A stretch of 64,000 nt of DNA from positions 1-64,000 of the IMG/VR virus record IMGVR_UViG_3300044591_002232; one strand, written 5' to 3'. Made by a program: the position numbers and the translations under genes. This document shows positions 1 to 64,000 of the stretch, piece by piece. Below the pieces are notes generated by a model, which worked only from the letters and a program-made list of their open reading frames with translations, did no database searches and was not told the DNA's origin. How positions within the stretch are numbered: position 1 is the stretch's first letter; every line of letters begins with the position of its first letter.

Positions 1-2
1 AG

Positions 3-733
3 GGCAATTTAGGTATCCAAGGAACAATAGGTCCACAGGGTATCCAAGGTATTCAAGGAATTCAGGGCAATTTAGGTATCCAAGGAACAATAGGTCCACA
101 GGGTATCCAAGGTATTCAAGGAATTCAAGGAATTCAGGGAATTCAAGGAATTCAGGGCAATTTAGGTATCCAAGGTATTCAGGGTACTCAGGGTATTCAA
201 GGTATATCTGGTATTGTTGGTTCTATTGGCCCACAGGGTATCCAAGGTATCCAAGGTATTCAGGGTACTCAGGGTATTCAAGGTATATCTGGTATTGTTG
301 GTTCTATTGGCCCACAAGGTATCCAAGGTATCCAAGGTATTCAGGGTACTCAGGGTGTTCAAGGTATATCTGGTATTGTTGGTTCTATTGGCCCACAGGG
401 TATCCAAGGTATTCAGGGTACTCAGGGTATTCAAGGTATATCTGGTATTGTTGGTTCTATTGGCCCACAGGGTATCCAAGGTATTCAAGGTATTCAAGGT
501 ACTCAGGGTGTTCAAGGTATATCTGGTATTGTTGGTTCTATTGGCCCACAGGGTATCCAAGGTATTCAGGGTATTCAAGGTACTCAGGGTGTTCAAGGTA
601 TATCTGGTATTGTTGGTTCTATTGGCCCACAGGGTATCCAAGGTATTCAGGGTACTCAGGGTATTCAAGGTATATCTGGTATTGTTGGTTCTATTGGCCC
701 ACAGGGTATCCAAGGTATTCAGGGTATTCAAGG
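3..733 (+). repeat. Tandem collagen-coding repeat (9-nt subunits in 54-63 nt higher-order units)
   Basis: Recurrent caaggtatatctggtattgttggttctattggcccacagggtatc blocks with a variable number of GIQ/GTQ triplets between them. Confidence 0.95.
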
Positions 734-1328
734 AGCGTCTGCTTTTTCAAATGCGACCGTAAATAATTTAAATGTCACGGGTATTTCTACATTAGGAATA
801 GTCAGAATATCTTCAGGAGTTGTAACTGCCACTTCTGGTATTGTAACTTATTATGGAGATGGTTCAAATTTAACTGGAATTACTGATGGTAATGTGGGTC
901 TCGGCACCACTGGCACACCGCAGTTTGCAGGGTTGGGTCTGGGCACGGCTGCCGTAGCCGGGTGGGAGCTGACGGTAGGGGGTGCCACCTGCCAGGTGCG
1001 GAATACGGTAACGGCGGTGAGCAATGTTTACTCGTTGGATGTGCAGGCTGCCAACGAGTTTGTTACTGCTGCAGCGATTGCAGAGGCAACTACGATTAAC
1101 CTGTCTAATCTGACTACAATCCCGAGCGGGTATTTATGGCGCGGGGTGCTGAGTTTTCAGTATACATCCGGCACGATTTCATGGTTTACGGGAAATAGTG
1201 GTTACACGGTGAAATGGGACGGAGGTAGCGCAATGACACCAACAGAAAATGAAATAGAGACCGTGGTGATTACAGTCGTTGGTGGTCAGACCACAATTGA
1301 AATTGCACCACTTAAGGGGAGGGTCTGA
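3..1328 (+). CDS. Collagen-like tail fibre protein, 5'-partial (ORF begins before the window)
   Basis: The frame starting at base 3 reads GNLGIQGTIGPQGIQG... with about 80 Gly-X-Y triplets to ~733, then NVTGISTLG...TYYGDGSNLTGI (cyanophage tail-fibre motif). It runs in frame into track ORF 894..1328. Confidence 0.85.
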   Translation, partial: GNLGIQGTIGPQGIQGIQGIQGNLGIQGTIGPQGIQGIQGIQGIQGIQGIQGNLGIQGIQGTQGIQGISGIVGSIGPQGIQGIQGIQGTQGIQGISGIVGSIGPQGIQGIQGIQGTQGVQGISGIVGSIGPQGIQGIQGTQGIQGISGIVGSIGPQGIQGIQGIQGTQGVQGISGIVGSIGPQGIQGIQGIQGTQGVQGISGIVGSIGPQGIQGIQGTQGIQGISGIVGSIGPQGIQGIQGIQGASAFSNATVNNLNVTGISTLGIVRISSGVVTATSGIVTYYGDGSNLTGITDGNVGLGTTGTPQFAGLGLGTAAVAGWELTVGGATCQVRNTVTAVSNVYSLDVQAANEFVTAAAIAEATTINLSNLTTIPSGYLWRGVLSFQYTSGTISWFTGNSGYTVKWDGGSAMTPTENEIETVVITVVGGQTTIEIAPLKGRV

Positions 1329-1330
1329 TC

Positions 1331-2371
1331 ATGCTGAGACGTAGTGCGTTGCTGGCAGCAACGAATAGTGGTGGGCCGCCGGGGTTTGGGGTCAAGTACA
1401 CGAATCCTGCAACTCTGCCTACGGGCACCGGCTTCGGTGTTGCATTTTCCCCTGCTGGTGATGCTATTGCAGTGGCTCATTTCATCTCCCTATTTATCAC
1501 CGCCTATCCCTGGTCAGCATCTGGCTTCGGCACGAAGTACACCAATCCCGCGACGCTGCCTACGGGCACTGGCTGGGACGTTGCATTTTCTCCGGCTGGT
1601 GATGCTATTGCAGTGGCGCATAACAGCTCTCCATTTATCACCGCCTATCCCTGGTCAGCATCTGGCTTCGGCACAAAGTACACCAATCCCGCGACGCTGC
1701 CTACGAGCACTGGCTGGGACGTTGCATTTTCCCCTGCTGGTGATGCTATTGCAGTGGCGCATAACGGCTCTCCATTTATCACCGCCTATCCCTGGTCAGC
1801 ATCTGGCTTCGGCACAAAGTACACCAATCCCGCGACGCTACCTACAGGCGACAGCTTCGGCGGCGTTGCATTTTCTCCGGCTGGTGATGCTATTGCAGTG
1901 GCTCATGGCAGCTCCCCATTTATTACCGTCTATCCCTGGTCAGCATCTGGCTTCGGCACAAAGTACACCAATCCCGCGACGCTGCCTACAGGCGACAGCT
2001 GGGGCGTTGTATTTTCCCCTGCTGGTGATGCTATTGCAGTGGCTCATGACAGCTCCCCATTTATTACCGTCTATCCCTGGTCAGCATCTGGCTTCGGCAC
2101 GAAGTACACGAATCCTGCAACTCTGCCTACGGGCACCGGCTTCGGTGTTGCATTTTCCCCTGCTGGTGATGCTATTGCAGTGGCTCATGGCAGCTCTCCA
2201 TTTATCACCGCCTATCCCTGGTCAGCATCTGGCTTCGGCACAAAGTACACCAATCCCGCGACGCTGCCTACAGGCGACGGCCTCGGCGTTGCATTTTCTC
2301 CGGCTGGTGATGCTATTGCAGTGGCTCATGGCAGCTCCCCATTTATTACCGCCTATCCCTGGAACTCCTAA
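1331..2371 (+). CDS. 7-bladed beta-propeller (WD40-like) protein, probable receptor-binding or tail-tip protein
   Basis: Seven near-identical 47-48 aa repeats GFGTKYTNPATLPT..VAFSPAGDAIAVAH..SPFITAYPW; follows the tail-fibre gene. Confidence 0.85.
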   Translation: MLRRSALLAATNSGGPPGFGVKYTNPATLPTGTGFGVAFSPAGDAIAVAHFISLFITAYPWSASGFGTKYTNPATLPTGTGWDVAFSPAGDAIAVAHNSSPFITAYPWSASGFGTKYTNPATLPTSTGWDVAFSPAGDAIAVAHNGSPFITAYPWSASGFGTKYTNPATLPTGDSFGGVAFSPAGDAIAVAHGSSPFITVYPWSASGFGTKYTNPATLPTGDSWGVVFSPAGDAIAVAHDSSPFITVYPWSASGFGTKYTNPATLPTGTGFGVAFSPAGDAIAVAHGSSPFITAYPWSASGFGTKYTNPATLPTGDGLGVAFSPAGDAIAVAHGSSPFITAYPWNS

Positions 2372-2637
2372 TGAACAAGCTCTCCATTCTAACCACCGCC
2401 CTTGAAGGCCGCGATCACGAACTGCTCTCCTATCAAATCAACATCGACAACTACCGCCTGGCCATCGCCAAAATCAACGCCGACCACGCCGATAACGATG
2501 ATTTGCTTTCATTCCGTGATGATCTGCAGGCTCGCCTTGACGAAGAACTCCACCAGCATCTTCGCGCTCGCATCATCCGCGATGTGATCGCGGAGCAAGT
2601 TGCCGAGCTGTCCACCCAGGAGGAACTAATCTCATGA
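2371..2637 (+). CDS. Hypothetical helical protein of the tail cassette
   Basis: 88-aa ORF translationally coupled (TAATG, ATGA overlaps) to both neighbours. Confidence 0.75.
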   Translation: MNKLSILTTALEGRDHELLSYQINIDNYRLAIAKINADHADNDDLLSFRDDLQARLDEELHQHLRARIIRDVIAEQVAELSTQEELIS

Positions 2638-3203
2638 ACTACGTCCACATCGCTGCAGACGGTCAGCCCGAGTACCCTTACAACCTCTGGCAGCTCCGCA
2701 AAGCACACCCCAACATCTCATTCCCCGCTGAACCCACCCCGGAAGACCTGGCGCCCTTCCACGTCTTTCCGGTCACCATCAACCCTCAGCCCGATGGTTA
2801 CGACCACCGCCTGCAGATCGTTGAGCAGATCCCGCCAACCATCACCGCTGATGGCTGGGTGATCAATTGGGCACTGCGCGACACCACCCCAGAGGAACAG
2901 GCCAGCTACGACGCTGCCCACACTCCCGAACCTCAGTGGATGGGTTTCGGTATCGAGCTGGCGGTTAACCCCGCCATCACCGAACTGTACGACAGCATCC
3001 CCACCGCACTGGCCAATGGCCTGAGCATCGGCCTGTCTGAAGCCAGCAAGGGCGACACCCGCTTATTCATCGGTTTGTGGCAGCGAGTTTTAGCCACTGG
3101 TGGGGTTTCTCCCGAGCTACTGGGAGAAATCGGCGCTCTGGCCCATCAGTTCAACCTGCCGACCAGTTTCGTTGCTCAGATGATGCCACCGAACAATGAA
3201 TAA
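2634..3203 (+). CDS. Probable tail-fibre assembly/chaperone-like protein
   Basis: YPYNLWQLRKAHPNISFP...W N-terminus resembles phage tail-associated proteins; last gene of the GC-rich cassette. Confidence 0.55.
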   Translation: MNYVHIAADGQPEYPYNLWQLRKAHPNISFPAEPTPEDLAPFHVFPVTINPQPDGYDHRLQIVEQIPPTITADGWVINWALRDTTPEEQASYDAAHTPEPQWMGFGIELAVNPAITELYDSIPTALANGLSIGLSEASKGDTRLFIGLWQRVLATGGVSPELLGEIGALAHQFNLPTSFVAQMMPPNNE

Positions 3204-3241
3204 CCGCAGTGATCCGAAAAAATCTATCGGTTTACTAAACT

Positions 3242-3249
3242 TATAAATA
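3242..3249 (+). promoter_or_regulatory. T4-type late promoter TATAAATA
   Basis: Exact T4 late consensus 22 nt before the ATG at 3271. Confidence 0.7.
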
Positions 3250-3270
3250 AACAAAACTTATAATGTCCTC

Positions 3271-4251
3271 ATGAATTTCGTTAAATATGCATTGGAGAAT
3301 GGTGGAACAATTAAACCTCTACTTATAAACCCAGAAGACCTTTCGGGACCATCAATCACAAATCCTTCTGTCTTCATTTATCAGAACAGAATATTAGTCA
3401 ATCTTCGTAATGTAAATTATACATTATATCACGCAGAACTCAATCGGTTTGAGCATATGTGGGGTCCATTATCCTACATTCATCCAGAAAATGATATGCA
3501 CCTGAGAACCACAAATTACATTGCAGAACTAGATGACAATCTAGATACGGTTCACTATTCAAAAATAGATACTTCAGACTTTGATACCTATCAACCACAG
3601 TGGGATTTCGTGGGCCTTGAAGATGTTCGGTTAGTAGAATGGAATGATAAACTCTATGGTATTGGTGTTCGCAGAGACTTAGACGACAAAGGAACCGGAA
3701 GAATGGAAATTAGTGAATTTCAGATTTCTGATTATTCGGTCAAAGAAGTTTTTCGTTATCGTATTCCTGGACCCCCCCCAGATAAAGAATACTGTATGAA
3801 AAACTGTACTCCAATTCTAGATAAACCTTTTCATTTATTAAAGTGGTCTAATCCCACTGCACTAATGAAATTTGATATTACTGGAAAGGAAACAGAAGTC
3901 TTTCAAACTGACCCAAATCCTACTCTACAAACTGACCTAAGAGGTGGTTCTCAGGTAATTCCTTATAAAAACGGATACTTATCACTTCTTCACGAGACAC
4001 ATCTTTATAATTCAGAACAAGGAAGAAAAAACGCGACTTATCGCCATCGGTTTGTAATTTGGGATAAGGAATTTAAACTTCAAAAAGTATCAAAATTATT
4101 TTCGTTTATGAATATAAAAATTGAGTTTTGTTGTGGTCTTGTAGAATATAAAAATGATTACTTGATTACTTTTGGTGCTCAAGATAATGCTGCTTATATT
4201 TTAAAAGTTTCTAAATCATTTGTGGAGGATTTTATTCATGAACAAACTTGA
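3271..4251 (+). CDS. Beta-propeller glycoside hydrolase/phosphorylase-like protein (GH130/GH43-like clan)
   Basis: Motifs NPSV, GLEDVRL, KNCTP, LRGGSQ, IEFCCG and FGAQD are characteristic of this 5-blade family. Confidence 0.65.
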   Translation: MNFVKYALENGGTIKPLLINPEDLSGPSITNPSVFIYQNRILVNLRNVNYTLYHAELNRFEHMWGPLSYIHPENDMHLRTTNYIAELDDNLDTVHYSKIDTSDFDTYQPQWDFVGLEDVRLVEWNDKLYGIGVRRDLDDKGTGRMEISEFQISDYSVKEVFRYRIPGPPPDKEYCMKNCTPILDKPFHLLKWSNPTALMKFDITGKETEVFQTDPNPTLQTDLRGGSQVIPYKNGYLSLLHETHLYNSEQGRKNATYRHRFVIWDKEFKLQKVSKLFSFMNIKIEFCCGLVEYKNDYLITFGAQDNAAYILKVSKSFVEDFIHEQT

Positions 4252-6130
4252 AGGACTTCCAACTATTCATTACATTAGTTTAGAAGAAAGCCTAGACAGA
4301 AGAACTAATTTAGAAAATTGGTTTCAAAAATATAATATAACAAACTATGTTCCTCATTTATTCAAAAGATTTGAAAATTATAATCATAATTTAATCGGAA
4401 CAAATGTGCATCTTTTGGCGGAACATTCAAAAGGTCCGATTACTTCTCATTTATGTTTACTCAGGGAATTATACGAGACTTATGATGATGAATATTTTTT
4501 GATTGTTGAAGACGATTTGTCTTTAGAAACTGTTGAACACTGGAACTTTACCTGGAAGCAATTCTATCAAAATCTTCCTAAAGATTGGAATGGTATTCAA
4601 TTAACTATTGTAAGAGAATATAATGTTAAAGCGTATTCTTTTGAAGAAAGAAGAGATAAAGACTGGTGTGTTGCTGGGTATTTAATAAAAAGAAACTATG
4701 CAAAATATCTCTTAGACTTATATTATTTTGATACTGATTTTAATCTAAACACTAGTTTTATTCCCGTAGTTGAGGACGTATTATTTTTTCATACTAATCC
4801 AAACATATATTGTTTTCCTTTATTTGTTGAGGATTTTTATAATGCAAAATCAACTTACAGAAATCCAGAACTGGTAGATGATTGTCATCATAAATCTTAT
4901 CGTAATGTTTTAAATTGGTGGGAAAATAAAGGTAAAAATTTAACTATTAATCAAATAATGAATACACAACTTAATCACATTTATCAAGAACCTCAATTTG
5001 GTGAAAATTGGTTTTCATATCCAAATCTGTATAGGAAAATGATTGAAAAATTCCCATCAGGTTCCAAGTTTGTTGAAATTGGTTCTTGGAAAGGAAAATC
5101 TTCCGCATTTATGGCAGTTGAAATTGCAAATTCCAATAAAAACATTGAGTTCTATTGTGTAGATACTTGGGAAGGAAGTGTAGAGCATCAAGATATAGAC
5201 GATTTAAAATCTTTATATGACACATTTAACCAAAATATGATGCCTTTAAAAGGCTATCATATTCCTTTAAGAATGACTTCACTTGAAGCGGTAAAAACTT
5301 TTGAAGATAAGTCTTTAGATTTTGTTTTTATTGATGCTTCTCACGAATATGAAGACGTGAAAAAAGATATTATTTCTTGGTTACCTAAGGTAAAACCAGG
5401 TGGAATTATTGCCGGACACGATTACTATCTTAATGGGACTGACTTTTTCCCTGGAGTAAAGCAAGCGGTTAATGAGACACTAAAAATTGATGAATTAGAA
5501 TTTTCTGAAGATTGTTGGATGTATAAAGTAAAATCTATATCTAATGAATTAATAGAATATTCATTAGATACTGAAAATGCGGAAAAAAATTATAATCTCG
5601 CAAAGTGGTATGAAAGTCAGGGTCATACTGCACCAGCACATATCTATTACTTGAGAGCAGCAGAAAGAAGTGAAGATAATCTTTTGGCATACTCCGCATT
5701 AATTCGTGGGTCATTCTGCTATGGGGCACAAAAATCAAGAGATTCTAGTGAAAAAGTATTACTAGAAAATGCTCTTGTGTTGCTACCCAAAAGACCCGAA
5801 GCATATTATTTTCTTTCGTTGATATATGAAAGAAAACAAGAATGGCAACATTCTTACATTTATGCAACACTAGGTCTAAATTGCTATGAAAATAACGATG
5901 AATGCATAAACATTAATATTCCAGAATATTCCGGGAAACATTTGCTTATTTTTCAAAAGGCAATTTCTTCTTGGTGGTGGGGAAAAGGAGATGAAAGTAG
6001 AGGACTTTTAGAATTATTATGCGATAATTATTGGAATGTTTTAGATGTGACACATAAATCTTTAGTCGAAGAAAACGCAAAAAAAGTTGGAGCAAAATTT
6101 GAAAAAAGACTACATTTCAACTTTCAGTAA
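4238..6130 (+). CDS. Fusion: GT25-like glycosyltransferase + class I SAM methyltransferase + TPR
   Basis: ATG 4238 follows a GGAGG RBS. GT25-like motifs YISLEESLDRR and LIVEDD; MTase motifs VEIGSWKGKSS, FVFIDASHEY and AGHDY; C-terminal TPR-like helices (PKRPEAYYFLS). Confidence 0.8.
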   Translation: MNKLEGLPTIHYISLEESLDRRTNLENWFQKYNITNYVPHLFKRFENYNHNLIGTNVHLLAEHSKGPITSHLCLLRELYETYDDEYFLIVEDDLSLETVEHWNFTWKQFYQNLPKDWNGIQLTIVREYNVKAYSFEERRDKDWCVAGYLIKRNYAKYLLDLYYFDTDFNLNTSFIPVVEDVLFFHTNPNIYCFPLFVEDFYNAKSTYRNPELVDDCHHKSYRNVLNWWENKGKNLTINQIMNTQLNHIYQEPQFGENWFSYPNLYRKMIEKFPSGSKFVEIGSWKGKSSAFMAVEIANSNKNIEFYCVDTWEGSVEHQDIDDLKSLYDTFNQNMMPLKGYHIPLRMTSLEAVKTFEDKSLDFVFIDASHEYEDVKKDIISWLPKVKPGGIIAGHDYYLNGTDFFPGVKQAVNETLKIDELEFSEDCWMYKVKSISNELIEYSLDTENAEKNYNLAKWYESQGHTAPAHIYYLRAAERSEDNLLAYSALIRGSFCYGAQKSRDSSEKVLLENALVLLPKRPEAYYFLSLIYERKQEWQHSYIYATLGLNCYENNDECININIPEYSGKHLLIFQKAISSWWWGKGDESRGLLELLCDNYWNVLDVTHKSLVEENAKKVGAKFEKRLHFNFQ

Positions 6131-6279
6131 ATCAAAATAATTCGTATTATGCAAATTCTACTTCTTTAAATTTTGTTCCAAGGGTGGACGGAGGCCCAAT
6201 TAAACAAAATTGGTTAAGAAGAATTATATACTGGCCTAAACGTTTACCAAATGAACAACTCCAGGCATTAACCAGGTAG
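6103..6279 (+). pseudogene. Relic C-terminus of a LamG/ConA-like tail protein
   Basis: Start-less open frame ending ...WLRRIIYWPKRLPNEQLQALTR*, a C-terminal motif I recall from cyanophage tail proteins. Confidence 0.45.
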
Positions 6280-6356
6280 ACACTTTATAAATCGTCCACT
6301 AACTTAACATAAAGTCCAATAATCGTCTATTATTCTGCTATTCACCAAATTTTGTA

Positions 6357-7589
6357 ATGACCTCCATTATTCTTCGTCCTCATCAGGCGACGGCTCTTTC
6401 TTCTATGGGAGAAAACGATCTTGGTAAAATTATTCTTCCGACTGGTGCAGGTAAAAGTATTGTTTTTATCAAAAACACCATAGAGCAATTTAAATCTGAT
6501 ATTCCCCAGACTGTTTGCGTTGTTGCCCCAAGGATTCTCCTCGCGGTTCAACTTTCTGCTGATTACGAAAAGCACGTTAATAATGCGAAATATATGCATG
6601 TGCATTCTGGTAGTCGGCTAAGAAACTACCGCACTACCAATATAAAAGATATTCAAGAGTGGCATAATATCCATAAAGATGATCATAAACTTATTTTTAC
6701 TTCTTATAATTCCCTGAAGAAAATCACCGAGTCAAATATTAAGGTGAACACCTACAATTTTGATGAATGTCACAATTCTACTAAGAAGTCCTTCTTTCCA
6801 CACATTGAAGATGCAGTAAGGGAAGCAGACAAGAAGTACTTTTTTACTGCCACTCCTAAGAACTCTGCAATTCCAACAAAAAAACCCGGAATGAATATTG
6901 CCGAGGTTTATGGTCATGATATTTGTAAGATTCCTATGACCGAGATGGTATATGGTGGTTATGTTTTGCCTCCATTGGTGGTTAAGAAGGAAGTGAATAT
7001 TGAAGAAAGTATGGATGAAATGAATAATAATCTGATTCTAAAAACCTTGGACGAGGATACTCCCAAGAAGGTTCTTATTTCTGCGAAATCAACAAAATCA
7101 ATTATTTCTCTTCTTACTGAGACCGATTTTGTCTCTCAGATGAAGGACAGAGATTATAGTATTATGCATATAACTGCGGCTCACGGGGCATATATTGATG
7201 GTAAAGAGGTAAAGCGAGATGTGTTTTTTAGAACTTTGGATGAGTGGGGAAATGACGATTCTAAGAAGTTTGTTCTTCTTAACTACTCGATTCTTTCTGA
7301 AGGGATCAATGTCAATTCGTTGGATGCCGTGATCTTTATGAGAAATATGGATGCAATTGCCATGTTGCAAACCATTGGACGTGTGATCCGTCTTCATAAA
7401 GAAGATGCAGATCACATTGCTTCTGGTGAATTGCGGGTCGGGGATTATAAAAATTACAAGAAGCCTTATGGTATGGTAGTACTTCCTCACGGTGATTCCA
7501 AATCGAAATCAATTGCTTCCGATATTGAAAATTTAATTTATCGGTCATTTGTTGCAGGCGAAGTAGTTTCTCAGGAAATTGTAAAGTAG
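6357..7589 (+). CDS. Superfamily 2 (DEAD/DEAH-like, ResIII-type) helicase
   Basis: Q-motif LRPHQ, Walker A PTGAGKS, Walker B FDECH, motif III TAT, motif VI QTIGRVIR. Confidence 0.9.
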   Translation: MTSIILRPHQATALSSMGENDLGKIILPTGAGKSIVFIKNTIEQFKSDIPQTVCVVAPRILLAVQLSADYEKHVNNAKYMHVHSGSRLRNYRTTNIKDIQEWHNIHKDDHKLIFTSYNSLKKITESNIKVNTYNFDECHNSTKKSFFPHIEDAVREADKKYFFTATPKNSAIPTKKPGMNIAEVYGHDICKIPMTEMVYGGYVLPPLVVKKEVNIEESMDEMNNNLILKTLDEDTPKKVLISAKSTKSIISLLTETDFVSQMKDRDYSIMHITAAHGAYIDGKEVKRDVFFRTLDEWGNDDSKKFVLLNYSILSEGINVNSLDAVIFMRNMDAIAMLQTIGRVIRLHKEDADHIASGELRVGDYKNYKKPYGMVVLPHGDSKSKSIASDIENLIYRSFVAGEVVSQEIVK

Positions 7590-7684
7590 ACACTTTTTAA
7601 ACTGTCTACTTGTTAGATCAATTTCCTTCTTTATGGGGTATTCTTGGTTTGTCCTGTAAATGTTCACTACCGTAAATTCCAATT

Positions 7685-9010
7685 ATGTTCAAAATTTCTG
7701 AAAAAGCCAACCCTAATTATCTTGCGGAGATCGTTGTATTAAATAATCTGCGACCACACCCAAACGCAGATAGATTGCAAATCGCCACAATTCAAGGAAA
7801 TAGTGTGATTGTTTCTCTTGATGCCAAAGAAGGGGATGTTTATGTTTATTTCCCATTAGAGTGCGCCATAAATAAAGAATTTCTTTCTTGGAGTAATTCG
7901 TTTTCCGATAAGACACTTAATAACGACAAAGAAGTGGCTGGATTCTTTAATACGAAAGGTCGTGTGAGGGCAGTTAAACTCCGTGGAATCCCATCACAAG
8001 GTTATGCTCTTCCGGCCCAAAAATTTCTTGATTGGCTAGAAGAAAAGACTGGAAAATCCATTTCTCTTAAAGAAGAATGGATCGGAAAGGAGTTTGATTC
8101 ATATGATGATATTCTGATCTGTGAGAAATATGTAAGTCCTCTAGTCCTTAAAAATCAGAATAAAGAGAAAAAGAATCAAAAGAAAGTTGTTCGTGAGCCA
8201 AAAGTGGTGGACGGACAATTCCGCTTCCATCCTGATACTCTTCAACTGAAGAAATCTATTCATAATATCTCTCCAAATGATTATATTTCTATTACACGAA
8301 AACTTCATGGAACTTCCTGGGTGGCAAGTCGCCTTCTTTGTAATAAAAAACTGACTCGATTTGAAAAAATCCTGAAGCGTTTTGGTATCAAAATTCAAGA
8401 TACTCATTACGATCTTCTTTGGGCCTCTCGTAGAGTTCTAAAGAACGGTTTTCTAGAAATCGGGAATAAAGATCATTTCTATTCTTATGATCTCTGGGAA
8501 GAAATCGCCAAATCAGTCGAATATGCCATTCAAGATTCCATTACTCTTTATGGTGAAGCAGTGGGGTACACGAAAACCGGGGCGTACATTCAAACCGGAT
8601 ATGATTATGGCTGCCCCGCCGGGCAGTTTGCAACTTATGTCTACCGAATTACAACAACCAATCATTCTGGGCAGGTTTATGAATTTTCTCATAGGCAAGT
8701 CAAGGACTATTGCGAAAAATATGGTCTGAATATGGTTCCAGAGATTTATTATGGAAAAGCAAAGGACTTATATCCCGAACTTTCCGTGAATGATCATTGG
8801 CATCAAAACTTCCTTGATCGTCTTATTGGAGATTATCTTGAAAAAGACTGTGAACTGTGCAAATCTAAGAAAGTACCAGATGAAGGTGTCTGTCTAAGAA
8901 AGGATATTTTTGATTCTGAAATTTATAAACTAAAATCCTTCAAATTCCTAGAATGGGAAACTAAGGAATTGGACAACGAAAACTTTGTAGATTTGGAGTC
9001 AGAAAATTGA
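7685..9010 (+). CDS. ATP-dependent RNA ligase with N-terminal OB-fold (Rnl2/DRB0094-like)
   Basis: N-terminal PHPNADRL; nucleotidyltransferase motifs KLHGTS, LYGEAVG, EGVCLR and KLKS. Confidence 0.85.
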   Translation: MFKISEKANPNYLAEIVVLNNLRPHPNADRLQIATIQGNSVIVSLDAKEGDVYVYFPLECAINKEFLSWSNSFSDKTLNNDKEVAGFFNTKGRVRAVKLRGIPSQGYALPAQKFLDWLEEKTGKSISLKEEWIGKEFDSYDDILICEKYVSPLVLKNQNKEKKNQKKVVREPKVVDGQFRFHPDTLQLKKSIHNISPNDYISITRKLHGTSWVASRLLCNKKLTRFEKILKRFGIKIQDTHYDLLWASRRVLKNGFLEIGNKDHFYSYDLWEEIAKSVEYAIQDSITLYGEAVGYTKTGAYIQTGYDYGCPAGQFATYVYRITTTNHSGQVYEFSHRQVKDYCEKYGLNMVPEIYYGKAKDLYPELSVNDHWHQNFLDRLIGDYLEKDCELCKSKKVPDEGVCLRKDIFDSEIYKLKSFKFLEWETKELDNENFVDLESEN

Positions 9011-9531
9011 AAATCCGAAACCGGGCTATTCTTCTCTGTGGAGTGCCGACCTCAGGCAAATCTTCCTGGGTGGCACAAAACAGTGACGGTTATATGGTCA
9101 TTTCATCGGACAATATCATCGAAAATTATGCCAAAAATGTTGGCTCTACATATAATGATGTATTCGATGATTATATCGAAACTGCAATTGAATTGATGCT
9201 AGGTCAATTGCGGCATTTTGTTCACCAAGGACAAAATATTATTGTTGATCAGACGCATCTGACTCCAAAGGTACGAAAGCGGAAACTCAAAATGATTCCG
9301 GATCATTATGAGAAGATTGCTGTTTATTTTGAAATTTCTAAAGAAGAAATGTTCCAAAGAAATCATAATAAAGATCGAACCAAGACTATTCCAGATTTTG
9401 TTTTAGAATCTATGCATGGTTCTTATGTTCGGCCCACTATTGATGAGGGATTCTTGACCGTCTATAGCGGCGAAGAATTTTCTCTTGTGCCAGCCGAAAA
9501 ATTGTCACAACCGCAGGCCATTTCTGTTTAA
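9007..9531 (+). CDS. P-loop polynucleotide kinase-like protein (AAA_33)
   Basis: GVPTSGKS, ISSDNI, IIVDQTHL, R-lid; overlaps the ligase stop (TTGA). Confidence 0.8.
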   Translation: MKIRNRAILLCGVPTSGKSSWVAQNSDGYMVISSDNIIENYAKNVGSTYNDVFDDYIETAIELMLGQLRHFVHQGQNIIVDQTHLTPKVRKRKLKMIPDHYEKIAVYFEISKEEMFQRNHNKDRTKTIPDFVLESMHGSYVRPTIDEGFLTVYSGEEFSLVPAEKLSQPQAISV

Positions 9532-9578
9532 GGCGTGCTATTATTAACCTGTCCAACAAACAAAGAGGATTTTAAAAA

Positions 9579-9923
9579 ATGCAACAAACTTATGATCGGT
9601 CTTACAATTTTGATTCTAAGGACCCAAATGTGACCGTGATGGCCCGTGATTCTAGTGGTCGATGGTCACAAACCACTCTTGGCGATGTCCGAGTTTTTTC
9701 GGGATTCACTCATTTTTATTTTGTTGATGAAGTGGATGAAGACGAAGAAATGAAAGAACCTTCTTCTGTTGAACTTGCACGCCAGGGGGTCAATCGAATG
9801 ATCGATTGGATTTCACAGTGGTCAGTCCGAGCGCCTGCAGTTGATGCTAAACTCAACGAATTCCGTACAGAGATTTTTGTTGCGCTTGATGATGTAGAGG
9901 CCGAACTAGACGATACTTGGTGA
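9579..9923 (+). CDS. Hypothetical protein
   Basis: GAGG RBS; follows an operator/promoter. Confidence 0.7.
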   Translation: MQQTYDRSYNFDSKDPNVTVMARDSSGRWSQTTLGDVRVFSGFTHFYFVDEVDEDEEMKEPSSVELARQGVNRMIDWISQWSVRAPAVDAKLNEFRTEIFVALDDVEAELDDTW

Positions 9924-10004
9924 CACTTTTTTAACTGTCACACTAAAAATCAAAACACCTTAAACTCCTGATATACTATTAATAGTTATCAGGAGTTTTT
10001 TCTT

Positions 10005-10676
10005 TTGAATTTTTGTTTAATTGGAGATGTGCATTCGCAATTCACCCGCCTCCATAAAGCAGTGGATTTTGCGCTTTCTAAAAATTTGCAGATTGTCCTT
10101 TTGGGTGATATTTTTGATAGTAAAATTGAATATTCTGATAGTACAGGTGTACTAAATCTTGTTGATAAACTTGTTAATTCTGGGCATATTTGCCTTAATT
10201 CCAATCATCAAGATAAACTAATTCGGCACCTAAAAGGTAATAATGTGTGTCTGAATAATGGCCTAGATCGGACTATTGCTGATTTTGAACGAGATAGTGT
10301 GGATACCAAAAAGGTATTTGATCTATTGACTTCTTTCCCCTACGGTGTCATTCTTAAAAATTCGCATGGCCAAGAGTTTCGGGCTGCTCATGCATATTTT
10401 CCCAATTCTGTGGATGGAAAAAGTGCCATTTATCGATCCGATCTAAATCGAAAATTCAGGGATGTTTTTATTTATGGAAAAGTTGACCGAGACCAAAATC
10501 GGCTAAAATGGTGGGAGACTATCGATCCTGAGCAAAAATTTGTGCGGGTCGCAGGACATTATCATGTCGTCACTGAAACCGAAACTTCACTAGTTTTGGA
10601 TAGTGAATGTGGATCTACAGTGGATGCCCCTCTTTCGCTTTACATTGCGGATTCTGGAGTCATTAAGGAGTTTTGA
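10005..10676 (+). CDS. Calcineurin-like metallophosphoesterase (PrpE/ApaH-like)
   Basis: IGDVH, LGDIFD, NSNH, AAH and AGHYH metal-binding motifs. Confidence 0.85.
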   Translation: MNFCLIGDVHSQFTRLHKAVDFALSKNLQIVLLGDIFDSKIEYSDSTGVLNLVDKLVNSGHICLNSNHQDKLIRHLKGNNVCLNNGLDRTIADFERDSVDTKKVFDLLTSFPYGVILKNSHGQEFRAAHAYFPNSVDGKSAIYRSDLNRKFRDVFIYGKVDRDQNRLKWWETIDPEQKFVRVAGHYHVVTETETSLVLDSECGSTVDAPLSLYIADSGVIKEF

Positions 10677-11152
10677 TGGATTATAAAGATCTTATTCCAC
10701 ATAAAGATGTGCTTCTTCTTAATTCTGACTACAACGCAATTTCCATCATAAAATGGAAAAGAGCTGTTGTTCTTCTAATTAAGAACAAAGTGAAGATGAT
10801 TTCCAAAAGAGTAATCTGCCTTTTAAATTATGTAAAAATTCCGTATCAAAAATTACTGAGCGTCAAGCCAACTAAGAATCTAGTTAAAAAACTAGGCAAT
10901 TATACTTGCGCTTACTGCGGATCTTATAAAGATCTTACAATCGATCATGTGATTCCATTATCTAGGGGAGGTAAACACTTATTTTCTAATCTTGCTTGTG
11001 CATGTAGAAATTGTAATGAAGAAAAGGGAAATATGACGCCAGAAGAATGGGGAAAATTGCCTTACATTCCTCATTATAAACCATCTTCTAAACTAGAAAT
11101 AATTGTGAAAAAATCGAATGTTGAAGAATGGCAACAGTACATTTACACCTAA
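10673..11152 (+). CDS. HNH endonuclease
   Basis: CAYCG, TIDHVIPLSRGG, NLACACRNCNEEKG. Confidence 0.9.
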   Translation: MMDYKDLIPHKDVLLLNSDYNAISIIKWKRAVVLLIKNKVKMISKRVICLLNYVKIPYQKLLSVKPTKNLVKKLGNYTCAYCGSYKDLTIDHVIPLSRGGKHLFSNLACACRNCNEEKGNMTPEEWGKLPYIPHYKPSSKLEIIVKKSNVEEWQQYIYT

Positions 11153-11694
11153 GACACTTGCCAAACTGGCACAAGATCCATAAGATCCCCTAATCACATC
11201 CTATATAATACAAAAGCCCAATTGGAGGACACTTGAACCAGCAGCAAAAATTTATTTATGAGACCATCGCACAAATTGAAGACATTCTTTATGATGCGGA
11301 ATACGATCTCGGATCTGATTCAGTCATCTATAAAAAAACCAAAGATCTTCTTTCTTTCGTAGAAAATTATCAAGAAGAAAACGAATGAGATTCACAGTTG
11401 TTTACAAAATTCCAAAACATAAAAAAGAACAGAAAGCCACCTTTCTGAATATTGAAGATTCCTTCAAATGGGAAAATCATGTAAAAGAAACCCTTAAAGC
11501 CTACGATCTAAAAATTATTCCATCTTAGGAGAATTTGTTTATGCTACCCACTTTTGTAGAGTCCAAAATTCGCATTGTTGATGTTGACATTATTCTTGAA
11601 GAAGACGGGTACTATTCTGTAGTCACCTATTCTGATGGGAAATTTGATGAGTTTGGCCCTTATGATTCTTATCAAGAGGCCGAATCGGCTGTTT

Positions 11695-11702
11695 ACTAAA
11701 TA
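11695..11702 (+). promoter_or_regulatory. Late-promoter-like ACTAAATA before a 40-aa acidic ORF (METQVIEKK..., ~11732-11854)
   Basis: Box followed by an AGGAGG RBS and ATG. Confidence 0.5.
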
Positions 11703-12275
11703 CAACTAACCCACAAAAAGGAGGGAACACCATGGAAACTCAGGTCATTGAGAAAAAGCAAGATTGGGAAATTCTTGAGTACCTTAATAGGGACGTAGAG
11801 GAAGAAGAAAATGAAGAGCCTTGCTATCCAGAATTTGATGACTGGGCAAGGTGACAATTGAAGAACTGTCCACTAATGGATAAAAAAGCAAAAATGCCTG
11901 TTAGGATCAAGAGGTCTAGAGAGAAGCTATCATCTTCTCTGATTGACGAACTTCTAGAGACTGATATTTTTCAGTCATCTGTCAAGGAAGAATTATCTTT
12001 AGAAGTAAAACAACTTCTAAAGGACTTTTAATTTATTATATTTGGAGTTATTTTTATGAACGAACAAGAAGCAATGGCGATTATTCGCTCTGGCAAAAAC
12101 GGCAGTCAAATTCTAGATCTTCTAGATAAGATTGTTTCTCTTTCCGATGTTGAAGAAACATCGTCAGAGGTTTCTGAAGAGATTGTGTTTGCCGACTGAC
12201 ACTTTTTAAACTGTCCACCGTATGCCCATTCTATTCGTAGGATGGGCTATTATTTTGGAAGTTCACTAAAGACTT

Positions 12276-12746
12276 ATGACTTCTAAATCTCAACTGCAAA
12301 CCAAAATTCAAGAACTGGAATCCGAGCTTCAAGAGTTCAAACAACAACTGAATAACTACAAAGAGACACCAACCATCGAAACCGCCAAAGTTGGTGATGT
12401 TCTAGAAGACGGTTGTATTGTACTCAAAAAAGAAAATGGTCTCGCTCTTTTGGTGGCCCCAAAATCAACCGAGGTTTATGATACTTGGAGTAAAGAGTTT
12501 TCAACAGTATTCAAGAAACTAGAAAAACAAGGATTTAATCCTTCTCAGTTCTTTATTCCAACCATGGATCAACTTAATCTTGCCTATAAGACCATTCCTC
12601 AACACTTCGCCAGCAACATCTATTGGTCTTCTACAGAGTTTAATGCTACGGGTGCTTACTATCAGGGCTTTAGCGGTGGTAGCATCTTCAGCTTCCGTAA
12701 GACGGCCGCGTGCAGTGTGCGTGCCTTCCGGTGTGTTACTTATTGA
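12276..12746 (+). CDS. DGR-target-like protein: coiled coil + C-type-lectin-fold (DUF1566-like) variable domain, copy 1
   Basis: C-terminus YWSSTE..A....F..G......K.....VRAFR is typical of DGR CLec targets; paralogue at 50780-51250. Confidence 0.8.
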   Translation: MTSKSQLQTKIQELESELQEFKQQLNNYKETPTIETAKVGDVLEDGCIVLKKENGLALLVAPKSTEVYDTWSKEFSTVFKKLEKQGFNPSQFFIPTMDQLNLAYKTIPQHFASNIYWSSTEFNATGAYYQGFSGGSIFSFRKTAACSVRAFRCVTY

Positions 12747-12935
12747 ACCTTGAATTTTGATACTTGATACTTAAGCAAAGTTATGAAATCATATTCAGCC
12801 CACTCGGACACCGAATTCTACGAGACAGACAATTTAAAAGAGGTAATTGAAGTTGCCCAGTCCATGGCCGAACATTTCGGCTCATCATACGTCATAAACA
12901 ACCAAACTAACGAAATTATTGAGAGGTTTTAAAAA

Positions 12936-14486
12936 GTGATTCTGAATTTTACTGTTCCTGAAAATCTTTACGGTAAGATCGAGGCCTACGATACCGTAAA
13001 ACCCAAAACACAGAAGACTAGCAATAAAGGTCCTGTTTTCCCTCGGGCAGGTATTCCAGAGAATCTGGTTCCCGAAAATATTCTTCCAAAACAGCAACTT
13101 CTCAATATTATTCAAACCCTGAATCGATCAAATGATCCACATTATAGGTTTGTGGTCCAACAACACCACATTGATGATCAGAAAAAAATTCTGATCTGCA
13201 AACTTTCCAGTAAGTATTGGTTTGCCATTTGGTTTGACATGAATGATTCTGAGACAGTCTTTCATTATTCTCTTTGTCTGAGGAATCTCTCTTCTTATAA
13301 AACCTATAGGGATAATAACTTCTTTAGGGACCATAAAGTTAGTGAAGAGGACTTCACTTCCCAGAAACACAATAAAAAAGAATATCTTTATTTGTTCCGG
13401 TCTGTGACCCCAGAAGATCTTAAAAATAGGAAATATGAACTGTTTCCCAACTTTCCGTATTACAATGTGCATGGTGATTTTCTTCTCCCCTTTAAGACAA
13501 AACTAGCCAAATACATCAGGGTTTGGAATAATGAGCAAGATCCCTTTCGGGCCTACAATACCTCACTGGCAACTATTATGGGGTATTATGATTCATCGCT
13601 CAGTTCAACTGATCTGTTCAACTGGATTCCGGACACTTCACACTTTATTATAATCACTTATTCTATTAAAGAAATTATTTCTATTCTAGAAACTCCTTTC
13701 TTTAAAAAAGCAATTCAGACTTATATTCAGTCTTTCATTGATGAATATAATTCAATGGAGCGGTATCGGGCTATTAATTCTGGCCCGTTGTTGGCGAAGA
13801 TTAGGGCAATTAATCTTGCTTATTCTCTTTATGGCGAAGAACTTTCTCTGGATCTTTATCAACAGATTTGGAATGCCGAGATGTCAAATACTTCCTATGC
13901 CTTTAATGCTTCCAATAGTCATGAATTTGTTTCTTCTTGGATGCGAAACAATGTCCCGGCCAAGTCTTTTGTGAATATGTTTGTTCGGTCTTCTGGTGAA
14001 ATTTCAGATGCAATCTCCATGCTTTCTGATATTTTGCGAAGGAATGGAGAGATTACTTATGAGGGAAGGTGGAGGCCCAGGGAATTTCATGATCATATTA
14101 TGAGCGAACAATGGAAGCTCCGCAATAAAAATGAAAAACTGAATCAGGATCTTTTCCCACAACCTCTTAAAGTTGAGAATATGACCTACATTCAGCCGTT
14201 TGACGTCCACCAATTGTCGAAGTGGGGTCGAGAAGTTAGAAATTGTGTCGGTAATTCTACCTATATAAACGGCATCAAAAACAAGACGCACTTTATTATT
14301 CTTGGTCTAAAGAATAATGAACCCTATCTGACGGTGCAGGCGAGACTTGAGAACCAGAATTTTAAGGTGGTTCAAATTGTAAAAGTTTGTAATGCTAGTT
14401 TGAATACTCAAGAAACCCAGGAATTCAATAAAACCTTCTCAAAGGCCCTGGAAATTCGCACAAAAGAAATCGCAAAACAAGCATGA
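12936..14486 (+). CDS. PcfJ-like domain protein
   Basis: C-terminal FHDHI...QLSKWGREVRNCVG...LTVQ resembles the PcfJ domain. Confidence 0.65.
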   Translation: MILNFTVPENLYGKIEAYDTVKPKTQKTSNKGPVFPRAGIPENLVPENILPKQQLLNIIQTLNRSNDPHYRFVVQQHHIDDQKKILICKLSSKYWFAIWFDMNDSETVFHYSLCLRNLSSYKTYRDNNFFRDHKVSEEDFTSQKHNKKEYLYLFRSVTPEDLKNRKYELFPNFPYYNVHGDFLLPFKTKLAKYIRVWNNEQDPFRAYNTSLATIMGYYDSSLSSTDLFNWIPDTSHFIIITYSIKEIISILETPFFKKAIQTYIQSFIDEYNSMERYRAINSGPLLAKIRAINLAYSLYGEELSLDLYQQIWNAEMSNTSYAFNASNSHEFVSSWMRNNVPAKSFVNMFVRSSGEISDAISMLSDILRRNGEITYEGRWRPREFHDHIMSEQWKLRNKNEKLNQDLFPQPLKVENMTYIQPFDVHQLSKWGREVRNCVGNSTYINGIKNKTHFIILGLKNNEPYLTVQARLENQNFKVVQIVKVCNASLNTQETQEFNKTFSKALEIRTKEIAKQA

Positions 14487-14710
14487 AAAAACTGAAAGTT
14501 AAGGCTCCTTATAATCACCACATGGAGTATCGTCATGATATTCAGAGAATTGTAGAAATCTTTGCCAAACGGGGTTATGAGATTTCTGAATCTGATGCTG
14601 TGATTACCTGGGAACAATTTTCTGATAGTATGTGCGCAGGGTGGATGATTTTAGGAACCGATGATGAAGTGTTTGAGGGCGCTTTTTATTACTTCGAGGC
14701 AGCCGAATGA
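14483..14710 (+). CDS. Hypothetical protein
   Basis: Coupled ATGA overlaps on both sides. Confidence 0.7.
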   Translation: MKKLKVKAPYNHHMEYRHDIQRIVEIFAKRGYEISESDAVITWEQFSDSMCAGWMILGTDDEVFEGAFYYFEAAE

Positions 14711-15504
14711 GAGTGCGCGTAGTTTCAGATATTCACTTAGAATTTTGCCAAGACGGACATGGAATTCCTGATCTTGGATCCGGAGAAGTTTTGATTTTAG
14801 GTGGTGACATTTTATGTGCAAGACATCTTGTCAAGGATGGGCCACTAAAACGGATTTATTCCGATTTTCTTAATAAATGCATACAAAATTTTGAGGACGT
14901 AATTTACCTAAATGGAAACCATGAGCACTATTCTCTAAACTACAACAAAACATTTGAGATTCTTAAAGAACACCTTCCAAAAGAAATCCATTATCTAGAA
15001 AACGATTATGTAAAAATCAAAGATGTTATTTTCCTCGGTTGCACTCTATGGACCGACTTCTTTAATGAAGATCCAATTGAAATGTTGGATGCTTCTAGAT
15101 TTATGTCTGATTATAATGTAATCAGAATCGATTCTACTTATAGAAAACTAAGGCCAGAAGATACTCTTTATTTTCATAAAAAGTCAAGAAAATTTCTTGA
15201 AGAAAAGGTAGAAGAGTTTAAAGATTATAAGATCTGGATTTGCACTCATCATACCCCCTCTTATCAGTCGATTCATGAGAAGTACAAAAATCAGGCTCTT
15301 AATGGCGCCTTTGCTAGTAATTTAGATGACTTTATTTTGAATCATCCACAGATTAAGTATTTTAGTCATGGACATACTCATGAAAGTTTTGATTATAAAA
15401 TTGGTGAGTGTCGAGTGATATGTAATCCGCGTGGGTATTACAATGGCTATAATAGTTCCGGACTAAATCCTAATTTTGATCCAGATTTAGAAATAGTAGT
15501 GTGA
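14707..15504 (+). CDS. Metallophosphoesterase
   Basis: SDIHLE, GGDI, GNHE, THH and HGHTH motifs. Confidence 0.9.
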   Translation: MRVRVVSDIHLEFCQDGHGIPDLGSGEVLILGGDILCARHLVKDGPLKRIYSDFLNKCIQNFEDVIYLNGNHEHYSLNYNKTFEILKEHLPKEIHYLENDYVKIKDVIFLGCTLWTDFFNEDPIEMLDASRFMSDYNVIRIDSTYRKLRPEDTLYFHKKSRKFLEEKVEEFKDYKIWICTHHTPSYQSIHEKYKNQALNGAFASNLDDFILNHPQIKYFSHGHTHESFDYKIGECRVICNPRGYYNGYNSSGLNPNFDPDLEIVV

Positions 15505-15755
15505 CAATTTTCAAACTGGCACACGATTTATCTGATACCCCAAAAAACTCCTACAATAATCCCAGTTAGCAAAAAACTCATGCCGCCACATCTAACCCTC
15601 CAAACATCATCAGCATTTGAACGAATCTATGATGCTATTATGGGGAAAACATCCGATGACCTTTCGGCAATCAATCTTCATTTGCGTGAACTTCTGCGCA
15701 AAGCAAATGAAGTAGAAGAAATTCGCGCAGAACTTAACAATTGATGTAAAAAATT

Positions 15756-16166
15756 ATGAAAAATCAAAATGGCTTTATTGATCCTGTTGTCGGGACTGTT
15801 ATTGCTGGGGTAGTCTTGATAGGTGCCCTGGCCTTTGGTCTTCCACAATATAATGTATGGCAACAGTCTCTTTCTGGTAAGGCAGAGCTACAAAAAGCCG
15901 AATATACACGACAGGTGGCTGTTCTAGAAGCCCAGGCCAAAAAAGACTCCGCATCGCAACTCGCTGAAGCCGAGATCATTAGGGCCGAAGGCGTTGCCAA
16001 GGCGAATGCCATTATTGGAGAATCCCTGAAAGGAAATCCTGCCTATCTTCAATATCTTTGGATTACTCAAGGTGAGGAAAACACCCAACGAACTGTTTAT
16101 ATGGTTCCGAGCAATGGTGGCGCACCTGTTCCAACTTTTGATATTCAGGTTCCTGCGCAAAAATGA
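15756..16166 (+). CDS. Membrane-anchored protein with SPFH/band-7-like C-terminal helix
   Basis: N-terminal TM segment, then AEAEIIRAEGVAKAN...YLQYLW. Confidence 0.65.
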   Translation: MKNQNGFIDPVVGTVIAGVVLIGALAFGLPQYNVWQQSLSGKAELQKAEYTRQVAVLEAQAKKDSASQLAEAEIIRAEGVAKANAIIGESLKGNPAYLQYLWITQGEENTQRTVYMVPSNGGAPVPTFDIQVPAQK

Positions 16167-16606
16167 ATGAAATCATCTTTTCGGCACACTCTCCTGCTGT
16201 TCTATGTGCCAACTATCCCGAATATAAAGTGGAATTTAAGATTGAAAACGGAGATGTAAATGTCCGAGAATATCTTACAGTTTTTAATAACTTCCTAAAG
16301 GCTCTTGGGTTCTCAGATTATACAATTCTAAAAGGGGAACTACAAGCCGCAACCGATAAGAATTGCAATGATTCAAAAATGGTAGATGAAATTCTAGAAA
16401 TGGAAGGTCTTATGGATTCTTTTGATCACACCCAGGAAATTCTAGATCTTGAACAAAACCATAAAGAAGAACTAGATCGTTATGAGGCCGAAATTATCAA
16501 ACTAAAGGCCGAGCTGTCTAGACTCAAGGATCCCGACAATCCCCAGTACACTGATGAAGAACTAGTTGCCATGCACACAAAAAGCCCAGACAAGCTATGG
16601 GACTAA
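16163..16606 (+). CDS. Hypothetical protein
   Basis: Coupled ORF with C-terminal coiled coil. Confidence 0.7.
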   Translation: MNEIIFSAHSPAVLCANYPEYKVEFKIENGDVNVREYLTVFNNFLKALGFSDYTILKGELQAATDKNCNDSKMVDEILEMEGLMDSFDHTQEILDLEQNHKEELDRYEAEIIKLKAELSRLKDPDNPQYTDEELVAMHTKSPDKLWD

Positions 16607-17318
16607 TTCGACTTTTTGATTGGTATAAAGGATGGGATTACGGTTGGGATGTTTATCTAATTTTAGGCCAATTTAAAAAATTCAATCTATTTGAGGCCAC
16701 GTTTTCTCAGTCTATGTGTATGGACTGGGAACCCAATGTTTCTTTGAGAGTTTCTCTTTTTTCTGGATCGGTCTTCTCTTTTAGAATCGAGATTTATTCT
16801 TTGGTTTTTTATTGTGATTTTATTACTTATCGTTGTCCAATGGATCTTTTGCACACAAGAGAATGAACTTTATTTTAAATCTCTGGTATAAATTCCAGAT
16901 GTGGAGATGGAAACGTAAATGCATCAAATATTTTAGTTGTAAATCGGAAACGATTTATGTTTCTCAACAAGATTATGATGCATTGGTCAGGAGAATCAAT
17001 GAGCCACCAGATCCAGAAACAGTTGAGAAATTGAAGAAATTTATGAATAGAAAATCACCCTGGGAGTCTTTAAATGACAGAAAAGGAAGTTCAGAAAATG
17101 ATTGATGAGGCCATTAAATCCCACGAAATCCGGGTTGGCTGGATTAGTGGGATTATTGGCGCTCTGTTTACTTTTGGGATCATTCACTCTATTTGGCTAA
17201 TTAAACTCAATGTCAACTACTGAATTTTTAGAATTTGTAGATTTTTTCTCAAGAGAACTTTACCTGTTCATTGCTTTTTTATGTGGTCTAATTCTGGGTT
17301 ATATTATAGGTTTTAGAG

Positions 17319-17549
17319 ATGGCCAATAACAGACTGATTCTTCTTCGATATTTGGGTAGTATTCTTGTACTAATCGGATATTTTTTTCTTTTAAATGTTG
17401 ATATTTTAACCGGGGTTTCTCTGCGAATTGTTGCAAACTGTCTCTCTCTTCCTTGGGCAATAAAATATAAAATTTGGGATTTTGTGATTCTTCTTGTATT
17501 CTTTTTGGTTTTAGAGATTGCAAAATTTATCGAGTTGACCACTTCTTGA
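17319..17549 (+). CDS. Small membrane protein
   Basis: Two to three hydrophobic segments; GAG RBS. Confidence 0.65.
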   Translation: MANNRLILLRYLGSILVLIGYFFLLNVDILTGVSLRIVANCLSLPWAIKYKIWDFVILLVFFLVLEIAKFIELTTS

Positions 17550-17592
17550 ACTGGCACACTACTATTGCTGAGTGGTGTGCTTTACCTTATGA

Positions 17593-17841
17593 TTGTCTGG
17601 TAAACAAAGGAGGTTCATCATGATGACAGAAAAAGAATTAAACCATGTAATTGATATGTCAGATTTCTGGGAAACTCACGACAAGAAAAGTCAGTCTTAT
17701 CTTGGAAAAATTCCTTCTAAAGATTTCTGGGATGAGGCGTATCAACTTTTTCTTGATTATGCAACACCAGAAGAACTGGAAACAGACACACTAAAACGAG
17801 AAACACTACAAAAAATTTCTACTGCATTGGGATTTGAATGA
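17593..17841 (+). CDS. Hypothetical protein, paralogue of 19202..19414
   Basis: YATPEELETDTLKRETL vs CATAEELEKDIIKKETL. Likely start at the ATG after GGAGG (~17619). Confidence 0.65.
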   Translation: MSGKQRRFIMMTEKELNHVIDMSDFWETHDKKSQSYLGKIPSKDFWDEAYQLFLDYATPEELETDTLKRETLQKISTALGFE

Positions 17842-18287
17842 TGACTAAAACCTTTACGCTAACACTCAGCGAAAAACAGGCCCAGACAATCTCAACTGCC
17901 TGTGAACTTCTGTCTCGCATTCAAAGTGGGCAGATTCTAGAGGCATTTGGGCACCTCCCACTTAAAAAAGACATTGATTGGGGAGTTTATCACGAAATTC
18001 GAGATGACCTGACCAAAAGGATGCCCGAAATTTTTATGGACGGGATTGATGGTTATGGCTCTTTTTTGGGGGTTAGAAATACCAAACTTCCAGAATCCCG
18101 CGACATTGCCTGGGACCTGTATCAGGTCATTCGCCACCACCTTTCTTGGCAGAAAGCCGTAGAAGATGGTATTGTCGAGAGTATGGATTCCCCAAGGGTG
18201 TTTCTTAAGATGATGGGAGTGAATTATGATACTCCAATGAAATTTGGCTGTGAATCACTTGCAAAAATGGAGATGATTGATGACTGA
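17838..18287 (+). CDS. Hypothetical protein
   Basis: 149-aa coupled ORF. Confidence 0.7.
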   Translation: MMTKTFTLTLSEKQAQTISTACELLSRIQSGQILEAFGHLPLKKDIDWGVYHEIRDDLTKRMPEIFMDGIDGYGSFLGVRNTKLPESRDIAWDLYQVIRHHLSWQKAVEDGIVESMDSPRVFLKMMGVNYDTPMKFGCESLAKMEMIDD

Positions 18288-19201
18288 CCTAGAAACTATG
18301 TTCACTAAATGTCGAAGTTCAGTTTGACAAAAATGGAATTCCTACTTTTGAGATTGAAAAATGACTGATGATCAAATCGTTAAAATTGTTATGAAATATT
18401 TTCTTCCTTATAGTGATGGTGAGGAGGGGGATTTACAATGGTGGGGTAAACATCAAGATATATTAGATTTCGCCCAGGCAATGTATAAGCAAGGTTATCA
18501 CCAAGGAACTTTTGATGAAAGTGCTCGTTACATTGGGGAAGATTATTGATGACTGAAACACCTAAAATAGACAAATTCATTGACGAAATATTCTTCTTAA
18601 AATCATCACACAAACTCTTAGAAAACCTTTTTGATGAAATTGGTCCATATAAGCATGGTGAAATTTCTTCTGAATTGTGGTACAAAGTTTGCAACCACTT
18701 TAATTTTGATGATAGTGAATAAATTCCAATTGTAAAATGGGGAAGATTAACTGAAAAATGATTGACCAAATGCAAAAAGAATTTGACGAATGGTTCTATG
18801 GCTTCTATGGTCGATTCTCATTCAGAATAGAGTATTTTTATGAGGACTGTGGAGTAGAGGATGTAGAAACTCGCAGAAAATTACTTCTTAGATAGATTAA
18901 GTCCGCTTTTGAAGTTGGTTATGAGAGTGGTTATAACCAAGGACGTGATGTTATGATGTAACTGGAGAGCAATGATGACTAGAAACCCCATCGCAATTTC
19001 TGATAATTTCGTTCTTTGTGAAGATGGAACGATTTGGAGGTGGAACAAAAGAAGTTCTGCTTTTTACTACGCTCTTGAACATTGGGAAAAGATGATACCT
19101 ATTCCAGATGATGAAGAATATCAAAAACAATGTGATTTCCACAAAGAACTTTATACTGATTATTGTGAAAAACTTCAAAGAGGGAAATTAGGTGGTAAAA
19201 C

Positions 19202-19414
19202 ATGGACCCATTAGAAGAAAAAAGAATGTATTCTTATTTTGGTCGAATCCCATCTATTGACTTGTCTGATTATGAGTACCATATTTTTCTTACTTGTGCA
19301 ACTGCAGAAGAACTAGAGAAAGATATTATTAAAAAAGAAACATTGGTGACAATTGCTAAAATGTTGGGGAAAGATTTGACCAAGTGGGGATGGGATCGAC
19401 TGGACACTCAATAA
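19202..19414 (+). CDS. Hypothetical protein, paralogue of 17593..17841
   Basis: Shared ATxEELExDxxKxETL motif. Confidence 0.65.
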   Translation: MDPLEEKRMYSYFGRIPSIDLSDYEYHIFLTCATAEELEKDIIKKETLVTIAKMLGKDLTKWGWDRLDTQ

Positions 19415-20023
19415 TCTGGCACACTACTCTTGCTGAGTGGCGTGCTTTTGGTTTATAATACTAAAGTAAATCCTGGAGCAACAACATGACTGACGAACAA
19501 CTAATTGAAAAAGTGGCCGAAATTCTCTTTAAAGAAGAAGAACTTGATTGCCTTTACATTTATGACAATCTTGAGGTTCTTTTTATCGATGAAAGGCCCG
19601 AACTTCGTAAAAAGTATATAGAATGGCAAAAGCATGAAGAACTTCGGGCAAAGGAGCAAGAAGTAATGGAATTAGGATTTCGACTAGCAAAAGCACAAAG
19701 AGAACTTGAGGAGATTAAGGGACAGTGAACAATCCTAAACTATCTGCATTGGACCTTTCCGTAATTCTTGATACACTCACTAGAACTCTATCAATTGCGG
19801 GGTTTGAACAGGCTCTGGGTGGTTATACTAAAGATGCCAGAGAAGCCGTTCTTGAAAAAGTTTATGCAATTATGGACAATATGGAAATGGAAAATTTATA
19901 ATTATGATTTTTATAGTAATTATTTTACTGTTGATATTGGCGGGATACCGCATTGAAATAAAATTTGGAGACCTTGATGACTAAAGCTGAAATTTCAAAC
20001 CTAATTACACCAGAATTTCCACC

Positions 20024-20230
20024 ATGCAGAATAATTTAAAAACACTTGACGAACATAATAAGATTGTTGAAGAATTAAGAAAAATTCAACCGACCGGCCA
20101 TACTGGAATCGCCTGTCCGAATTGTGGGAATGAACTTTTTGATATTTCCCCTGGACTTGTTCTACTATCTAATCCACCACAATATAGAGTTTTTTGTAGA
20201 GTATGCAATTGGATGGGGTGTAGGTACTAA
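20024..20230 (+). CDS. Zinc-ribbon protein
   Basis: CPNCG...CRVC. Confidence 0.65.
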   Translation: MQNNLKTLDEHNKIVEELRKIQPTGHTGIACPNCGNELFDISPGLVLLSNPPQYRVFCRVCNWMGCRY

Positions 20231-20511
20231 TGAAATTATCTAATTACAGGATTAAAAAAGTCACAAAACCTAATGGTAAAGTTTGGTATTTTCCACAGAG
20301 AAAGATTCTGGGATTTTTGTGGCGTAATATAAGCAGCGGATATTCAGATTTTCATTGGGCAAATGACAAAATTATAGAGGATTATGAATCTTATTTGGGG
20401 GATTTAGTTTAATAGAATTTGCCCGAGAAATGTATAAAAGAGGGCAACAAGAACTTAACCAAATCAAATAATTTCTAGTATCATTAAAACACAACTAATT
20501 GGAGTAATTTT

Positions 20512-20700
20512 ATGAGCATTTCGACTAATGGTCAACTTTGCTATGGGTGTCTTTTTGAAGAAGACTATGAATTTCCATGGAGTAATGATGAGTTTGAATA
20601 TGATATTGAGTTATGGTGGAGACATATTAAGGGGTTTGTAAATCCCATAGAAACTCCTTATGATGGAAAGGATCATAAACAGTTAATCATTCGCTACTAA
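20512..20700 (+). pseudogene. Gene interrupted by IS607
   Basis: Removing 20672-22430 rejoins ...TPYDGK to DHGIDVINVKDIKKIIEELENE* in frame. Confidence 0.6.
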
Positions 20701-20736
20701 ATAGTAACGTTAAACAACAAACTTTACTAAATAAAT

Positions 20737-21330
20737 ATGTATGTAACTTTAAGGGAGGCAAGAAAACAACTAGGACTTCATCCAAATACCCTTAGAAAGT
20801 ATGCCGATGAGGGGATTATTGAAACAATAAAAACTCCATCTGGACAACGAAGATTCAATGTTGAATCTTTTATAAAACAAAAACAAAATAGTTTACAAAC
20901 AATTCTTTACTGCAGAGTTTCAAGTGCTAGACAAAAAGACGACCTCCAAAATCAAAAAAATTATCTCATCTCAAAGTACCCAGGAGCAGAGGTTATTATT
21001 GATGTCGGCTCTGGACTCAATTTTAAACGAAGAGGTTTGCGTTCCATTTTGGAACGATTATTGCAGGGAGATTCAATCCAACTTGTGGTTGCCCAGCGTG
21101 ACCGACTTTGCAGATTCGGATTTGACCTCATTGAATATCTCGTCGTTAAAAACGGTGGAGAAATCGTGGTTCTCGATCAAATCGAGCACAGTCCAGAAGG
21201 AGAACTTGTATCCGACATCCTTTCTATCATCCATGTTTTCTCTTGTAGAATACATGGGATGCGAAAGTATAAAAATCAAATCAAAGAAGATAAGGATTTA
21301 CCCAAACCAAACTCAAAGACAAATCCTTAG
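20737..21330 (+). CDS. tnpA: IS607 transposase (MerR-like HTH + serine recombinase)
   Basis: YVTLREARKQLGLHPNTLRKY HTH; YCRVSS catalytic Ser; DVGSGLNFKR. Confidence 0.95.
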   Translation: MYVTLREARKQLGLHPNTLRKYADEGIIETIKTPSGQRRFNVESFIKQKQNSLQTILYCRVSSARQKDDLQNQKNYLISKYPGAEVIIDVGSGLNFKRRGLRSILERLLQGDSIQLVVAQRDRLCRFGFDLIEYLVVKNGGEIVVLDQIEHSPEGELVSDILSIIHVFSCRIHGMRKYKNQIKEDKDLPKPNSKTNP

Positions 21331-22411
21331 ACAATGGTTTGGTGCATCAAGATACACTTATAATGAAACCGTTAAGTTTTTAAAAGAACCAGATACTAAG
21401 GCATCTTGGAAATCAATAAAAACTGGTTTGATTCATTCTTTACCCGATTGGGCGGAAGAAATTCCTTATCAAATTAAATCTGTTGCCGTAAGAGATTGCT
21501 GTAAGGCAGTTTCTATGTGTAAACGAAAAAATAGAGGAATTCCACCAGAAGATTGGCATGAAGTTAAATTTAGAAGCAGACGTGAACCAAAACAAACAAT
21601 TTACGTTCCTAAGACTTCTATATCTAAAAATGGTGTTTATCACACTATTTTAGGGAAATTAAAAATGAGTGAAATGCTTCCCGACAACATTATGGATTCA
21701 AGATTAACATTAGATAATGGTAGATACTTTTTAATAATTCCTTACGAAGAAAAAACAATTCCATGTGAGAACCAAGCAAGAGTTGTTTCTTTAGATCCAG
21801 GAGTTAGAATATTCCAGACATTTTATAACCCAGAATTTTCCGGGGCTATTGGTGATGGCGACATTGGTAGAATAACCAGATTATGTTATCATCTTGATTC
21901 TCTAATCTCAAAACGAGATAAGTCTAAGTCTAGAAAAAAATATAGACTCAATAAGGCTATCAAACGAATGAGAAATAAAATCAAAGATTTGGTCGATGAA
22001 ATTCATCATAAGACTGCAAGGTTTTTGGTTGATAATTTTGATATTATTCTTCTTCCTTCATTTGATGTAAGTCAAATGGTTAAAAAGGGTAAGAGAAAAA
22101 TCAACTCTAAAACGACCAGATCTATGTTGACATGGGCTCATTATAGATTTAAGTGTTTTCTTAAAGACAAATGTGAAGAATTTAATAAGGTTCTTCTTAT
22201 TGTTAATGAGGCCTATACATCAAAAACAGTGTCTTGGAATGGAAAAATTAATTACTCTTTAGGTGGATCTAAAGTTGTTAAAGACAAAAACCATTGTGTC
22301 CCTAGAGATATTAATGGAGCCCGAAATATTTGGGTAAAAAGCGTCTCAAGAATTCTTGAGGCTTTGGGAGATAGCCCCTCAAGTAGCAATACTTGTGCAT
22401 TGTTAACGTAA
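21002..22411 (+). CDS. tnpB: IS607 TnpB with Fanzor-like rearranged RuvC (start uncertain: GTG 20924 or ATG 21002)
   Basis: SLDPG (RuvC-I), ILLP in place of the canonical Glu, NEAYTSKT (relocated Glu), RDINGARNI (RuvC-III); Zn-finger cysteines absent. Confidence 0.85.
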   Translation: MSALDSILNEEVCVPFWNDYCREIQSNLWLPSVTDFADSDLTSLNISSLKTVEKSWFSIKSSTVQKENLYPTSFLSSMFSLVEYMGCESIKIKSKKIRIYPNQTQRQILRQWFGASRYTYNETVKFLKEPDTKASWKSIKTGLIHSLPDWAEEIPYQIKSVAVRDCCKAVSMCKRKNRGIPPEDWHEVKFRSRREPKQTIYVPKTSISKNGVYHTILGKLKMSEMLPDNIMDSRLTLDNGRYFLIIPYEEKTIPCENQARVVSLDPGVRIFQTFYNPEFSGAIGDGDIGRITRLCYHLDSLISKRDKSKSRKKYRLNKAIKRMRNKIKDLVDEIHHKTARFLVDNFDIILLPSFDVSQMVKKGKRKINSKTTRSMLTWAHYRFKCFLKDKCEEFNKVLLIVNEAYTSKTVSWNGKINYSLGGSKVVKDKNHCVPRDINGARNIWVKSVSRILEALGDSPSSSNTCALLT

Positions 22412-22490
22412 GTTAGCAAAAATCTATCGGATCACGGAATTGATGTTATTAATGTAAAGGATATTAAGAAGATTATTGAGGAACTTGAAA

Positions 22491-22730
22491 ATGAGTAAGG
22501 CCCAAAAAATCTGGGAGGCATTTAAGGGAGAACTCACCCAGCCCGCAACTGATGATATGAGAGAAGCCTTGGCAACCGCATTTCGTGAATTAAATACTTT
22601 GTGTTCAGAATCACTATCACCAAACCAGGATATGGATGAGTTTTATGCTAGGCTCTATGGTAGTAGCGATTATGTCGTTTATTCTGACGAAATTGACAAA
22701 GTAGTAAATGAACTAGAAGAACTAGAATGA
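22491..22730 (+). CDS. Hypothetical protein (MSKAQKIWEAF...)
   Basis: ATG overlaps the reconstructed upstream stop. Confidence 0.65.
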   Translation: MSKAQKIWEAFKGELTQPATDDMREALATAFRELNTLCSESLSPNQDMDEFYARLYGSSDYVVYSDEIDKVVNELEELE

Positions 22731-23385
22731 ATTCAAAGAGAAAGATAAAACGAAGACTATCCTATGAGGTCTCTTTTTGGTATAATGGAAATAGAGAAAC
22801 AAAATATTTTCATTCGGCCAAGAAAATGAGGACCTATGTTAATGGTATTCACGAAATTACTGAAGTTGATTTCCCAACTGTGATCATTGAAAAAACTTGG
22901 TGTTATCGAAACCACCACCCAAAACATAAATGGTGGTACGAATCCACTGAACCTAATCAATTCATTTGTTATGAGAAATATTAGGACACCTGACCAACCG
23001 TCCACTCTGCCTTGTGGTGGAGTGGACTTTGACTTACAATAACGAAGTAAACCACCGAACTCCTTATGAATAGTTTGAACTATTATCTTTACAGATTGAG
23101 ATTGACTATTGATGGGTGGAAGTATTGGATGACCACTCCTTATGAAGATTTGCAAAAAATTACGAGTCCATATAATCCAGATGAACTATACTGGAGTGTC
23201 CGTAAAAGTGGACATACAATTGCCGCAAACTTTTGGTATATGGTAAATGATGGTTATTATGATATGATTGATGAATGGGAGGATTTATGAGTTGTATAAA
23301 GCAGGACACTTGACCAACCGTCCACTCTGTCTTGTGGTGGGGTGGACTTTGCCTTATAATGCCCTTGTAACCCACCGAATTCCTT

Positions 23386-23760
23386 ATGAACGAACAACTA
23401 CAGGCTCAAATTACGCAAATTCTCTCTCAGATTATGGTATCAGTCGGAGAAGTCAAGGATTTTTCTGTTGCCCAACTACCTGACATTGCCCAGCAGTATA
23501 TCACTTATGGCCTATGGGCAAATGCTTTTTATGCTGTATTTTCTGGTATGGTTGTTATTGTATGTGTAGGTCTAGGTTGGGGCATTATTAAATATGCTAA
23601 CGATGAAGAAGATGGAGATGTTTTTGTGGGGTTTCCTATCCTCTTTGCTATGGGATTTGTTAGTTTTTTTATTCTTCTTGACAAAATCCATAACCTCATT
23701 ATGGTACTGACCGCACCCAAAGTGTGGTTCCTGCTTGAACTTAAAAACCTTCTTTCTTGA
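23386..23760 (+). CDS. Membrane protein
   Basis: Two TM segments; follows an operator cassette. Confidence 0.7.
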   Translation: MNEQLQAQITQILSQIMVSVGEVKDFSVAQLPDIAQQYITYGLWANAFYAVFSGMVVIVCVGLGWGIIKYANDEEDGDVFVGFPILFAMGFVSFFILLDKIHNLIMVLTAPKVWFLLELKNLLS

Positions 23761-23958
23761 TATTATGGGATTTTTTCTGCTTTTTCTCTATCTTCTAGCT
23801 CTATTTCTTGGTTTTGTTTTTGTTGCCGGAGATTCTAATTCTAGACCAATAAAAAGAGAATCCACTGTAAAATTCTGCATCGAGAAACCTGTAGAATGTA
23901 AAAAAGAGTTTGATTTTTATCAAATGCGCGAAGAATTCAATTCATCCAAGGAGAACAA

Positions 23959-24684
23959 ATGACCTACATTATCAAACACGACTTTAATCAAAATGTTCCT
24001 TACTATGTAAGGCTAGTTGACGACAAGACTTTTGATGAGATTTACGACCCAACTTTTGCTACTCAATTCAATACCAAAAACGAGGCCCAAAAGTGGATTG
24101 ACACTTACTCATCAATGGCCGAACACTCACAGGTTGTTGAAACTGCTGATGCGATTCAAGAGTATGAGAAATGGGTTAAGTCTGGTTCAATTAGGAGAAC
24201 TCTGGCCTGTGTTAATACTTCAATGTCTAGGCCCTACAATGATGAACCTCTTGATGAGGTAATTGATTGGTGGATTTATGCAAAAGAGAATGATAGAGAG
24301 ATCAAATTTAAGCATTATAAAACTTGGCCACAACTTTATAGTATTTCCAAACATCTTTGGGATGTAAATCGATATTCTAATCGTAATTATACAAATTATT
24401 ATATTTCTTTTGAAATTTTCACCCGGAGAGATGGCAAGTTTGAAGATTTTGAATCAGAATTAAATAAGGTCATTGACAAAGTTACCTATAAAGATGATGA
24501 AGGTTATTTAATCTTCTCAATTTTTGACCATTATCTTTCTGAGCACGGTAATAGTGTTTCTTTGCTTATTCATCCAGAATCTAAACACGTAAAGATTAGT
24601 GGACGATACTCTTATGATAACAATGAGTTTTCTTCCCTTGAAGATGCATTTAATTATATGAAAAAGGAGCGTTATTATGAGTGA
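23959..24684 (+). CDS. Hypothetical protein
   Basis: 241-aa ORF with GGAG RBS. Confidence 0.75.
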   Translation: MTYIIKHDFNQNVPYYVRLVDDKTFDEIYDPTFATQFNTKNEAQKWIDTYSSMAEHSQVVETADAIQEYEKWVKSGSIRRTLACVNTSMSRPYNDEPLDEVIDWWIYAKENDREIKFKHYKTWPQLYSISKHLWDVNRYSNRNYTNYYISFEIFTRRDGKFEDFESELNKVIDKVTYKDDEGYLIFSIFDHYLSEHGNSVSLLIHPESKHVKISGRYSYDNNEFSSLEDAFNYMKKERYYE

Positions 24685-24913
24685 ACAAGACGCAAACTTT
24701 TGTCCTAAATGTGGAGGAAATTGCTATAGAGATTCTGTAGACATTGGGGTTGGTGTTATTCACGGCCCATACGGATGCATTAATTGCGGGTGGTCTGAAG
24801 ATTCTTATTATGACTCTAGTGATGGGACTTGCCAAGCAGAATTAGAAAATCCAGAGTACCGTTATGATTCTCGTGGTGGTGCTATTTTGAAAACTCCTTA
24901 TTCTTATGACTAA
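24677..24913 (+). CDS. Zinc-finger protein
   Basis: CPKCG...VDIGVG...GPYGCINCGWSE. Confidence 0.7.
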   Translation: MSEQDANFCPKCGGNCYRDSVDIGVGVIHGPYGCINCGWSEDSYYDSSDGTCQAELENPEYRYDSRGGAILKTPYSYD

Positions 24914-25090
24914 CACTAAAACTCTAATCCAACGCATCGCAACGGCAATCTCAACTGCCCCGCAAGGGGAAACCTATGAGGACTGCCGAAATAATGAGGC
25001 AAAGGCAGTTCTTGACGAGATTGCCGATTGGATTGAAGACCTACAAGTGCTTTGGATTACTCCATCTAGACTTCGTGAAGAGAAAAATAA

Positions 25091-25438
25091 ATGACCAATC
25101 CTGATAACCCAAAAGTCATAAAATCTAAAAACCAAAATTATTCCCAAAGTATTCAAGAATGGGTTGAGATGGGGCAAGTTTGGAAAGAACATCTTGAAGA
25201 ACTTGAAAAAGACAATAAAAACCTAAAGTTTTCTAGGGACTTTTATAAATCAAGGTGCGAACTTCTAGAAAAAGTCCAAAAGTATATGAGAGACCCAGAA
25301 CGAACAATTGTTTGTGACATTCTTGCGAACAATGCCTTACTCCCAGACCCAAAAGGAGAACGATATGGGCAAGACCTTTTGCCTCTTGTAAAAACTAGCT
25401 TCTTTCCAAAAGACCTTGAGGATTTATTTAAAAAATGA
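25091..25438 (+). CDS. Hypothetical coiled-coil protein
   Basis: MRDPERTIVCDILAN motif; coupled ORF. Confidence 0.7.
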   Translation: MTNPDNPKVIKSKNQNYSQSIQEWVEMGQVWKEHLEELEKDNKNLKFSRDFYKSRCELLEKVQKYMRDPERTIVCDILANNALLPDPKGERYGQDLLPLVKTSFFPKDLEDLFKK

Positions 25439-25540
25439 CCAAACAACAAGAAAACTAAACCCATCCACAATCTCCTTATGAACCAAGACTTCCGGTTCTA
25501 TCAAAACCTATAAATACTCGTTCAGAAAACTCTTCACCTT

Positions 25541-25753
25541 ATGGCTCATCCGGGAGACCTAAAAGTGACTGAACCAAGATTTTCAATCCACAGAGACAAA
25601 CACAAAATACAAGAACTCAAAAAAATGTCTAACAATCAGTTTCCTATGATGCACTGTGCAAAGGCGTTATATTCAACAGATGGAGACCTGGATAAGGCGC
25701 TTATTTGGGTGCAACAAAATCCCGTAGATGGTCTAGTAGATTACAAATTATGA
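25541..25753 (+). CDS. EF-Ts N-terminal (UBA-like) domain miniprotein
   Basis: KIQELKKM..PMMHCAKALYSTDGDLDKALIWV resembles EF-Ts VKELRxxTGAGMMDCKKALxExxGDxEKAxEWL. TATAAATA lies at 25509-25516. Confidence 0.6.
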   Translation: MAHPGDLKVTEPRFSIHRDKHKIQELKKMSNNQFPMMHCAKALYSTDGDLDKALIWVQQNPVDGLVDYKL

Positions 25754-26112
25754 ACCTAACACAATTCTTTGATGCCTCAATCAAACTTCAGAATTATGGA
25801 TGTTACATTTATTCTATCAGGGAAGACGAATATAAAAATTACTTTGTAACATTTGCTTATGCTGATGTCTGCTCTGGTCTTGCCTTTGGTGGAATTAAAT
25901 ATACAATTGATTTTTGCCCAACACCAAAATATGTTTATAAAAACGAGCCTAGGGCGGATGTAAATATTAATCAAAAGGTCTCCACTATTGATGAGGCAGT
26001 TGATTTTATTATTGCTGATATTCAAAAACTTGAAGAAGAAGCAAAAGAAGGAGAACGACAAAAAGTTCTTTCTAAACTTACTCAAAGAGAACGAGAACTA
26101 CTGGGAGTTTGA
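25750..26112 (+). CDS. Hypothetical protein
   Basis: ATGA overlap; C-terminal LSKLTQRERELLG motif is shared with 60608..60901. Confidence 0.7.
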   Translation: MNLTQFFDASIKLQNYGCYIYSIREDEYKNYFVTFAYADVCSGLAFGGIKYTIDFCPTPKYVYKNEPRADVNINQKVSTIDEAVDFIIADIQKLEEEAKEGERQKVLSKLTQRERELLGV

Positions 26113-26384
26113 TTATGAAAGTAAAAGCCTTGATTGAAGAACTCCAAGAGTATCCAGCGGATATGGAAGTTCTTATTGATTATGGGTCTCAAATTTATGA
26201 TGGAGAAATCATAGTAAAAGGAAAAGATTTATACCATTGTAATTGTACTTCAAAATTGCAGAGTAATTTTGATTTTTACTCTGAATATGATGAACCTTGT
26301 GTTTATAAGGATGAGGTTGATGGTAAAATAGTAGTGATGAAAGTTCCAACCGAAAAGAAAAAGTTTATTGTTTTAGATTGTTGA
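26109..26384 (+). CDS. Hypothetical protein
   Basis: MKVKALIEELQEYPADMEV small-phage-protein start. Confidence 0.7.
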   Translation: MIMKVKALIEELQEYPADMEVLIDYGSQIYDGEIIVKGKDLYHCNCTSKLQSNFDFYSEYDEPCVYKDEVDGKIVVMKVPTEKKKFIVLDC

Positions 26385-26386
26385 TT

Positions 26387-26500
26387 TTGATTTAAAAACT
26401 CCAAAGGAGTTCTCTTAACCTCACGGTTAAAAATTCCTGCTTCAACGCTTACGCCTTCAGCAAATTCGCTTCGGGTCTTATCTCTGCTCCACAGGCAAAC
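26387..26500 (-). ncRNA. Probable TnpB omegaRNA scaffold / element right end
   Basis: Minus strand reads TTGAAGCAGGAA...CCGTGAGG...AACTCCTTTGGAGTT hairpin, then TCAA, as in IS605 right ends. Confidence 0.55.
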
Positions 26501-27582
26501 CCTGCCAATCCGACAGTTAAAATATTTTTTGCCGCATTAATGTCTCTATCGTGAACTGCTCCACAATCATGACAAGTCCATTCACGGACACTTAACGGCA
26601 TAGAAGATTGAATAGAACCACAAGAACTACAAGTTTTACTTGAAGGGAAAAATCTATCAACTTTCAATAGAGTTCTCCCATACCAGTCGCACTTATATTT
26701 TAATAAAAAAATAAATTGCGACCAAGAAACTTCAGCAATTGCTCTTGCTAATTTGTGGTTTTTCAACATACCAGACACATTTAAGTCCTCAACCACTATC
26801 GTTTGATTCTCACGAACAAGTTGAGTGCTTATTTTGTGATGATAATCTAATCTTGTATCTACAATCTTTTGATGTAGTTTAGCAACTTTAACTCTTGCTT
26901 TCTCACGATTTTTAGAACCTTTCTGCTTTTTATATAATCTTTGATTGAGGATTTTTAATCTTTTTTGGACTTTTCTTAACCACTTTGGATTGGTAATTTT
27001 ATCACCGTTAGAAGTAGCAAAGAAACAATCAATACCTAAATCAAGACCTATCACTTTATCTGTTGGTTCAAGTTGTTTGATTTCTTCTTGACACAACATA
27101 CTAATCATCCATCTTCCGCTTGGTTCAAGTGTGATGGTTATAGTAGAAGGATAAGAAGGGATTTGACGAGACCAACGAATATTCAAGGGTTCTTTTGATT
27201 TTGCTATATAAATCTTACCTTCTTTATACTTAAAGGCAGATTTAGTTAATTCACAAGAGTTTCTGTTTTTTCTCTTCTTAAATCTTGGATATTTACTTTT
27301 CTTTTGGAAAAAGTTTTTAAATCCAGTTTGTAGATGTTGAAGAGATTGTTGTAGAGGAACACAAGAAACTTCATTTAACCATTCATACTCTTCTTTTTTC
27401 TTGAGTTCCGTCAAAAGAGCACTTGTTTGATTGTATCCTACAGAGTTTTTATTTTGATGCCATTCTTTGGTTCTATAATCAAGAAAATGATTATAGACCA
27501 CACGGCAACAACCAAGAGTTTTTCTTAAAAGAACCTCTTGACTTTCTGTAGGATAAAATCTAAACTTGTATGCTCTATACAT
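26449..27582 (-). CDS. tnpB: IS200/IS605-type TnpB RNA-guided nuclease, no adjacent tnpA
   Basis: RAYKFRFYP, GLDLG, VVEDL, CSSCG/CHDCG, DRDINAAKNI; all three RuvC acidic residues present. Confidence 0.95.
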   Translation of the reverse strand: MYRAYKFRFYPTESQEVLLRKTLGCCRVVYNHFLDYRTKEWHQNKNSVGYNQTSALLTELKKKEEYEWLNEVSCVPLQQSLQHLQTGFKNFFQKKSKYPRFKKRKNRNSCELTKSAFKYKEGKIYIAKSKEPLNIRWSRQIPSYPSTITITLEPSGRWMISMLCQEEIKQLEPTDKVIGLDLGIDCFFATSNGDKITNPKWLRKVQKRLKILNQRLYKKQKGSKNREKARVKVAKLHQKIVDTRLDYHHKISTQLVRENQTIVVEDLNVSGMLKNHKLARAIAEVSWSQFIFLLKYKCDWYGRTLLKVDRFFPSSKTCSSCGSIQSSMPLSVREWTCHDCGAVHDRDINAAKNILTVGLAGFACGAEIRPEANLLKA

Positions 27583-27609
27583 TTATGAGTTGTATGTTTA
27601 ACTCATAAG

Positions 27610-27617
27610 TATTTATA
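27610..27617 (-). promoter_or_regulatory. Late promoter TATAAATA for tnpB (26449..27582), followed by a hairpin abutting the ATG
   Basis: Minus strand: TATAAATA-c-TTATGAGTT-aaacatac-AACTCATAA-ATG. Confidence 0.7.
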
Positions 27618-27727
27618 AAAGTTTAACCTTTTCTTAACCTAATTTAGGACACTTTACGAACTGGAACAGGAGCACTTGAAATCCGGTGCCTTTTGTAGTA
27701 TAATGACCTTACAAACAAAGAACCAAA

Positions 27728-28111
27728 ATGACTAACCAAGCAAATTGTAATCATCGCACACCACCAAAACATCACGTTGATTATTTGGATGAAAGAATGG
27801 TAATTGTGAATGGAGTATCTTATACCAAAAAAGAACCAACCCCAATAGTTATTCAAAAAGACGAAAACACCATTGTTGTTGGTGGGGTGGAGTATCAAAA
27901 GGTGCAGCAGGCCCTCACAATCTATGAATTTCTTATTCAATGTGAATATGGAGAACTAAATCCCCCTTATATTGATAAAAAAATTGAAATTGAAACTAAT
28001 GCAGAAAACTTCTTAAATTATCTTTATGAATATTGTGATGTAATTGAAGAAGATGATGATAAACTTGTTGTGAGTATTTCTAAACAACAAATGGTGATGC
28101 CCAATGACTAA
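27728..28111 (+). CDS. Hypothetical protein
   Basis: Follows an operator cassette; shares a VGGVEY/IGGVKY motif with 28104..28364. Confidence 0.7.
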   Translation: MTNQANCNHRTPPKHHVDYLDERMVIVNGVSYTKKEPTPIVIQKDENTIVVGGVEYQKVQQALTIYEFLIQCEYGELNPPYIDKKIEIETNAENFLNYLYEYCDVIEEDDDKLVVSISKQQMVMPND

Positions 28112-28364
28112 TCAACAACATCCTGATATTATTGAAATCGGTGGTGTAAAATACAAACGAATTGTAGAAAACCCAAAACCAGAGACACTTTTTGATATTA
28201 TTTACGAATGGAAGTATAATACCTGTGACCCAACCTGCGAAAAACTTGTAGATATGATTGAAAGTGAATGGTTGCCTCTTGAAGGTTCCCACGACGGAAA
28301 AAGTTATATTTATAGTGCTGGTTGGAATGATTGTATCAAATATCTAAAGAAGAACCTCAAATGA
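28104..28364 (+). CDS. Hypothetical protein, paralogous in part to 37315..37551
   Basis: Shared WLP....GWNxCI motif. Confidence 0.65.
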   Translation: MTNQQHPDIIEIGGVKYKRIVENPKPETLFDIIYEWKYNTCDPTCEKLVDMIESEWLPLEGSHDGKSYIYSAGWNDCIKYLKKNLK

Positions 28365-29676
28365 CTAAAATACTCAAATACATAAAATCCAGAAAAACAA
28401 TCTACGTTCCTTCACTTTGGCTCGGTATTTTGTTAGTTGCTTTTTTCTTTCCACAGTATGGTTTGTGGTTTATGTTTGGAACTGCTTGGGGAGTATTGTG
28501 GATGGTCGCGTACAATTGGTATCACGACAAATGATTGATTATGCTTTGATTGAGTACGAACTCATCTTGGAAGAAGTCGCAAAACTTCCAAGAGCAAGCG
28601 CCACAGACACTTGCGGAACCATCCCTAGTGTGCTAGACTTGCTGTACCAACGACTTTTGGATTATGACTGTTGAAGAATTGATTGAAAAACTAAAAGAGT
28701 TTCCTCTTGACTCAAAAGTGAAGGTTTATGATGATTATTGGGGAGAACGTATAGACCCTCTTATTGATATGTGGGAAAAAGAAGTTGTTTTTTATTCTGA
28801 CCGACGATGACTAATATAATTATTCCTAAAATAGCATACCTTCCTCTTGAATTTACACTTCCTGTGGATGAGTTCTTGAAAATGTGGGACGAAACCTTAG
28901 GAGAACCTACACAAAAAGATTATGATAATTATTGTCGTTCTTGTGCCGTAGAAGTTTTTTACGGTACTTTGAGTGAAGATATTGAAGAAAGTATTCGTTT
29001 ACGACAGGACAATTGAGATGAACTTCAGTGATTTACCCGACAACTCTTGGGAAAAAGTAATGTATAAGGTTGTAGAGTTTATTGGTGGGGATGCCCCATA
29101 CTTATGTAATTGGAGTGATGAAATTCCAACACCGCAAAAAGTAGCAGAAGAGATTGTTTCTATGGTAGCATATCTTGATGATACCGACCCAGATAAGTTT
29201 ATTGAATCCTTTAGAAAGTTTTGTAAAAAATGACTGAACAAAATAGAATCTATTTTTCATACCGAGATGTAAACAGAGAACTACAACACGCATCTATAAC
29301 TCATGAGGATGCTGGTCCATTACTTGGAGATATGATGACGCAATTGTATGAATATATTGCCTGGATAAAAAATTCACCTGGAGGTAAAAATGACTGAACG
29401 CTCAAAATATTATCCAGTTTCTATTGAGAAACTACAAAAGGCAAGCATAGCAGATTTGGCATATCTCATTGCGCCCATGAATATTGGCATAGATTATGAG
29501 TATTTTAAACAAATCAAACATGTTCTTGATATACCAAAACCCTCAAAATCTTTAGAAGAATTCAAACAAGAACTAGATAGTAAATTTGTTGACTTTTTGG
29601 TAAAAACCAAGAGGAAATTTGCTGTATCTAAAGAGAGTGCCGAATAGTAATAAAAACCAATAAAAATCTAAAAACT

Positions 29677-30876
29677 CTATTGATTTTCTAGACGCTTCAA
29701 CGCAGACGCTAAATGATGTTGGACACCATTTAGACTTACTTCCGCTCCACGTCCGTAATCGACATACTCTGCCGATGTTAATTCTTGACCCGAAAGGTCT
29801 AACCACCCTTTTTTAAGGATGTTGATAGAGGCATTTAAGTCTCTATCGCGATGAGAGCCACAAGAAGGACAAGTCCATTCACGAACACTTAAAGGCATCT
29901 TGTCTTCTTTATGTCCACAGTTAGAACAGGTCTTGGAACTAGGGTAAAACCTATCTATTTTGGTCAAAGTTTTTCCGTACCAGTTACACTTGTACTCCAA
30001 CATAGAAACAAAAGTAGACCAAGAGGCATCACTAATGGATTTTGCAAGTTTGTGGTTCTTTAACATTCCAGAAACATTTAAGTCTTCAACAACAATCAAA
30101 TCAAATGTCTTAACAAGTTCTGTTGAAATATTATGCAAGAAATAATTTCTTGAGTTAGTAATGTTTTCGTGTACTTTAGCAACTTTAATACGTTGTCTAT
30201 TGTAACGATTACTACCTTTCTTTTTACGACTTAAATGTTTCTGTGCTTTTTTAAGTTTAGATTGGTTCTTTCTAAACCATCTTGGGTTATTGATGACTTG
30301 ACCATTTGATAAAGTCATTAGTTCTTTTAAACCCAAATCAATACCTACTACTTTACCAGTAGAGGGTATTGGATTGAGTTCTTGTTGGACTAAAATTGAA
30401 ACAAAATACTTTCCGGTTGGAGTTTTAGAAACAGTAATGCTTCTAAAATCGGCTTCTTCAGGGATATTTCGGTCCAGAACAATTTTGACCCAACCAATTT
30501 TTTCGATCCTTATTGAACATTTTTCTTGATCAAGTTTAAATCTAGTTTTTTCTGGAAGCCTAAATGATTGTCTATTGGTCTTTTTCTTGAATTTCGGCTT
30601 TCCAAGTTTAACCTTCCTTTTTTTGTTAAAGTATTGTTTCTTAAACTCAACAAAATCCATTCTTTTTTGTTGAAGTGTTGATGCCGATACTTCTTTAAGG
30701 AACTCAAACTCCTCTTGGTCTTTTAGTGTTTTTTCATTTACTATGGTACCATCATTATTGTTAAAATTTTCAACTAACTTATTCCAAACAAAACGAACAC
30801 AACCAAAAGTTTTAGCAAATAAAACCTCTTGTTCTTTTGTAGGATAAATCCTATATTTGTATGCTTTTAAATGCAT
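29677..30876 (-). CDS. tnpB: IS200/IS605-type TnpB, no adjacent tnpA
   Basis: KAYKYRIYP, GIDLG, VVEDL, CSNCG/CPSCG, DRDLNASINI; RuvC triad intact. Confidence 0.95.
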   Translation of the reverse strand: MHLKAYKYRIYPTKEQEVLFAKTFGCVRFVWNKLVENFNNNDGTIVNEKTLKDQEEFEFLKEVSASTLQQKRMDFVEFKKQYFNKKRKVKLGKPKFKKKTNRQSFRLPEKTRFKLDQEKCSIRIEKIGWVKIVLDRNIPEEADFRSITVSKTPTGKYFVSILVQQELNPIPSTGKVVGIDLGLKELMTLSNGQVINNPRWFRKNQSKLKKAQKHLSRKKKGSNRYNRQRIKVAKVHENITNSRNYFLHNISTELVKTFDLIVVEDLNVSGMLKNHKLAKSISDASWSTFVSMLEYKCNWYGKTLTKIDRFYPSSKTCSNCGHKEDKMPLSVREWTCPSCGSHRDRDLNASINILKKGWLDLSGQELTSAEYVDYGRGAEVSLNGVQHHLASALKRLENQ

Positions 30877-30882
30877 GTCACT

Positions 30883-30983
30883 TTAATTGGGTCGTTATAT
30901 CTATTTAGTAAATTTTATTTTTAGGGAGAGATTTATTCTCTCCCGCTTGAAAAGAACGACCCAATCAAGCACTTTTATTTAGT
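30883..30983 (-). promoter_or_regulatory. Twin late-promoter boxes and nested hairpins upstream of tnpB
   Basis: ACTAAATA at 30976-30983 and 30902-30909; 14-nt inverted repeat 30883-30896/30955-30968 enclosing a GGGAGAGA/TCTCTCCC hairpin. Confidence 0.7.
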
Positions 30984-31174
30984 AAAGTTTTTATTGGAAA
31001 TTTATTGATTTTATGCATTTTTGTATTTATACCCATATTTTTCTCAAGATGTAAAAAAATTGCCCAGGCATCCGGGGTTTTAGAGACCCTCAAGGACACC
31101 TGATCAACTGGCACAATTACCCATAAACACCCCCACTAATCCCCTAAACTACAATTGCCTTAAACAAAACACCC

Positions 31175-31732
31175 ATGAAAACTTTTGACACCTTTGAGAA
31201 ACTAGATGGAATGCTTCTTTGTAAGAAGAAGCCTATTATTGTCCATTGTATTCAGATTAATGAGCCATTTCGAGTAAATAGCCTGGAAGGCGATTATAAG
31301 CAGGGAAAAGTCGGTGATTATCTAATGCGCGGAATTGACGGTGAACTGTATATTTGCGACAAGGATATTTTTGAGCGGTCTTATGACATTATCGAGGAAG
31401 AACGCTCCCAAGAAGGACTAACTCTTGGTGAACTCATTGATACTTTGAGGTCAATGCCACCAGATACAAAAGTTTCCAATCTTACTTACCCTCACTCTTA
31501 TAGGGGTTATTATACAGACTTGGCCTTTGAAAAAAAGTCTGGTACTCGTCTGGCTTGTGAACTCCTTTTTGAATGTGAATCTGCACTAGAAAGTACATTT
31601 TACGGTTATAGAGGGGGAGAGTATGGAATGAATATGGAAACATCTGTCTGGATTGCAGATTATGGTTCCACCGGGGAAAGGCTTATTGGGCTAGGACCCG
31701 ATGGAACAATTGAAACCAAGTTTCTAAACTAA
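31175..31732 (+). CDS. Two-domain hypothetical protein (N-terminal GDYLxRG phage domain)
   Basis: SLEG...GDYLMRGIDGELYICDKDIFE; paralogue of 54660..54932. Confidence 0.7.
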   Translation: MKTFDTFEKLDGMLLCKKKPIIVHCIQINEPFRVNSLEGDYKQGKVGDYLMRGIDGELYICDKDIFERSYDIIEEERSQEGLTLGELIDTLRSMPPDTKVSNLTYPHSYRGYYTDLAFEKKSGTRLACELLFECESALESTFYGYRGGEYGMNMETSVWIADYGSTGERLIGLGPDGTIETKFLN

Positions 31733-32231
31733 AAACACTACATTAACAAAGGAGATTTTTTTATGTATCAAATCGTTATCGCAACTCCTCTGGGAGAACT
31801 TGGAACCAAACCCTTCTCTGAGGAAGAAAAGTCTAAGGTTGAAACTGAAATTCTTGAAAATCTTTCAATTCTAACTTATGTAAGTTTTGTACTTGAAGAC
31901 GGCCAAGACCTCTATATGACAAAGGATATGATTGGTCGGAGTGTCTTTTTCCTCAAAAAATTGTCGTGATTTTTGAATACTCAAATTCTTGGAATTCTCC
32001 GAGATTTTGGCTTTCACCAAATATTGGAGATGTTGTTGGGCAATTGTCTCTTTCTCATGGACTTGCCCTTGTAGAATATTCTCAAGAACTTTCTTGGACT
32101 CGTTCTATTGGTTCTTTTCTTGTCAGCGGAGACTTTAATGATGTTAGAGTCTTTGGGGAACGACTTGAAAAAGACTATTCAAAGTATTTAACTCTTACTC
32201 ACACTGACTGGATTTATTACCAAAACCTATT

Positions 32232-32966
32232 ATGATTATCGAAACTCTTCTTTCTCTGGCAATTTCTCACGCTGTTCCCCAACTTCCATCTCCTGTAATT
32301 TTTCAGGCCCTGACTCCTCCTGCTTATGCAAAGAGTTTTGGTGCGAGTAGTTCATCTTCTTTCCGTTCATCTTCTTCTTTTAGTTCTGGCTCGTCTTTTC
32401 GGTCTACTTCTTCTTTCCGGCCCAGTTCTAGTCCGTCATTTAGTTCCCCTAGGATTTCTACACCGGCTCCTGCGCCTAGGATTTCATCACCAGCACCCGT
32501 GAGGATTTCTACACCACCTCCTGCACCCAAGATTTCCGCTCCTCCTAAAGTATCTTCTTCGGCTCCTGCGAATAATATTGTTCGTATCAATAAGCAAACG
32601 ACTTCTGCACCAAAGACAGTCTCTGCACCTCCAGTAAAGAACACTATTTCTGCACCAAAAACTACTCCTACTTCCCCGGCTCCTGTGGTGACGCGAGAGA
32701 CTTATGTGGAGCGTTATAATGATTCTGGAATTATGGGGAATCCTTGGTTCTGGATGTACATGTTTGATAACAACCGACAATCTGCCCCTGTCCAACAACA
32801 GGTTCCGACTCAGGTGATTGTTAAAGATTCCGAAGGAGAATCTGTAAAAATTCCTGAAAATCAGATGATTGTTCGTAAATATAGTCACAATCCTCTCCGA
32901 GAGTTTGCAGTATTCTCTCTTGGTGGTGGACTTGGTGTTCTTCTTGGTCGTCGTCTTAGTCTTTGA
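32232..32966 (+). CDS. Secreted or membrane Ser/Pro-rich low-complexity protein
   Basis: Hydrophobic N-terminus ending AYA, SSF/PAP-rich linker, C-terminal TM segment. Confidence 0.7.
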   Translation: MIIETLLSLAISHAVPQLPSPVIFQALTPPAYAKSFGASSSSSFRSSSSFSSGSSFRSTSSFRPSSSPSFSSPRISTPAPAPRISSPAPVRISTPPPAPKISAPPKVSSSAPANNIVRINKQTTSAPKTVSAPPVKNTISAPKTTPTSPAPVVTRETYVERYNDSGIMGNPWFWMYMFDNNRQSAPVQQQVPTQVIVKDSEGESVKIPENQMIVRKYSHNPLREFAVFSLGGGLGVLLGRRLSL

Positions 32967-32976
32967 GGATTGAAAA

Positions 32977-33234
32977 ATGAACAACGATGATTCTTTTACA
33001 GGCGGCGTGCTTCTTATTGTATTTTTGGGGCTTGTTTTTGGATTGGGGTTTGGTTTGGGGGGTGTCGTTGGTGAATATGTTGGTCAAAAAGAAACCGCAA
33101 TACTCACCGTAAACGGACTCAACCGAATTAAAGAACAATTGCCGACCGGAACCAAAATCACCAATCCATTTGGAGACGAAGACCTGAAAAGTCTTAGTTA
33201 TGATGCTCAAAAAATCTTGAGGCTTTTTAACTGA
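32977..33234 (+). CDS. Small membrane protein
   Basis: Gly-rich TM segment. Confidence 0.65.
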   Translation: MNNDDSFTGGVLLIVFLGLVFGLGFGLGGVVGEYVGQKETAILTVNGLNRIKEQLPTGTKITNPFGDEDLKSLSYDAQKILRLFN

Positions 33235-34037
33235 GACACCTAATCAACTGTCCACTCTGCCTTGTGGTGGAGTGGATTTTGCCTTATGATACACTCATAA
33301 ACACAGGAGACCTTATGGAAACACTTTGGGACACAATACATAGAGACCTTACGAGAATGGGGGCTCTCTCTGAATATAAAGTTGATAGTATAGAACTTGC
33401 AAACCATTTAGAACAACTTTATGATAATATTGAAGAACTTAAAATTCAAATTTCTCAACTAAAAGAAGAACTTAAAAGTGAAATCCGTCAATTGAAAGAT
33501 GAATGAAATGAAAATGCTTAAAGAAGCACAAGCAGTTGCAGATGCTATTGAAGAAGTGAGATTTGACTGGGGTAATATGGAACAATCTCATCCTCACATT
33601 ATTGCCGTTGCTGCTCTTCGTAAAGTTGTAGAAGAACTCAAGTATATTGGTATTACTGAAAAGAACATTCTTGAAATTGCGAATACACTGGAGGAGTTGA
33701 AATGATTGACGTTTCACAGCTGACTGAAGAGCAACTTAACGAACTTGAACTTCAAATTCAAAAACATAAAGAACAGCAAAAAATAAATAATGCTTTAGAA
33801 AATTTAAAAGGTTATAAAGTAACTTTTTATGTGAGGTTTGACCCTGAAAAGCATAAGAATGATATGCTTACGAGTGATGGAGAACTTGATACGGGATTTT
33901 TTACTGATTACCTGTGTGATAATGTCGTTACAGACCTGATTGAAGATTTTCAATTGTATGATTACGAGGACGTCAGTTATCCTAATGTGGAGATGGCAAC
34001 AAAACAAGAAATTGAAGAGAAATTTTGAGGAACTGAA

Positions 34038-34379
34038 GTGACCTACATTATCTTAAGAGACACTCTTGGTGCGGGATTAACTACCTTTGAGTCCACAAAA
34101 TTAGAAGTTTTTAGCGAACAAAGCCTTCCAGAAGCGGTTGTAGCAGCTGGCCAAGAACTTATGGACAACGCCGGAATTGATACTGTTAACGAATACGAAG
34201 AAGAACTAGGTAGACATCTTGCGATTTCTGATGAGATTGTTATTTGCGAAATCATCGATGAGGTTGATAAAATGTCCGCCGATGTTTATATCAGGCATCA
34301 CATTGTAGAGGCCAAAATTAAACAGTCTACTGATGAGTATGGACTTTACCTAAAACTTAAAAAGAAATTTGAAAAATGA
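34038..34379 (+). CDS. Hypothetical protein
   Basis: GAGG RBS, GTG start. Confidence 0.65.
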   Translation: MTYIILRDTLGAGLTTFESTKLEVFSEQSLPEAVVAAGQELMDNAGIDTVNEYEEELGRHLAISDEIVICEIIDEVDKMSADVYIRHHIVEAKIKQSTDEYGLYLKLKKKFEK

Positions 34380-34935
34380 AACTCTACCGATACAAGAAAG
34401 ATGGACATCTTTACAAACTTTATGAACAAAAGATTCCCTATTATAGTCTTATAGCAGTTCCTTATTTTCCAAATCAAGGAATTCTTGCTAAAAGTAAAAG
34501 ATCTATTGTTATAAACGATTTTGAGGTGGTTGCTGAACGATGACTAAACTAACCTATGAAGAATGGAGTAAAGAAAATCCTATTGATTGGGAAAAAATTT
34601 ATGAGACTGGAAATGAAGACTCTCTAATCAGCAAAGACTTTGTAGAAATGGCACATCATTGGGAATATAAAAATTATTGTAAGGAAAATGACTAAATTCA
34701 TTATTGACGTTTCCCTTGACGGATATGACACCGAAGAAGAAATGCTTGAACATTGTGATGAATCTGCAGTAGAAGAAGCATTGAGCGATTATGGGTTTAT
34801 GGTCAATTATGTGAGGTGGACCGAAGAATGAAACTGTTTGAAAGTCATTGGAGGACACTTGACTAACTGACACAAGGGCGCTTCACTGGTGCCCTTTTTG
34901 GCCTATAATACTCTCATACACACAGGAGACTTTTT

Positions 34936-35319
34936 ATGAAACCCTTTGATTATTACTCTAGGCCCCAAACTCTTTATCCCAATAAAAAGGATTACATCAC
35001 AGTTTATGTGTATGATAAAGGTCTTTGTGTTCACGAAGGCGATTATTACACAAAGAGTATTCTAAAAGAAAAATACCCTAACGCGGTCATTCAGGAAGTT
35101 CTTAATGTAGATGGGTATAATGCACATTTAAAGCAATATGGCGAAGAAACTCATAAACTTCATGATGAGTTTATCAACGACCTCTTTGAGAATTTCAATG
35201 TGACTGATAATCCCAAAAGACACAAGGTATTTGAACTTGCCTGGGAACAGGGTCACGCTTATGGTTTTGAAGAGGTTTATAATAAATTTTATGACCTAGT
35301 GGACCTTATTAAGGATTGA
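34936..35319 (+). CDS. Hypothetical protein, paralogue of 44134..44526
   Basis: MKPFDYY...YNAHLKQY...AWE shared with MKPLAYY...YNAHLKHY...AWE. Confidence 0.75.
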   Translation: MKPFDYYSRPQTLYPNKKDYITVYVYDKGLCVHEGDYYTKSILKEKYPNAVIQEVLNVDGYNAHLKQYGEETHKLHDEFINDLFENFNVTDNPKRHKVFELAWEQGHAYGFEEVYNKFYDLVDLIKD

Positions 35320-35739
35320 GGAGACTTTTTATGAAAACCACAATCACTAAAGAACAACTTGAACGACTTTGGACTGCAATCGAATACACACGAGGAACGA
35401 TTGGTCCTGGATGTGTCCTTGAAAGCACAGAGAAACCTGAATGGGGAATTGTACTTCATACAGCACGGGCACATTCTTCTAGGAGGTTTCTAGACCAAGC
35501 AATTGAACTTGTAAATCAACTGAAAAAGGAGTGCAAATGAAAATTGTAATTAACTATCACCCACAACTAGATGAGTATCATTCAAAAATTTGGGATGGGC
35601 CTGATGGAATTTATGAAGAAAGTTTTGTTTGTCGTTCTCTTGGAGAACTATTTGAACAAATTATAATGTGGAGAACACTTATTGGACAACAATACAAATA
35701 ACTAATCTTAAACATTAAAAACCAACACACTTAATTATC

Positions 35740-36276
35740 ATGGGCTGTTTTTCTGCTTCTTGTTGCATCACTCGTACTGAAATCAGTGCTGGCGAACCAG
35801 TTTTCGTTGCTTTCGTAAAACCAACATATAGATCTGGAGGTATCAAAAAATTTACTACAAGTTCTATTCTAAGTCTGTCTCACTTTAATGAACTCCAATG
35901 GACTGCCAATCAATCTTGCGGAGAATTTGTTTATATCTCCGTCGAGGATTATGATGATTATGGATGTGTTAATTCTCATGTAGAAGAACAGATTGACCCT
36001 TATGGAATTTGGTGGGATTTCCAATTCATTGCTCATAAGTCTGTTTGTGAGACTCTTTTGGGTAGAGAGCTAGGTGAGGGGATTCAACTTGAGAAAGATT
36101 TTTTTGAGCTGCTTCATATGTGCCATATGGCAAGAATTGAGGTTTATCACGATTTACTCGGACCCCAACATTTGATGACACGCGAATTAGAACTTCAGGA
36201 ACTTGTTCATAAAGAAACCGGAAGAATTTTAGAGATTAAGAAACAACAATTAGAGGAATTTGAAAATGACTTTTGA
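35740..36276 (+). CDS. Hypothetical protein (MGCF.. family, related N-terminus to 58257..59150)
   Basis: MGCFSASCCIT vs MGCWNKTCGVS starts. Confidence 0.7.
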   Translation: MGCFSASCCITRTEISAGEPVFVAFVKPTYRSGGIKKFTTSSILSLSHFNELQWTANQSCGEFVYISVEDYDDYGCVNSHVEEQIDPYGIWWDFQFIAHKSVCETLLGRELGEGIQLEKDFFELLHMCHMARIEVYHDLLGPQHLMTRELELQELVHKETGRILEIKKQQLEEFENDF

Positions 36277-36949
36277 TAACGAAATTGAAAAAACAGAAGG
36301 AGAAATCAAAGTTCTTCAAGCAAAACTAGAACTTCTCAAAGAAATGGAGAATCACAAATCACCAGTAGAAGAGGCATATAAAAATGCTTATGGTAATTAC
36401 CCTATGGGCGAACCTTTTTGGGTTGTTTTTAAAAAGGGCTATGAGGCCCATCAATCATTGCCAGAAAGTAATGATTGGAAAACAGTAGCACTCAATTTTG
36501 GAGAATTACTTTCTAGTGTCGGACCTAACGGGTATTATAATATGACGGCTGACCAGTGGTTAGAATGGGCCAAAAATACATATACTTCTAATGAAGTAGG
36601 AGAATATGAACTAAAAGAAGAATCCCCTCCACCAGAATCAACTCCAAATAAGTACTTCCAACGGATACTTAATGCACCTATTGATGAAAGAGGTTATATA
36701 GATTTGAGAGGACCTACAAGTGAGTTTCGTCAAAAACTCTTTGAAGGAATTAAATCAGTCTTTTATAACCCAGAGTACGAGAGAACCCATTGGAGTGTAA
36801 AAGTCAATATGGCAGTTGATGAGGTTTTTACTCATTTTCAGGATGTTATTCCAGCATCACAAGACCCGATTTATGATGCTTTTGACAAGGGATGGAACTG
36901 TTGTTTATCGAGTATTAAAATCTGTATGGAGAAGGAGAAATTAGAGTAG
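36260..36949 (+). CDS. Hypothetical mosaic protein
   Basis: 229-aa ORF with an N-terminal coiled coil. Confidence 0.7.
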   Translation: MKMTFDNEIEKTEGEIKVLQAKLELLKEMENHKSPVEEAYKNAYGNYPMGEPFWVVFKKGYEAHQSLPESNDWKTVALNFGELLSSVGPNGYYNMTADQWLEWAKNTYTSNEVGEYELKEESPPPESTPNKYFQRILNAPIDERGYIDLRGPTSEFRQKLFEGIKSVFYNPEYERTHWSVKVNMAVDEVFTHFQDVIPASQDPIYDAFDKGWNCCLSSIKICMEKEKLE

Positions 36950-37813
36950 ACACTTTGTTAAGTGTCATAATGCACACAACGCCTTGTGATTTAACGCCCT
37001 ATACTCAATAAGTATCAACGCAAAATTACTCATGAGCATGAACCTCGCCTTGACCGACAAAGATAGTGGTCTTGATATTGACCTTTGGCAAACGCCAACT
37101 TTTATCACTTGGATGTGTCTGTCCTATAATCCCGAAACAAAACACCCAGACGGGGGACATGATGGAGTTCGTCGTAGGTATGTGGAATGGGTGAAATCTC
37201 ATACAAATGGTAAATGGGATTCTCCAGAAGATTTAGAATATATGACAGAAAGAATCAATGAACATTTGTCTACACTTCAAAAAGTAAAAAATCCTGAATT
37301 CTCCTTTATTTAAAATGACCGAACAAGAACAAGACGAGCGATTTAAAGAATGCCTAAGTATCATTGACCAATGGGCCGAGAGAAATAAACCACCGACACT
37401 CTGGGAGATTATACGAAATGATTTGGGTTATAGTATTGACCTAACAGACGAAATTATAGATGCCGTGGAGAGGTGGCTACCAAAAGAACACGATACGAAC
37501 GGTTATGGTTGGAATAGTTGTATTAAAATGTTGAGGAACAAATTACAATGACACAAATTCCAAGCGACTTCCACACATATTCTCCCAAACAAAGAGAACA
37601 ATTTTGGCTTAAATCTTACGAAGAACAACAAAAAATAATCAACGATTCATATATTTCAATGATTGTTGATGAGGCCGGAAACCTGGATAAGTACAAAATT
37701 ATTGAGGTTATCCTAGACCTACAAGACAAAATAGAAGATTTAGAAAACACTTGCCAACGAACTGATTCGTACTATGATTAATCTAAATAGTCAGAACTCC
37801 TGCTTTAGGAATT

Positions 37814-38716
37814 ATGGCTATCACCATAAAAGGTAAAAATTTCTACAAAGACGGAAAGAAAATTCGCCTTGCTGGTAATCATACCTGGAACACTGTTCAG
37901 ACAATTGGTGGTGAAAAAATAGGAATTGATAAGATAACCGGGAACTTCACAAGACTCTGGACAGTAGAAACAAAAGGAGCAAACTTTTCTCAATCACAAT
38001 GGGGTAGTAATACTCCCGGTATTGTAAGAATCAAAAACGGTCCCTGGAAGAAAGACGGTTCTCTAAACAAGAATTTTTATAAAAATCTAGAAGATGCCGT
38101 AAAAAGAGCCGAAAAAAGAGACATTGTAACCGGAGTCGTTCTTTTTGAAGGTTCTATTCCTGATATTTTTCCCCTAGCCTGGGAGAATCATCCATTCAAT
38201 GGTCTAGGACCAAAGGCACACGAACTTGTTCATACAAAGGGTCCTTGGAATAAGTTTCAAAGAGCCCACGTTAAGACAGTCGTAGAAATACTAGAACCTT
38301 ATGATAATGTAATTTATGAGGTTGGTAATGAGTTAATGTCCAACTCAACTGGTTGGTTTCAAAAGCAGGTTGTAAAATGGATTAACAAGTGGACGAATAA
38401 ACCAGTTGGCGTTTCTTATGCTCGGGGGATTAGAGCATCTAGTGGTAGAGATGAATCAGTATGGATGAAAAATACAGGAGCAGATTGGTTTGGTCCGACT
38501 TTTACTGCCCTAAGTAAAGGACAATTCTCTAAGAGTAATAAGCCAATTATATTTGATACGGACCACTCTTGGCCTCTTCGGTCTAATGTTTCTGGTCTGC
38601 AGAGCGCCTGGAGCCGAGGGTACAACCTCTTGCTAATGGACGGGTTTAATGGTACAATGTTGAGGAATCAGCAGAGCCTCGTTCCTGATAGGAATTTTAT
38701 AAACAATATTGTGTGA
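37814..38716 (+). CDS. Glycoside-hydrolase-like TIM-barrel protein (clan GH-A-like)
   Basis: VIYEVGNE acid/base-type motif, IIFDTDH; TCTAAATA late-like box at 37782-37789. Confidence 0.6.
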   Translation: MAITIKGKNFYKDGKKIRLAGNHTWNTVQTIGGEKIGIDKITGNFTRLWTVETKGANFSQSQWGSNTPGIVRIKNGPWKKDGSLNKNFYKNLEDAVKRAEKRDIVTGVVLFEGSIPDIFPLAWENHPFNGLGPKAHELVHTKGPWNKFQRAHVKTVVEILEPYDNVIYEVGNELMSNSTGWFQKQVVKWINKWTNKPVGVSYARGIRASSGRDESVWMKNTGADWFGPTFTALSKGQFSKSNKPIIFDTDHSWPLRSNVSGLQSAWSRGYNLLLMDGFNGTMLRNQQSLVPDRNFINNIV

Positions 38717-38818
38717 TGTATTTTCTTTATCCGATTTTTCTTTTTTGGATTTGCCTTGAATTAGTCCAAATTTCTTGGCTATTGTTTTTTCTTATGCTGC
38801 CTTTTATTGTAAGTATTC

Positions 38819-39592
38819 TTGACCACATTCAACCCTTTTGATATGATTAACTTATTAAACAAAATTCTTCATTTTTCAGAATCAATTAAATGTTCTAATG
38901 ACCCAATTTATTTTATTAACAATTATGTGAAATTTTCTTCGCTTAAAGAAGATAATGCGCCTTTTCTTCTTTATCCCGCCCAAGAAGAAATTGTCAAAAA
39001 AATTCATAAAAACAAATACAATCTTATAAAGGCCCCAAGACAATTTGGCAAATCATCGGTTCCATTATTCTATCTTTTACATCAGGCAATTTTTAAATCT
39101 AATTGCAATATTGTGATTAGTAGTTTTAGTTATCAAAATTCAAAATATTTACTTGAACGATTCTATAATACATATGAACAGTTACCCGATTGGATTAAAC
39201 CCGGAATAGTAAAAAGAACCTCAATGTGGATAATACTTAAAAATAATTCTAGGGTAAAAATAGTAACAAATATTTCTGCCCCTGAAACTTGGGAGAATTG
39301 GGAATACACTCACGCATTCTTAGATGAGTTTGCTTTTATGGAATATTATACTTCTGAGAATTTATTGGGCTCTTTCTTTCATCGTAATAGCTCTCCTAAA
39401 ATAATCATCGCAAGTACCAAAAAAGAAGGTAGTTATTTTAATGAGCTGGTTGAATATGCAAAGGATGGTATAAACAAATATTCATTATCAGAATATGATT
39501 GGAGAAATATTCCTAGGCTAGATATTAATTGGAAGGAAGAAGTGATTAAAAACATTGGTGAAGATGCCTTTAAACGTGAATACGAATTATGA
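38819..39592 (+). CDS. T4 gp17-like terminase large-subunit ATPase domain only (no nuclease)
   Basis: DPIYFINNYVK, PRQFGKS Walker A, FLDEFAF Walker B, ASTK, ends FKREYE. Possible start at ATG 38843. Confidence 0.8.
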   Translation: MTTFNPFDMINLLNKILHFSESIKCSNDPIYFINNYVKFSSLKEDNAPFLLYPAQEEIVKKIHKNKYNLIKAPRQFGKSSVPLFYLLHQAIFKSNCNIVISSFSYQNSKYLLERFYNTYEQLPDWIKPGIVKRTSMWIILKNNSRVKIVTNISAPETWENWEYTHAFLDEFAFMEYYTSENLLGSFFHRNSSPKIIIASTKKEGSYFNELVEYAKDGINKYSLSEYDWRNIPRLDINWKEEVIKNIGEDAFKREYEL

Positions 39593-39978
39593 TTAACTTT
39601 TTTAAATCTTTATGGGAAGATTTCATTATCTCCCGCTACGTCTCTGTTGGACTTCAATGGGGTGATGCAGAATCTTATTCGTTTATGGGTGAATGTGTTG
39701 GATACAACTCTCTTTGTAAGTCCCTAGAAAGACTAGAAACTCAATACGCAAAATTGGGCTATAAGGTAGTTGACCGAGAAACGTGGGTTCTTGCTGGTGG
39801 TTATGGCGAAGAATATGAATCAAAACTTAGAATTAAAGTCTACAAACCAAAAATAGTCATAAGAGATTCTGGTGCATCCGAATGGGTAAACAGTGCCGAA
39901 TATTTCTTAAGTGAAGAGGGCCAAGAGTTTTTAAAGAAAAGTAGTGAATTTGCCAAACGTTACATTGAGAAAAAATGA
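39589..39978 (+). CDS. Hypothetical protein
   Basis: ATGA-coupled ORF. Confidence 0.7.
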   Translation: MINFFKSLWEDFIISRYVSVGLQWGDAESYSFMGECVGYNSLCKSLERLETQYAKLGYKVVDRETWVLAGGYGEEYESKLRIKVYKPKIVIRDSGASEWVNSAEYFLSEEGQEFLKKSSEFAKRYIEKK

Positions 39979-40433
39979 CTGAATATTCCTGGTTAGAACC
40001 AATTCAAAGAGAAACCGAACGGATTAAAGAAGAAACCGAACGCATTAAAAAAGAGACCGAACGCCTTAGAGAGGAAAATAAAAAATTGTCTAAAATAAAT
40101 GTCAAAGAACAATTTGGACATATTCCAGATGGATTTTTTCTTGGTGAAGAATCTCAAAAAAACTACTACAACTATCGTATAATTGATTACACAGCGTCTG
40201 GCGAAGGGCGGACTATTTTTCTACAAATCTATCGCAATGATTCAAACGATTATTATGAAAAACGATGGCGACAATTTGTTGGTCAAGAATTCTATCTACC
40301 AGGAACCGAAGAACTTTCTGAAAGAGAGTTCCTGGACAAATATTCTAGATTTCTACCAAATGTCGTTGCCCATAAACTCCGAGATAGAAGTCTGACTATC
40401 TGGGAAACACAAGTACACTTTAACTACGGATAA
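39975..40433 (+). CDS. Hypothetical protein with heptad ETER repeats
   Basis: ETERIKE-ETERIKK-ETERLRE. Confidence 0.7.
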   Translation: MTEYSWLEPIQRETERIKEETERIKKETERLREENKKLSKINVKEQFGHIPDGFFLGEESQKNYYNYRIIDYTASGEGRTIFLQIYRNDSNDYYEKRWRQFVGQEFYLPGTEELSEREFLDKYSRFLPNVVAHKLRDRSLTIWETQVHFNYG

Positions 40434-40725
40434 TTATGGAACTCTTAGAAAAATTTAATGATTATTGCAATTTAGAATTTGCCTCTATGCCACATGGAAT
40501 GCCTGTTTCTTGTGAACACTTACAGTCAATTGTAATAAGAGGTGCGATTCAGGCATTTAATCAAAGGGAGGGGGTTAGAAAATCTATCGCTCCTTATGAA
40601 TTAGAAGAACTCGCAGACCTGATTGAACAGCAGGGTAACAGGACGGTTCAGGAAGTGTCCGAGGCTCATCGTCAGGCGGGTCTAGATGCCTTATAATACA
40701 TTTGTCAACAACGGAGTTTTAATCA

Positions 40726-40929
40726 ATGTCTAACAATTCTTCTTCATCTTCTAGCGGAATCGGATTTCCTGGTCTTTTGACTGTCTTGTTTATTGGTCTT
40801 AAACTGACTGGGTATATTAATTGGCCCTGGATTTGGGTGCTTTCACCGATTTGGATTAGTGTCAGTATCGTGGTTGCAATCATTTTGATCCTTGCACTTA
40901 TTGCACTTATTGCGGAGATGAACAAGTGA
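40726..40929 (+). CDS. Small phage membrane protein
   Basis: GIGFPGLLTVLFIGLKLTGYINWPWIWVLSPIW. Confidence 0.75.
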   Translation: MSNNSSSSSSGIGFPGLLTVLFIGLKLTGYINWPWIWVLSPIWISVSIVVAIILILALIALIAEMNK

Positions 40930-41137
40930 ATCTCATTCCACATTACCAAGGAACTTTTGAGGCATTCCGACACGAAGACAAACAATATGGGCGCCTTGAG
41001 TATCTCTCTGGTGCTTATGTTTGGTTCTCATTTGATTTCTTCACTGAAAGTTATCAAAGTTTTGAAAATGAACTAAACCATAACCGAGAATTGGTTAAAG
41101 AACTAGAAAATTCTTACAAACAACTTAAAAATTCATA

Positions 41138-41740
41138 ATGAGGGATACCAACTATTTTTCATTGGATTTGGAGTTGAACAATAAAAATGATGGAACTACT
41201 CCACGAATTATTCAGGTTGGCATTGCCTGGGGGAGTCCAATAAGACCCGAGGAAATCAAGACACACTCTTGGTATCTTGACCCTGAAGAAAATATTACAC
41301 CATTTATCACCGAACTCACAGGAATTACCGACGAAATTATCAAAGAAAAAGCAGTTCCTCACGATAAACTTGCCGAAGAATTCGGAATGCTTATATCTCG
41401 GGAGAAGTGTTTTGTCAACCCTGTAGTTTGGGGAGGTGGTGGAGAAGGAAATGATGCAACCGAACTCAAGGATGAATTCAGAGAAAGAGGAATTGTCTTC
41501 CCATACTTCGGTCGCAGAGTAATAGATGTAAAAACTCTATACGTCTTCAATCAAATGGTTCGTGGCAAAACTCCTTCTGGTGGTCTAAGAAAATCAATGA
41601 TTTCTTATGGCCTTAAATTTCAGGGAACTCCTCATAACGCTTCCAATGATGCACTCAACACTCTTCGGTTCTTCTTCTATTTTTTAGAACGTCAGAAAAT
41701 GTTTGAAGATTACAAAGAGTTGATGGGCGGTCTTAAGTAG
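41138..41740 (+). CDS. DEDDh 3'-5' exonuclease (DnaQ-like)
   Basis: SLDLE, LTGIT, IDVKTL, HNASND. Confidence 0.9.
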   Translation: MRDTNYFSLDLELNNKNDGTTPRIIQVGIAWGSPIRPEEIKTHSWYLDPEENITPFITELTGITDEIIKEKAVPHDKLAEEFGMLISREKCFVNPVVWGGGGEGNDATELKDEFRERGIVFPYFGRRVIDVKTLYVFNQMVRGKTPSGGLRKSMISYGLKFQGTPHNASNDALNTLRFFFYFLERQKMFEDYKELMGGLK

Positions 41741-43460
41741 GACACTCGACGAACTGGAACATATGCACTTTACGGGGGTCATTTTTGGCCTATAATAATC
41801 TTGTACCTCACAAAAATCTAATGTCAACTAAGCACTACCTTTTGATTGCTGGAGACGAATATTATCCTTCTGACTGTACCGGTGATTGGATTGAATGCTA
41901 CGAAACCAAAGAGGAAGCAATAGAAAAATGGGATGAAATATCAAATAGGTATGATTGGTATGAAATTGTTGATTTGAGGGACTGGATGAACCGATGACTA
42001 AAGACGAAATCCCCTTTATTATAGGTCTTTTTGTTGCTTTATTTTTGTCTCTTTCATTATGGCTCCATCTGATTTTTATTGTTCCAATTGGAAGAGAAAA
42101 TGACTGACAACGAAAGACTTAAATCTTCGGACTTGTTTGACTTTGATAACTGGACCTATAATATTCTTAGGGAAGATGTTAAAAACAACTTCTTTCAAGA
42201 GATATTCACATTTAAAAAGTATAGGACCAGATATTGGATAGCCGCAGTTAGAAAGGGTCCTTATGTGAAAAAGAGAGATATGAAGATTCTTTGCTATGGA
42301 ATTTATGTCCCCGGACAGTTTTGTTTTAATTCTCCAAATTGGATTTCATCGGGATATTATAAAATAAAATACTGGAACAACTCGCAAGAACCCATGGATA
42401 TTATTAGACACCTGAGAGCCAAACTAGATGTTGAGGCTCTTCCGGAAAATCTAGTCTTTTCATCTGATGATATTTAAAATGACCACCGAAAAAGAAATTC
42501 TACAACAAGCCGCCGATAAGGCCTCGGAAATTCTACAAATTCCGAACAGATACATTGATACAGTGAAGTTTCTTCAACTTTACTCACTTCTTCATGTTGT
42601 CGTTGGCGGCGATGGAGAAAATATGAGGTGGTTCCTCATGACCCATAACAAACATTTAGGGTTCTGTCCTGCCGCAAAGCTGACCGAAGAATATTATCTT
42701 GATAAAATTATTGCTTACTTGGAAACTTATGTAGACCCATGAACACAAAACAACAAAATAAAAAACTACAGAAAATGCTCCAAGACCTAAAGGACACTTT
42801 TTAAACTGGCACACTGGAGATAAAATCTGGTGTGTTTTTGGGTTATTATAATTAAGTACACAAAAAGAACTTCCACGACACCCTGTATTTCTTGGATTTG
42901 GGGATCCCGATGACTTATGATTGAAGACCTAATTGAAAATCCATCCGAAGAGAATAGGCAAAAATATCTAGATTTTGTGAATCAAAAAGAATATGATCTG
43001 ATTGTCGAGGCCCACGAGTTTCCACCAAAATCCCAGGAGTTTTTCGATAAAAAAAGCGAGGCCTTTGCTTTTAGGAGGGAATCTGCTAAGATTCTCCTGA
43101 ACCGATGGGTCGCCAAATACGGAACAGCTGAAAATTGTCCGGTTTCTTATGCAGACACCCTAAATGTACCGTTTCAACAAATTAAACCACCAAAGGAGAA
43201 TAATTAATGGATTATGATAAAGTATGGGAATCCATGAATTCCTTAGAAGGAACCATCTGTAATGCTTGTAGTGTTCGTGAGGTCATTGAGACTGCTATTA
43301 CTGCACTTGAAGAGCGAGATTATAAGAAGGCCGAAGCCCTGATGAATGCTTCTTATCAGTTTCTACAATATTTTATTGATGATTTTGATACGCATTTTAG
43401 AGTTGCCTGGGATGAAACCGTTGGTAAGTGTAAAAAAGAAGATCCTTCTCTATCTAAATT

Positions 43461-43868
43461 ATGAAAGAAATTCTCAAAAAAGTTAATTATTTCTTCCTGA
43501 CTCTTATCAGGAACGAGCCGACTTCCCCGGCCCTGTCTAAAATTATCAATCAGTATCTAGATGACCCGGATACGACTATTGTAATCCATGACGAATACTC
43601 ATGCACTCTTCAACACCCAACCTTTAAAATATTGCCCTTATGGATTAATAATTACCCTTATTGTTATGGGTTTCTTTATCCGGCTAATTTTAAATGCACT
43701 CTAGCCGATTTAAAAAATTATGAGGAACTCAAAAAGATTTTTGGTCGAAAACTTCCTGATCGAAAGACCGTCTGTCGTCTGCACGAGGCCGTAGAAAATA
43801 AAAAGAAAGAATTGGGATACTATCCCGATTCAGTAGAAAAACGAGCCAGGGAAATTCTCAATGTTTAA
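43461..43868 (+). CDS. Hypothetical protein
   Basis: LWINNYPYCYG motif; coupled ORF. Confidence 0.7.
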   Translation: MKEILKKVNYFFLTLIRNEPTSPALSKIINQYLDDPDTTIVIHDEYSCTLQHPTFKILPLWINNYPYCYGFLYPANFKCTLADLKNYEELKKIFGRKLPDRKTVCRLHEAVENKKKELGYYPDSVEKRAREILNV

Positions 43869-44133
43869 TTTATTTCTTCTAACACTTCTCACTTGTAATC
43901 AGGTTTTCGAGCTTTATAAAAGATTGATAACCAATCCTAGTCTCACTGAGACTCAAAAAAAGGAAATTATAGTAGAAATTCAGAAAGTAGTCAAATCGTG
44001 TCCTGTGATTATTAAAAACAAATAATCTGCACGACATACGCATCACATACGCATCATCCCTTTAAATCCCAGCCATTTGCCCTATAATAGTCACAGGACA
44101 GTCAAAGTCCAGTTGACCCTTGCTAAAGACATC

Positions 44134-44526
44134 ATGAAACCACTTGCTTATTATCAAACAACATCGGTATCAATTGCCAAAAAGGACGACTATACGACCA
44201 TTTATTACTATCGCAAAGGGGTAATGGTAGGGATAAAAAGGCAATTTGATGATGATTTCAAACCACCAAAGAACTGTGTAGAAGAAAAGGTTCTTGATGA
44301 AGTATCATATAATGCCCACCTAAAGCATTATTATGAAGAACAAGATAGACTGAAAAATGAATTCCAAACCGACCTGATTGCAGAATACAATATGGTCAAT
44401 CACCCAAAGGCAAACAGGATTTTTGATAAGGCCTGGGAACTGGGGAAAGGAAATCCTGAAGAAGTCGAATATTATTTCCAGGATCTAGTAGAACTTTTTA
44501 ACGAAAATATTTCTTACAAAAACTAA
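44134..44526 (+). CDS. Hypothetical protein, paralogue of 34936..35319
   Basis: ATG 44134 (MKPLAYY) aligns with the paralogue start. Confidence 0.7.
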   Translation: MKPLAYYQTTSVSIAKKDDYTTIYYYRKGVMVGIKRQFDDDFKPPKNCVEEKVLDEVSYNAHLKHYYEEQDRLKNEFQTDLIAEYNMVNHPKANRIFDKAWELGKGNPEEVEYYFQDLVELFNENISYKN

Positions 44527-44829
44527 ATCATGTCACTCACTATAGAAGAGATCCAAAACCAAATTAACACTCTTCAGCAAACCTTAGATCAGCTAAAAAA
44601 TCCAAAACTAGAAATTTCTAGGCACTTTACGGGTCAGTATTTTGCTCCTTATAAAGGAGTTTTTTACCGAAGAATGGAATCCGAGGGTGTTGCGATTTGG
44701 GAAACTTTTCTGGAGCCATCAGAAAGATGGGTTGCGGTCACCGCTAAAGAACTTAAAGAACTAGAAAACATTTTTCAGTCTGATTGCATTACAAAAGAAA
44801 AAGGCGATGATTAAACACCGCCTGGTAAA

Positions 44830-45078
44830 TTATGTGGCTGAGACCAATGATCCATCTTCTTCGGGTGGTTCATTGGTTTTTTCTGTTTCTGGACTTCTCA
44901 ACTGATAAATGGTCGCGTCCTGAGTAACATTCGTCATATCACCAAAATTGATCATGTTTTGATCGATATTGGCAATTTGGCTGTCAATCACATTATAAGG
45001 ATAATATCTCCTGTAATAATATGGATCAATATTATAATAACGCCTATAATAAGGATAAGGCCTAAATCGATAATGCAT
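44830..45078 (-). CDS. Tyr/Arg-rich small protein with a Q/N-rich C-terminal motif
   Basis: AGGAG RBS; YYRRYY repeats, then SQIANIDQNMINFGDMTNVTQ. Confidence 0.75.
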   Translation of the reverse strand: MHYRFRPYPYYRRYYNIDPYYYRRYYPYNVIDSQIANIDQNMINFGDMTNVTQDATIYQLRSPETEKTNEPPEEDGSLVSAT

Positions 45079-45090
45079 TTTTAAGTCTCC

Positions 45091-45219
45091 TTAATAATAG
45101 GGGTAGTAGGAATAATAAGGATACCATCTATTGTAATAGGGATAGCACCTATTCCAATAATAGTCGTCATAACAATATCTCCGCCTGTGGTACGGATAGT
45201 ATGGGTAGGGGTAGTACAT
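45091..45219 (-). CDS. 42-aa tyrosine-rich peptide (20 Tyr)
   Basis: AGGAGA RBS, ATG at 45219: MYYPYPYYPYHRRRYCYDDYYWNRCYPYYNRWYPYYSYYPYY. Confidence 0.7.
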   Translation of the reverse strand: MYYPYPYYPYHRRRYCYDDYYWNRCYPYYNRWYPYYSYYPYY

Positions 45220-45964
45220 TGAGTTCTCCTGCTTGGGATGGGATATCAAATGTCCAAATGTCGTATGCCTCTTTTTCAATATAATCAAAAGGAATCCAAC
45301 AATAGCCGTTGTCTCCCCAATCAGACCCAAAACTATTCTTTGCCAAAAATAGTCTCTTATTTAAATCATAACCAACCATACACATAGCATGGCCTCCAAG
45401 ATTTCTTTCCTTTCTAGAAGGAAAAGTAACAGTAGAAATACGCTCATTTAGATCCATAAAACTTTCATAAATGGTCATTCCAAATACAACTGGTTTGTTG
45501 TTGTTTATCACCTGGGCAATATAATAGGTGCTTATAAGTTTTTGGTAATTAAGAATTTTTCTTTTTATACCGTCCTCATATGCCTCTTCACTTGGTTTTA
45601 TGTTGAATTTGTCTATATCATAAGGCCATAATTTTTCACAACACACTCCATATTTGGATAATGATTTCATGCCATCCCTAAGAAACATTCCCTCGTCTTC
45701 TTCGATTATTCCGTGCTCAAGGCGTGTATTATAATAAACAAATAATCTACTTAGATGAGTAAACTGTTCAGGATAATTTCGATTAACGCAAAGTTCATAG
45801 GCATTTGTTATTGCATTGGCGGCGCAACTACCTAAATCGTCTTGCGATTCGACAATTGTATCCCATTCACGGAGATCTACGGATTCCCGCAAGATCTCTG
45901 TGCTATCGTTTCGGTAAATAAAGTCTCTAGTGTCAATTTGAGATGGTTTAATATTAAATTTCAT
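45167..45964 (-). CDS. Papain-like cysteine protease (C1A)
   Basis: Oxyanion Gln and catalytic Cys in QDDLGSC, His in GGHAM, Asn in KNSFGSDWGDNGY; LSRLFVYY; no signal peptide. Confidence 0.92.
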   Translation of the reverse strand: MKFNIKPSQIDTRDFIYRNDSTEILRESVDLREWDTIVESQDDLGSCAANAITNAYELCVNRNYPEQFTHLSRLFVYYNTRLEHGIIEEDEGMFLRDGMKSLSKYGVCCEKLWPYDIDKFNIKPSEEAYEDGIKRKILNYQKLISTYYIAQVINNNKPVVFGMTIYESFMDLNERISTVTFPSRKERNLGGHAMCMVGYDLNKRLFLAKNSFGSDWGDNGYCWIPFDYIEKEAYDIWTFDIPSQAGELNVLPLPILSVPQAEILL

Positions 45965-45973
45965 GGTTCTAGG

Positions 45974-46507
45974 TTAAATAATGTGCCAATCGCCGCCACG
46001 ACAAATTATGTTGATTGAATCATAAGGTACTTCAATAATGTACTCATCATCACCGTCAATTAATGAGCCATCCAAAGTCGTAATGGTGACTTTACGATTT
46101 CCGAGTGGTGGACCCATTTCTGCCTTTACGATGATCTCATAACAGTCGATGCAGTTTTCAGGTAGTGTAATAGTAACAGGTTCGTTGCTGTTGACACCGA
46201 TATAGTAATCATCGCAAGTAGCATCATAATCATCTGAAACCAGGATGCTTTTGCATTTACAGGTACACACTCCTGGCTCCCCTGGGGGTCCTGGGGGTCC
46301 TGGGGGTCCTGGGGGTCCTTCATTGCAGTGGTTGATAGTGTCCCTATCATCAATTTTGATGATAGTTTTATCGCCACGATCATTCAACATCGATGTTATT
46401 TCAGATCGAGTTGAATTAATGGCACCCTCTAGGGCTGGGTCATTATTTCTTTGATATTGGGCCAAAAGATTATAAAGATCAATGAGTTTTCTTTCTGCTG
46501 AGTCCAT
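45974..46507 (-). CDS. Short-collagen (GPP)4, Cys-rich protein with a fibre-head-like C-terminal domain
   Basis: GPPGPPGPPGPPGEPG-VCTCKC, then DYYIGVNS..VTITLP..IIVK..IDG..PY.S. Confidence 0.8.
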   Translation of the reverse strand: MDSAERKLIDLYNLLAQYQRNNDPALEGAINSTRSEITSMLNDRGDKTIIKIDDRDTINHCNEGPPGPPGPPGPPGEPGVCTCKCKSILVSDDYDATCDDYYIGVNSNEPVTITLPENCIDCYEIIVKAEMGPPLGNRKVTITTLDGSLIDGDDEYIIEVPYDSINIICRGGDWHII

Positions 46508-46523
46508 AGTTATTCTCCTTTTT

Positions 46524-46547
46524 AAAAAAGGGGGAGTTACCTCCCCC
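46524..46547 (-). terminator. Intrinsic terminator inside the minus-strand operon
   Basis: Minus strand GGGGGAG-GTAA-CTCCCCC followed by a U-run, between the first and second genes. Confidence 0.75.
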
Positions 46548-46566
46548 AGATAACTACTGAATTAAA

Positions 46567-47361
46567 TCAGCGTACAGCGTTGCTGGTTGAGGACTGACCA
46601 ACACCGGCCATGGTTCCGAAGTTAACCATACCTTGACGGGTCTCAGCAATTTGGCTGTTTAGGGCATTTAGCTGAGAGTTAACCTGGGAAGACAGGGCTG
46701 CAAATTGCGTATTGACGAGACCATCTCTGGCACCCCAATAGTCGTGGCGGCAATGTTGGAGATCAGTGTTGCGCTCAATAAGAAGACGATTGAGTTCATC
46801 ATTCTTGAGAGAATTGATGAGGTCACGGGTCTTCTCGTTTTCATAACCGACCTGCTTGCTAAGTTCAAACTTGCTCTCGGCAATTTCCTTGCTGAGTTGA
46901 GATTGACCTAGGGCAACAGCGGCGGCAACTTTAGCGGACTCAAGAGCAGTAGCAGTGGCCCCCCTTTCAGCAGTGAGAAGAATCTCGGTGCTGAGTTTTT
47001 GGGAGGCCATGTCTGTAGTTGCTTTTAGAGCCGCAACATCACGGGAAGTATCAAAATCTCTTGCTTGGCCAGCAAGATAGAAATCAGTGGCTCTTTGCTG
47101 AATCTTATCAGCGGCCTCATCGACTTTAACCTGAGTATGATAACCAGTGGTTAAAATATCACGGTTGGTTGATTCAGCGTGATCGGCAATTGCATACTTG
47201 ATTTCGCCTTGACCGACTGCATTAGCATAACGGTTATCGGCTGAGCGAGTAGCAACATCATAACGAATCTCGCCGCGCTCTACAGAACCTTCTCTACGAA
47301 TGTCTGAGTGCTGACCGGCAAGAATAGACCAGGGATCCGGTGCATAAACTGTGTCTGGCAT
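46567..47361 (-). CDS. 264-aa hendecad/coiled-coil protein with a Q/N-rich C-terminal motif
   Basis: AGGAG RBS before ATG 47361 (MPDTVY); 11-residue periodicity GEIRYDVATRS/ADNRYANAVGQ/GEIKYAIADHA. Confidence 0.85.
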   Translation of the reverse strand: MPDTVYAPDPWSILAGQHSDIRREGSVERGEIRYDVATRSADNRYANAVGQGEIKYAIADHAESTNRDILTTGYHTQVKVDEAADKIQQRATDFYLAGQARDFDTSRDVAALKATTDMASQKLSTEILLTAERGATATALESAKVAAAVALGQSQLSKEIAESKFELSKQVGYENEKTRDLINSLKNDELNRLLIERNTDLQHCRHDYWGARDGLVNTQFAALSSQVNSQLNALNSQIAETRQGMVNFGTMAGVGQSSTSNAVR

Positions 47362-47599
47362 TTGTTTTTCTCCTAAGGAAAAGAAAGGGTGGTTTGTTGG
47401 TAACACAATCTAATTCCTTCCTGACATAATGTCAGACGAGTCGGTTCTACAGGCGGCTGCAAATGAGTCGTCTGAGATTATTTCTCTTAGAATTGGATTA
47501 TGTTACCCAATTAGAGGAGAAGCATTAATGAAAGAGCCATTTCTGGAATCTTTTAGTAATACATCTTATTCTCTAAAGAGGAGAATTTCGTCTCCTGTT

Positions 47600-47863
47600 T
47601 TATTTAGTAAATTCGGAACGCCATTTTAAAAACCCGGCAATTGTATTTGGGTATTTTGGTTTTGCCCGACCTCTTGGTTTCTTTTGGGTTTTTATAAAAC
47701 ACTCATAATCAGACCAATTAAATGTTGGAATGGATCGATCTTGCTCAAGGCTTACCCAAAAGGTGGATTCATTTTTTAAGTGATCTTTCCACAAGGTAAA
47801 GGTGGCAAAAATTAATAACCAACCGAGTTTTATGTTTGAACAGAATTTTTTAATAGAAATCAT
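47600..47863 (-). CDS. Hypothetical basic protein
   Basis: 87-aa ORF with a basic C-terminus. Confidence 0.5.
   Translation of the reverse strand: MISIKKFCSNIKLGWLLIFATFTLWKDHLKNESTFWVSLEQDRSIPTFNWSDYECFIKTQKKPRGRAKPKYPNTIAGFLKWRSEFTK
47601..47608 (-). promoter_or_regulatory. Late-promoter-like ACTAAATA heading the minus-strand operon
   Basis: Same box as the other late-like sites, ~240 nt upstream of ATG 47361. Confidence 0.55.
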
Positions 47864-47906
47864 ATGCTCTTTTAATGAACTTAATATTATATATGGGGTT
47901 TAGGGC

Positions 47907-47935
47907 TTGACAAATTGGTGGATCCGTGCTAGTGT
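47907..47935 (+). promoter_or_regulatory. Canonical sigma70-type promoter
   Basis: TTGACA-17 nt-TAGTGT with an upstream TG; drives the gene at 47958. Confidence 0.7.
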
Positions 47936-47957
47936 GGAGCACCAGACCAGATGGAGC

Positions 47958-48155
47958 ATGACTGATTTAATTACTTTTACACAAACATCAGACGAGCCAT
48001 ATTTACGGCACGATTACAAAATCCACTTCATAAATAAGAAGACCAGAACATTTAACAATTACCAGGACGTACTTCAGACTTGGTTTCAGACACCAAGTGA
48101 ACTTTTAGATTATGTCGAGATTTTAGACTACCGAGAAAAAGCGAAGGGGTTTTAA
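47958..48155 (+). CDS. Hypothetical protein (MTDLITFTQTS..)
   Basis: GGAG RBS; YxRHxYK motif. Confidence 0.7.
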   Translation: MTDLITFTQTSDEPYLRHDYKIHFINKKTRTFNNYQDVLQTWFQTPSELLDYVEILDYREKAKGF

Positions 48156-48205
48156 AATGCAAATTAACTGGTTTAACGTATTGATAGATCTTTATATTAT
48201 CTGGT

Positions 48206-48622
48206 ATGGATTTAATTACGGAAAAAATAAAGATGATAAGTAAACCAATTTTAGGAACAGAAAATAAAACAAAAATGTCGTGGGCCGAGTATATTTTTAC
48301 TCACGTTCTTCCTACCTGGGTTCAGGTTTTTAGAATGAACTTTAGAATCTGGTCTGACCTAATGACAGATAATTTAGATAATTATGCTCTTCTAAAAAAT
48401 GATGATCCACTAGAAGAATGTTTGGGTTGGTTTTGGTCTAGTCTCGGTGAAGATGAGGTTTATCCAAAAGAGTTTCTAGAACATCTACTTCAGATGGTTG
48501 ATGATATTGACACTGGTAAGGTAAAGACTTATACATTAGAAGAATGTAGGGAAGACCTAAAACTTTTAGGAGTGGACGATTCTGAAAGTGACCACTTAGG
48601 CTCCAAATCTGGTTTAAATTGA
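48206..48622 (+). CDS. Hypothetical protein
   Basis: 138-aa ORF. Confidence 0.65.
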   Translation: MDLITEKIKMISKPILGTENKTKMSWAEYIFTHVLPTWVQVFRMNFRIWSDLMTDNLDNYALLKNDDPLEECLGWFWSSLGEDEVYPKEFLEHLLQMVDDIDTGKVKTYTLEECREDLKLLGVDDSESDHLGSKSGLN

Positions 48623-48655
48623 GTTAAACTGTGAAAGTTCAAAGGAAAATTATTA

Positions 48656-48940
48656 ATGACTGACCCTATCCACATTGCACTAGACCGACTACATGACTAT
48701 GCAGTTGGCCATCCTAATCATGACACTGATGAGATAGTGGAAGCCGCCATCGCCGCCATCGCCGCCGAACGGGAAGCATGTGCGCGGATTTGTGATAAGC
48801 AATACGAAAGGGCACGAACCAGCACAGGTGCAGCACGAGCCGATGCCTGCGCCACGGCTATTCGCGCCCGCACCGCCCTGACAAAAGAACAATTTACCGC
48901 TTCTAGTCAGTTTATCGAAAAAGATGATGACCAAATTTAG
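48656..48940 (+). CDS. Chimeric hypothetical protein spanning the AT-to-GC junction
   Basis: AT-rich N-terminus, then GC-rich AIAAIAAEREACARIC. Confidence 0.6.
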   Translation: MTDPIHIALDRLHDYAVGHPNHDTDEIVEAAIAAIAAEREACARICDKQYERARTSTGAARADACATAIRARTALTKEQFTASSQFIEKDDDQI

Positions 48941-49448
48941 ACAGCTGCCTGGCCAAGATGTCTTAAGGGAGCTTTTCCGCTACAGCGACTCCGATGGCGC
49001 ATTGTTCTGGAAGTATCGCCATAACAGTCAAATCGATCTGAGCAAACCCGCTGGCTGGCTGCAGCAAAATGGCTATCACGGGATTGCTGTGAACGGAGTC
49101 AAGTACAAGAGACATCGTATCATCTGGTGTTTCTTTAATCGTGATCCCAGGGAAATGGAAGTGGATCATATTAACGGAATCAGGAATGATGATAGGATCG
49201 AGAATCTGAGATTGGCTACCCGAACTCAGAATCAATACAACCGTCCCGTCCTTTCTACCAATAAGTGCGGACTAAAAGGTGTTTCACCTCACCATAACAA
49301 GTGGCGTGCGCAAATTCAAGATAGCAATGGACGGAATAAGTTTTTAGGTACTTTTGCTACACCAGAAGACGCTGCAGCAGCCTACGCAAAGGCTGCTCTT
49401 GAGCTTCAGGGTCAGTTTGTCCACCAATCCCTTACCACTCATGTCTAG
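48924..49448 (+). CDS. HNH endonuclease with C-terminal AP2 domain (homing-endonuclease type)
   Basis: HRIIW, EVDHINGIRNDDRIENLRLAT, GVS..KWRAQI..FLGTF.TPEDAAAAY. Confidence 0.9.
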   Translation: MMTKFRQLPGQDVLRELFRYSDSDGALFWKYRHNSQIDLSKPAGWLQQNGYHGIAVNGVKYKRHRIIWCFFNRDPREMEVDHINGIRNDDRIENLRLATRTQNQYNRPVLSTNKCGLKGVSPHHNKWRAQIQDSNGRNKFLGTFATPEDAAAAYAKAALELQGQFVHQSLTTHV

Positions 49449-50124
49449 TCATCAGTTGCCCAGCAAAAATAACCACCCATCCCGCCCGGACCTGTCCAAA
49501 ATGACAAGCAATCTTTTATCGGATGGTGGCTACGAAGCCAGCTCAATGTGGACTGGCCATGGAACACGGCAGGTGGCCCAGCACGAGCCTGAGGTGGCGG
49601 GGCCAGTCACAGATGGCCGTCCCATGAACCAGTCTTACTGGTTGGCATTACTCAACCACGATGCCTATGCAGCATCATTCCAATCAGTGGGCCAGTACCG
49701 ATCAGCATTGATCGAACGTGCGTCATCACCACGGGCCCAGCCCGAGCGAGAGGGACCGACAGATGAAGAGTGGGAAGACCTAAAGGAGCGCCTGTGGGAT
49801 CAGTACCAAACCGTTGGTTATCAAGGCGAGCGCTTTATGTACGACGCCGATTTCTACACGGCGCTTGATGTTGCCCGCCAAGAGATCACCCGCCACGCCC
49901 GCCCCACCATCGAGCCGGTGCCCGTGGCTGAGCGGCTGCCGGGACCGGAGGATTGTGATGCCAAAGGAAGATGCTGGGTCGGATGCCCTGAATTCAGCGA
50001 CGACGGCGATTACGGACCGACCACGTTTAACCCATCTTGGGAGCTGGCACCTTTCGCCCAAGGGGACACCCACTGGCGCCCCCACAACGCCCTGCCGGTG
50101 CCCGGTGCGGAGGTGCAATCGTGA
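49441..50124 (+). CDS. GC-rich hypothetical protein with a DUF551-like C-terminus
   Basis: EPVPVAERLPGPEDCD..GRCW...THWRPH. Start at ATG 49441 or 49501 is uncertain. Confidence 0.65.
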   Translation: MSSHQLPSKNNHPSRPDLSKMTSNLLSDGGYEASSMWTGHGTRQVAQHEPEVAGPVTDGRPMNQSYWLALLNHDAYAASFQSVGQYRSALIERASSPRAQPEREGPTDEEWEDLKERLWDQYQTVGYQGERFMYDADFYTALDVARQEITRHARPTIEPVPVAERLPGPEDCDAKGRCWVGCPEFSDDGDYGPTTFNPSWELAPFAQGDTHWRPHNALPVPGAEVQS

Positions 50125-50779
50125 AGGTCGAAGACTTCAGAGCCAGCATCATCGCCGCAGCCGCTCTCCTTCCACCTGAGCCCCGAGGCCCAAAATCAGG
50201 CACGACCTGCCTCTATCGCGGTGGCGAGGTTCTGTGGTGGGCCGAGCCTGATCCATGGTCCCCCATTCTGTCGGTGCCCGGTGCCTGAGGGGGAGGTAAT
50301 GGCACGACCTTAGCCGAGAATGACACTTTAAGAACTGTCCACTTCTGACAAAATTCTAGAAATCCCTAGATACAATAAGATCAAATCAATTCAGGTTTCC
50401 AATGTCCCGCACCCATCGCCAAACTTCTTACAATAAATGTGCTCTTAGGAGCCCCAAAACCCTGAACGAAAAACGTCAAATTGATTCTTTTCTCACCGAT
50501 GATGAAACTGTGGAGTTTCAGATTTCTGGTATGAATAGGATCAAAAATCGCCGGTCCATTCCCACACATCACGACGACATTGTTTGTTCTTCTTATTATG
50601 AGACTGATTATGACCACCACTGAAAAAACTGCGTATTCTAAGTCTATGTTAGCAGATGCCGAAGATTTTCTCTGGAAAAACTTTGGTATCTCTGTAGGAA
50701 CCCCCGATTATGAATGGCCTCAAGATCAAATCATCTCAGAGGCTGTAAAACGCGGCTGGAAATTTAGTTTTTATTGATT

Positions 50780-51250
50780 ATGACAACCAAAACACAACTT
50801 CAAACCAAAATTCAAGAACTAGAAGAAGAACTTTCTTCTTTTAAACAACAATTGAATAACTATAAAAACCATCCAACTATTCAAGAGGCATCTGTAGGTG
50901 ACGTTCTTGAGGATGGCTGTATCGTCCTTAAAAAAGAAAATGGTGTCGCTCTTTTGGTGGCCCCAAAATCAACCGATGTTTATGCTACTTGGAGTAAAGA
51001 ATTCCCTAAATTCTTCAAGAAACTAGAAGAACAAGGATTTAATCCTTCTCAGTTCTTTATTCCAACCATGGATCAACTTAATCTTGCCTATAAGACCATT
51101 CCTCAACACTTCACCAGGACCATCTATTGGTCTTCTACAGAGTTTAATGCTACGGGTGCTTACTGTCAGGGCTTTAGCGGTGGTAGCATCTTCAGCTTCA
51201 GTAAGACGATCAAGAACAGCGTGCGTGCCTTCCGGTGTGTTACTTATTGA
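50780..51250 (+). CDS. DGR-target-like CLec/DUF1566-like protein, copy 2
   Basis: Paralogue of 12276..12746; YWSSTE...VRAFRCVTY. Confidence 0.8.
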   Translation: MTTKTQLQTKIQELEEELSSFKQQLNNYKNHPTIQEASVGDVLEDGCIVLKKENGVALLVAPKSTDVYATWSKEFPKFFKKLEEQGFNPSQFFIPTMDQLNLAYKTIPQHFTRTIYWSSTEFNATGAYCQGFSGGSIFSFSKTIKNSVRAFRCVTY

Positions 51251-51512
51251 ACCTTGACACTTGAGGAACTGTCCATACTTCTGCCCGCACCACAAATGCG
51301 GGCTTTATAATATTCACAGTTAATCCAAATTCAATGGACACCTTCGGATTTTATGATGCATCAAATTGGCCCCAAGATCCTAAACAAAACTCGGCTTGGA
51401 ATGCCTATGCAAGGTCCACCACTCGGCGGTATCTTTCACCCGGAATCGCCCCTGAATGTTTTGTTGTAAGGCATCGTGGCTATAAGGGATACTACGTTTT
51501 TGGTAAATAAAC

Positions 51513-51836
51513 ATGGCAATTTGGGAAGCTAAAATTATTGCGGTTCAAAACGGACCCTTTATTAATGTGCGAGTAAATGCAAGTTCTGCAAACACCGCAA
51601 AAGCAACAATTAATGCGATTTATAATAATCCCCCAATGATTACTAACCTTAGATGTGTTAGTAGTATGGATAGTGGTGGTAATTACACATCTTCCTCGGA
51701 TCCAGATGATATGACTATCAAGTACTGGATTTTAGGAATTGGTACTGTTTTATATTTTGCCGTGACTTATTGGTATATCGCCATTCCTTTGGGGATTTTG
51801 GCATTTATTTTGTGGCTTAAATGGAACAGTTTGTAA
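51513..51836 (+). CDS. Membrane-anchored hypothetical protein
   Basis: C-terminal hydrophobic segment. Confidence 0.7.
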   Translation: MAIWEAKIIAVQNGPFINVRVNASSANTAKATINAIYNNPPMITNLRCVSSMDSGGNYTSSSDPDDMTIKYWILGIGTVLYFAVTYWYIAIPLGILAFILWLKWNSL

Positions 51837-52404
51837 ATTTTGATTGCGTCTTTTTGGGTCAATTCCAAAACTGTCACAACCCTGTCAGCAAATGGCAACC
51901 ATGTGCCCTAAGATACAGAGCAATCGAAAAAAGCCAATGATTTCTTATTTCTCCCAAATTCTCGCCAATGATCTCACTGTTGATGATATTGAGAATCTTT
52001 CACTAGAAGATACTTATAAGGTTCTAGACGAACTACAATCTTATAAGGAAGTTTATTTCGCAAAATGGCGTAAGGTCCCAAAAGCCGAGATTGATTCAGA
52101 AAAGAGTGTTGAAATTCTTGAGGACATGAAGGCCTACAATACTCTTTTTATTGTCGCAAAGCGTCGGGCTCATTATCTCAATCATGCAAAGGTGAAGCAA
52201 CTGACAACTGCTGTTATTGTATGGAAAAAGCGTGCCTTTAAACTTGGTAAGGACCTCGGTTTTTCTAATGACCAGGTGAAGGAGATTATGGTTTACTGAA
52301 CTTAATTAAATAAGCCGTAACAGATCCAACAAGAAGAACACAAAAACCAGTAAGAATTTCTTGGGTCATTGTTTTTCCATAAATACTTATTATTTATTGA
52401 TATC

Positions 52405-52650
52405 ATGCAAGACCTAATCGCCCAAGAAATTCTTAAAATTCTCATGGAATCGGGTATCTTTAGAGAAGAAAGTACTGCTCTAGAAGTTTTGGAATCTGCC
52501 CCTAAATCCTGGATTGCTGAACTAGAAGAATCAGCTAGTTTTGTGGCCATTTCTTCACTGCAAGAGAGCCTAGAAGAGGCCGTTGCGAATAAAGATTTTG
52601 AGTCGGCAAAGAACATTAAAGAAAAAATTGCACAACTGAGCCAATCTTAA
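52405..52650 (+). CDS. UVR (UvrB/C-type coiled-coil) domain protein
   Basis: LEEAVANKDFESAKNIKEKI; CATAAATA late-like box at 52378-52385. Confidence 0.6.
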   Translation: MQDLIAQEILKILMESGIFREESTALEVLESAPKSWIAELEESASFVAISSLQESLEEAVANKDFESAKNIKEKIAQLSQS

Positions 52651-53081
52651 AAGTGTCCACTTTTTAAAAAGTCTGGGCACTTTTTGGTTATTATTGTTTT
52701 GTATCTGTGAAAGATGCTGATGATCTTCATAAAACCGCTGATAAACTTAGGGAATCTGTCGATAAACTTGTAAACAAGAAAAATGGTAAAAACCGAAAAA
52801 GAACTTAGAGAATTAATTAAAAAGAGCACGGAATTAATTAAAAAACAAAATGAAAGACTGGAACAACTAATTCAAACCCTTAAAAAGACCAATTCACAAA
52901 CTGGCACACGACCACCAGATTCTCCCTGATCGGGTGCTATTCTTTAAAGGTGTTAAGGGCTCTCGCTCAATTTTGGGATTCCGTCTCACTTAACACAAAT
53001 CGAAAAGGAATTTGTGCAGGCTTCTTTTCTTCTATTTAATCCGTTACAATGGGCCTGAGTTGAAGCAGGCTTGTTTTTCTT

Positions 53082-53160
53082 ACTCCACTGGCGAAACGGT
53101 AAACGCGGCAGACTCAAAATCTGCTTCTTCGGATTCCCAGTTCAAATCTGGGGTGGAGTA
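53082..53160 (+). tRNA. trnL: tRNA-Leu (anticodon CAA)
   Basis: Acceptor ACTCCAC/GTGGAGT, D-stem GCG/CGC, anticodon arm GCAGA-CTCAAAA-TCTGC, TC-TTCG-GA variable arm, T-arm CCCAG-TTCAAAT-CTGGG; CCA not encoded. Confidence 0.92.
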
Positions 53161-53794
53161 CTAACCTACTATTCTTTATTATGAACACTTTACATCAAGA
53201 CATTGAAAAAATTACTAATATGAGTTGCGGCGATGTAATTGATATTAATATGTCTGAAGAATCTGGTGGAGAAGTTCATCGTCATAATGATGGCTTGGTT
53301 CTTTATGAAATCCCATTATATGGTGGTGAAGGTAATTTAGTCGCAACATACCAGTTTAATAAAGAAGGTATTGAAGAATTAGTTACAACAGTCCATTCTT
53401 GGACATAGTAAGTATTTTTTACCATGAACACCACAGAAACCATTAATCTTCTCACAAAAAGAATCAAAAATCTTAAAGAAGAACTAGACCAAAATCCACA
53501 ATATAAACAAAACATTGTGGATTCTATTCTAGACGACATTTCTTATTATCAAAACCAACTGAATTCTTTACGAGACCAATGACTGAAGAAAATTTCTATC
53601 TTTTGTGGGAAAGATTCGCTCTTTCTGAAATTACAAAAAGTATTCCTGATAATGTAGAAGAATTTTGTAAACAGAATGAAATTACTGTTGATTATTTTAT
53701 AGAGGAGTGGTTGTGACGATTTGAAAGGTGCCCACCTCTTAAGGCCCAGCCGCAATCCATCCACTAAAATTACCAAGCATTTCACAAGAAACTT

Positions 53795-54364
53795 ATGAGC
53801 ATCCATCTTGACAAATACCTCAATCAAGAGGTCCAAATAGAACTCCGAAACGGAGAGGGATATATTGGCGTAGTTGAAGAATGTCTAGATTCACGTTTTA
53901 GCTTCAGATTTAAAATAGGAAATAACCCAAATTATTATAATACACTAGGATATTATAGTAACTCTTGCGTGGCAGAACCCCACGACATCGTATCAATCAA
54001 ACCATTCACAAAAACCATGAAATTCACCGGACTTGCCCAAAAACATCCACACATTGACCTCAATAAGTTTATTGGAAAGACTATTCTTATTCGGCTGAAT
54101 AAAGAATACTCGGGCCTTTCAACCCAATATATTGGAAAAATTTCTGGTGATTTAAACATCGGTGGGTTTCAGTTTACAAATTCAGGAAAGCGTTCTCATT
54201 GCCCAACTACTCAATGGATTACAGAAATCTATGAAGAAGGAGCCTTCCACATTGAAACCAAAGAAATTCCTGATGTAGACCCCGAAGTAGAAAAGGCCAA
54301 AGAAGCCGTAAAAAATCTGTCTGAGGAACAAATTGCTCAACTTCTTCATTCTCTTAAAAAATGA
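53795..54364 (+). CDS. Tandem-domain protein (Sm/SH3-like pattern), paralogue of 61309..61836
   Basis: Two L.K(Y/F)(L/I).....I.L.N.....G units; shared C-terminal SEEQIA.LL.SLK. Confidence 0.7.
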   Translation: MSIHLDKYLNQEVQIELRNGEGYIGVVEECLDSRFSFRFKIGNNPNYYNTLGYYSNSCVAEPHDIVSIKPFTKTMKFTGLAQKHPHIDLNKFIGKTILIRLNKEYSGLSTQYIGKISGDLNIGGFQFTNSGKRSHCPTTQWITEIYEEGAFHIETKEIPDVDPEVEKAKEAVKNLSEEQIAQLLHSLKK

Positions 54365-54561
54365 ACTGGCTTCCAATTGAAACTGCACCAAAAGACCGCA
54401 AAATGTTTGCTGTCATTGCCAAGGATGTTGTAGTAACTCCAAATGGAGTTCCTTATACAACTGACCCATATTATGTTTGGATGGAAAGTGAGGACGCATT
54501 TGCTAGATGGCCACACCCATTTCCACCAACCCATTGGCATCCTATGCCCAATTTTTCTTAA
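54361..54561 (+). CDS. DUF551-like small protein
   Basis: WLPIETAPKD...PTHWHPMP. Confidence 0.7.
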   Translation: MNWLPIETAPKDRKMFAVIAKDVVVTPNGVPYTTDPYYVWMESEDAFARWPHPFPPTHWHPMPNFS

Positions 54562-54659
54562 TTATGAAACCACTTTTTAAACCGTCCACTGCACCACCAC
54601 AAGCCGCCCATTTCACTCTATACTAAAAAAGTCCACTTAATTCATCAAACAAACAAAAA

Positions 54660-54932
54660 ATGGCATTTTACAATAAAAAACCAGTCACTATTGAGGCTCG
54701 TCAATTTGACGGAACACTTGAATGCACCCAGGCTCTTTATGAGTGGGTGGAAAGCTGCAATCCTGGAAAGCTCCGATACCTTCAAAATCCAGACGGAACT
54801 TGCCTGATGTATATCACTACTCTTGAGGGTCCACACAGTAGCACTATTGGGGACTTTCTTATCCGAGGAGTAAAGAACGAATTTTACTTCTGCAAGCCAG
54901 ATATTTTTGAAATGACTTACGACCCCGCCTGA
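54660..54932 (+). CDS. Phage protein of the GDFLIRG family
   Basis: KKPVTIEARQF...TLEG...GDFLIRGVKNEFYFCKPDIFEMTY. Confidence 0.8.
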   Translation: MAFYNKKPVTIEARQFDGTLECTQALYEWVESCNPGKLRYLQNPDGTCLMYITTLEGPHSSTIGDFLIRGVKNEFYFCKPDIFEMTYDPA

Positions 54933-54934
54933 TT

Positions 54935-55171
54935 ATGGAAATCACTTATCGCGGAATCCCCAAGAAAGAACGCATCTGGCGTGGTCGATGTATGGAATGT
55001 GGCTCTACTGCCACTGCAAGGCAATCAGAACTGACTCACATTTCAACAGATCAACTAGAGGGGGAATTTTCATGGATGACGTGTCCTGTTTGCAATGCCG
55101 GATCTGATTCCGATGGTCACGGGGGAATGCTTTTTTATCCACGAACTGAAGTCAATTGGAGTCGAGATTGA
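54935..55171 (+). CDS. Zinc-ribbon protein
   Basis: CMECG...CPVC. Confidence 0.65.
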   Translation: MEITYRGIPKKERIWRGRCMECGSTATARQSELTHISTDQLEGEFSWMTCPVCNAGSDSDGHGGMLFYPRTEVNWSRD

Positions 55172-55539
55172 AAAGGATGGGCAGTTAACCTACTGTCCAC
55201 CACACCACCATAAGTCACCCATTTCAATGTACAACATCAACCCCAACCAACGCTACATTGTATATGCTCAGCGAGCAATTATCTATTTTATTCTTGCTCT
55301 TATTCTAAACAGCCTTGCAATCTACCCATTTCTTTTGGGAGCTTGTATCGGCTGGGCTTTTTGCAATACTGTTCTTTCTATTATCACTCTAATTCAAGAC
55401 TAATGTTTACTTTTGGATTGGTCAAAAAATTACCTTTATTCCCTTGTGACACTTCAAGAACCTGCACAGCCTCCTTTGTAAAACTGCACATTTAGACGTA
55501 TGATGACTGCTCCACCCAAACCCAATACAAAAACTAATA

Positions 55540-55839
55540 ATGTACTTCTCAGAATACGGCGTTTCTCTTGAGGCGGGAGAACTTCGGGACATTCTCACGG
55601 GCAAGACAGGATTTCGTAGGTGCCCTGATTGTGAAGGTCACGGAGAGAGTTGGATACTTCATTATGTTGATGTTAATGACCCTGACCAAAATAATGAACA
55701 ATACAAAATTGTAAGTGCTCAATTTGCTGCCGATTTTGATGAGGATAATATCCATTCAGAATACTCTTGGGCAGAGTGTGATTTGGAGGATTGTGAAACT
55801 TGTTATAGTGTCGGGTATATCCCTATTGAAGGTTATTGA
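55540..55839 (+). CDS. DnaJ-type zinc-finger-like protein
   Basis: CPDCEGHG...CETCYSVG. Confidence 0.6.
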   Translation: MYFSEYGVSLEAGELRDILTGKTGFRRCPDCEGHGESWILHYVDVNDPDQNNEQYKIVSAQFAADFDEDNIHSEYSWAECDLEDCETCYSVGYIPIEGY

Positions 55840-57618
55840 GGTTGACACTTTATAAACTGGCACAATGACCCTACCCCCAGGGTCCTTTTCTTTTAAAATT
55901 ATCCCATAATCAAACAGCAATCCACCATGAAATTTGAGCATCATTCTTCAACTAGCAATGTGGTTCGTTTGTTCATGGAGAATGACGAAATGCATGATTT
56001 TCGTAATGACATGTTTGAGGCGGTGTGCAATAGCCAAGAACCGGCTCCTGTTCTTTATGATTTTATCACTGATAATTGGATTGTTGGAAAATCTTTTGAG
56101 ATGTGTAGTTGTTCTGTCAAGTATCTGGTGGAACTCGTGAGTTACTTGGAGACTAACCAAAAATGGGATAGTTATATGTCACCAACAACCAAAGTTCTTA
56201 TTGAATTTACCAAACATGCTCAAAGGCGCATTGCCAATATTAAATTTTTTGAAGAAGTAATGGAGACGATTTAAATATTATGGACCCTAACAGAAACAAA
56301 CTAGAAACAATTCTTAAACTCCCCACTCATCGTCTCTTGGGGGTTTATCGTAAAGAAAGAGAGTATTTACACGTTTATGCAGCGGACTGGGTATGGTATT
56401 GTGATTGTTCTTCTTGTGTTGAATGGAGAGAAAATAGAAAAAAAATTAATCAAAAACTTTCTGTAATAAAAGAAGAACTTGACAAACGAGAACACTTATC
56501 AAAATGAAAATTAAAGAATTAGAAGAACTCATAAAGTCCGGTAAATTTTTTGATGCAAACAGCATAGTCCCATCAAAAGACCTTGATTCTTATGATTACA
56601 ACTTATTTCTCAAATTTGCTAGTCAAAAAGAACTAGAAGATGATTCTTTCACCACAGAAACATTCAAGAAAATTGAGGAGTACAAAATTCAAGGACTTAC
56701 TCCGACTGTTAGTTTTGTAGACGAAATTTGAATTATTATTATGAACGACCTAATTGAAGCACTCCAAATCTTTTCCAAATATGGAAATTTTGAACCCCCA
56801 TTGTTCCATTGTGAAAACAATTCTTTGACTGTTAATCCTGCAATTTCACCTTTTTATGTATCCTCTGAGGATAAGAAGAGGTTGGAAGAATTGGGATTCT
56901 TTGTTAGTACTGATTATGGATACGATATCTTTAAATCTCATCGTTTCATCGTTTCGTGATCTGTTGATTATTATGAAAACACTTTTAAATATTGGCGAAT
57001 GTATAATTTTAAGTATTGTACTTTCCATACCAACATTTTTGGCTGTTTATCTTGTATCTAAAATTCCAAAGATGCCAAAAGAACCACCACAAAAGTTTGA
57101 AGTAGTTGACACGTACAAGGGTTGCGTGGTGGTTCGCTATACTCCGGTGAATTCGGCTCATTATCACTACTTTTTGGATTGCACCAGAGACACCTAACCA
57201 ACTGGCACAAGGACCCGACCAGACCAGCCAATTCTCTTTTATACTGTCTCCAGTTCAATCAACTGATTATGCCATTACTTATTTCTAAATTTAATAATTC
57301 AAAAGGCGATTTGTCGATTAAACTAGGTCAATTTATCCCAGATGAGGAACTAAATGAATTTATGTCACCTAGAACTAATACGGTGGTTTATGCGTCTTAT
57401 CAAGAGTTGACTGTGTGTTGCGATATTCTAGGGAGACGGAACCCATCTGGAATTACTCATGGATTTTTTGGAGATAATGCAAAGGAAATTGTAGGAAATT
57501 GGAATTCTTATCAAAAAGAAGTAAATGGGGTGACACCTGATTAACTGACACAAGGACCCTACCGCCTCCCACCAACATCCATTACAATACACTCAGTTCA
57601 ACCAACTCATTTCAAATT

Positions 57619-58170
57619 ATGTTGACTCCAATTGATTTCAAAAACAACTATTTTGCCCTGCTTGCCGAATCTCAACGAATTACTGGTGTAAGGCCAGCTA
57701 GTTTTATGTTTTGGCGGAATGATTCTATTTTCAATAGTGGAAGTTCCATCACGACCGAGCAATGGAGTAATCTTGTAAAGGTTGCCTCTATTATTAAATC
57801 AAATCAAAATCGATTTTATATGGGGGCCATCCACAAAAAAACTAGTTGCGGGACTGCTCACTGTATCTCCGGATATGCACACGCCCTCTATATGAATGAT
57901 ATTGATTATTATGATAATAAATCCTCCAATATTCTAGAAATTTCTACGAATATGCTTTCCCATTATGCCAAGCCATTTTTCTGGATTATGCATTCTAACC
58001 TTAACGCAAACAGGGAGGCTCATAAAGGACTTCCAGAACAACTAGTTATGAAGTGGTTCATTGACCCAATTCTTGAGGAGGCCCGCAAAGAATCTCACGA
58101 TTTGTCTGGTGAAATTACTCAGTTTGTTCAAAAGTCTCAACAAGAACAAATGGCTACTTGTGATGTATAA
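57619..58170 (+). CDS. Hypothetical protein
   Basis: SCGTAHCISGYAH motif; follows an operator. Confidence 0.75.
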   Translation: MLTPIDFKNNYFALLAESQRITGVRPASFMFWRNDSIFNSGSSITTEQWSNLVKVASIIKSNQNRFYMGAIHKKTSCGTAHCISGYAHALYMNDIDYYDNKSSNILEISTNMLSHYAKPFFWIMHSNLNANREAHKGLPEQLVMKWFIDPILEEARKESHDLSGEITQFVQKSQQEQMATCDV

Positions 58171-58256
58171 GTAGCCACCTTTTTAACTGTCACAAGGGCT
58201 CCTCACCGGGAGTCCTTTTTGCTTTATAATACCAAAACAACTGTGAGGAAACTTTA

Positions 58257-59150
58257 ATGGGCTGCTGGAACAAAACTTGCGGGGTTTCTAACCTGCATAT
58301 TCATGCAGGAGACCCTGTTTATGTTTTTATTCTACAACAAAATACTGTAAGGTCTAATCATTGTTATTCTAATCATTTTTATACCCCAGTGATGGTCCCT
58401 TTTCAAAGTCATTATGATTATTATGGTCGTGGAAAGAATAATAGCGGTATTGGGTTAGAGGTAATTATTAAAAACCTAAAAGAAAAACTGATTGAGAAAG
58501 AAATTGGCGAAAATCAATATCACGATATTGCAGTGAAACGAGAAAGATTTGATGTACATATGCTTTTTGAGTCTATGCAAAAAGGTCGGCTTGAGATTCA
58601 GAATCCTTATGCCAGATACTCTGGAAATCCAGAAAATATTTCTGTTGATTTTGTGATGATGCGAAAGGATGTGGTAGATAAACTCATTGGAGAATATGAT
58701 ATTGAGGAGTATAGTAATGGTGGGTACATATATTACAAATTTTCTACTGTTTTAGATGGTGTGGATGAACTTATTCAGGCTATTCAAGATAAAGTTAATA
58801 AACCATATTTCTTTAGTGCTATTAAATTATCTACCAATGATAAGATCAATCACTGGGTTAGTTTTTGGACTGGATTTGAATTTAGTAGTTTTATCAATCC
58901 TCTTACTGAACTTACATCCCTAGTAAAACAAAAACGCATCGAAGATGCCAAGCAATTTGCCATAGATGCTTTGAAGGGTGCATTTATGACCAAGTTTATG
59001 GAAATGACTCGTCGTAGTTGGATTCCTCAGTGCGGCGAAGGGAGCCAGAATATAGAACTTGCTGGTCATAAAATACTTGCTAAGACTATTCTTGAAATTG
59101 CAGAAAAAGAAGAAAGGGAAATTGAACAAGAGGATTACGATGACACCTGA
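58257..59150 (+). CDS. Hypothetical protein
   Basis: 297-aa ORF directly after an operator/promoter cassette. Confidence 0.8.
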   Translation: MGCWNKTCGVSNLHIHAGDPVYVFILQQNTVRSNHCYSNHFYTPVMVPFQSHYDYYGRGKNNSGIGLEVIIKNLKEKLIEKEIGENQYHDIAVKRERFDVHMLFESMQKGRLEIQNPYARYSGNPENISVDFVMMRKDVVDKLIGEYDIEEYSNGGYIYYKFSTVLDGVDELIQAIQDKVNKPYFFSAIKLSTNDKINHWVSFWTGFEFSSFINPLTELTSLVKQKRIEDAKQFAIDALKGAFMTKFMEMTRRSWIPQCGEGSQNIELAGHKILAKTILEIAEKEEREIEQEDYDDT

Positions 59151-59753
59151 GTAACTGCCACAAGGACCCTATCACCGGGTCCTTTTTCTCTATAATAATC
59201 GAGTAACCTACTAACAACTAAAATGGCACTATCAGTATCCCAACAAATTGCATCCATTGAAAATCAATTGGCCAAATTGAAGGACCAAATTGAAGAACAA
59301 GAAAATTCCCAAAAAAAGGTTTTCTATCACATTTAAATATAACACTACGAAAGAATTCTGGGGTGATGTGGAACCGACTGAAGGACTTATTCATAGTATC
59401 CTCCAGTCTAAATTAGAAAAAATTAGTGAAGCTATGACACTTTACTGGGGATTAGAATTGGTTGAGGTTTTTGAGATTTAGACAAATGAAAATCGAACTA
59501 AAGTACATTATTTCTATCATTTTCTGCATATTATTTCTTACGTCCTGTGGGGATTATGACTTTATTTTAGAAAACCAATGTAAACTAACAGGAAAACATG
59601 AAGTAAGGACAGTAGATACTTCTTATATGATTTATGTGGGCGATGTCCCTATTTGGTTTCCAGATAGTTCAGAAGTGACCTATTATGAATATTCCTGTGT
59701 CAATGATAATGTATTCTGGTCTAGAGAACAAGTAATAGCCAAACCTACTGAAA

Positions 59754-60041
59754 ATGATTAGCATAATGGACGAAAGTAAAGCCAGAATCTTAATAAGGAA
59801 ACAAACCGAACTTCTTAAAGAAGAAACCGAACTTCTTAAGAAACAAAATGAAAGACTAGAACAAATGATTACAAAAGTTAAATGTGAAACCTGCGATGGG
59901 ACCGGACTTGTAAAAGTTCTTATTAATCCAGATGGTTATTACGTTTATGCTGATGAACCGATTATAGAAACTTTAGGATGTCAGAATTGTGGAGGAAGTG
60001 GTTATGAACATAAAGACCCACCTGAAACACCGGCATCTTGA
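59754..60041 (+). CDS. Coiled coil + DnaJ-type zinc finger protein
   Basis: CETCDGTG...CQNCGGSG. Confidence 0.65.
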   Translation: MISIMDESKARILIRKQTELLKEETELLKKQNERLEQMITKVKCETCDGTGLVKVLINPDGYYVYADEPIIETLGCQNCGGSGYEHKDPPETPAS

Positions 60042-60540
60042 CCTAGAACTTCACAGGCCAATTCTTGATGAAGAATTAAACATCGCCACTTTTGTTCTCT
60101 ATAATCTCTCTGGTCAACTGGTGGGTTATCAACAATACAACCCTCTAGGCGACAAGAAGATTTTCAATTCCAAACTTGAGGGGAAATACTACACATACCG
60201 GAACAAAAACCAACCAACCATCGCAATCTGGGGAGTAGAGAGTTATTATGTTTCTGATGGTCCTATCTTCCTCACCGAAGGAATCTTTGATGCTTGTCGG
60301 ATGACTGAACTAGGCCAATCAGGATTTGCGACTCTTGCAAATAATCCACCAAAAGATTATAAAAATTGGCTAGAAATGTTACATCGCCCGGTCATTGTTG
60401 TTTGTGATAATGATGATGCTGGAAGAAAATTAGCCAAGTTTGGTGATTATGTTGAGGTAGTGCCTGATGGTAAGGACCTTGGAGAAGCACCGGATGATTA
60501 TGTTCAGTTTCTTGTAAATAACTATTGTGCCGGTTTTTGA
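60004..60540 (+). CDS. Small Toprim-domain (primase-like) protein
   Basis: LTEGIFDA, VCDNDDAG, KDLGE. Confidence 0.8.
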   Translation: MNIKTHLKHRHLDLELHRPILDEELNIATFVLYNLSGQLVGYQQYNPLGDKKIFNSKLEGKYYTYRNKNQPTIAIWGVESYYVSDGPIFLTEGIFDACRMTELGQSGFATLANNPPKDYKNWLEMLHRPVIVVCDNDDAGRKLAKFGDYVEVVPDGKDLGEAPDDYVQFLVNNYCAGF

Positions 60541-60607
60541 ACTGTCTACATCGGTCTCCATTTGCGTCCAATATCCCGTATAATACACTCAGTTCACCAA
60601 CAAAAAC

Positions 60608-60901
60608 ATGATTATTTGGCAAACCTATCGAAATGCTGATATGATAGAGGGCCGGGGACCAAGCATTCCTGACCTTGCCTTTCTTCATAGGCAACATGCG
60701 GCCAATTATATTGATGCTCAAGATGGTGTCATGGGTCGTAGGGTAAAATGGTCTAAAGATACTTTTGGAGATTGGTACATGAAAAGAGTCGAAGTGCTTG
60801 AGTATGATTATATGGAAAGTGAGCAACGAAAAGAGGAACTCAAAGAACAAGCACTTAACAAACTCTCCCAAGAAGAAAAAGAAATTCTTGGTCTTATTTG
60901 A
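60608..60901 (+). CDS. Hypothetical protein
   Basis: NADMIEGRGP motif; C-terminal ALNKLSQEEKEILG. Confidence 0.7.
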   Translation: MIIWQTYRNADMIEGRGPSIPDLAFLHRQHAANYIDAQDGVMGRRVKWSKDTFGDWYMKRVEVLEYDYMESEQRKEELKEQALNKLSQEEKEILGLI

Positions 60902-60923
60902 CAAATTCACAACATAACCTACC

Positions 60924-61304
60924 ATGAGCATCTCCATCGAAGTTTCCGACAACAAGTACCAAATGATTCTTAGTGGCATTGAGTCCCTTCAGACAAGGTA
61001 TTTTAATTCTGGCAATAAAACTATGGCTGACCGAGCTTCCGACCTCTATTCAGAACTGCGTAAGCATCAAAAAGTAGAAAAAGCCAAAAACACACAACTA
61101 CTTGTCGTTGATGTCCAGAACCCTGGCTCTACGTCTTATCATAATGCCAATACGATTGGTAGTTTCCTTCTTGGTCGGAAGATTTCTGACTATCTACTGT
61201 TTATCGTTGGTGATAACAACAAAACACGACAGATTTTTATCACAAGTTCCGAATGTTTCGAGATTCAATCTCAAGTCCTAGACCAAATTTACACCTTCAA
61301 CTAA
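60924..61304 (+). CDS. Hypothetical protein with an LLVVD-family C-terminal domain
   Basis: LLVVDVQNP...GRKISDY is similar to 63209..63415. Confidence 0.7.
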   Translation: MSISIEVSDNKYQMILSGIESLQTRYFNSGNKTMADRASDLYSELRKHQKVEKAKNTQLLVVDVQNPGSTSYHNANTIGSFLLGRKISDYLLFIVGDNNKTRQIFITSSECFEIQSQVLDQIYTFN

Positions 61305-61308
61305 TCTT

Positions 61309-61836
61309 ATGGTTATCGATCTTTTACAGCACGTTGGCGAAACTATCACCGTTCAACTTGGTGATGATAGTTTCTTAACTGGACAAGTTTCCACAAGTGA
61401 AGCTCCTGAATTTCCATATGTAATTTGTGGTTACTGGTTTCAAAGGTATGGGACCGGAGTTAGTCGAGCAAATATTGTTCGGATTCTTTCATCAGAAAAA
61501 ACCTTCAACGGAATAGCCCAAAAAGCGCCCAACATCAATTTGGATGATTTTGTGGGCCAGAAGGTTTATGTAAAACTAGCCAGAGGTACTGAACATATCA
61601 CAAACGTCAGTCCTATTTACAATTTGTCCGAGATTGGACGATATGGAAAGAACGGAACATCCGCATCCGGTAATGAAAATTGGGATATTGTAGAAATCTA
61701 CGGCCAGGATGCCTATGAAATTAACACAAAATCTACCTTTGATAATCCCAATGACTATCAAATCGAGCAGGCCAAACAATTGCTCAATCAAATGAGCGAA
61801 GAACAAATCGCCAAACTTCTGAAATCGCTTAAATGA
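61309..61836 (+). CDS. Tandem-domain protein, paralogue of 53795..54364
   Basis: GIAQKAPNINLDDFVG vs GLAQKHPHIDLNKFIG. Confidence 0.7.
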   Translation: MVIDLLQHVGETITVQLGDDSFLTGQVSTSEAPEFPYVICGYWFQRYGTGVSRANIVRILSSEKTFNGIAQKAPNINLDDFVGQKVYVKLARGTEHITNVSPIYNLSEIGRYGKNGTSASGNENWDIVEIYGQDAYEINTKSTFDNPNDYQIEQAKQLLNQMSEEQIAKLLKSLK

Positions 61837-62080
61837 ATAATCAAATTGATCCCACTTCTGGTCTTGCAATTAATTGCCGCAATTGCATTCATTGTAGCAT
61901 AAGTTGCAATGGTGCGTATTTTGATAAATGTTTGAAGGCTGGTGGGTCTTATTGTGATCAAATACACAAATATTCGGTAATTTATCGAAATATTTGTGTG
62001 AACTACAGTTCATGGACCCCAAGAAAAAAGACTATTATGGAACTACTTGGAGACAAGATTCGTAAACTTCTTTCTTGAAC

Positions 62081-62431
62081 ATGAAACTCCTCGCAATCGG
62101 GCTCAACAAACAACCAGAATACAGCGAGGCTTATGAGGTCGGAGAATGGATGGAAGGTAAAAAATTGGCCGACTATTCTCTATTTGCATACAGCGAACGG
62201 GCCGGAATTATCCAACAAATAAACACCGACCCAAGAACACCGAAAGATTATAAAAATTGGCTCAAAATGCTAATCAGACCAATTATAGTAATTTGTGATA
62301 ATGACGTTGCCGGGGAACAATTAGCCGAATTCGGTGATTATGTAGAGGTCATTCCTGAAGGTAAAGATCTGGGGGAATCTTCTGATGATTATGTTCAGTT
62401 TCTTGTAAATAACTATTGTGCCGATTTTTGA
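62081..62431 (+). CDS. Chimera: LLVVD-family N-terminus fused to a duplicated Toprim C-terminus
   Basis: PKDYKNWL...CDND.AG...FGDYVEV.P.GKDLGE..DDYVQFLVNNYCA.F matches 60004..60540. Confidence 0.7.
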   Translation: MKLLAIGLNKQPEYSEAYEVGEWMEGKKLADYSLFAYSERAGIIQQINTDPRTPKDYKNWLKMLIRPIIVICDNDVAGEQLAEFGDYVEVIPEGKDLGESSDDYVQFLVNNYCADF

Positions 62432-63208
62432 ACTGACCACTCAGGCCGCCCTCGGGTGGCCTTTATGGCCTATACTACTTTCAGTTCAACCACAATTATG
62501 ACTCTCACCGGATTTGAATACGCTAGTTTGGTGTTCTTTATTTTTCTGGCTCAAGCAAATAAGAACACTCCATCTATTCCAATTATTACTTTTATGTTTG
62601 GCGGTTTGACTTTGTTTTTTATGATTGTTGGTAAGTAATTTATGATTACAAGAATTTTTTCTGTTGGACTAGGAATTTTTCTAATTATCCTAATCCTATT
62701 TTTCAGGGGACTGCCAGTTTTAGTTCTTCTAAAAATGTTTCCCCTGATTGCCCTATTTCTTCTCGCAATTGCTTTTATAATTGCGGGAATTGCCTCAGAT
62801 TCAAATTAATTTGTCCTTTACTCTCTTAAAAATTACTATGGAACCAACCGTTACAATCACAAAAAAAGAATATGAAAGCCTGCTTGAAGACTCTAAAATT
62901 CTCCAAGCACTTTATGCTGGAGGAGTAGATAATTGGGAGTGGTATGGCGAATCCCTGGCATCCCTTGAAGATTCCTGATTTTATTTTTTAACTATCCTTT
63001 ACTCTTTTTTAAAACGTTATGTCTACTGGTAAAATTGTTATTGGCGCCGTTGGTGTTCTTGGTGTTCTTCTAATCAATGGGGCGCCTATTCTCTCACTCT
63101 CTGACAAGGATTTTGTCACTACAAAGTGACCAATTCTCAAACTGACCACTCAGGCCGCCCTCGGGTGGCCTTTTTGTTTATAATGACTAAGTACATCTAA
63201 ACAATCCC

Positions 63209-63415
63209 ATGAAACTTCTTGTTGTTGATCTCAAAAATCCACAGAACTCAGAATACATGAACATACACAATTTTGAATCTTGGATGTCAGGAAAGGCTCT
63301 GAAAGACTACATGTTTGCGAAAGTAAGTGAAACCGGATATTCTCAACTGATTATATTGGATACATACACCCCAACACCATTGAAGCACCAGATTCTTAAC
63401 CAATTGCTTTTCTGA
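63209..63415 (+). CDS. Hypothetical protein (LLVVD family)
   Basis: Follows an operator cassette. Confidence 0.7.
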   Translation: MKLLVVDLKNPQNSEYMNIHNFESWMSGKALKDYMFAKVSETGYSQLIILDTYTPTPLKHQILNQLLF

Positions 63416-63419
63416 AACA

Positions 63420-63971
63420 ATGCCAAAAAAGAAATCTCCTAAAATTCAAATAGTTAAGGAACTTTCTTTTGATGATGTGATTCAGTCCGAAAAGATTTAT
63501 TCTTCTAGATTTTTTGGAACAGCCAAAAGAATTAAACTTCTTAAAAAACTTGGACATACTTGCGTTTCATGTGGACGATCTGCGTCCAGGCTACAAAAGT
63601 GTAAGGATTTAAAAGATAACAATAGAATTTTCTGGCGCATTCTCTCTGAAGATGATATGGAGATCACTATTGATCATATTAAACCCAAATCATTAGGTGG
63701 TAAGGACACATTGGAAAACTATCAGACAATGTGTTTAGAGTGTAATGTTAACAAAGGAAACACTCTTGGCCTAGTTCGTTTTACTGATTATAAAGGAAAT
63801 ATCTCTGGAAAAGAACTTTGGTTAAAGTGTAAAAAGTGGATATATAAGGGCATTATTGACCGAATTGATGTCAATCCTTATACGGGAAATCCTGAAATTT
63901 TTATCATCAGTGAACGTGGTTCATGCTACAAAATAAACAACAATGCCTTTATCAATCTTAAAAATGACTGA
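63420..63971 (+). CDS. HNH endonuclease
   Basis: CVSCG, TIDHIKPKSLGG, NYQTMCLECNVNKG. Confidence 0.88.
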   Translation: MPKKKSPKIQIVKELSFDDVIQSEKIYSSRFFGTAKRIKLLKKLGHTCVSCGRSASRLQKCKDLKDNNRIFWRILSEDDMEITIDHIKPKSLGGKDTLENYQTMCLECNVNKGNTLGLVRFTDYKGNISGKELWLKCKKWIYKGIIDRIDVNPYTGNPEIFIISERGSCYKINNNAFINLKND

Positions 63972-64000
63972 ATTTAACCACTATTTAAGGGATGTAGTAA

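What the first reader, a model, noticed from the sequence alone, without database searches (positions are those of the whole stretch)
26387..27620. Solo TnpB no. 1 wired like a phage homing endonuclease
Seen: intact RuvC triad, no tnpA, antisense to the early genes, with TATAAATA followed by a perfect 9-bp hairpin (TTATGAGTT/AACTCATAA) ending at the ATG. Established: T4 homing endonucleases such as I-TevI use late promoters plus RBS-sequestering hairpins. Inference: expression is timed to late infection, when recombination can copy the element into cut alleles. The hairpin could instead be the IS left-end hairpin.
Basis: partly seen in the sequence, partly recalled or inferred. Interest (0 to 1): 0.6.

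Follow-up and report, generated by a model that had tools for sequence, protein, structure and literature searches.

The report
Phage TnpB nuclease behind a late promoter
A T4-like lake phage carries an intact, transposase-less TnpB (RNA-guided nuclease) cassette whose conserved left edge is a T4-type late promoter plus a start-codon hairpin, the same control logic that phage homing endonucleases use, which suggests TnpB elements have adapted to spread between co-infecting phages.

Summary
Window 26449-27582 (-) encodes a 377-aa TnpB with intact RuvC triad (D181/E265/D347) and zinc finger. No Y1 tnpA exists anywhere in the 249.8-kb genome. On the minus strand, TATAAATA (27617-27610), one base, and a perfect 9-bp hairpin (27608-27583) abut the ATG.

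The genome is a T4-like jumbo phage from lake water with a gp55-type late sigma factor. Its late boxes ([C/A]TAAATA) are strongly enriched before structural genes. All three canonical TnpB genes have such a box 22-27 nt before the ATG (P about 0.001).

Six copies of this element from metagenomes (dS 0.3-0.7, dN/dS 0.05-0.09) keep the hairpin stems invariant while the loop varies. Their conserved block begins at the box and ends at GGTTAAG(A), window 26414/13, not 26387.

The predicted late start, G27604, lies inside the 5' arm, as with I-TevI. The neighbouring TnpB2 shows this design more clearly: a covarying long-range stem with the late box inside its loop.

The hairpin has no counterpart at the right end, which argues against an IS end hairpin.

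Not shown: transcription timing, the TAM, an empty site, or homing. I rate it a new variant of a known kind.

The parts
26449..27582 (-). tnpB1 ORF, 377 aa. RuvC triad D181/E265/D347; zinc finger C318, C321, C337, C340.
   Evidence: Pfam architecture; alignment to ISDra2 TnpB structures; residue positions; dN/dS 0.05-0.09 among six copies.
27610..27617 (-). T4-type late promoter box TATAAATA, 27 nt before the ATG. It is the left edge of the block conserved among copies.
   Evidence: Sequence. The box is kept in the copies: TATAAATA x4, CATAAATA, and TATATATA at a contig end. [C/A]TAAATA is enriched before genes. gp55 is present. It is the only late box on this strand in the unit, and there is no sigma-70-like site on this strand.
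27583..27608 (-). Perfect 9-bp hairpin (TTATGAGTT / AACTCATAA, 8-nt loop) ending at the base before the ATG. The predicted late start G27604 lies in its 5' arm.
   Evidence: Fold -8.6 kcal/mol, z -3.4; an RNA starting at 27604 keeps only 5 bp. Stems are invariant in 6 of 6 copies, with four different loops. The box spans -13 to -6 in T4 (PMC2988020).
26413..26560 (-). omegaRNA-like structured 3' region overlapping the end of tnpB1. Its terminal hairpin is TTAACC-GTGA-GGTTAA, and the conserved right end is at G26414/A26413.
   Evidence: Homology among four right-flank contexts stops here. Consensus fold has 4 compensatory pairs. Sub-threshold RAGATH-18 hit at 26434-26495 (E 0.22). The motif resembles the right end of cyanobacterial relatives.
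26390..26412 (-). Right flank and predicted guide template. It is also a terminator-like hairpin (AACTCC TTT GGAGTT + T run) on the tnpB strand.
   Evidence: Sequence. Shared with L043/L051 with a compensatory C>T/G>A change. L044 and L045 have unrelated sequence here.
27618..27655 (-). Left flank. It is shared only with the closest copies and holds a 9-nt copy (27640-27632) of the right-end sequence AGGTTAAGA.
   Evidence: Contigs in runs X10, X15 and X20 diverge at 27643-27655. L051 and L052 differ immediately upstream of the box.
27676..27704 (+). Divergent sigma-70-like promoter (TTGAAA-17-TATAAT) of the neighbouring + strand gene 27728-28111. Context only, not part of the element.
29677..31031 (-). 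TnpB2 cassette (399 aa, 48% identical to TnpB1). Distal TATAAATA at 31031, proximal ACTAAATA at 30909 (25 nt before the ATG). A long-range stem encloses the proximal box and reaches the start region.
   Evidence: Folds -35.2, -36.5 and -41.3 kcal/mol (z -5.4, -5.4, -4.5) in three copies with different arm sequences.

Best explanation
TnpB1 is a working, TnpA-less IS200/IS605-derived cassette of about 1.2 kb (26413/14 to 27617). It lives in the plastic small-gene region of a T4-like lake phage.

Shown:
- An intact nuclease gene under strong purifying selection.
- A structured omegaRNA-like right end.
- A conserved left edge made of a T4-type late box and a hairpin abutting the ATG.
- A gp55 late sigma factor in the genome.
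- Late boxes before all three TnpBs.
- The same unit in several flanking contexts, and absent from a close relative.

Inferred mechanism:
1. gp55-RNA polymerase starts at about G27604, late in infection.
2. That RNA lacks the first four bases of the 5' arm, so the start codon is open.
3. Any RNA reading in from upstream forms the full 9-bp hairpin and is poorly translated. This is the logic of I-TevI, mobE and segB.
4. The same transcript runs through the omegaRNA and ends at the flank hairpin. It gives a guide copied from the right flank (from 26413/12 downwards).
5. The TnpB-omegaRNA complex then cuts co-infecting relatives that have TAM plus that flank but no insert. T4-type recombination copies the cassette in: TnpA-independent, 'non-restorative' homing or marker exclusion.

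About the TAM: it must be the last bases before the left end, and the only conserved bases there are those of the box. So the box probably overlaps the TAM/left-end junction.
For: - Identity and integrity.
- No tnpA.
- T4-like phage with late machinery.
- Late-box enrichment: NCTAAATA 31 of 61 and NATAAATA 19 of 80 lie 5-60 nt before same-strand starts, against a 4% background.
- 3 of 3 TnpBs have a box, P 0.0014.
- Six copies: the conserved block starts at the box and ends at GGTTAAG(A); stems are invariant while the loop varies.
- Synonymous divergence is 0.29-0.68 with dN/dS 0.05-0.09. So 18 invariant non-coding stem positions are not neutral.
- Fold statistics and the truncated late RNA.
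- TnpB2 keeps a long-range stem by compensatory change, with the late box in the loop.
- Among gene-proximal boxes, an immediately adjacent perfect hairpin of 8 bp or more occurs only at TnpB1, at the ORF splitting nrdA, and at an 81-aa ORF. All three are exact TATAAATA.
- Published precedent for TATAAATA plus hairpin before homing endonuclease genes: PMC2988022, PMC2677866.
- Mobility: close relative L031/L040 (87-98% nt identity) lacks TnpB1. There are three unrelated right flanks. A contig in run X10 carries 26384-27655 with 6 differences and unlike DNA on both sides.
- TnpB homing, and the idea of non-restorative homing into co-infecting phages, are in the literature.
Against: - No transcript data: no RNA run holds the locus. 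The start site is extrapolated from T4.
- The phage's own structural promoters prefer CTAAATA. TATAAATA is not over-represented genome-wide.
- No Shine-Dalgarno sequence is sequestered, and the stem is only 9 bp.
- The stems show no covariation, only invariance. So a DNA-level or protein-binding role cannot be told apart from an RNA role.
- The gene is antisense to its neighbours, so it is unclear how much read-through RNA exists to be gated.
- No clean empty site and no TAM were found.
- The predicted guide is itself a hairpin, which might hinder targeting.
- The three right-flank contexts with a similar left flank are not what simple homing predicts.
Confidence: 0.55

Rival explanations
1. 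The hairpin is the IS200/IS605 left-end hairpin, read as single-stranded DNA by a Y1 TnpA supplied in trans by the host. The TATAAATA is incidental AT-rich sequence. The element moves by ordinary peel-and-paste transposition.
For: The element derives from IS200/IS605, whose ends carry subterminal hairpins. The stems are conserved in sequence, not by covariation, as expected for a protein-recognised hairpin. No RBS is sequestered. The cassette occurs in several contexts.
Against: There is no hairpin of like sequence at the right end, where the terminal hairpin is TTAACC-GTGA-GGTTAA. Cellular relatives (57-60% identical) and Microcystis phage MaMV-DL02 have a matched LE/RE hairpin pair of a different sequence. 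It sits about 75 nt before the ATG, with a TATAAT next to the start, and no hairpin at the ATG. There is no tnpA in the phage. The box is conserved with the hairpin, and all three TnpBs have late boxes.
Confidence: 0.12
2. The late box belongs to the target, not to the element. This TnpB lineage has a TAM that coincides with (part of) the late box. Copies therefore always land just behind late-promoter-like sequences and are late-expressed as a by-product. In an intermediate form, the box is a composite of TAM (YAT) and left end (AAATA).
For: A TAM must directly precede the left end. The only conserved bases at the left edge of six TnpB1 copies and three TnpB2 copies are those of the box. The five bases ending in AT are TTTAT, TGTAT (x3) and CTCAT, and relatives have TTCAT/ATCAT before their left end.
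Against: Without the insert, a minus-strand late promoter at this site would face only a terminator and antisense early genes, so it would have no evident use. No empty site was recovered to test this. TnpB3's box (GCTAAATA) does not fit YAT.
Confidence: 0.2
3. TnpB1 is kept for a phage function other than its own spread. It could be an RNA-guided weapon against competing phages or host DNA, or a regulator. The late promoter then only reflects ordinary late-gene wiring.
For: Strong purifying selection. Four TnpB-like genes sit in one genome. Phage TnpBs are widespread: 438 phage records match. Marker exclusion is a known benefit of phage endonucleases.
Against: The predicted guide has no other close match in the genome (best 3 mismatches in 16). 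Guides differ between copies according to their flank, as expected for a self-propagating element rather than a fixed target. The catalytic triad is intact, so it is not a dead-nuclease regulator.
Confidence: 0.1
4. The promoter-like box and hairpin are chance features of an AT-rich leader on a passenger gene that is decaying.
For: TATAAATA is under-represented genome-wide. Hairpins of 7 bp or more follow 4% of boxes, against 3% of random sites.
Against: Conservation of box and stems across dS 0.3-0.7, dN/dS below 0.1, 3 of 3 TnpBs with boxes, and the covarying TnpB2 leader.
Confidence: 0.03

Closest known systems
ISDra2-type TnpB / omegaRNA (IS200/IS605 OrfB, RNA-guided nuclease; PDB 8BF8, 8EXA, 8H1J)
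   Same: Same domain architecture. Alignable over residues 3-360 (E 2.9e-74). Same RuvC DED triad and zinc finger. A structured RNA region overlaps the 3' end of the gene and ends at the element boundary.
   Different: No TnpA partner in the genome. The right-end RNA is shorter than in cyanobacterial relatives. The left end is only about 35 nt and consists of a phage late box plus a hairpin, instead of a TnpA-binding hairpin. The TAM is unknown.
T4-family homing endonuclease genes with late promoter and inhibitory hairpin (I-TevI, I-TevII, I-TevIII, segB, Aeh1 mobE; endonucleases of 'fractured genes')
   Same: A TATAAATA box directly before a hairpin that touches the translation start. The predicted late start lies inside the structure. 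Insertion in a T4-like genome with presence/absence among relatives. The same module sits in this genome before the ORF splitting nrdA.
   Different: The nuclease is RNA-guided (TnpB), not GIY-YIG or HNH. No Shine-Dalgarno sequence is sequestered in TnpB1. The gene is antisense to its neighbours rather than embedded in a read-through operon. Timing and homing are not shown.
IS200 left end (tnpA translation blocked by a stem-loop over the RBS; own knowledge, Beuzon et al. 1999)
   Same: A family member whose left end uses an RNA hairpin at the start of the first gene to keep expression low.
   Different: There the gated gene is tnpA and the promoter is a weak host-type one. Here it is tnpB behind a phage late box.
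Cyanobacterial TnpB elements and Microcystis phage MaMV-DL02 ORF 59L (nearest named relatives, 57-60% identity)
   Same: Same TnpB clade, with a related right-end motif (GAAGCAG.AA ... GTGAGG).
   Different: They keep matched LE/RE hairpins and a TATAAT next to the start. They have no late box and no hairpin at the ATG.
RAGATH-18 reRNA of IS607 TnpBs (RF03064; PMC11061315)
   Same: A weak match (25.4 bits, E 0.22) across the tnpB1 stop, at the place where a guide RNA scaffold is expected.
   Different: Below the gathering score of 44.9. The protein is nearer to ISDra2 TnpB than to ISFba1 (E 2.9e-74 against 1.4e-40). Not a member.

Membership tests
TnpB (IS200/IS605 OrfB RNA-guided nuclease) | HTH_OrfB_IS605 + OrfB_IS605 (RuvC) + zinc-ribbon TNB domain architecture | tested here: met
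   Pfam E 1.7e-19, 2e-28 and 1e-25, all above the curated cut-offs.
TnpB (IS200/IS605 OrfB RNA-guided nuclease) | RuvC catalytic triad D-E-D and CxxC...CxxC | tested here: met
   D181/E265/D347 align with ISDra2 D191/E278/D361. C318, C321, C337 and C340 are present.
TnpB (IS200/IS605 OrfB RNA-guided nuclease) | omegaRNA scaffold overlapping the 3' end of the gene, ending at the right end, with the guide taken from the flank | tested here: inconclusive
   Conserved fold with 4 compensatory pairs in 4 sequences. Homology stops at GGTTAAG(A) with three unrelated flanks. Only a sub-threshold Rfam hit. No RNA data.
TnpB (IS200/IS605 OrfB RNA-guided nuclease) | Defined TAM directly 5' of the left end | tested here: inconclusive
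   No empty site was found. The bases at the left edge are TTTAT, TGTAT and CTCAT, overlapping the box.
Autonomous IS200/IS605 insertion sequence | Y1 transposase gene tnpA | tested here: not met
   No PF01797 match at E up to 1 in six frames of the whole genome. The control genomes do give matches.
Autonomous IS200/IS605 insertion sequence | Matched subterminal hairpins at left and right ends | tested here: not met
   The left hairpin TTATGAGTT/AACTCATAA has no like at the right end (TTAACC/GGTTAA). Relatives do have matched pairs.
T4-type late gene | TATAAATA-type box about one helical turn before the start, and no -35 element | tested here: met
   Exact consensus 27 nt before the ATG. No sigma-70-like site on that strand. 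Box definition from PMC2988020.
T4-type late gene | Phage encodes gp55 late sigma and the gp45 clamp, and boxes mark its late genes | tested here: met
   phrog_234 E 1.4e-54 and phrog_223 E 4.5e-76. Boxes lie before the sheath, portal, scaffold and other structural genes.
T4-type late gene | Transcript 5' end at the box, appearing late in infection | not testable with these tools
   No RNA run holds the stretch.
Free-standing phage homing endonuclease (functional class) | Late promoter with a hairpin over the translation start that the late RNA escapes | tested here: met
   The geometry is met by sequence and fold for TnpB1. It is met with covariation for TnpB2. Function is inferred.
Free-standing phage homing endonuclease (functional class) | Presence/absence among close relatives at a syntenic place | tested here: inconclusive
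   Relative L031/L040 lacks TnpB1, but has 3 kb of other genes there instead of a clean empty site.
Free-standing phage homing endonuclease (functional class) | Cleavage of the insert-free allele and biased inheritance in mixed infection | not testable with these tools
   Needs an isolate or a reconstituted assay.

The most novel reading that the evidence does not exclude
In T4-like phages, TnpB elements have shed TnpA and become RNA-guided free-standing homing endonuclease cassettes. Their left end is (or completes, together with the TAM) a gp55 late promoter, followed by a structure that lets only the late transcript be translated. This would be convergent with protein-only homing endonucleases. 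The single late transcript would deliver both nuclease and guide, and the guide's 3' end would be set by a flank terminator. If so, this locus is a natural case of TnpA-independent, phage-to-phage 'non-restorative' homing, and the late box may be built at the insertion junction (YAT|AAATA).
Probability: 0.35. Interest if true: 0.8.

Novelty: new variant of a known kind. Interest (0 to 1): 0.66.

Why it matters
TnpB genes are common in phage genomes: 438 records in the phage collection match this one. They are usually annotated as 'transposase' and left at that.

TnpB is known to act as an RNA-guided homing nuclease that restores excised transposons in bacteria. Spread into co-infecting phages without TnpA has only been proposed.

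This locus gives sequence-level evidence that a TnpB lineage has taken on the regulatory grammar of T4 homing endonucleases. The evidence is a late box and a start-occluding structure, conserved across diverged copies, and in the sister element kept by compensatory change.

That makes the idea directly testable. It offers compact, naturally TnpA-free nuclease-guide units with a defined promoter. It also bears on how RNA-guided nucleases move between viruses. A search of the held library for 'TnpB' with 'late promoter' found no paper describing this.

Tried and rejected
- **Near-identity DNA search of the phage collection:** no match.
- **Empty site for TnpB1:** the 91-aa left neighbour has no relatives in viral contigs. 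The right-flank pattern has no match. The close relative L031/L040 has other genes in place of the cassette. Laid contigs gave no joint that skips the cassette.
- **Empty site for TnpB2:** L036 and L042 carry the right flank but not the left flank next to it.
- **Hairpin pattern in viral contigs:** none. In metagenome contigs: two more copies.
- **Expression data:** only DNA runs from lake water hold the stretch, so timing could not be tested.
- **RAGATH-18 membership:** rejected, because the hit is sub-threshold and the protein is nearer to ISDra2 than to IS607-type TnpB.
- **Consensus folding of the TnpB2 leader on a MAFFT alignment:** it missed the long-range stem because the arms are misaligned. 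Single-sequence folds recovered it in all three copies.
- **'Hairpins follow late boxes in general':** rejected, 6 of 141 boxes against a 3% background.
- **Cyanophage host from a photosystem gene:** no psbA-type match. The host stays unknown. Only the cyanobacterial affinity of the TnpB points that way.
- **16-nt identity between the TnpB1 and GIY-YIG promoter regions:** seen (E 0.007) but not conserved in other TnpB1 copies, so given little weight.
- **A malformed PHROG call** returned an error and no data.
Full report
**1. What is there**

The window is the first 64 kb of a 249,820-bp virus record with terminal repeats and 37% G+C.

The ORF at 26449-27582 on the minus strand gives a 377-aa protein with the full TnpB architecture: HTH_OrfB_IS605, OrfB_IS605 and Cas12f1-like_TNB. 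It aligns over residues 3-360 with the solved ISDra2 TnpB (E 2.9e-74). The catalytic D191/E278/D361 of that enzyme fall on D181, E265 and D347 here, and both CxxC pairs are present.

A six-frame search of the whole genome with the Y1 transposase model found nothing, while control genomes did give matches.

Read on the minus strand, the leader is as follows:
- TATAAATA at 27617-27610
- C at 27609
- TTATGAGTT at 27608-27600
- an 8-nt loop at 27599-27592
- AACTCATAA at 27591-27583
- ATG at 27582

**2. What kind of phage, and is TATAAATA a promoter in it**

PHROG scans give T4-type parts:
- head closure protein, large terminase, sheath, portal, scaffold and major head protein
- UvsW-like helicase and gp46
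- a gp55-type late sigma factor at 145953-146615 (E 1.4e-54), with gp45 clamp, gp44/62 clamp loader and RegA

So the machinery that reads T4 late promoters is encoded.

Upstream of the structural genes the recurrent box is (T/A)CTAAATA. The counts of boxes lying 5-60 nt before a same-strand start are:

| Box | Near a start | Share |
|---|---|---|
| NCTAAATA | 31 of 61 | 51% |
| NATAAATA | 19 of 80 | 24% |
| NTTAAATA and NGTAAATA | 8 of 151 | 5% |
| Positional background | n/a | 4% |

The exact T4 consensus TATAAATA is rare: 25 copies, fewer than composition predicts. Five of them sit 21-41 nt before a start.

All three canonical TnpB genes of the genome have a box 22-27 nt before their ATG:
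- TnpB1, TATAAATA
- TnpB2 at 29677-30876 (-), ACTAAATA
- TnpB3 at 72856-74064 (+), GCTAAATA

Only 42 of 370 called genes have a box at 15-40 nt, which gives P = 0.0014 for three of three. No sigma-70-like site lies on the tnpB1 strand in 26200-27800.

In T4 the box occupies -13 to -6 (PMC2988020). This puts the predicted late start at G27604, inside the 5' arm of the hairpin.

**3. Conservation and boundaries**

The protein search found three copies at 90-95% identity on short metagenome contigs. A pattern scan found two more.

In the six-way alignment:
- The conserved block begins at the box. It reads TATAAATA in four copies, CATAAATA in one, and TATATATA at the very end of one contig.
- The sequence just upstream differs. 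It is unrelated in L052, and L051 has an indel there.
- The 18 stem positions are invariant in all six copies, while the loop has four versions, one of them different at every position.

Among the five lineages, synonymous divergence in the gene is 0.29-0.68 and dN/dS is 0.05-0.09. So the nuclease is under strong purifying selection, and the invariance of the stems is not neutral.

At the other end, homology among four contexts stops after GGTTAAG(A), window 26414/26413. Beyond that point:
- The window and L043/L051 share a terminator-like hairpin, with one compensatory change.
- L044 and L045 have unrelated DNA.

The last 150 nt fold into a conserved structure with four compensatory pairs, ending in a TTAACC-GTGA-GGTTAA hairpin. 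The only Rfam signal is a sub-threshold RAGATH-18 match across the stop codon. That family is the guide scaffold of IS607-type TnpBs (PMC11061315). I take the match as a hint of an omegaRNA-like element, not as membership.

**4. Mobility**

- A close relative (IMGVR_UViG_3300035126_001036; flanking genes 87-98% identical in DNA) lacks TnpB1 but has TnpB2 at 95% identity. In place of TnpB1 it has about 3 kb of other small genes, so it is not a clean empty site.
- Laying contigs of four lake-water runs shows a 3.1-kb contig (run X10) that carries 26384-27655 with six differences and unlike DNA on both sides. Contigs in runs X15 and X20 diverge at 27643.

The cassette therefore sits in several contexts in nature. 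No joint that skips it was seen.

**5. Is the hairpin an IS end?**

The nearest cellular relatives are all cyanobacterial (57-60% identity).

In a Planktothrix copy and in Microcystis phage MaMV-DL02, the left end carries a hairpin of the CCGTCG...CGACGG kind about 75 nt before the ATG. The right end has a matching hairpin, and a TATAAT sits next to the start. That is the classical IS605 layout.

TnpB1 has none of it. Its left hairpin has no counterpart at the right end.

**6. The homing-endonuclease comparison**

The review of T4 mobile elements (PMC2988022) states two points:
- For I-TevI, the inhibitory structure forms only on transcripts from upstream promoters.
- The late promoter is placed so that late RNA lacks part of the structure. 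The same holds for I-TevII, I-TevIII, segB and Aeh1 mobE.

The predicted TnpB1 late RNA keeps only 5 of the 9 pairs: -4.4 kcal/mol in total, against -8.6 for the full hairpin (z -3.4).

TnpB2 shows the design much more clearly. Its features are:
- A 12-18-bp long-range stem reaches to within a base or two of the AUG.
- The stem encloses an inner hairpin and the proximal late box.
- Free energies are -35.2, -36.5 and -41.3 kcal/mol in three copies (z -5.4, -5.4, -4.5).
- The arm sequences differ but stay complementary.
- In one copy the proximal box reads TATAAATA instead of ACTAAATA.
- An RNA starting after the proximal box folds at only -2.9 kcal/mol.

Within this genome, a gene-proximal box directly followed by a perfect hairpin of 8 bp or more occurs at three places: TnpB1, the ORF at 168078, and an 81-aa ORF at 184801. 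All three are exact TATAAATA. None of the CTAAATA structural promoters has one.

The ORF at 168078 lies between pieces of a ribonucleotide reductase large subunit that carry HINT/intein segments. This is the 'fractured gene' layout, in which TATAAATA-containing hairpins before the intervening endonuclease genes were described (PMC2677866). A GIY-YIG endonuclease gene at 176963 also has TATAAATA 26 nt upstream.

So 'wired like a phage homing endonuclease' is a fair description, tested against real examples in the same genome.

**7. Mechanism, and what is inferred**

Shown:
- gene integrity and selection
- absence of tnpA
- late machinery and late boxes
- conserved box and hairpin at the left edge
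- a structured right end
- several flanking contexts

Inferred:
- late start at about 27604
- translational gating by the hairpin
- one transcript giving both TnpB and a guide copied from 26413/12 downwards and ended by the flank hairpin
- cutting of insert-free relatives, and copying by recombination

A further inference concerns the TAM. It has to be the last bases before the left end, and the only conserved bases there belong to the box. The five bases ending in AT read TTTAT, TGTAT three times, and CTCAT. Relatives have TTCAT or ATCAT before their left ends. The box may therefore overlap the TAM/left-end junction, or even lie in the target. This could not be tested without an empty site.

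**8. Weak points**

- There are no RNA data.
- No Shine-Dalgarno sequence lies in the hairpin.
- The gene is antisense to its neighbours, so the amount of read-through RNA to be gated is unknown.
- 'Early' for the neighbours rests on small same-strand ORFs and a few strong sigma-70-like sites.
- The predicted guide is self-complementary.
- Three unrelated right flanks beside a similar left flank do not fit simple homing.
- The host is unknown: no photosystem gene was found, and the samples are lake water.

**9. Novelty**

TnpB as a homing nuclease that restores excised transposons is known. Spread into co-infecting phages or plasmids without TnpA has been discussed as 'non-restorative homing'. 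A cyanophage tnpB induced on infection has been reported. A library search for TnpB together with 'late promoter' gave no paper on this arrangement.

I rate it a new variant of a known kind, with interest 0.66.

Noticed in passing
window 29677-31031 (-): TnpB2 cassette. Its conserved block also starts at a TATAAATA (31031). The proximal late box lies inside a covarying long-range stem that reaches the start codon. A terminator-like hairpin (31076-31063) lies just upstream.
   Followed up: yes
G000 72856-74064 (+) (L003/L005) and window 20924-22411 (+): There is a third canonical TnpB (402 aa, GCTAAATA 22 nt upstream, no strong leader structure). There is also a distant 495-aa TnpB-like protein with an N-terminal extension of about 115 aa and a sub-cut-off RuvC match, on the same strand as its neighbours.
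   Followed up: partly
G000 166064-172347 (L010 2064-8347): The ribonucleotide reductase large subunit is in pieces that carry HINT/intein segments. Two related ORFs of unknown family (phrog_5104; 168078-169073 and 171271-172347) lie between or after the pieces, each behind a late box. This looks like the 'fractured gene' arrangement with free-standing endonucleases.
   Followed up: partly
G000 176963-177736 (L010 12963-13736): A GIY-YIG homing endonuclease gene with TATAAATA 26 nt upstream. Sixteen bases around its box are identical to the TnpB1 promoter region (27625-27610).
   Followed up: partly
window 27640-27632 and 26421-26413 (-): The 9-nt sequence AGGTTAAGA that ends the right end is repeated 15 nt upstream of the late box, in the window and in L045 but not in L051 or L052. 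It could be a remnant of an older right end or a junction repeat. Unexplained.
   Followed up: partly
window 23000-23027, 23320-23347, 33250-33277 (+): Three copies of a 12-bp-stem hairpin (GTCCACTCTG.. / ..GGAGTGGAC) followed by TTTG in the small-gene region. They may be repeated intergenic stem-loop cassettes like those known to shuffle genes in T4-type phages.
   Followed up: no
G000 184771-185046 (L011 771-1046): An 81-aa ORF (phrog_8074, unknown function) lies behind TATAAATA that is directly followed by a perfect 9-bp hairpin and a T run. It is the third instance of the box-plus-hairpin module.
   Followed up: no
L045 (logan SRR8164857 contig) 1530-1660: This 90%-identical TnpB1 copy has a different C-terminal tail (390 aa) and a diverged upstream part of the omegaRNA region. 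It keeps the terminal motifs, which makes it useful for defining the RNA scaffold.
   Followed up: partly
G000 95402-116335, 214243-221922, 236642-248765: Several giant ORFs (2808, 2577, 2559, 2029 and 1709 aa) in a T4-like genome. Not examined.
   Followed up: no
L022, L023, L025, L026 (IMG/VR contigs): Other phage TnpB genes (34-54% identical) also have ATAAATA 2-25 nt before their ATG. This hints that late-box-driven TnpBs are more widespread. It was not controlled for AT-richness or phage type.
   Followed up: no

What the first reader, a model, noticed from the sequence alone, without database searches (positions are those of the whole stretch)
29650..30990. Solo TnpB no. 2 with a two-promoter, nested-hairpin translational switch and atypical ends
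Seen on the minus strand: ACTAAATA - TTGATTGGGTCGTT - [GGGAGAGA/TCTCTCCC hairpin] - ACTAAATA - AACGACCCAATTAA - AGTGAC-ATG. Transcripts from upstream can pair the 14-nt arms and mask the initiation region; those from the inner box cannot. I see no TCAA-terminated IS605 right end beyond the stop, only an AATCAATA/TATTGGTT stem, and a 10-bp CCAATAAAAA inverted pair flanks the unit (~29657 and ~30987). With the other two elements, all three TnpBs in the window carry late boxes. Inference: a phage-adapted class of RNA-guided homing elements, or anti-competitor nucleases, independent of TnpA.
Basis: partly seen in the sequence, partly recalled or inferred. Interest (0 to 1): 0.7.

Follow-up and report, generated by a model that had tools for sequence, protein, structure and literature searches.

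The report
Phage TnpB with late-promoter leader switch
A T4-like lake cyanophage carries an RNA-guided nuclease gene (TnpB) with no transposase, preceded by the same late-expression RNA leader as the phage's classical homing-endonuclease genes, which suggests it is expressed, and probably spreads, like a homing endonuclease.

Summary
On the minus strand, 29644-31028 is a 1.39-kb unit. It holds an intact ISDra2-type tnpB (29677-30876), an omegaRNA-like scaffold that ends sharply at ...TTACTAT (29644), and a 115-nt leader: late box, arm 1, GC hairpin, late box, arm 2, ATG.

The genome is a 250-kb T4-like cyanomyovirus from lake water. CTAAATA behaves as its late-promoter box.

The leader is conserved in at least 15 distinct copies from related phages. 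The arms co-vary: cognate duplex -22.8 versus non-cognate -13.7 kcal/mol. Long transcripts fold shut; transcripts from the inner box are open. This matches the known T4 scheme for I-TevI, segB, mobE and gene e, here in a two-box, long-range form.

The same homologous leader precedes homing-endonuclease genes in this phage (GIY-YIG) and in a relative (NUMOD3).

No Y1 TnpA occurs in six phage records. The right end is exact at more than 20 sites; the left side is ragged. A relative carries four full copies plus late-promoter-driven stand-alone omegaRNA minis.

Function is untested. No RNA run was listed.

The parts
29677..30876 (-). tnpB, 399 aa, ISDra2-type RNA-guided nuclease. RuvC residues D180, E264 and D346 are intact.
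   Evidence: Pfam OrfB_IS605 (4e-29), Cas12f1-like_TNB (4e-27) and HTH_OrfB_IS605 (4e-18). Match to ISDra2 TnpB 8bf8 at E = 7e-70, with identical residues at D191/E278/D361. dN/dS of 0.07-0.17 against 13 homologues.
29644..29777 (-). omegaRNA-like scaffold. It overlaps the 3' end of tnpB and ends at the right end, ...TTACTAT (29644-29650).
   Evidence: Conserved, partly covarying structure in 10 homologues. Homology stops exactly after TTACTAT in all copies. The only copy in the genome by nhmmer, E = 9e-41.
29653..29687 (-). It spans the stop codon at 29677-29679.
   Evidence: Deleted in the copies L010, L012 and L015, which still end in TTACTAT or TTACTAC.
29624..29643 (-). Presumed guide-encoding flank (TCGGCACTCTCTTTAGATAC), the DNA just outside the right end.
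   Evidence: Position follows the TnpB/omegaRNA rule (PMC8612924). The uninterrupted allele in a related phage (L006, around 1248) carries the same sequence with one mismatch in the first 16 nt. Guide function is inferred.
30976..30983 (-). Outer late-promoter-like box, ACTAAATA. Predicted start about 30970, the first base of the long helix.
   Evidence: Conserved in all copies. The start is placed by the rule that the box occupies -12 to -6 (PMC1524935); it was not mapped.
30945..30970 (-). P1 local hairpin (GCTTGA...TCAAGC) holding most of arm 1 (30955-30968) in its loop.
   Evidence: 97% of cells paired, 2 pairs with compensatory change, covariation score above 500 of 500 shuffles. 16 G-U cells, which fit the sense strand only.
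30924..30944 (-). P2 GC-rich hairpin between the two boxes.
   Evidence: Identical to hairpins, each followed by a T-run at a gene end, at 82253 and 82852 of the genome. No T-run here. The sister cassette at 174024 has a T-run and is flagged terminator-like.
30902..30909 (-). Inner late-promoter-like box, ACTAAATA. Predicted start about 30896, the first base of arm 2.
   Evidence: In homologues it is CTAAATA, TATAAATA or ATAAATA at the same place, 3-6 nt before arm 2.
30877..30896 (-). Arm 2 (30883-30896) plus the 6 nt before the ATG. In long transcripts it pairs with the 5' end.
   Evidence: Probability that positions -12 to +3 are unpaired: 0.40 in the long transcript, 0.77 in the short one.
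30984..31028 (-). Left-end-proximal 45 nt. Shared with the L006 copy, which sits at a different site.
   Evidence: Homology of WIN with L006 reaches about 31031. Other copies carry different DNA here.
31029..31032 (-). GTAT, probable transposon-adjacent motif (TAM) at the left junction. Together with the left end it forms TATAAATA at 31024-31031.
   Evidence: NGTAY precedes the target or left end at 7 of 9 junctions examined. The naive allele of the flanking gene remnant has TGTAC at this place (L030 4526-4614).
29390..29647 (+). Flanking phage gene truncated by the element. Its stop codon TAG (29645-29647) is supplied by the right end.
   Evidence: The L006 homologue reads on past this point.
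31035..31110 (+). Broken 3' remnant of a gene on the left side of the element. I call it ligase-like from its C-terminal peptide; that reading is mine.
   Evidence: 75% identity to the 3' end of an intact gene in L030 (4526-4614), with a stop and a frameshift here.

Best explanation
The unit at 29644-31028 (minus strand) is a transposase-less IS200/IS605-type TnpB/omegaRNA element that has been fitted into the gene-expression programme of a T4-like cyanophage. It most likely behaves as a free-standing, RNA-guided homing endonuclease gene.

Shown:
- The nuclease gene is intact and under purifying selection.
- Its 3' end plus 33 nt form a conserved structured RNA that ends at an exact right end.
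- The DNA beyond that end differs from copy to copy.
- The leader is a conserved, co-varying RNA structure with two late-promoter-like boxes. Each box sits 5 nt before one strand of a long-range helix of about 20 bp.
- A homologous leader precedes homing-endonuclease genes of the same phage group.

Inferred:
- The phage late sigma factor starts transcription 6 nt after each box.
- RNA from the inner box begins at arm 2, is unstructured and is translated late in infection.
- Longer RNAs, from the outer box or from read-through, pair their 5' end with arm 2 and the bases up to 3-4 nt before the AUG, and are poorly translated. They can still deliver the omegaRNA.
- TnpB with its omegaRNA then cuts NGTAY-flanked copies of the flank sequence in co-infecting relatives that lack the insertion.
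- Recombinational repair copies the element in, or the rival genome is lost.
- No TnpA is needed for this step.
For: Identity:
- Pfam domains; ISDra2 TnpB match at E = 7e-70 with D/E/D conserved; dN/dS 0.07-0.17.
- The phage is T4-like. Gene order is terminase, sheath, portal, scaffold, major head. The major head protein is 88% identical to Synechococcus phages B3 and B23. Source is lake water.

Late box:
- 33 of 61 CTAAATA lie within 60 nt upstream of an ATG on the same strand, clustered in the structural-gene region.
- CTAAATA at -12 to -6 is the late promoter of the T4-like phage Aeh1 (PMC1524935).

Leader:
- z = -5.9; the short form is unstructured.
- In 12 homologues the long form folds at -30 to -43 kcal/mol with the same long-range helix. 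The initiation region is 0.35-0.56 unpaired in long forms, against 0.62-0.84 in ten of the twelve short forms.
- Cognate arms -22.8 versus non-cognate -13.7 kcal/mol. Three further distinct copies give -20.7 to -28.8.
- G-U pairs favour the sense strand.

Precedent: a late promoter placed inside an RBS-sequestering structure controls I-TevI, I-TevII, I-TevIII, segB, mobE, e and soc in T-even phages (PMC2988022, PMC3014915).

Same leader on homing endonucleases:
- Genome 176851-176962 precedes a GIY-YIG gene.
- Relative G001 at 100876 precedes a NUMOD3 gene.
- Leader homology ends at the ATG.

Mobility without TnpA:
- No Y1_Tnp in six records, while the controls were positive.
- Four full and six partial copies in one 243-kb genome.
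- A clean empty site in this genome for the L007 copy.
- The window at 32757 is the empty site of the L006 copy.
- More than 100 protein clusters at 72-99% identity, several on 90-250 kb contigs. No close relative among the representative genomes of 185,579 species.
- TnpA-independent spread driven by TnpB has been shown in plasmids (PMC11870625; PMC13565253).
Against: - No transcript data: no RNA run was listed. Both start sites are predictions.
- The helix stops 3-4 nt before the AUG and the putative Shine-Dalgarno is weak. The computed opening effect is moderate, and absent in two of the twelve short forms (L006, L024).
- If long transcripts are silent, the strict conservation of the outer box is not explained by gating alone.
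- P1 co-varies as a local hairpin that competes with the long helix.
- In the window, the two flanks of the element belong to different broken genes. The present guide is therefore probably not the original one.
- The one naive allele found (L006) has TATGT, not NGTAY, before the match.
- No empty allele of this very site was seen in four lake metagenomes.
- Exact right ends at more than 20 sites point to a site-specific step that homing alone does not supply.
Confidence: 0.6

Rival explanations
1. It is an ordinary non-autonomous IS200/IS605 element, moved in trans by a Y1 TnpA of the cyanobacterial host. TnpB only restores excised copies. The leader is just a phage-style promoter region.
For: The right end is exact at more than 20 independent sites, with a terminal hairpin and a conserved end motif. 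A recurrent NGTAY sits beside the left end or target. Most tnpB genes in bacteria lack a nearby tnpA and are thought to be moved in trans (PMC10055086). Mini copies resemble PATEs.
Against: No Y1 TnpA in six phage records. No conserved sub-terminal hairpin lies next to the left junction. The 47-140 nt between the TAM and the outer box differ between copies. No close relative of this TnpB was found among cellular genome representatives. Host genomes were not examined for a matching TnpA.
Confidence: 0.2
2. The outer box, P1 and P2 form a small RNA gene of about 55-60 nt. The RNA presents arm 1 and pairs in trans with arm 2 of the mRNA made from the inner box. It damps endonuclease translation. 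This would act instead of, or alongside, closure in cis.
For: The outer box is conserved in every copy, with its predicted start at the foot of P1. The P1 stem co-varies with arm 1 in its loop. P2 is followed by a T-run in the sister cassettes at 174024 (flagged terminator-like) and 189203, and in L111. In the minis, the outer box and P1 survive without any ORF, so the box is used on its own.
Against: In B2 and most TnpB copies P2 has no T-run and fails the terminator scan. The 5' strand of P1 also matches the bases 3' of arm 2, which implies that P1 opens. The loops of the minis have no target in their genome. No RNA data.
Confidence: 0.25
3. The hairpins act on DNA, as single-strand structures for transposition or recombination at the left end, not on RNA.
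For: IS200/IS605 ends work as DNA hairpins (established knowledge). The minis keep box plus P1 together with the right end.
Against: P1 has 16 G-U cells, which would be A-C mismatches on the other strand. The long-range arms are slightly better on the sense strand. The same leader sits before GIY-YIG genes, which are not IS605 elements. The spacing of both boxes to the helix strands fits transcription starts.
Confidence: 0.07
4. It is a decaying relic with no present function.
For: In the window both flanks are broken genes and the guide may be orphaned.
Against: The ORF and catalytic triad are intact, with dN/dS near 0.1. Leader pairing is maintained by compensatory change. The sequence is 99% identical in several lake samples.
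Confidence: 0.03

Closest known systems
T-even phage control of homing endonucleases and late genes (I-TevI, I-TevII, I-TevIII, segB, mobE of Aeh1; genes e, soc, 49) by an RBS-sequestering RNA structure with a late promoter inside it (PMC2988022, PMC3014915)
   Same: A late-promoter box is placed so that late transcripts lack the 5' strand of a structure covering the initiation region. It is used for nuclease genes embedded in a T4-like genome.
   Different: Here the pairing is long-range, about 58 nt apart, not a simple hairpin. It encloses a second hairpin (P2). A second conserved late box sits at the foot of the 5' strand. A competing local hairpin (P1) also co-varies. The gene controlled is an RNA-guided TnpB. 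The helix ends a few nt before the AUG.
ISDra2 TnpB/omegaRNA of Deinococcus radiodurans, IS200/IS605 family (PMC8612924; PDB 8bf8, 8exa, 8h1j)
   Same: Same protein architecture and catalytic triad. The guide RNA scaffold overlaps the 3' end of tnpB and stops at the right end. The guide is the flanking DNA. A short motif adjoins the target.
   Different: No TnpA in the element or the genome. The host is a lytic T4-like phage. The left end is replaced by a phage late-expression leader. The probable TAM is NGTAY, not TTGAT. About 45% identity only.
TnpB-driven, TnpA-independent spread of IS605 in multicopy plasmids, and 'non-restorative homing' (PMC11870625, PMC13565253)
   Same: Proposed mode of spread: the guide records the insertion site and the nuclease cuts element-free copies in a population of co-resident genomes.
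   Different: That was shown for plasmids with laboratory elements. Here the setting is natural co-infecting phages, and the evidence is only comparative.
Free-standing GIY-YIG/HNH homing endonuclease genes (seg, mob) of T4-like phages
   Same: Presence/absence between conserved phage genes, late expression, and mosaic flanks. The same leader cassette is shared with such genes in this phage group.
   Different: Target recognition is by RNA guide rather than by protein. The right end is exact, and multiple copies occur per genome.
IS200 tnpA 5' UTR of Salmonella: mRNA structure hiding the Shine-Dalgarno, plus a cis-encoded sRNA (PMC4513863)
   Same: A transposon-borne leader structure limits translation of the element's protein.
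   Different: No phage late promoters, no promoter inside the structure; the regulator there is a true antisense RNA.
PATE-like, protein-less IS605 derivatives that encode omegaRNAs (PMC10055086)
   Same: The minis in relative G001 are protein-less units that keep the omegaRNA scaffold and the right end.
   Different: The minis carry their own phage late-promoter box, mostly with P1, fused directly to the scaffold. None occurs in the window's genome.

Membership tests
TnpB (OrfB_IS605, ISDra2-like RNA-guided nuclease) | HTH, OrfB_IS605 (RuvC) and zinc-ribbon TNB domains | tested here: met
   All three Pfam families are above their curated cut-offs.
TnpB (OrfB_IS605, ISDra2-like RNA-guided nuclease) | RuvC catalytic D-E-D triad | tested here: met
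   D180, E264 and D346 align with D191, E278 and D361 of 8bf8. It is therefore not a nuclease-dead TldR.
TnpB (OrfB_IS605, ISDra2-like RNA-guided nuclease) | omegaRNA scaffold overlapping the 3' end of the gene and ending at the element's right end | tested here: met
   Conserved structure with 6 compensatory pairs. Sharp loss of homology after TTACTAT. Rfam has no match.
TnpB (OrfB_IS605, ISDra2-like RNA-guided nuclease) | RNA-guided, TAM-dependent DNA cleavage | not testable with these tools
   NGTAY is inferred from 7 of 9 junctions. No biochemistry.
IS200/IS605 transposon | Y1 (HUH) TnpA in the element or the genome | tested here: not met
   PF01797 is absent from G000 and G001-G005, while the control genomes were positive. 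The host was not examined.
IS200/IS605 transposon | Sub-terminal hairpins at both ends | tested here: inconclusive
   The right end has a hairpin 9 nt from the end. No conserved hairpin lies next to the left junction. P1 lies 59 nt or more inside and also occurs on GIY-YIG leaders.
IS200/IS605 transposon | Insertion 3' of a short conserved motif, without target duplication | tested here: inconclusive
   WIN, L006 and L207 have the left end directly after GGTAT or AGTAT. L007's occupied allele has TGCGT where this genome's empty site has TGTAT. L203 and one mini instead show a 57-80 nt diverged duplication of the target gene's end.
IS607 family | Serine-recombinase TnpA next to tnpB | tested here: not met
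   None lies beside B2. The IS607-type TnpA at 20737-21330 belongs to a TnpB only 24% identical. The shared 17-mer is the extended late-promoter consensus, which is also seen at other late genes.
T4-type late-promoter / RBS-sequestering structure | The box motif acts as the late-promoter signal of this genome | tested here: met
   33 of 61 CTAAATA are upstream of genes on the same strand, concentrated at 123-205 kb with the structural genes. Activity itself was not measured.
T4-type late-promoter / RBS-sequestering structure | The promoter lies between the two strands, so late RNA lacks the 5' strand | tested here: met
   The inner box lies 3-6 nt before arm 2 in all copies.
T4-type late-promoter / RBS-sequestering structure | [quoted passage not shown] | tested here: inconclusive
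   The helix covers about -4 to -26. The AUG itself is free or in a weak 3-4 bp hairpin. The unpaired probability rises from about 0.45 to about 0.75 in ten of twelve copies.
T4-type late-promoter / RBS-sequestering structure | Mapped late 5' ends and late-only translation | not testable with these tools
   No RNA run was listed for this sequence.
Free-standing homing endonuclease gene | Presence/absence polymorphism between conserved genes of related phages, with the nuclease's target equal to the empty allele | tested here: met
   The L007 copy against the empty site at 185398-185404 of this genome. The L006 copy against window 32757. Guides match the empty alleles with 1-3 mismatches. Cleavage was not tested.

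The most novel reading that the evidence does not exclude
T4-like freshwater cyanophages host a complete transposase-free, RNA-guided homing system built from four parts:
- TnpB under a portable two-late-promoter RNA leader that it shares with GIY-YIG homing endonucleases.
- The outer promoter supplying untranslated precursor or a regulatory RNA.
- Stand-alone, late-promoter-driven omegaRNA genes that add further guides.
- In some copies, a recoded duplicate of the interrupted gene's 3' end. This keeps the phage gene intact and immune, because it has the TAM but mismatches in the seed. The orphan copy next to the right end serves as the guide.

On this reading the system drives itself through phage populations during co-infection.
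Probability: 0.35. Interest if true: 0.85.

Novelty: new variant of a known kind. Interest (0 to 1): 0.72.

Why it matters
How TnpB-only elements persist and spread without a transposase is an open question. Whether RNA-guided nucleases act in phage-against-phage competition is also open.

This locus gives a natural, sequence-defined case. Here a TnpB has taken over the regulatory leader of classical homing endonucleases in a lytic phage. The co-varying arms offer ready-made mutation and compensation tests. Related phages supply empty alleles, multi-copy genomes and stand-alone guide genes.

It also extends the T4 paradigm of a late promoter inside an inhibitory RNA structure. The new form has two promoters and two alternative folds, and may involve a small regulatory RNA, something not yet described for T4-type phages (PMC3014915).

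In practice, the family offers compact nucleases with a probable NGTAY motif and a scaffold of about 125 nt.

Tried and rejected
- RNA evidence: no RNA run was listed for the element.
- Empty allele of this site: four lake metagenomes laid on 28300-32800 showed none. They showed a variant leader (joint 30876 to 30974) and a replaced left neighbour.
- Rfam: only a tRNA in the window. No family matches the leader or the omegaRNA.
- GenBank phages: no nucleotide match. The best protein hit is 47%.
- IS607 TnpA as mobiliser: rejected. Its TnpB is only 24% identical. The shared 17-mer AAACTTTACTAAATAAA recurs at unrelated late genes.
- The 10-bp inverted pair as terminal repeats: rejected. Both halves lie inside the unit, and the left half is absent from L008, L110, L112, L203 and the minis.
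- P2 of B2 as an intrinsic terminator: it fails the T-run criterion, although the sister cassette at 174024 passes.
- Accelerated evolution of the leader: rejected. WIN and L005 are identical over 29650-30750 and diverge over the leader plus the first 125 nt of the ORF. This is a recombination patch.
- Stand-alone omegaRNA copies in this genome: none.
- Targets for the P1 loops of the minis: none in their genome.
- Empty sites in this genome for the G001 insertions: the flanks are too diverged.
- Close cellular relatives: none found by the peptide-pattern scan. That scan finds close relatives only.
- Relatives of the GIY-YIG gene for covariation: only identical copies.
- Leaders of the TnpB at 72.9 kb and of the IS607 unit: no significant structure.
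- Gene-end duplicates: found in only 2 of about 22 copies.
Full report
**1. What is there**

The window is the first 64 kb of a 249,820-bp virus record with terminal repeats and 37% G+C. The genome carries the T4 order of terminase, tail sheath, portal, scaffold and major head protein. Its major head protein is 88% identical to those of Synechococcus phages B3 and B23. The sequence recurs in many lake-water metagenomes. It is therefore a T4-like freshwater cyanomyovirus.

The ORF 29677-30876 (minus) is a 399-aa TnpB with the HTH, OrfB_IS605 and TNB domains. It matches ISDra2 TnpB (8bf8) at E = 7e-70, and the RuvC residues align as D180, E264 and D346. Against 13 homologues dN/dS is 0.07-0.17.

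The genome has four TnpB-like genes. The one at 20924-22411 is preceded by a Resolvase/MerR serine recombinase (20737-21330). It is an IS607-type unit, not a solo TnpB.

**2. The observation**

CTAAATA is the genome's late-promoter-like signal. Of 61 copies, 33 lie within 60 nt upstream of an ATG on the same strand, mostly in the structural-gene region. CTAAATA at -12 to -6 is the described late promoter of the T4-like phage Aeh1 (PMC1524935). That CTAAATA is also the cyanophage late box is my own recollection and was not retrieved here.

Read as RNA from the outer box, the leader folds at -35.2 kcal/mol (z = -5.9). Read from the inner box, it is unstructured.

**3. Conservation and covariation**

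Scans of viral and metagenome contigs gave homologous elements at 76-99% protein identity. A protein search found more than 100 clusters at 72-99% identity, several on 90-250 kb contigs.

All of these copies have the same leader order, but the arms and the inner hairpin differ in sequence. In 12 distinct leaders the cognate arm-1/arm-2 duplex averages -22.8 kcal/mol, against -13.7 for non-cognate combinations.

Every long form folds into the same long-range helix. Its first pair is at the predicted start of the outer box, and it runs to 3-4 nt before the AUG. The initiation region is 0.35-0.56 unpaired in long forms. In ten of the twelve short forms it is 0.62-0.84; in L006 and L024 it stays at 0.41-0.49.

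A local hairpin, P1, holds most of arm 1 in its loop and also co-varies: 97% of cells paired, score above 500 of 500 shuffles. Its many G-U pairs fit only the sense strand. Two mutually exclusive folds are therefore both maintained.

WIN and its 99% relative L005 are identical across most of tnpB. They differ in the leader plus the first 125 nt of the ORF, which is a recombination patch. Contigs from other lakes show the same replacement.

**4. The leader is not specific to TnpB**

I scanned all TAAATA pairs spaced 50-130 nt for complementarity after each box. This found four cassettes in the genome and nothing in between: four at -20 kcal/mol or better, nineteen at -11.8 or weaker.
- One is B2.
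- One, at 176851, precedes a 257-aa GIY-YIG gene lying between a C39-like peptidase gene and a lysozyme gene.
- One, at 174024, precedes a 31-codon ORF. By eye this looks like a GIY-YIG N-terminal remnant; that was not tested.
- One, at 189203, precedes a short ORF.

In the 243-kb relative G001 the cassettes are four TnpB copies plus one before a NUMOD3 endonuclease-like gene. Aligned, the TnpB and endonuclease leaders are homologous up to the ATG and unrelated after it.

A second TnpB in the window uses the simple T4 design. For B1 (26449-27582), TATAAATA at 27610-27617 overlaps the 5' strand of a hairpin that pairs the AUG.

**5. Ends**

The right end is exact. Every full, truncated or mini copy ends in ...TTACTAT (rarely TTACTAC), and the sequences diverge from the next base. 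The last 130-230 nt form a conserved, partly co-varying structure, as expected of an omegaRNA scaffold.

The left side is ragged. Homology between copies at different sites starts anywhere from the outer box to about 50 nt upstream.

Three empty/occupied comparisons were possible:
- This genome at 185398-185404 is the clean empty site of the L007 copy.
- Window 32757 is the empty site of the L006 copy.
- L006 carries the uninterrupted allele of the gene that B2 truncates.

With the left junctions of WIN, L006 and L207 and two duplicated sites, NGTAY (mostly TGTAT) precedes the target or left end in 7 of 9 cases.

In the window the left end abuts GTAT (31029-31032), inside a broken remnant of a gene. 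I call the remnant ligase-like from its C-terminal peptide. Its naive allele has TGTAC at that place. The right flank belongs to another truncated gene (29390-29647), whose stop codon comes from the element. DNA beside the element has been lost, so the present guide may not be the original one.

The 10-bp inverted pair lies inside the unit and is not general.

**6. Mobility**

No Y1 TnpA is present in this phage or in five related records, one of them complete. G001 has four full copies, one 5'-truncated copy and five minis, all with the exact right end.

Four of the minis have a late box fused directly to the 125-nt scaffold, three of them through a P1 hairpin. These are stand-alone, late-promoter-driven guide RNA genes. 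None occurs in the window's genome.

In L203 and in one mini, the 3' end of the neighbouring phage gene is present twice:
- An intact copy that keeps the TAM but differs in the TAM-proximal bases.
- An orphan copy directly after the right end, which is the guide.

No close relative of this TnpB was found among the representative genomes of 185,579 species. That scan finds close relatives only.

**7. How it most likely works**

Shown: an intact, selected nuclease gene with a guide scaffold and a copy-specific flank; a leader under selection for RNA pairing; late-type boxes at fixed distance from each helix strand; the same leader on homing-endonuclease genes; presence/absence alleles; no TnpA in the phages.

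Inferred: late transcription starts at both boxes. The short RNA is open and translated. Longer RNAs, whether read-through or from the outer box, are closed. This is the scheme established for I-TevI, segB, mobE, e and soc in T-even phages (PMC2988022, PMC3014915). The nuclease then cuts element-free alleles of co-infecting relatives and is copied in by recombination. TnpB has been shown to drive such spread in plasmids without TnpA (PMC11870625, PMC13565253).

The role of the conserved outer box is not explained by gating alone. Three candidates:
- It supplies untranslated precursor for the omegaRNA. TnpB processes its own mRNA (PMC10278001).
- It makes a short P1-P2 RNA that acts on arm 2.
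- It offers microhomology with resident late promoters.

The precise right end at new sites still needs a mechanism. A host TnpA remains possible.

**8. Verdict**

- In kind, it is a new variant of two known things: the T4 late-promoter/RNA-structure control, and TnpB/omegaRNA elements.
- The new parts are their combination in a lytic phage, the two-box and two-fold form of the leader, and its sharing with protein-guided homing endonucleases.
- I found no paper describing TnpB in T4-like phages or this leader.

Noticed in passing
window 20690-22480 (+): An IS607-type unit. A serine-recombinase TnpA (20737-21330; Resolvase + MerR) is followed by a distant TnpB (to 22411; 24% identical to B2). 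Two ACTAAATA boxes lie at 20696 and 20726, the second only 3 nt before the tnpA ATG. It is not a solo TnpB.
   Followed up: partly
window 26449-27650 (-): A second solo TnpB (377 aa, 48% identical to B2). It has a T4-type TATAAATA (27610-27617) overlapping the 5' strand of a hairpin (27580-27612) that pairs the AUG. This is the simple T4 design (z = -2.25).
   Followed up: partly
genome 176851-177736 (L172 3351-4236); also 174024 and 189203: The same two-box cassette precedes a 257-aa GIY-YIG gene lying between a C39-like peptidase gene and a lysozyme gene. Two further cassettes precede only short ORFs. One of these looks by eye like a GIY-YIG N-terminal remnant, and both have a T-run after the P2 hairpin.
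   Followed up: partly
L182 1492-1650 (-); L183 932-1090 and 1526-1660 (-); L181 1511-1650 (-); relative G001: Protein-less minis. A late box (three with a P1 hairpin, one without) is fused directly to the 125-nt omegaRNA scaffold that ends in TTACTAT or TTACTAC. These are stand-alone, late-promoter-driven guide RNA genes. G001 also has four full copies and one 5'-truncated copy.
   Followed up: partly
L203 533-591 versus 1931-1990; L183 (reverse strand) 1972-2047 versus 2275-2350: The 3' end of the phage gene next to the element is present twice. The intact gene copy keeps the AGTAT/TGTAT motif but differs in the bases next to it. The orphan copy directly follows the right end and would be the guide.
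   Followed up: partly
window 30750-30975 versus L005: A mosaic patch. WIN and L005 are 100% identical over 29650-30750 but only 66-82% over the leader and the first 125 nt of tnpB. Contigs from other lakes carry the L005-type leader.
   Followed up: yes
window 31035-31110 (+) and 29390-29647 (+): Both neighbours of the element are damaged genes. One is a frameshifted 3' remnant (ligase-like by my reading of its C-terminal peptide). The other is an 85-codon gene whose stop codon is supplied by the element's right end.
   Followed up: partly
genome 82253-82272 and 82852-82869: Hairpins identical to P2 of the B2 leader. Here each is followed by a T-run at a gene end, so they look like ordinary terminators of this phage.
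   Followed up: no
window 31063-31076 (-): A terminator-like hairpin with a T-run just upstream of the element's left end, on the tnpB strand. It could block read-through into the element.
   Followed up: no
L207 (ENA scaffold, 116 kb): A copy of the element lies directly upstream of a terminase gene whose product also hits a LAGLIDADG family. Several kinds of mobile nuclease cluster there. L209 has a SegE-type GIY-YIG gene just downstream of its copy.
   Followed up: no
window 53082-53160 (+): A tRNA gene, the only Rfam match in the window.
   Followed up: no

What the first reader, a model, noticed from the sequence alone, without database searches (positions are those of the whole stretch)
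44830..47608. Candidate new system: late, minus-strand operon for a protease-matured, Tyr-rich self-assembling coat or fibre
Seen: five co-oriented genes opposite to all neighbours, each with an AGGAG-type RBS or tight coupling, downstream of an ACTAAATA box. In order: 264-aa hendecad coiled coil, intrinsic terminator, (GPP)4-collagen/Cys protein with a fibre-head-like domain, intact papain-like protease without signal peptide, 42-aa peptide with 20 Tyr, and an 82-aa Tyr/Arg-rich protein. The terminator implies gene 1 is the abundant subunit. Established analogies: Bacillus spore coat and exosporium use Tyr-rich, Cys-rich and collagen-like proteins, and some viruses embed virions in protein matrices. 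Inference: a phage-made matrix, sheath or decoration (UV shielding, aggregation or persistence) matured by the C1A protease. I do not recognise a described phage system like this.
Basis: partly seen in the sequence, partly recalled or inferred. Interest (0 to 1): 0.85.

Follow-up and report, generated by a model that had tools for sequence, protein, structure and literature searches.

The report
Conserved jumbo-phage fibre operon, function unknown
A real, conserved gene cluster of uncultured freshwater giant phages encodes a long rod protein, collagen-like fibre proteins, a papain-type protease and peptides that are almost half tyrosine, preceded by a previously undescribed structured RNA leader. 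It most likely builds a fibrous appendage, but its role has not been shown.

Summary
Five co-oriented minus-strand genes lie at 44830-47361 with the stated RBSs, terminators, collagen repeat, intact C1A protease and Tyr-rich products. The same gene order recurs in about 27 distinct viral loci, down to 30-35% identity for gene 1, so it is a module and not chance.

New findings:
- g1 is predicted as one roughly 240-residue helix with 11-residue repeat units and a nearly invariant 30-aa C-terminal module.
- g5 carries the same module (hhalign 99.8%).
- The g2 head has the β-sandwich fold of phage baseplate and tailspike adaptor domains (T4 gp10-like).
- The g1-g2 terminator is conserved in position across divergent loci.
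- A roughly 240-nt leader upstream of g1 is a covarying structured RNA that matches no Rfam family.
- Distant versions have a LuxR/CsgD-like regulator instead of the leader.

The protease is missing from about a third of loci, so obligate protease maturation is not supported. Membership of the exosporium (BclA/BclB) family fails.

Best reading (about 0.4): a late, attenuated operon for an accessory fibrous appendage on the virion surface. A phage-made matrix or an intracellular scaffold remains possible. g1 has no homologue in cultured phages or in 185,579 cellular genomes. I class it as a new variant of a known kind, with moderately high interest.

The parts
47601..47608 (-). ACTAAATA box, which reads TATAAATA in most relatives. 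It resembles a T4-type late promoter and lies 239 nt upstream of the g1 ATG.
   Evidence: the TAAATA core is invariant in 22 distinct leaders while the sequence upstream of it is not conserved. It is present in relatives that lack the upstream ORF or have it about 86 nt away. It is not enriched in the window.
47579..47596 (-). P0, a small hairpin directly after the box. It is probably the 5'-terminal stem-loop of the transcript.
   Evidence: RNAalifold: several P0 pairs switch between GC and AU. It is part of model R2. Read on the + strand, the same hairpin plus T-run looks like a terminator.
47508..47578 (-). Leader domain P1/P2. TTAGAG (47576-47571) pairs with CTCTAA (47516-47511) and encloses a long hairpin. 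Some relatives carry an extra roughly 60-nt stem inserted here.
   Evidence: P1 is kept in 22/22 sequences, with one double compensatory change (L235 TTAAAG/CTTTAA) and one wobble (L274). P2 has 2 covarying pairs. Model R2 finds it once per near-clade locus, on the sense strand.
47400..47506 (-). Leader domain P3, a 107-nt extended hairpin with 32 pairs. It contains the invariant unpaired TATGTCA and a possible alternative hairpin CTGRCA-TTA-TGTCAG.
   Evidence: Model R1. It occurs once per near-clade locus and scores 109 bits on the sense strand against 46 on the antisense strand. 97.3% of cells are paired, 13/32 pairs change on both sides, and 0/500 shuffles reach the observed values.
47362..47399 (-). 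Linker (47386-47399), then a pyrimidine tract (CCCTTTCTTTTCCTT, about 47371-47385) followed by the g1 Shine-Dalgarno AGGAG. The tract could pair with the SD.
   Evidence: predicted TTCC/GGAG pairing, nearly invariant, so there is no covariation evidence. A weak Rfam freshwater-2 hit falls here: 19 bits against a gathering score of 49.9, E=1.3.
46567..47361 (-). g1, a 264-aa rod protein. It has 11-residue repeats in the N-terminal third, a conserved central block (EKTRDLIN.LK..DLNR.LIERNT) and an invariant C-terminal module.
   Evidence: AF2 predicts a single helix over residues 10-251 (pLDDT >90 for residues 40-180). The family has 972 members, all unnamed and without Pfam domains. A weak ApoA-IV profile hit has E=0.0024.
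46570..46662 (-). C-terminal module of g1 (residues 234-264, ...SQIAETRQGMVNFGTMAGVGQSSTSNAVR).
   Evidence: It is nearly invariant across 29 sequences whose mean column identity is 36%. It is homologous to g5 residues 31-60 (hhalign 99.8%, E=3.5e-29). The motif occurs only in g1 and g5 across all six frames of the window.
46530..46547 (-). Intrinsic terminator between g1 and g2, acting as an attenuator.
   Evidence: A GC-rich hairpin plus T-run sits at the same place in about 22/26 loci, with different stem sequences in distant loci.
45974..46507 (-). g2, a 177-aa fibre protein. It has an N-terminal helical hairpin, Cys61, 5 Gly-X-Y triplets (46271-46318), CTCKC, and a C-terminal β-sandwich head (45977-46252) with the invariant motif KAEMGPPLGNRK.
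   Evidence: pLDDT 84. Foldseek PDB hits: KP1 baseplate 9f4a E=2.5e-5, Pa223 capsid spike, Solidus tailspike, T4 baseplate 5iv5_AC, CBA120 TSP4. BFVD gives 262 hits, including Gp9/Gp10 baseplate, tail fibre and collagen-repeat proteins.
45167..45964 (-). g3, a C1A (papain-family) cysteine peptidase of the xylellain type, with no pro-region and no signal peptide.
   Evidence: Pfam PF00112 E=4e-14. PDB 3OIS E=5e-36, with the alignment starting at 3OIS residue 37. Catalytic residues are conserved. Hydropathy.
45091..45219 (-). g4, a 42-aa peptide with 20 Tyr, 2 conserved Cys and pI 8.8. It has its own AGGAGA RBS and overlaps the end of g3 by 53 nt in another frame.
   Evidence: Orthologues are 46-73% identical in all near-clade loci. 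In L023 and L028 it is adjacent to g3 rather than overlapping it, so it is a separate gene and not a frameshift product.
44830..45078 (-). g5, an 82-aa protein. It has a Tyr/Arg/Pro-rich N-terminal half that is paralogous to g4, a g1-type module (44899-44988), and an acidic, Pro-rich tail.
44802..44823 (-). Intrinsic terminator that closes the operon.
47600..47863 (-). Upstream co-oriented 87-aa ORF with one hydrophobic segment. It is probably a separate, earlier transcription unit.
   Evidence: (conserved in L001, L003, L010, L030). A sigma-70-like promoter TTGTCA-16-TATAAT (11/12) lies at 47913-47886.

Best explanation
This is a self-contained accessory operon of uncultured freshwater jumbo phages. 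Their nearest cultured relatives, judged from one gene, are Synechococcus phages B3 and B23. The operon most likely makes a fibrous appendage (whisker, hair or fibre type) that ends up on the virion surface.

Proposed course of events:
1. Transcription starts at a T4-late-like (A/T)(C/A)TAAATA box (inferred).
2. The transcript begins with a 5' hairpin and a roughly 240-nt structured leader. The structure is shown by covariation; its function is unknown, and it may gate g1 translation.
3. g1 is made in excess, because a positionally conserved terminator lets only a fraction of transcripts continue. The conservation is shown; the attenuation is inferred.
4. g1 is a rod of roughly 36 nm built from 11-residue units, and probably oligomerises through its invariant 30-aa C-terminal module (inferred).
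5. g2, and in most relatives a second paralogue g2b, are trimeric stalks whose heads have the adaptor fold that T4 gp10 and tailspikes use to join fibre components (fold shown). In g2, Cys residues bracket the short collagen helix and would lock the trimer by disulfides once outside the cell (inferred).
6. g5 carries the same 30-aa module as g1 (shown). It would therefore be recruited to the same site and bring an aromatic-rich, sticky low-complexity segment. g4 is a free copy of that segment.
7. The xylellain-like protease g3 is made without a pro-region, so it is probably active on synthesis. It is an optional helper, either trimming components or riding on the fibre, and is not essential.
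For: - Synteny is conserved across about 27 distinct loci.
- The g2 head fold matches only virion-appendage parts in the PDB and hundreds of phage and giant-virus fibre or baseplate proteins in BFVD.
- g1 is predicted as a single long helix, and its family varies in length in 11-aa steps.
- The number of collagen triplets varies from 5 to about 35, as expected for a spacer or stalk.
- g1 and g5 share a terminal module.
- The internal terminator is conserved in position.
- The TAAATA box is invariant and is followed by a covarying 5' hairpin.
- No signal peptide or transmembrane segment is present.
- g1 is found only in viral and metagenomic contigs, not in 185,579 cellular genomes or in cultured phages.
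- A T4-type terminase domain lies in the same window.
Against: - The module sits among non-structural accessory genes, on the opposite strand, in every lineage examined.
- It has dedicated regulation, either a structured leader or a LuxR/CsgD-like regulator. That is unusual for virion genes.
- No virion-anchoring domain was recognised.
- No g1 or g3 homologue was found in B3 or B23, the nearest cultured relatives, so the module is dispensable.
- Peptides that are nearly half Tyr, and a C1A protease, have no precedent that I know of in phage fibres.
- No proteomic or expression data exist.
- The oligomeric states and all contacts between the proteins are inferred.
Confidence: 0.4

Rival explanations
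1. The operon makes a phage-produced matrix, coat or occlusion material, not an appendage of single virions. Rods, mini-collagen and Tyr/Cys-rich peptides are matured by the protease and cross-linked to embed or aggregate particles.
For: - The composition fits a composite material: g1 is an excess rod protein, g4 and g5 are aromatic-rich low-complexity peptides, and Cys brackets the collagen.
- The module is accessory and separately regulated.
- The coiled-coil plus Gly/Tyr-rich pairing recurs with a different composition in L076, which suggests a function driven by composition.
Against: - The protease is missing from about a third of loci.
- The g2 head has an adaptor fold typical of discrete virion fibres.
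- No cross-linking enzyme (peroxidase, tyrosinase or transglutaminase) was seen among the conserved gene families of the loci or among the module and flanking proteins scanned against Pfam.
- There is no BclA/BclB or coat-protein homology.
Confidence: 0.15
2. An intracellular scaffold or condensate. g1 filaments, together with Tyr/Arg-rich peptides prone to phase separation, organise a compartment or cytoskeletal structure in the infected cell and are not packaged.
For: - All products are cytoplasmic at synthesis.
- Tyr/Arg and Gly/Tyr/Trp low-complexity composition is conserved while the sequence is not.
- The module has a dedicated regulator or leader.
- It lies in a non-structural neighbourhood.
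Against: - A collagen stalk bracketed by Cys residues makes little sense in a reducing cytoplasm.
- The head-domain fold is that of virion parts.
- The promoter is of the late type and not of the early type expected for a replication compartment.
Confidence: 0.15
3. A host-directed protease cassette. g3 degrades a host protein such as an S-layer, pilus or antenna component. g4 (and g5) act as cytoplasmic inhibitors, as staphostatins do for staphopains. The fibre genes are only neighbours.
For: - g3 lacks a pro-region, so it needs restraint.
- In the near clade, g4 is translationally coupled to g3.
- Homologous proteases occur alone in other jumbo phages: FLC9, Lak and LR756511.
Against: - In distant loci the Tyr-rich genes are not next to g3, and they persist where g3 is absent.
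- g5 shares its module with g1, not with g3.
- The protease is linked with head-domain fibre genes even in very distant loci: L076, L079-L081.
Confidence: 0.1
4. A RiPP- or bacteriocin-like system. g4 and g5 are precursor peptides processed by g3.
For: Small, unusual peptides lie next to a cysteine protease. There is a weak Peptidase_C39_2 hit, E=0.0095 and below cut-off.
Against: - No modifying enzyme, transporter or immunity gene was seen among the conserved gene families of the loci or the module proteins scanned.
- No leader/core architecture is present.
- The peptides are conserved by composition.
- The linkage is with fibre proteins.
- The protease is optional.
Confidence: 0.03

Closest known systems
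Phage fibritin-type whiskers (T4 wac) and other coiled-coil virion fibres
   Same: A long α-helical rod with a small, highly conserved C-terminal module that could nucleate oligomerisation. Late expression. Dispensable accessory fibre.
   Different: No sequence or Pfam relation. 11-residue units instead of heptads. The module is not the foldon sequence. It is encoded outside any structural gene block. A second small protein shares the terminal module.
Collagen-like phage and prophage fibre proteins, and T4 gp10 / CBA120 TSP4-type adaptor domains
   Same: g2 has a Gly-X-Y stalk plus a C-terminal β-sandwich whose best structural matches are baseplate and tailspike adaptor domains. Collagen-like prophage tail-fibre proteins are described in PMC3368898.
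   Different: g2 is very small (177 aa). The collagen segment is bracketed by conserved Cys residues. There is no recognisable receptor-binding or enzymatic domain. The KAEMGPPLGNRK loop is specific to this family.
Xylellain (Xylella fastidiosa C1A protease, PDB 3OIS). By function, Cwp84 of C. difficile, which matures the S-layer (from my own knowledge).
   Same: The closest solved relative of g3 (E=5e-36). The Gln/Cys/His/Asn catalytic set is intact.
   Different: g3 starts at about residue 37 of the crystallised protein, so it lacks the N-terminal pro-region. It is phage-encoded and linked to fibre genes.
Bacillus exosporium and spore-coat proteins (BclA/BclB, Tyr-rich CotG/CotT, YabG protease)
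   Same: A comparable inventory: collagen-like protein, Tyr-rich small proteins and a cysteine protease. A GerE/LuxR-type regulator occurs in distant loci.
   Different: No homology. The head fold is not C1q-like, there is no NCBIfam BclA/BclB hit, the protease family differs, and no homologue was found in 185,579 cellular genomes. This is an analogy only.
Keratin intermediate filaments with high-Gly/Tyr and high-Cys keratin-associated proteins (from my own knowledge)
   Same: A coiled-coil rod together with small aromatic-rich and Cys-containing matrix proteins. The L076 variant is Gly/Tyr/Trp-rich.
   Different: Purely an analogy of composition. No homology, and no evidence that a matrix forms.
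Structured 5' leaders and riboswitch-like cis-regulators (Rfam); the freshwater-2 motif RF02980
   Same: A long covarying leader between a promoter-like box and the RBS. Weak local resemblance to freshwater-2 around the RBS.
   Different: No Rfam family reaches its gathering score. No ligand, protein partner or switching has been shown.

Membership tests
Peptidase C1A (papain family) | Match to PF00112 above the gathering score | tested here: met
   53.6 bits against a cut-off of 20.7, E=4e-14. 3OIS E=5e-36.
Peptidase C1A (papain family) | Catalytic Gln-Cys-His-Asn residues present | tested here: met
   Q41, C47, H192 and N210. H and N are invariant, and Q and C are at least 90% conserved in 20 relatives.
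Peptidase C1A (papain family) | Zymogen pro-region (I29-type or xylellain N-terminal) and a secretion signal | tested here: not met
   No Inhibitor_I29 hit. The alignment to 3OIS begins at its residue 37. No hydrophobic N-terminus.
Collagen triple-helix repeat proteins | Uninterrupted Gly-X-Y repeats long enough to score as PF01391 | tested here: inconclusive
   The window copy has 5 triplets and scores 17.8 bits against a cut-off of 27.2. The family profile hits collagens at E=7e-50, and orthologues have up to about 35 triplets.
T4 gp10-like / tailspike XD adaptor domain | β-sandwich fold superposable on solved baseplate or tailspike adaptor domains | tested here: met
   Foldseek: 9f4a_LS E=2.5e-5 (rmsd 2.6 Å over 100 columns), 24qj E=8e-5, 5iv5_AC E=8e-4. 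BFVD includes 'Baseplate structural protein Gp9/Gp10'. This is a match at fold level only; there is no sequence-family hit.
BclA/BclB exosporium collagen-like glycoproteins | C-terminal BclA (C1q/TNF-like) or BclB domain recognisable by sequence model or fold | tested here: not met
   No NCBIfam or Pfam hit. The only PDB sequence hit to BclA (1wck) covers the collagen repeat alone. The best fold matches are phage adaptor domains. One BFVD hit is named 'BclB C-terminal domain-containing', which is a lead only.
Fibritin (T4 wac) | Sequence-family match or foldon at the C-terminus | tested here: not met
   g1 has no Pfam or PHROG hit at E<=1. tblastn against 50,697 phage records found nothing.
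Intrinsic (Rho-independent) terminator | GC-rich hairpin followed by a T-run, conserved in position | tested here: met
   about 22/26 loci.
T4-type late promoter | TATAAATA at -10, and dependence on a gp55-type factor | tested here: inconclusive
   The window has ACTAAATA, and 19 of the 22 leaders have TATAAATA. The TAAATA core is invariant. The motif is not enriched in the window. No gp55 homologue was searched for and no transcription start site is known. A T4-type terminase domain is present.
Any Rfam RNA family (leader) | Covariance-model score at or above the gathering threshold | tested here: not met
   Only the tRNA reaches gathering in the window. The best hit in the leader is freshwater-2, at 19.1 bits against 49.9.
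RiPP biosynthetic cluster | A modifying enzyme and/or transporter next to the precursor peptides | tested here: not met
   None was seen among the conserved gene families of the loci or among the module and flanking proteins scanned against Pfam. Not every ORF of every locus was scanned.
CsgD/NarL-type response regulators (protein F5 of distant loci, not in the window) | C-terminal LuxR/GerE HTH, and an equivalog score above cut-off | tested here: inconclusive
   GerE PF00196 is met (58-60 bits against 23.5). The best NCBIfam hit is CsgD at 72 bits, far below its cut-off of 250. F5 belongs to the superfamily but is not CsgD.

The most novel reading that the evidence does not exclude
The module is not a virion fibre but a conditionally expressed, phage-made composite material or condensate. 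In this reading, excess g1 rods combine with aromatic-rich low-complexity peptides, which are tethered through the 30-aa module shared by g1 and g5, and with disulfide-bracketed mini-collagens. The whole is switched on by a new class of structured leader RNA in one clade and by a CsgD/NarL-like regulator in another. That would make it a new kind of viral extracellular or intracellular matrix system, together with a new cis-regulatory RNA.
Probability: 0.2. Interest if true: 0.85.

Novelty: new variant of a known kind. Interest (0 to 1): 0.62.

Why it matters
The module is widespread in lake viromes: g1 alone has 972 clusters at 90% identity. It is absent from every cultured phage and cellular genome searched.

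It combines parts not known to occur together in phages:
- a rod built from 11-residue units,
- Cys-bracketed mini-collagens with a baseplate-adaptor head,
- a C1A protease without a pro-region,
- peptides that are 40-50% tyrosine,
- a docking or oligomerisation module shared between the rod and a Tyr-rich protein.

If these are virion fibres, they would show a new way for jumbo phages to decorate particles, for example for adhesion to host sheaths. If they are not, this is a new viral material.

Separately, the roughly 240-nt covarying leader is a candidate new cis-regulatory RNA, with a clear genetic context in which to test it.

Tried and rejected
- DNA-level search of cultured phages with the locus. 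The only hit was an irrelevant 160-bp match.
- tblastn of g1 against 50,697 phage records found nothing. For g2, only two weak head-domain hits appeared.
- Pfam, PHROG and NCBIfam scans of g1, g4 and g5 gave nothing.
- The genome-contig scan with the g1 profile found no relative.
- The PDB profile search for g1 gave only a weak apolipoprotein A-IV/A-I resemblance, which reflects 11/22-mer helices and not homology.
- I considered a programmed frameshift joining g3 to g4 and rejected it. g4 has its own RBS, and in L023 and L028 it is adjacent to g3 rather than overlapping it.
- I considered a + strand ORF (47429-47629) as the reason for the leader's conservation and rejected it. Relatives have indels that are not multiples of three, the changes are compensatory, and the covariance model scores the g1 sense strand much higher.
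- I considered the stop codon of the upstream ORF as the reason for conservation of the box and rejected it, because the box is kept where that ORF is absent or about 86 nt away.
- FLC9 and LR756511 carry a lone protease homologue without the module.
- Three literature searches found no description of such a system, one found no paper on the freshwater-2 motif, and one search was badly chosen.
- The protein comparison failed on the two alignments, so I ran hhalign locally instead.

Full report
**What is there.**
On the minus strand of the window lie five tightly packed genes:
- g1 (46567-47361, 264 aa)
- g2 (45974-46507, 177 aa)
- g3 (45167-45964, 265 aa)
- g4 (45091-45219, 42 aa)
- g5 (44830-45078, 82 aa)

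AGGAG-type ribosome-binding sites precede g1, g2, g4 and g5. g3 starts 9 nt after the g2 stop, and g4 starts inside the last 53 nt of g3 in another frame. Strong intrinsic terminators follow g1 (46547-46530) and g5 (44823-44802).

g4 has 20 Tyr in 42 residues, g5 has 13 Tyr and 7 Arg, and g2 has 8 Cys and the run GPPGPPGPPGPPGEPG. None of the five has a hydrophobic N-terminus or a membrane segment.

There are two small corrections. First, a sixth co-oriented ORF (47600-47863) with its own near-consensus sigma-70-type promoter lies directly upstream. Second, the ACTAAATA box is 239 nt from the g1 ATG and is not over-represented in the window.

**It is a module, not a coincidence.**
Scans of IMG/VR with g1 and with g3 returned 53 and 34 loci, many on contigs of 160-260 kb. 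Two of them are 100% identical to the window.

BLASTP of the five products against all ORFs of these loci shows the order g1-g2-(g2b)-g3-g4-g5 in every near relative. Most relatives have a second paralogue with the same head domain (g2b, about 203 aa) between g2 and g3. The window lacks it.

Family clustering and a presence table give the following.
- g1 with a g2-type protein occurs in 27/27 representatives.
- At least two head-domain proteins occur in 22/27.
- An aromatic-rich small protein occurs in most.
- The protease occurs within 6 kb in 16 of them. It is absent from 9 of the 25 that have at least 3 kb of sequence downstream of g1.

A GC-rich, very divergent version (L076) keeps several features: a g1-like protein with the same C-terminal motif, two Gly/Tyr/Trp-rich small proteins, three or more head-domain proteins and the protease.

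g1 has 972 relatives in the 5.8-billion-protein collection. All are unnamed and have no Pfam domain. It has no relative in 50,697 cultured-phage records or in one genome from each of 185,579 prokaryotic species.

By its RNA ligase, the window's nearest cultured relatives are the 245-kb Synechococcus phages B3 and B23, at 59% identity. Neither appears among the phage-collection hits for g1 or g3.

**The proteins.**

*g1.* AlphaFold predicts one uninterrupted helix from residue 10 to 251, with pLDDT above 90 for residues 40-180. That is a rod of about 36 nm.
- The N-terminal third consists of visible 11-residue units.
- 47 of 70 full-length homologues have lengths that are exact multiples of 11.
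- The alignment shows insertions of whole DIRRE-type units.
- The last 30 residues (...ETRQGMVNFGTMAGVGQSSTSNNVR) are almost invariant in sequences that are otherwise 35-40% identical.

*g2.* The model (pLDDT 84) has an N-terminal helical hairpin, a Gly-X-Y segment flanked by conserved Cys, and a C-terminal β-sandwich.
- The best PDB matches of the β-sandwich are all parts of virion appendages: Klebsiella phage KP1 baseplate, Pa223 capsid spike, a tailspike, the T4 baseplate chain 5iv5_AC, and the CBA120 TSP4 N-terminal adaptor.
- 262 BFVD models match at E<=1e-3. They include proteins named Gp9/Gp10 baseplate, tail fibre, minor tail and collagen-repeat, from phages and giant viruses.
- The number of collagen triplets ranges from 5, in the window, to about 35.

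*g3.* This is a true C1A peptidase. It is closest to xylellain (3OIS, E=5e-36) but begins about 36 residues into that protein, so it lacks the pro-region. Its catalytic residues are conserved.

*g4 and g5.* g4 and the N-terminal half of g5 are paralogous Tyr/Pro/Arg-rich segments. Across lineages their composition is conserved (Tyr/Arg, Tyr/Trp/Asp, or Gly/Tyr/Trp) while their sequence is not.

**A link between rod and Tyr-rich protein.**
Residues 31-60 of g5 are homologous to the invariant C-terminal module of g1 (hhalign probability 99.8%, E=3.5e-29, 42% identity). In all six reading frames of the 64-kb window, the motif Q.[MILV].N.G.[MLIV]..[VI].Q occurs only in these two proteins. In relatives it occurs only in their orthologues.

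The simplest reading is a shared oligomerisation or docking element. This is an inference. Under it, the aromatic-rich segment of g5 is brought to the same place as the C-terminal end of the g1 rod.

**Regulation.**
The terminator after g1 is kept in position in about 22 of 26 loci, and distant loci use unrelated stem sequences. Attenuated read-through, with g1 made in excess of the downstream genes, is therefore a selected feature.

Upstream of g1, the near clade has a roughly 240-nt untranslated stretch that is better conserved than the coding regions. In order it contains:
- an invariant TAAATA core, which reads TATAAATA (the T4 late-promoter consensus) in most relatives and ACTAAATA in the window;
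- a covarying hairpin, P0;
- a helix P1 (TTAGAG/CTCTAA) that encloses hairpin P2 and, in some phages, an extra roughly 60-nt stem;
- a 107-nt extended hairpin, P3;
- a pyrimidine tract and the RBS.

The evidence for structure is as follows.
- RNAalifold finds 53-66 pairs, about 20 of them with compensatory changes.
- For P3, 97.3% of cells are paired and 13 of 32 pairs change on both sides. No shuffle out of 500 reaches the observed values, and slid controls give at most 5 such pairs.
- Covariance models find each domain once per near-clade locus, and nowhere else in the window or in the distant loci.
- The models strongly favour the g1 sense strand, 109 against 46 bits for P3.
- No Rfam family reaches its gathering score. 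The only hint is a 19-bit freshwater-2 match around the RBS.

Distant loci lack the leader. Instead they have, directly upstream of g1, a roughly 254-aa protein with a GerE/LuxR HTH whose best, sub-threshold NCBIfam match is CsgD/NarL. They also have an extra Pro/Glu-rich protein, F10.

One alternative remains for the box plus P0. Read on the + strand, they form a hairpin followed by a T-run, so they could also stop antisense transcription. The invariance of the TAAATA sequence itself, where any T-rich tract would serve as a terminator tail, favours a sequence-specific element.

**Interpretation.**
The fold of the head domain, the rod-like g1, the stepwise length variation of both stalks, the Cys brackets, the lack of export signals, the late-type box and the strictly viral distribution all fit an accessory fibre or whisker system that is assembled in the cytoplasm and carried on the particle.

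Four things count against that reading.
- In every lineage the module lies among non-structural accessory genes: RNA repair, methyltransferases, a porin, AAA ATPases.
- It has its own regulator or leader.
- No g1 or g3 homologue was found in the nearest cultured relatives, so the module is dispensable.
- Neither Tyr-rich peptides nor a papain-type protease are known components of phage fibres.

I therefore give the virion-fibre reading about 0.4. A RiPP reading is unlikely (0.03).

The spore-coat and exosporium comparison survives only as an analogy.

**Novelty and value.**
The individual parts belong to known kinds: coiled-coil fibre, collagen-like fibre with a gp10-type adaptor domain, C1A peptidase, and attenuator. 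The combination appears undescribed, as do the module shared by g1 and g5, the roughly 50%-Tyr peptides and the structured leader. Three literature searches found nothing comparable. I rate it a new variant of a known kind, with interest 0.62. The leader RNA is an independent candidate for a new cis-regulatory RNA class.

Noticed in passing
window 47362-47608 (-): The roughly 240-nt leader upstream of g1 is a conserved, covarying structured RNA (P0, P1/P2, P3) that matches no Rfam family. The invariant unpaired TATGTCA and an alternative hairpin (CTGRCA-TTA-TGTCAG) that competes with the inner P3 helix suggest a switch.
   Followed up: yes
window 46508-46566 (-) and the same spacer in L001-L024: Around the g1-g2 terminator, the sequence GTAGTTAT pairs with ATAACTA(TG) at the g2 start codon, enclosing the terminator and the g2 RBS. 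L023 shows a compensatory change (TAGTTAA/TTAACTA). This may couple g2 translation to read-through.
   Followed up: partly
L035-L053, about 100-200 nt upstream of g1 (e.g. L041:5101-5865): Distant versions of the module have a LuxR/GerE-HTH regulator of about 254 aa (best sub-threshold NCBIfam match CsgD/NarL) in place of the structured leader. They also have an extra Pro/Glu-rich protein, F10.
   Followed up: partly
window 20924-22411 (+), 26449-27582 (-), 29677-30876 (-): Three transposase genes of PHROG family 506 ('transposase'; I take them to be IS200/IS605-type TnpB). Each has (T/A)(A/C)TAAATA boxes upstream, 25-27 nt before the ATG for the two minus-strand copies.
   Followed up: no
window 38819-40433 (+): A 257-aa ORF matches only the N-terminal (ATPase) part of the T4-type large terminase. 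It is followed by two small overlapping ORFs. This may be a split or interrupted terminase gene. TCTAAATA lies 24 nt upstream of the preceding ORF 37814-38716.
   Followed up: no
window 46000-52000; 48924-49448 (+): A GC-richer island (42-47% against about 36% elsewhere) covers g1 and the + strand genes beyond it. It includes an HNH-AP2 homing-endonuclease-like gene. The first 4 kb of the window are also GC-rich (49%).
   Followed up: no
window 4220-10676 (+), 53082-53161 (+): A glucosyltransferase-DNA methyltransferase fusion (4220-6130). An RNA-repair-like set: helicase, RnlA-type RNA ligase and phosphoesterase. A tRNA-Leu(CAA).
   Followed up: no
window 47600-47863 (-), promoter-like site 47913-47886: A conserved 87-aa ORF with one hydrophobic segment, co-oriented with the operon and preceded by TTGTCA-16-TATAAT (11/12). 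Its stop codon overlaps the ACTAAATA box in the window.
   Followed up: partly
L076:1169-2551 and 5468-5998: Three paralogous proteins that begin MYKK(V/I)T..I.EEH lie inside the divergent GC-rich version of the module. Their function is unknown.
   Followed up: no
L042:9333-10208 (-): A Gram-negative porin gene (Porin_4, E=5e-22) lies on a 400-kb viral contig next to a distant copy of the module.
   Followed up: no
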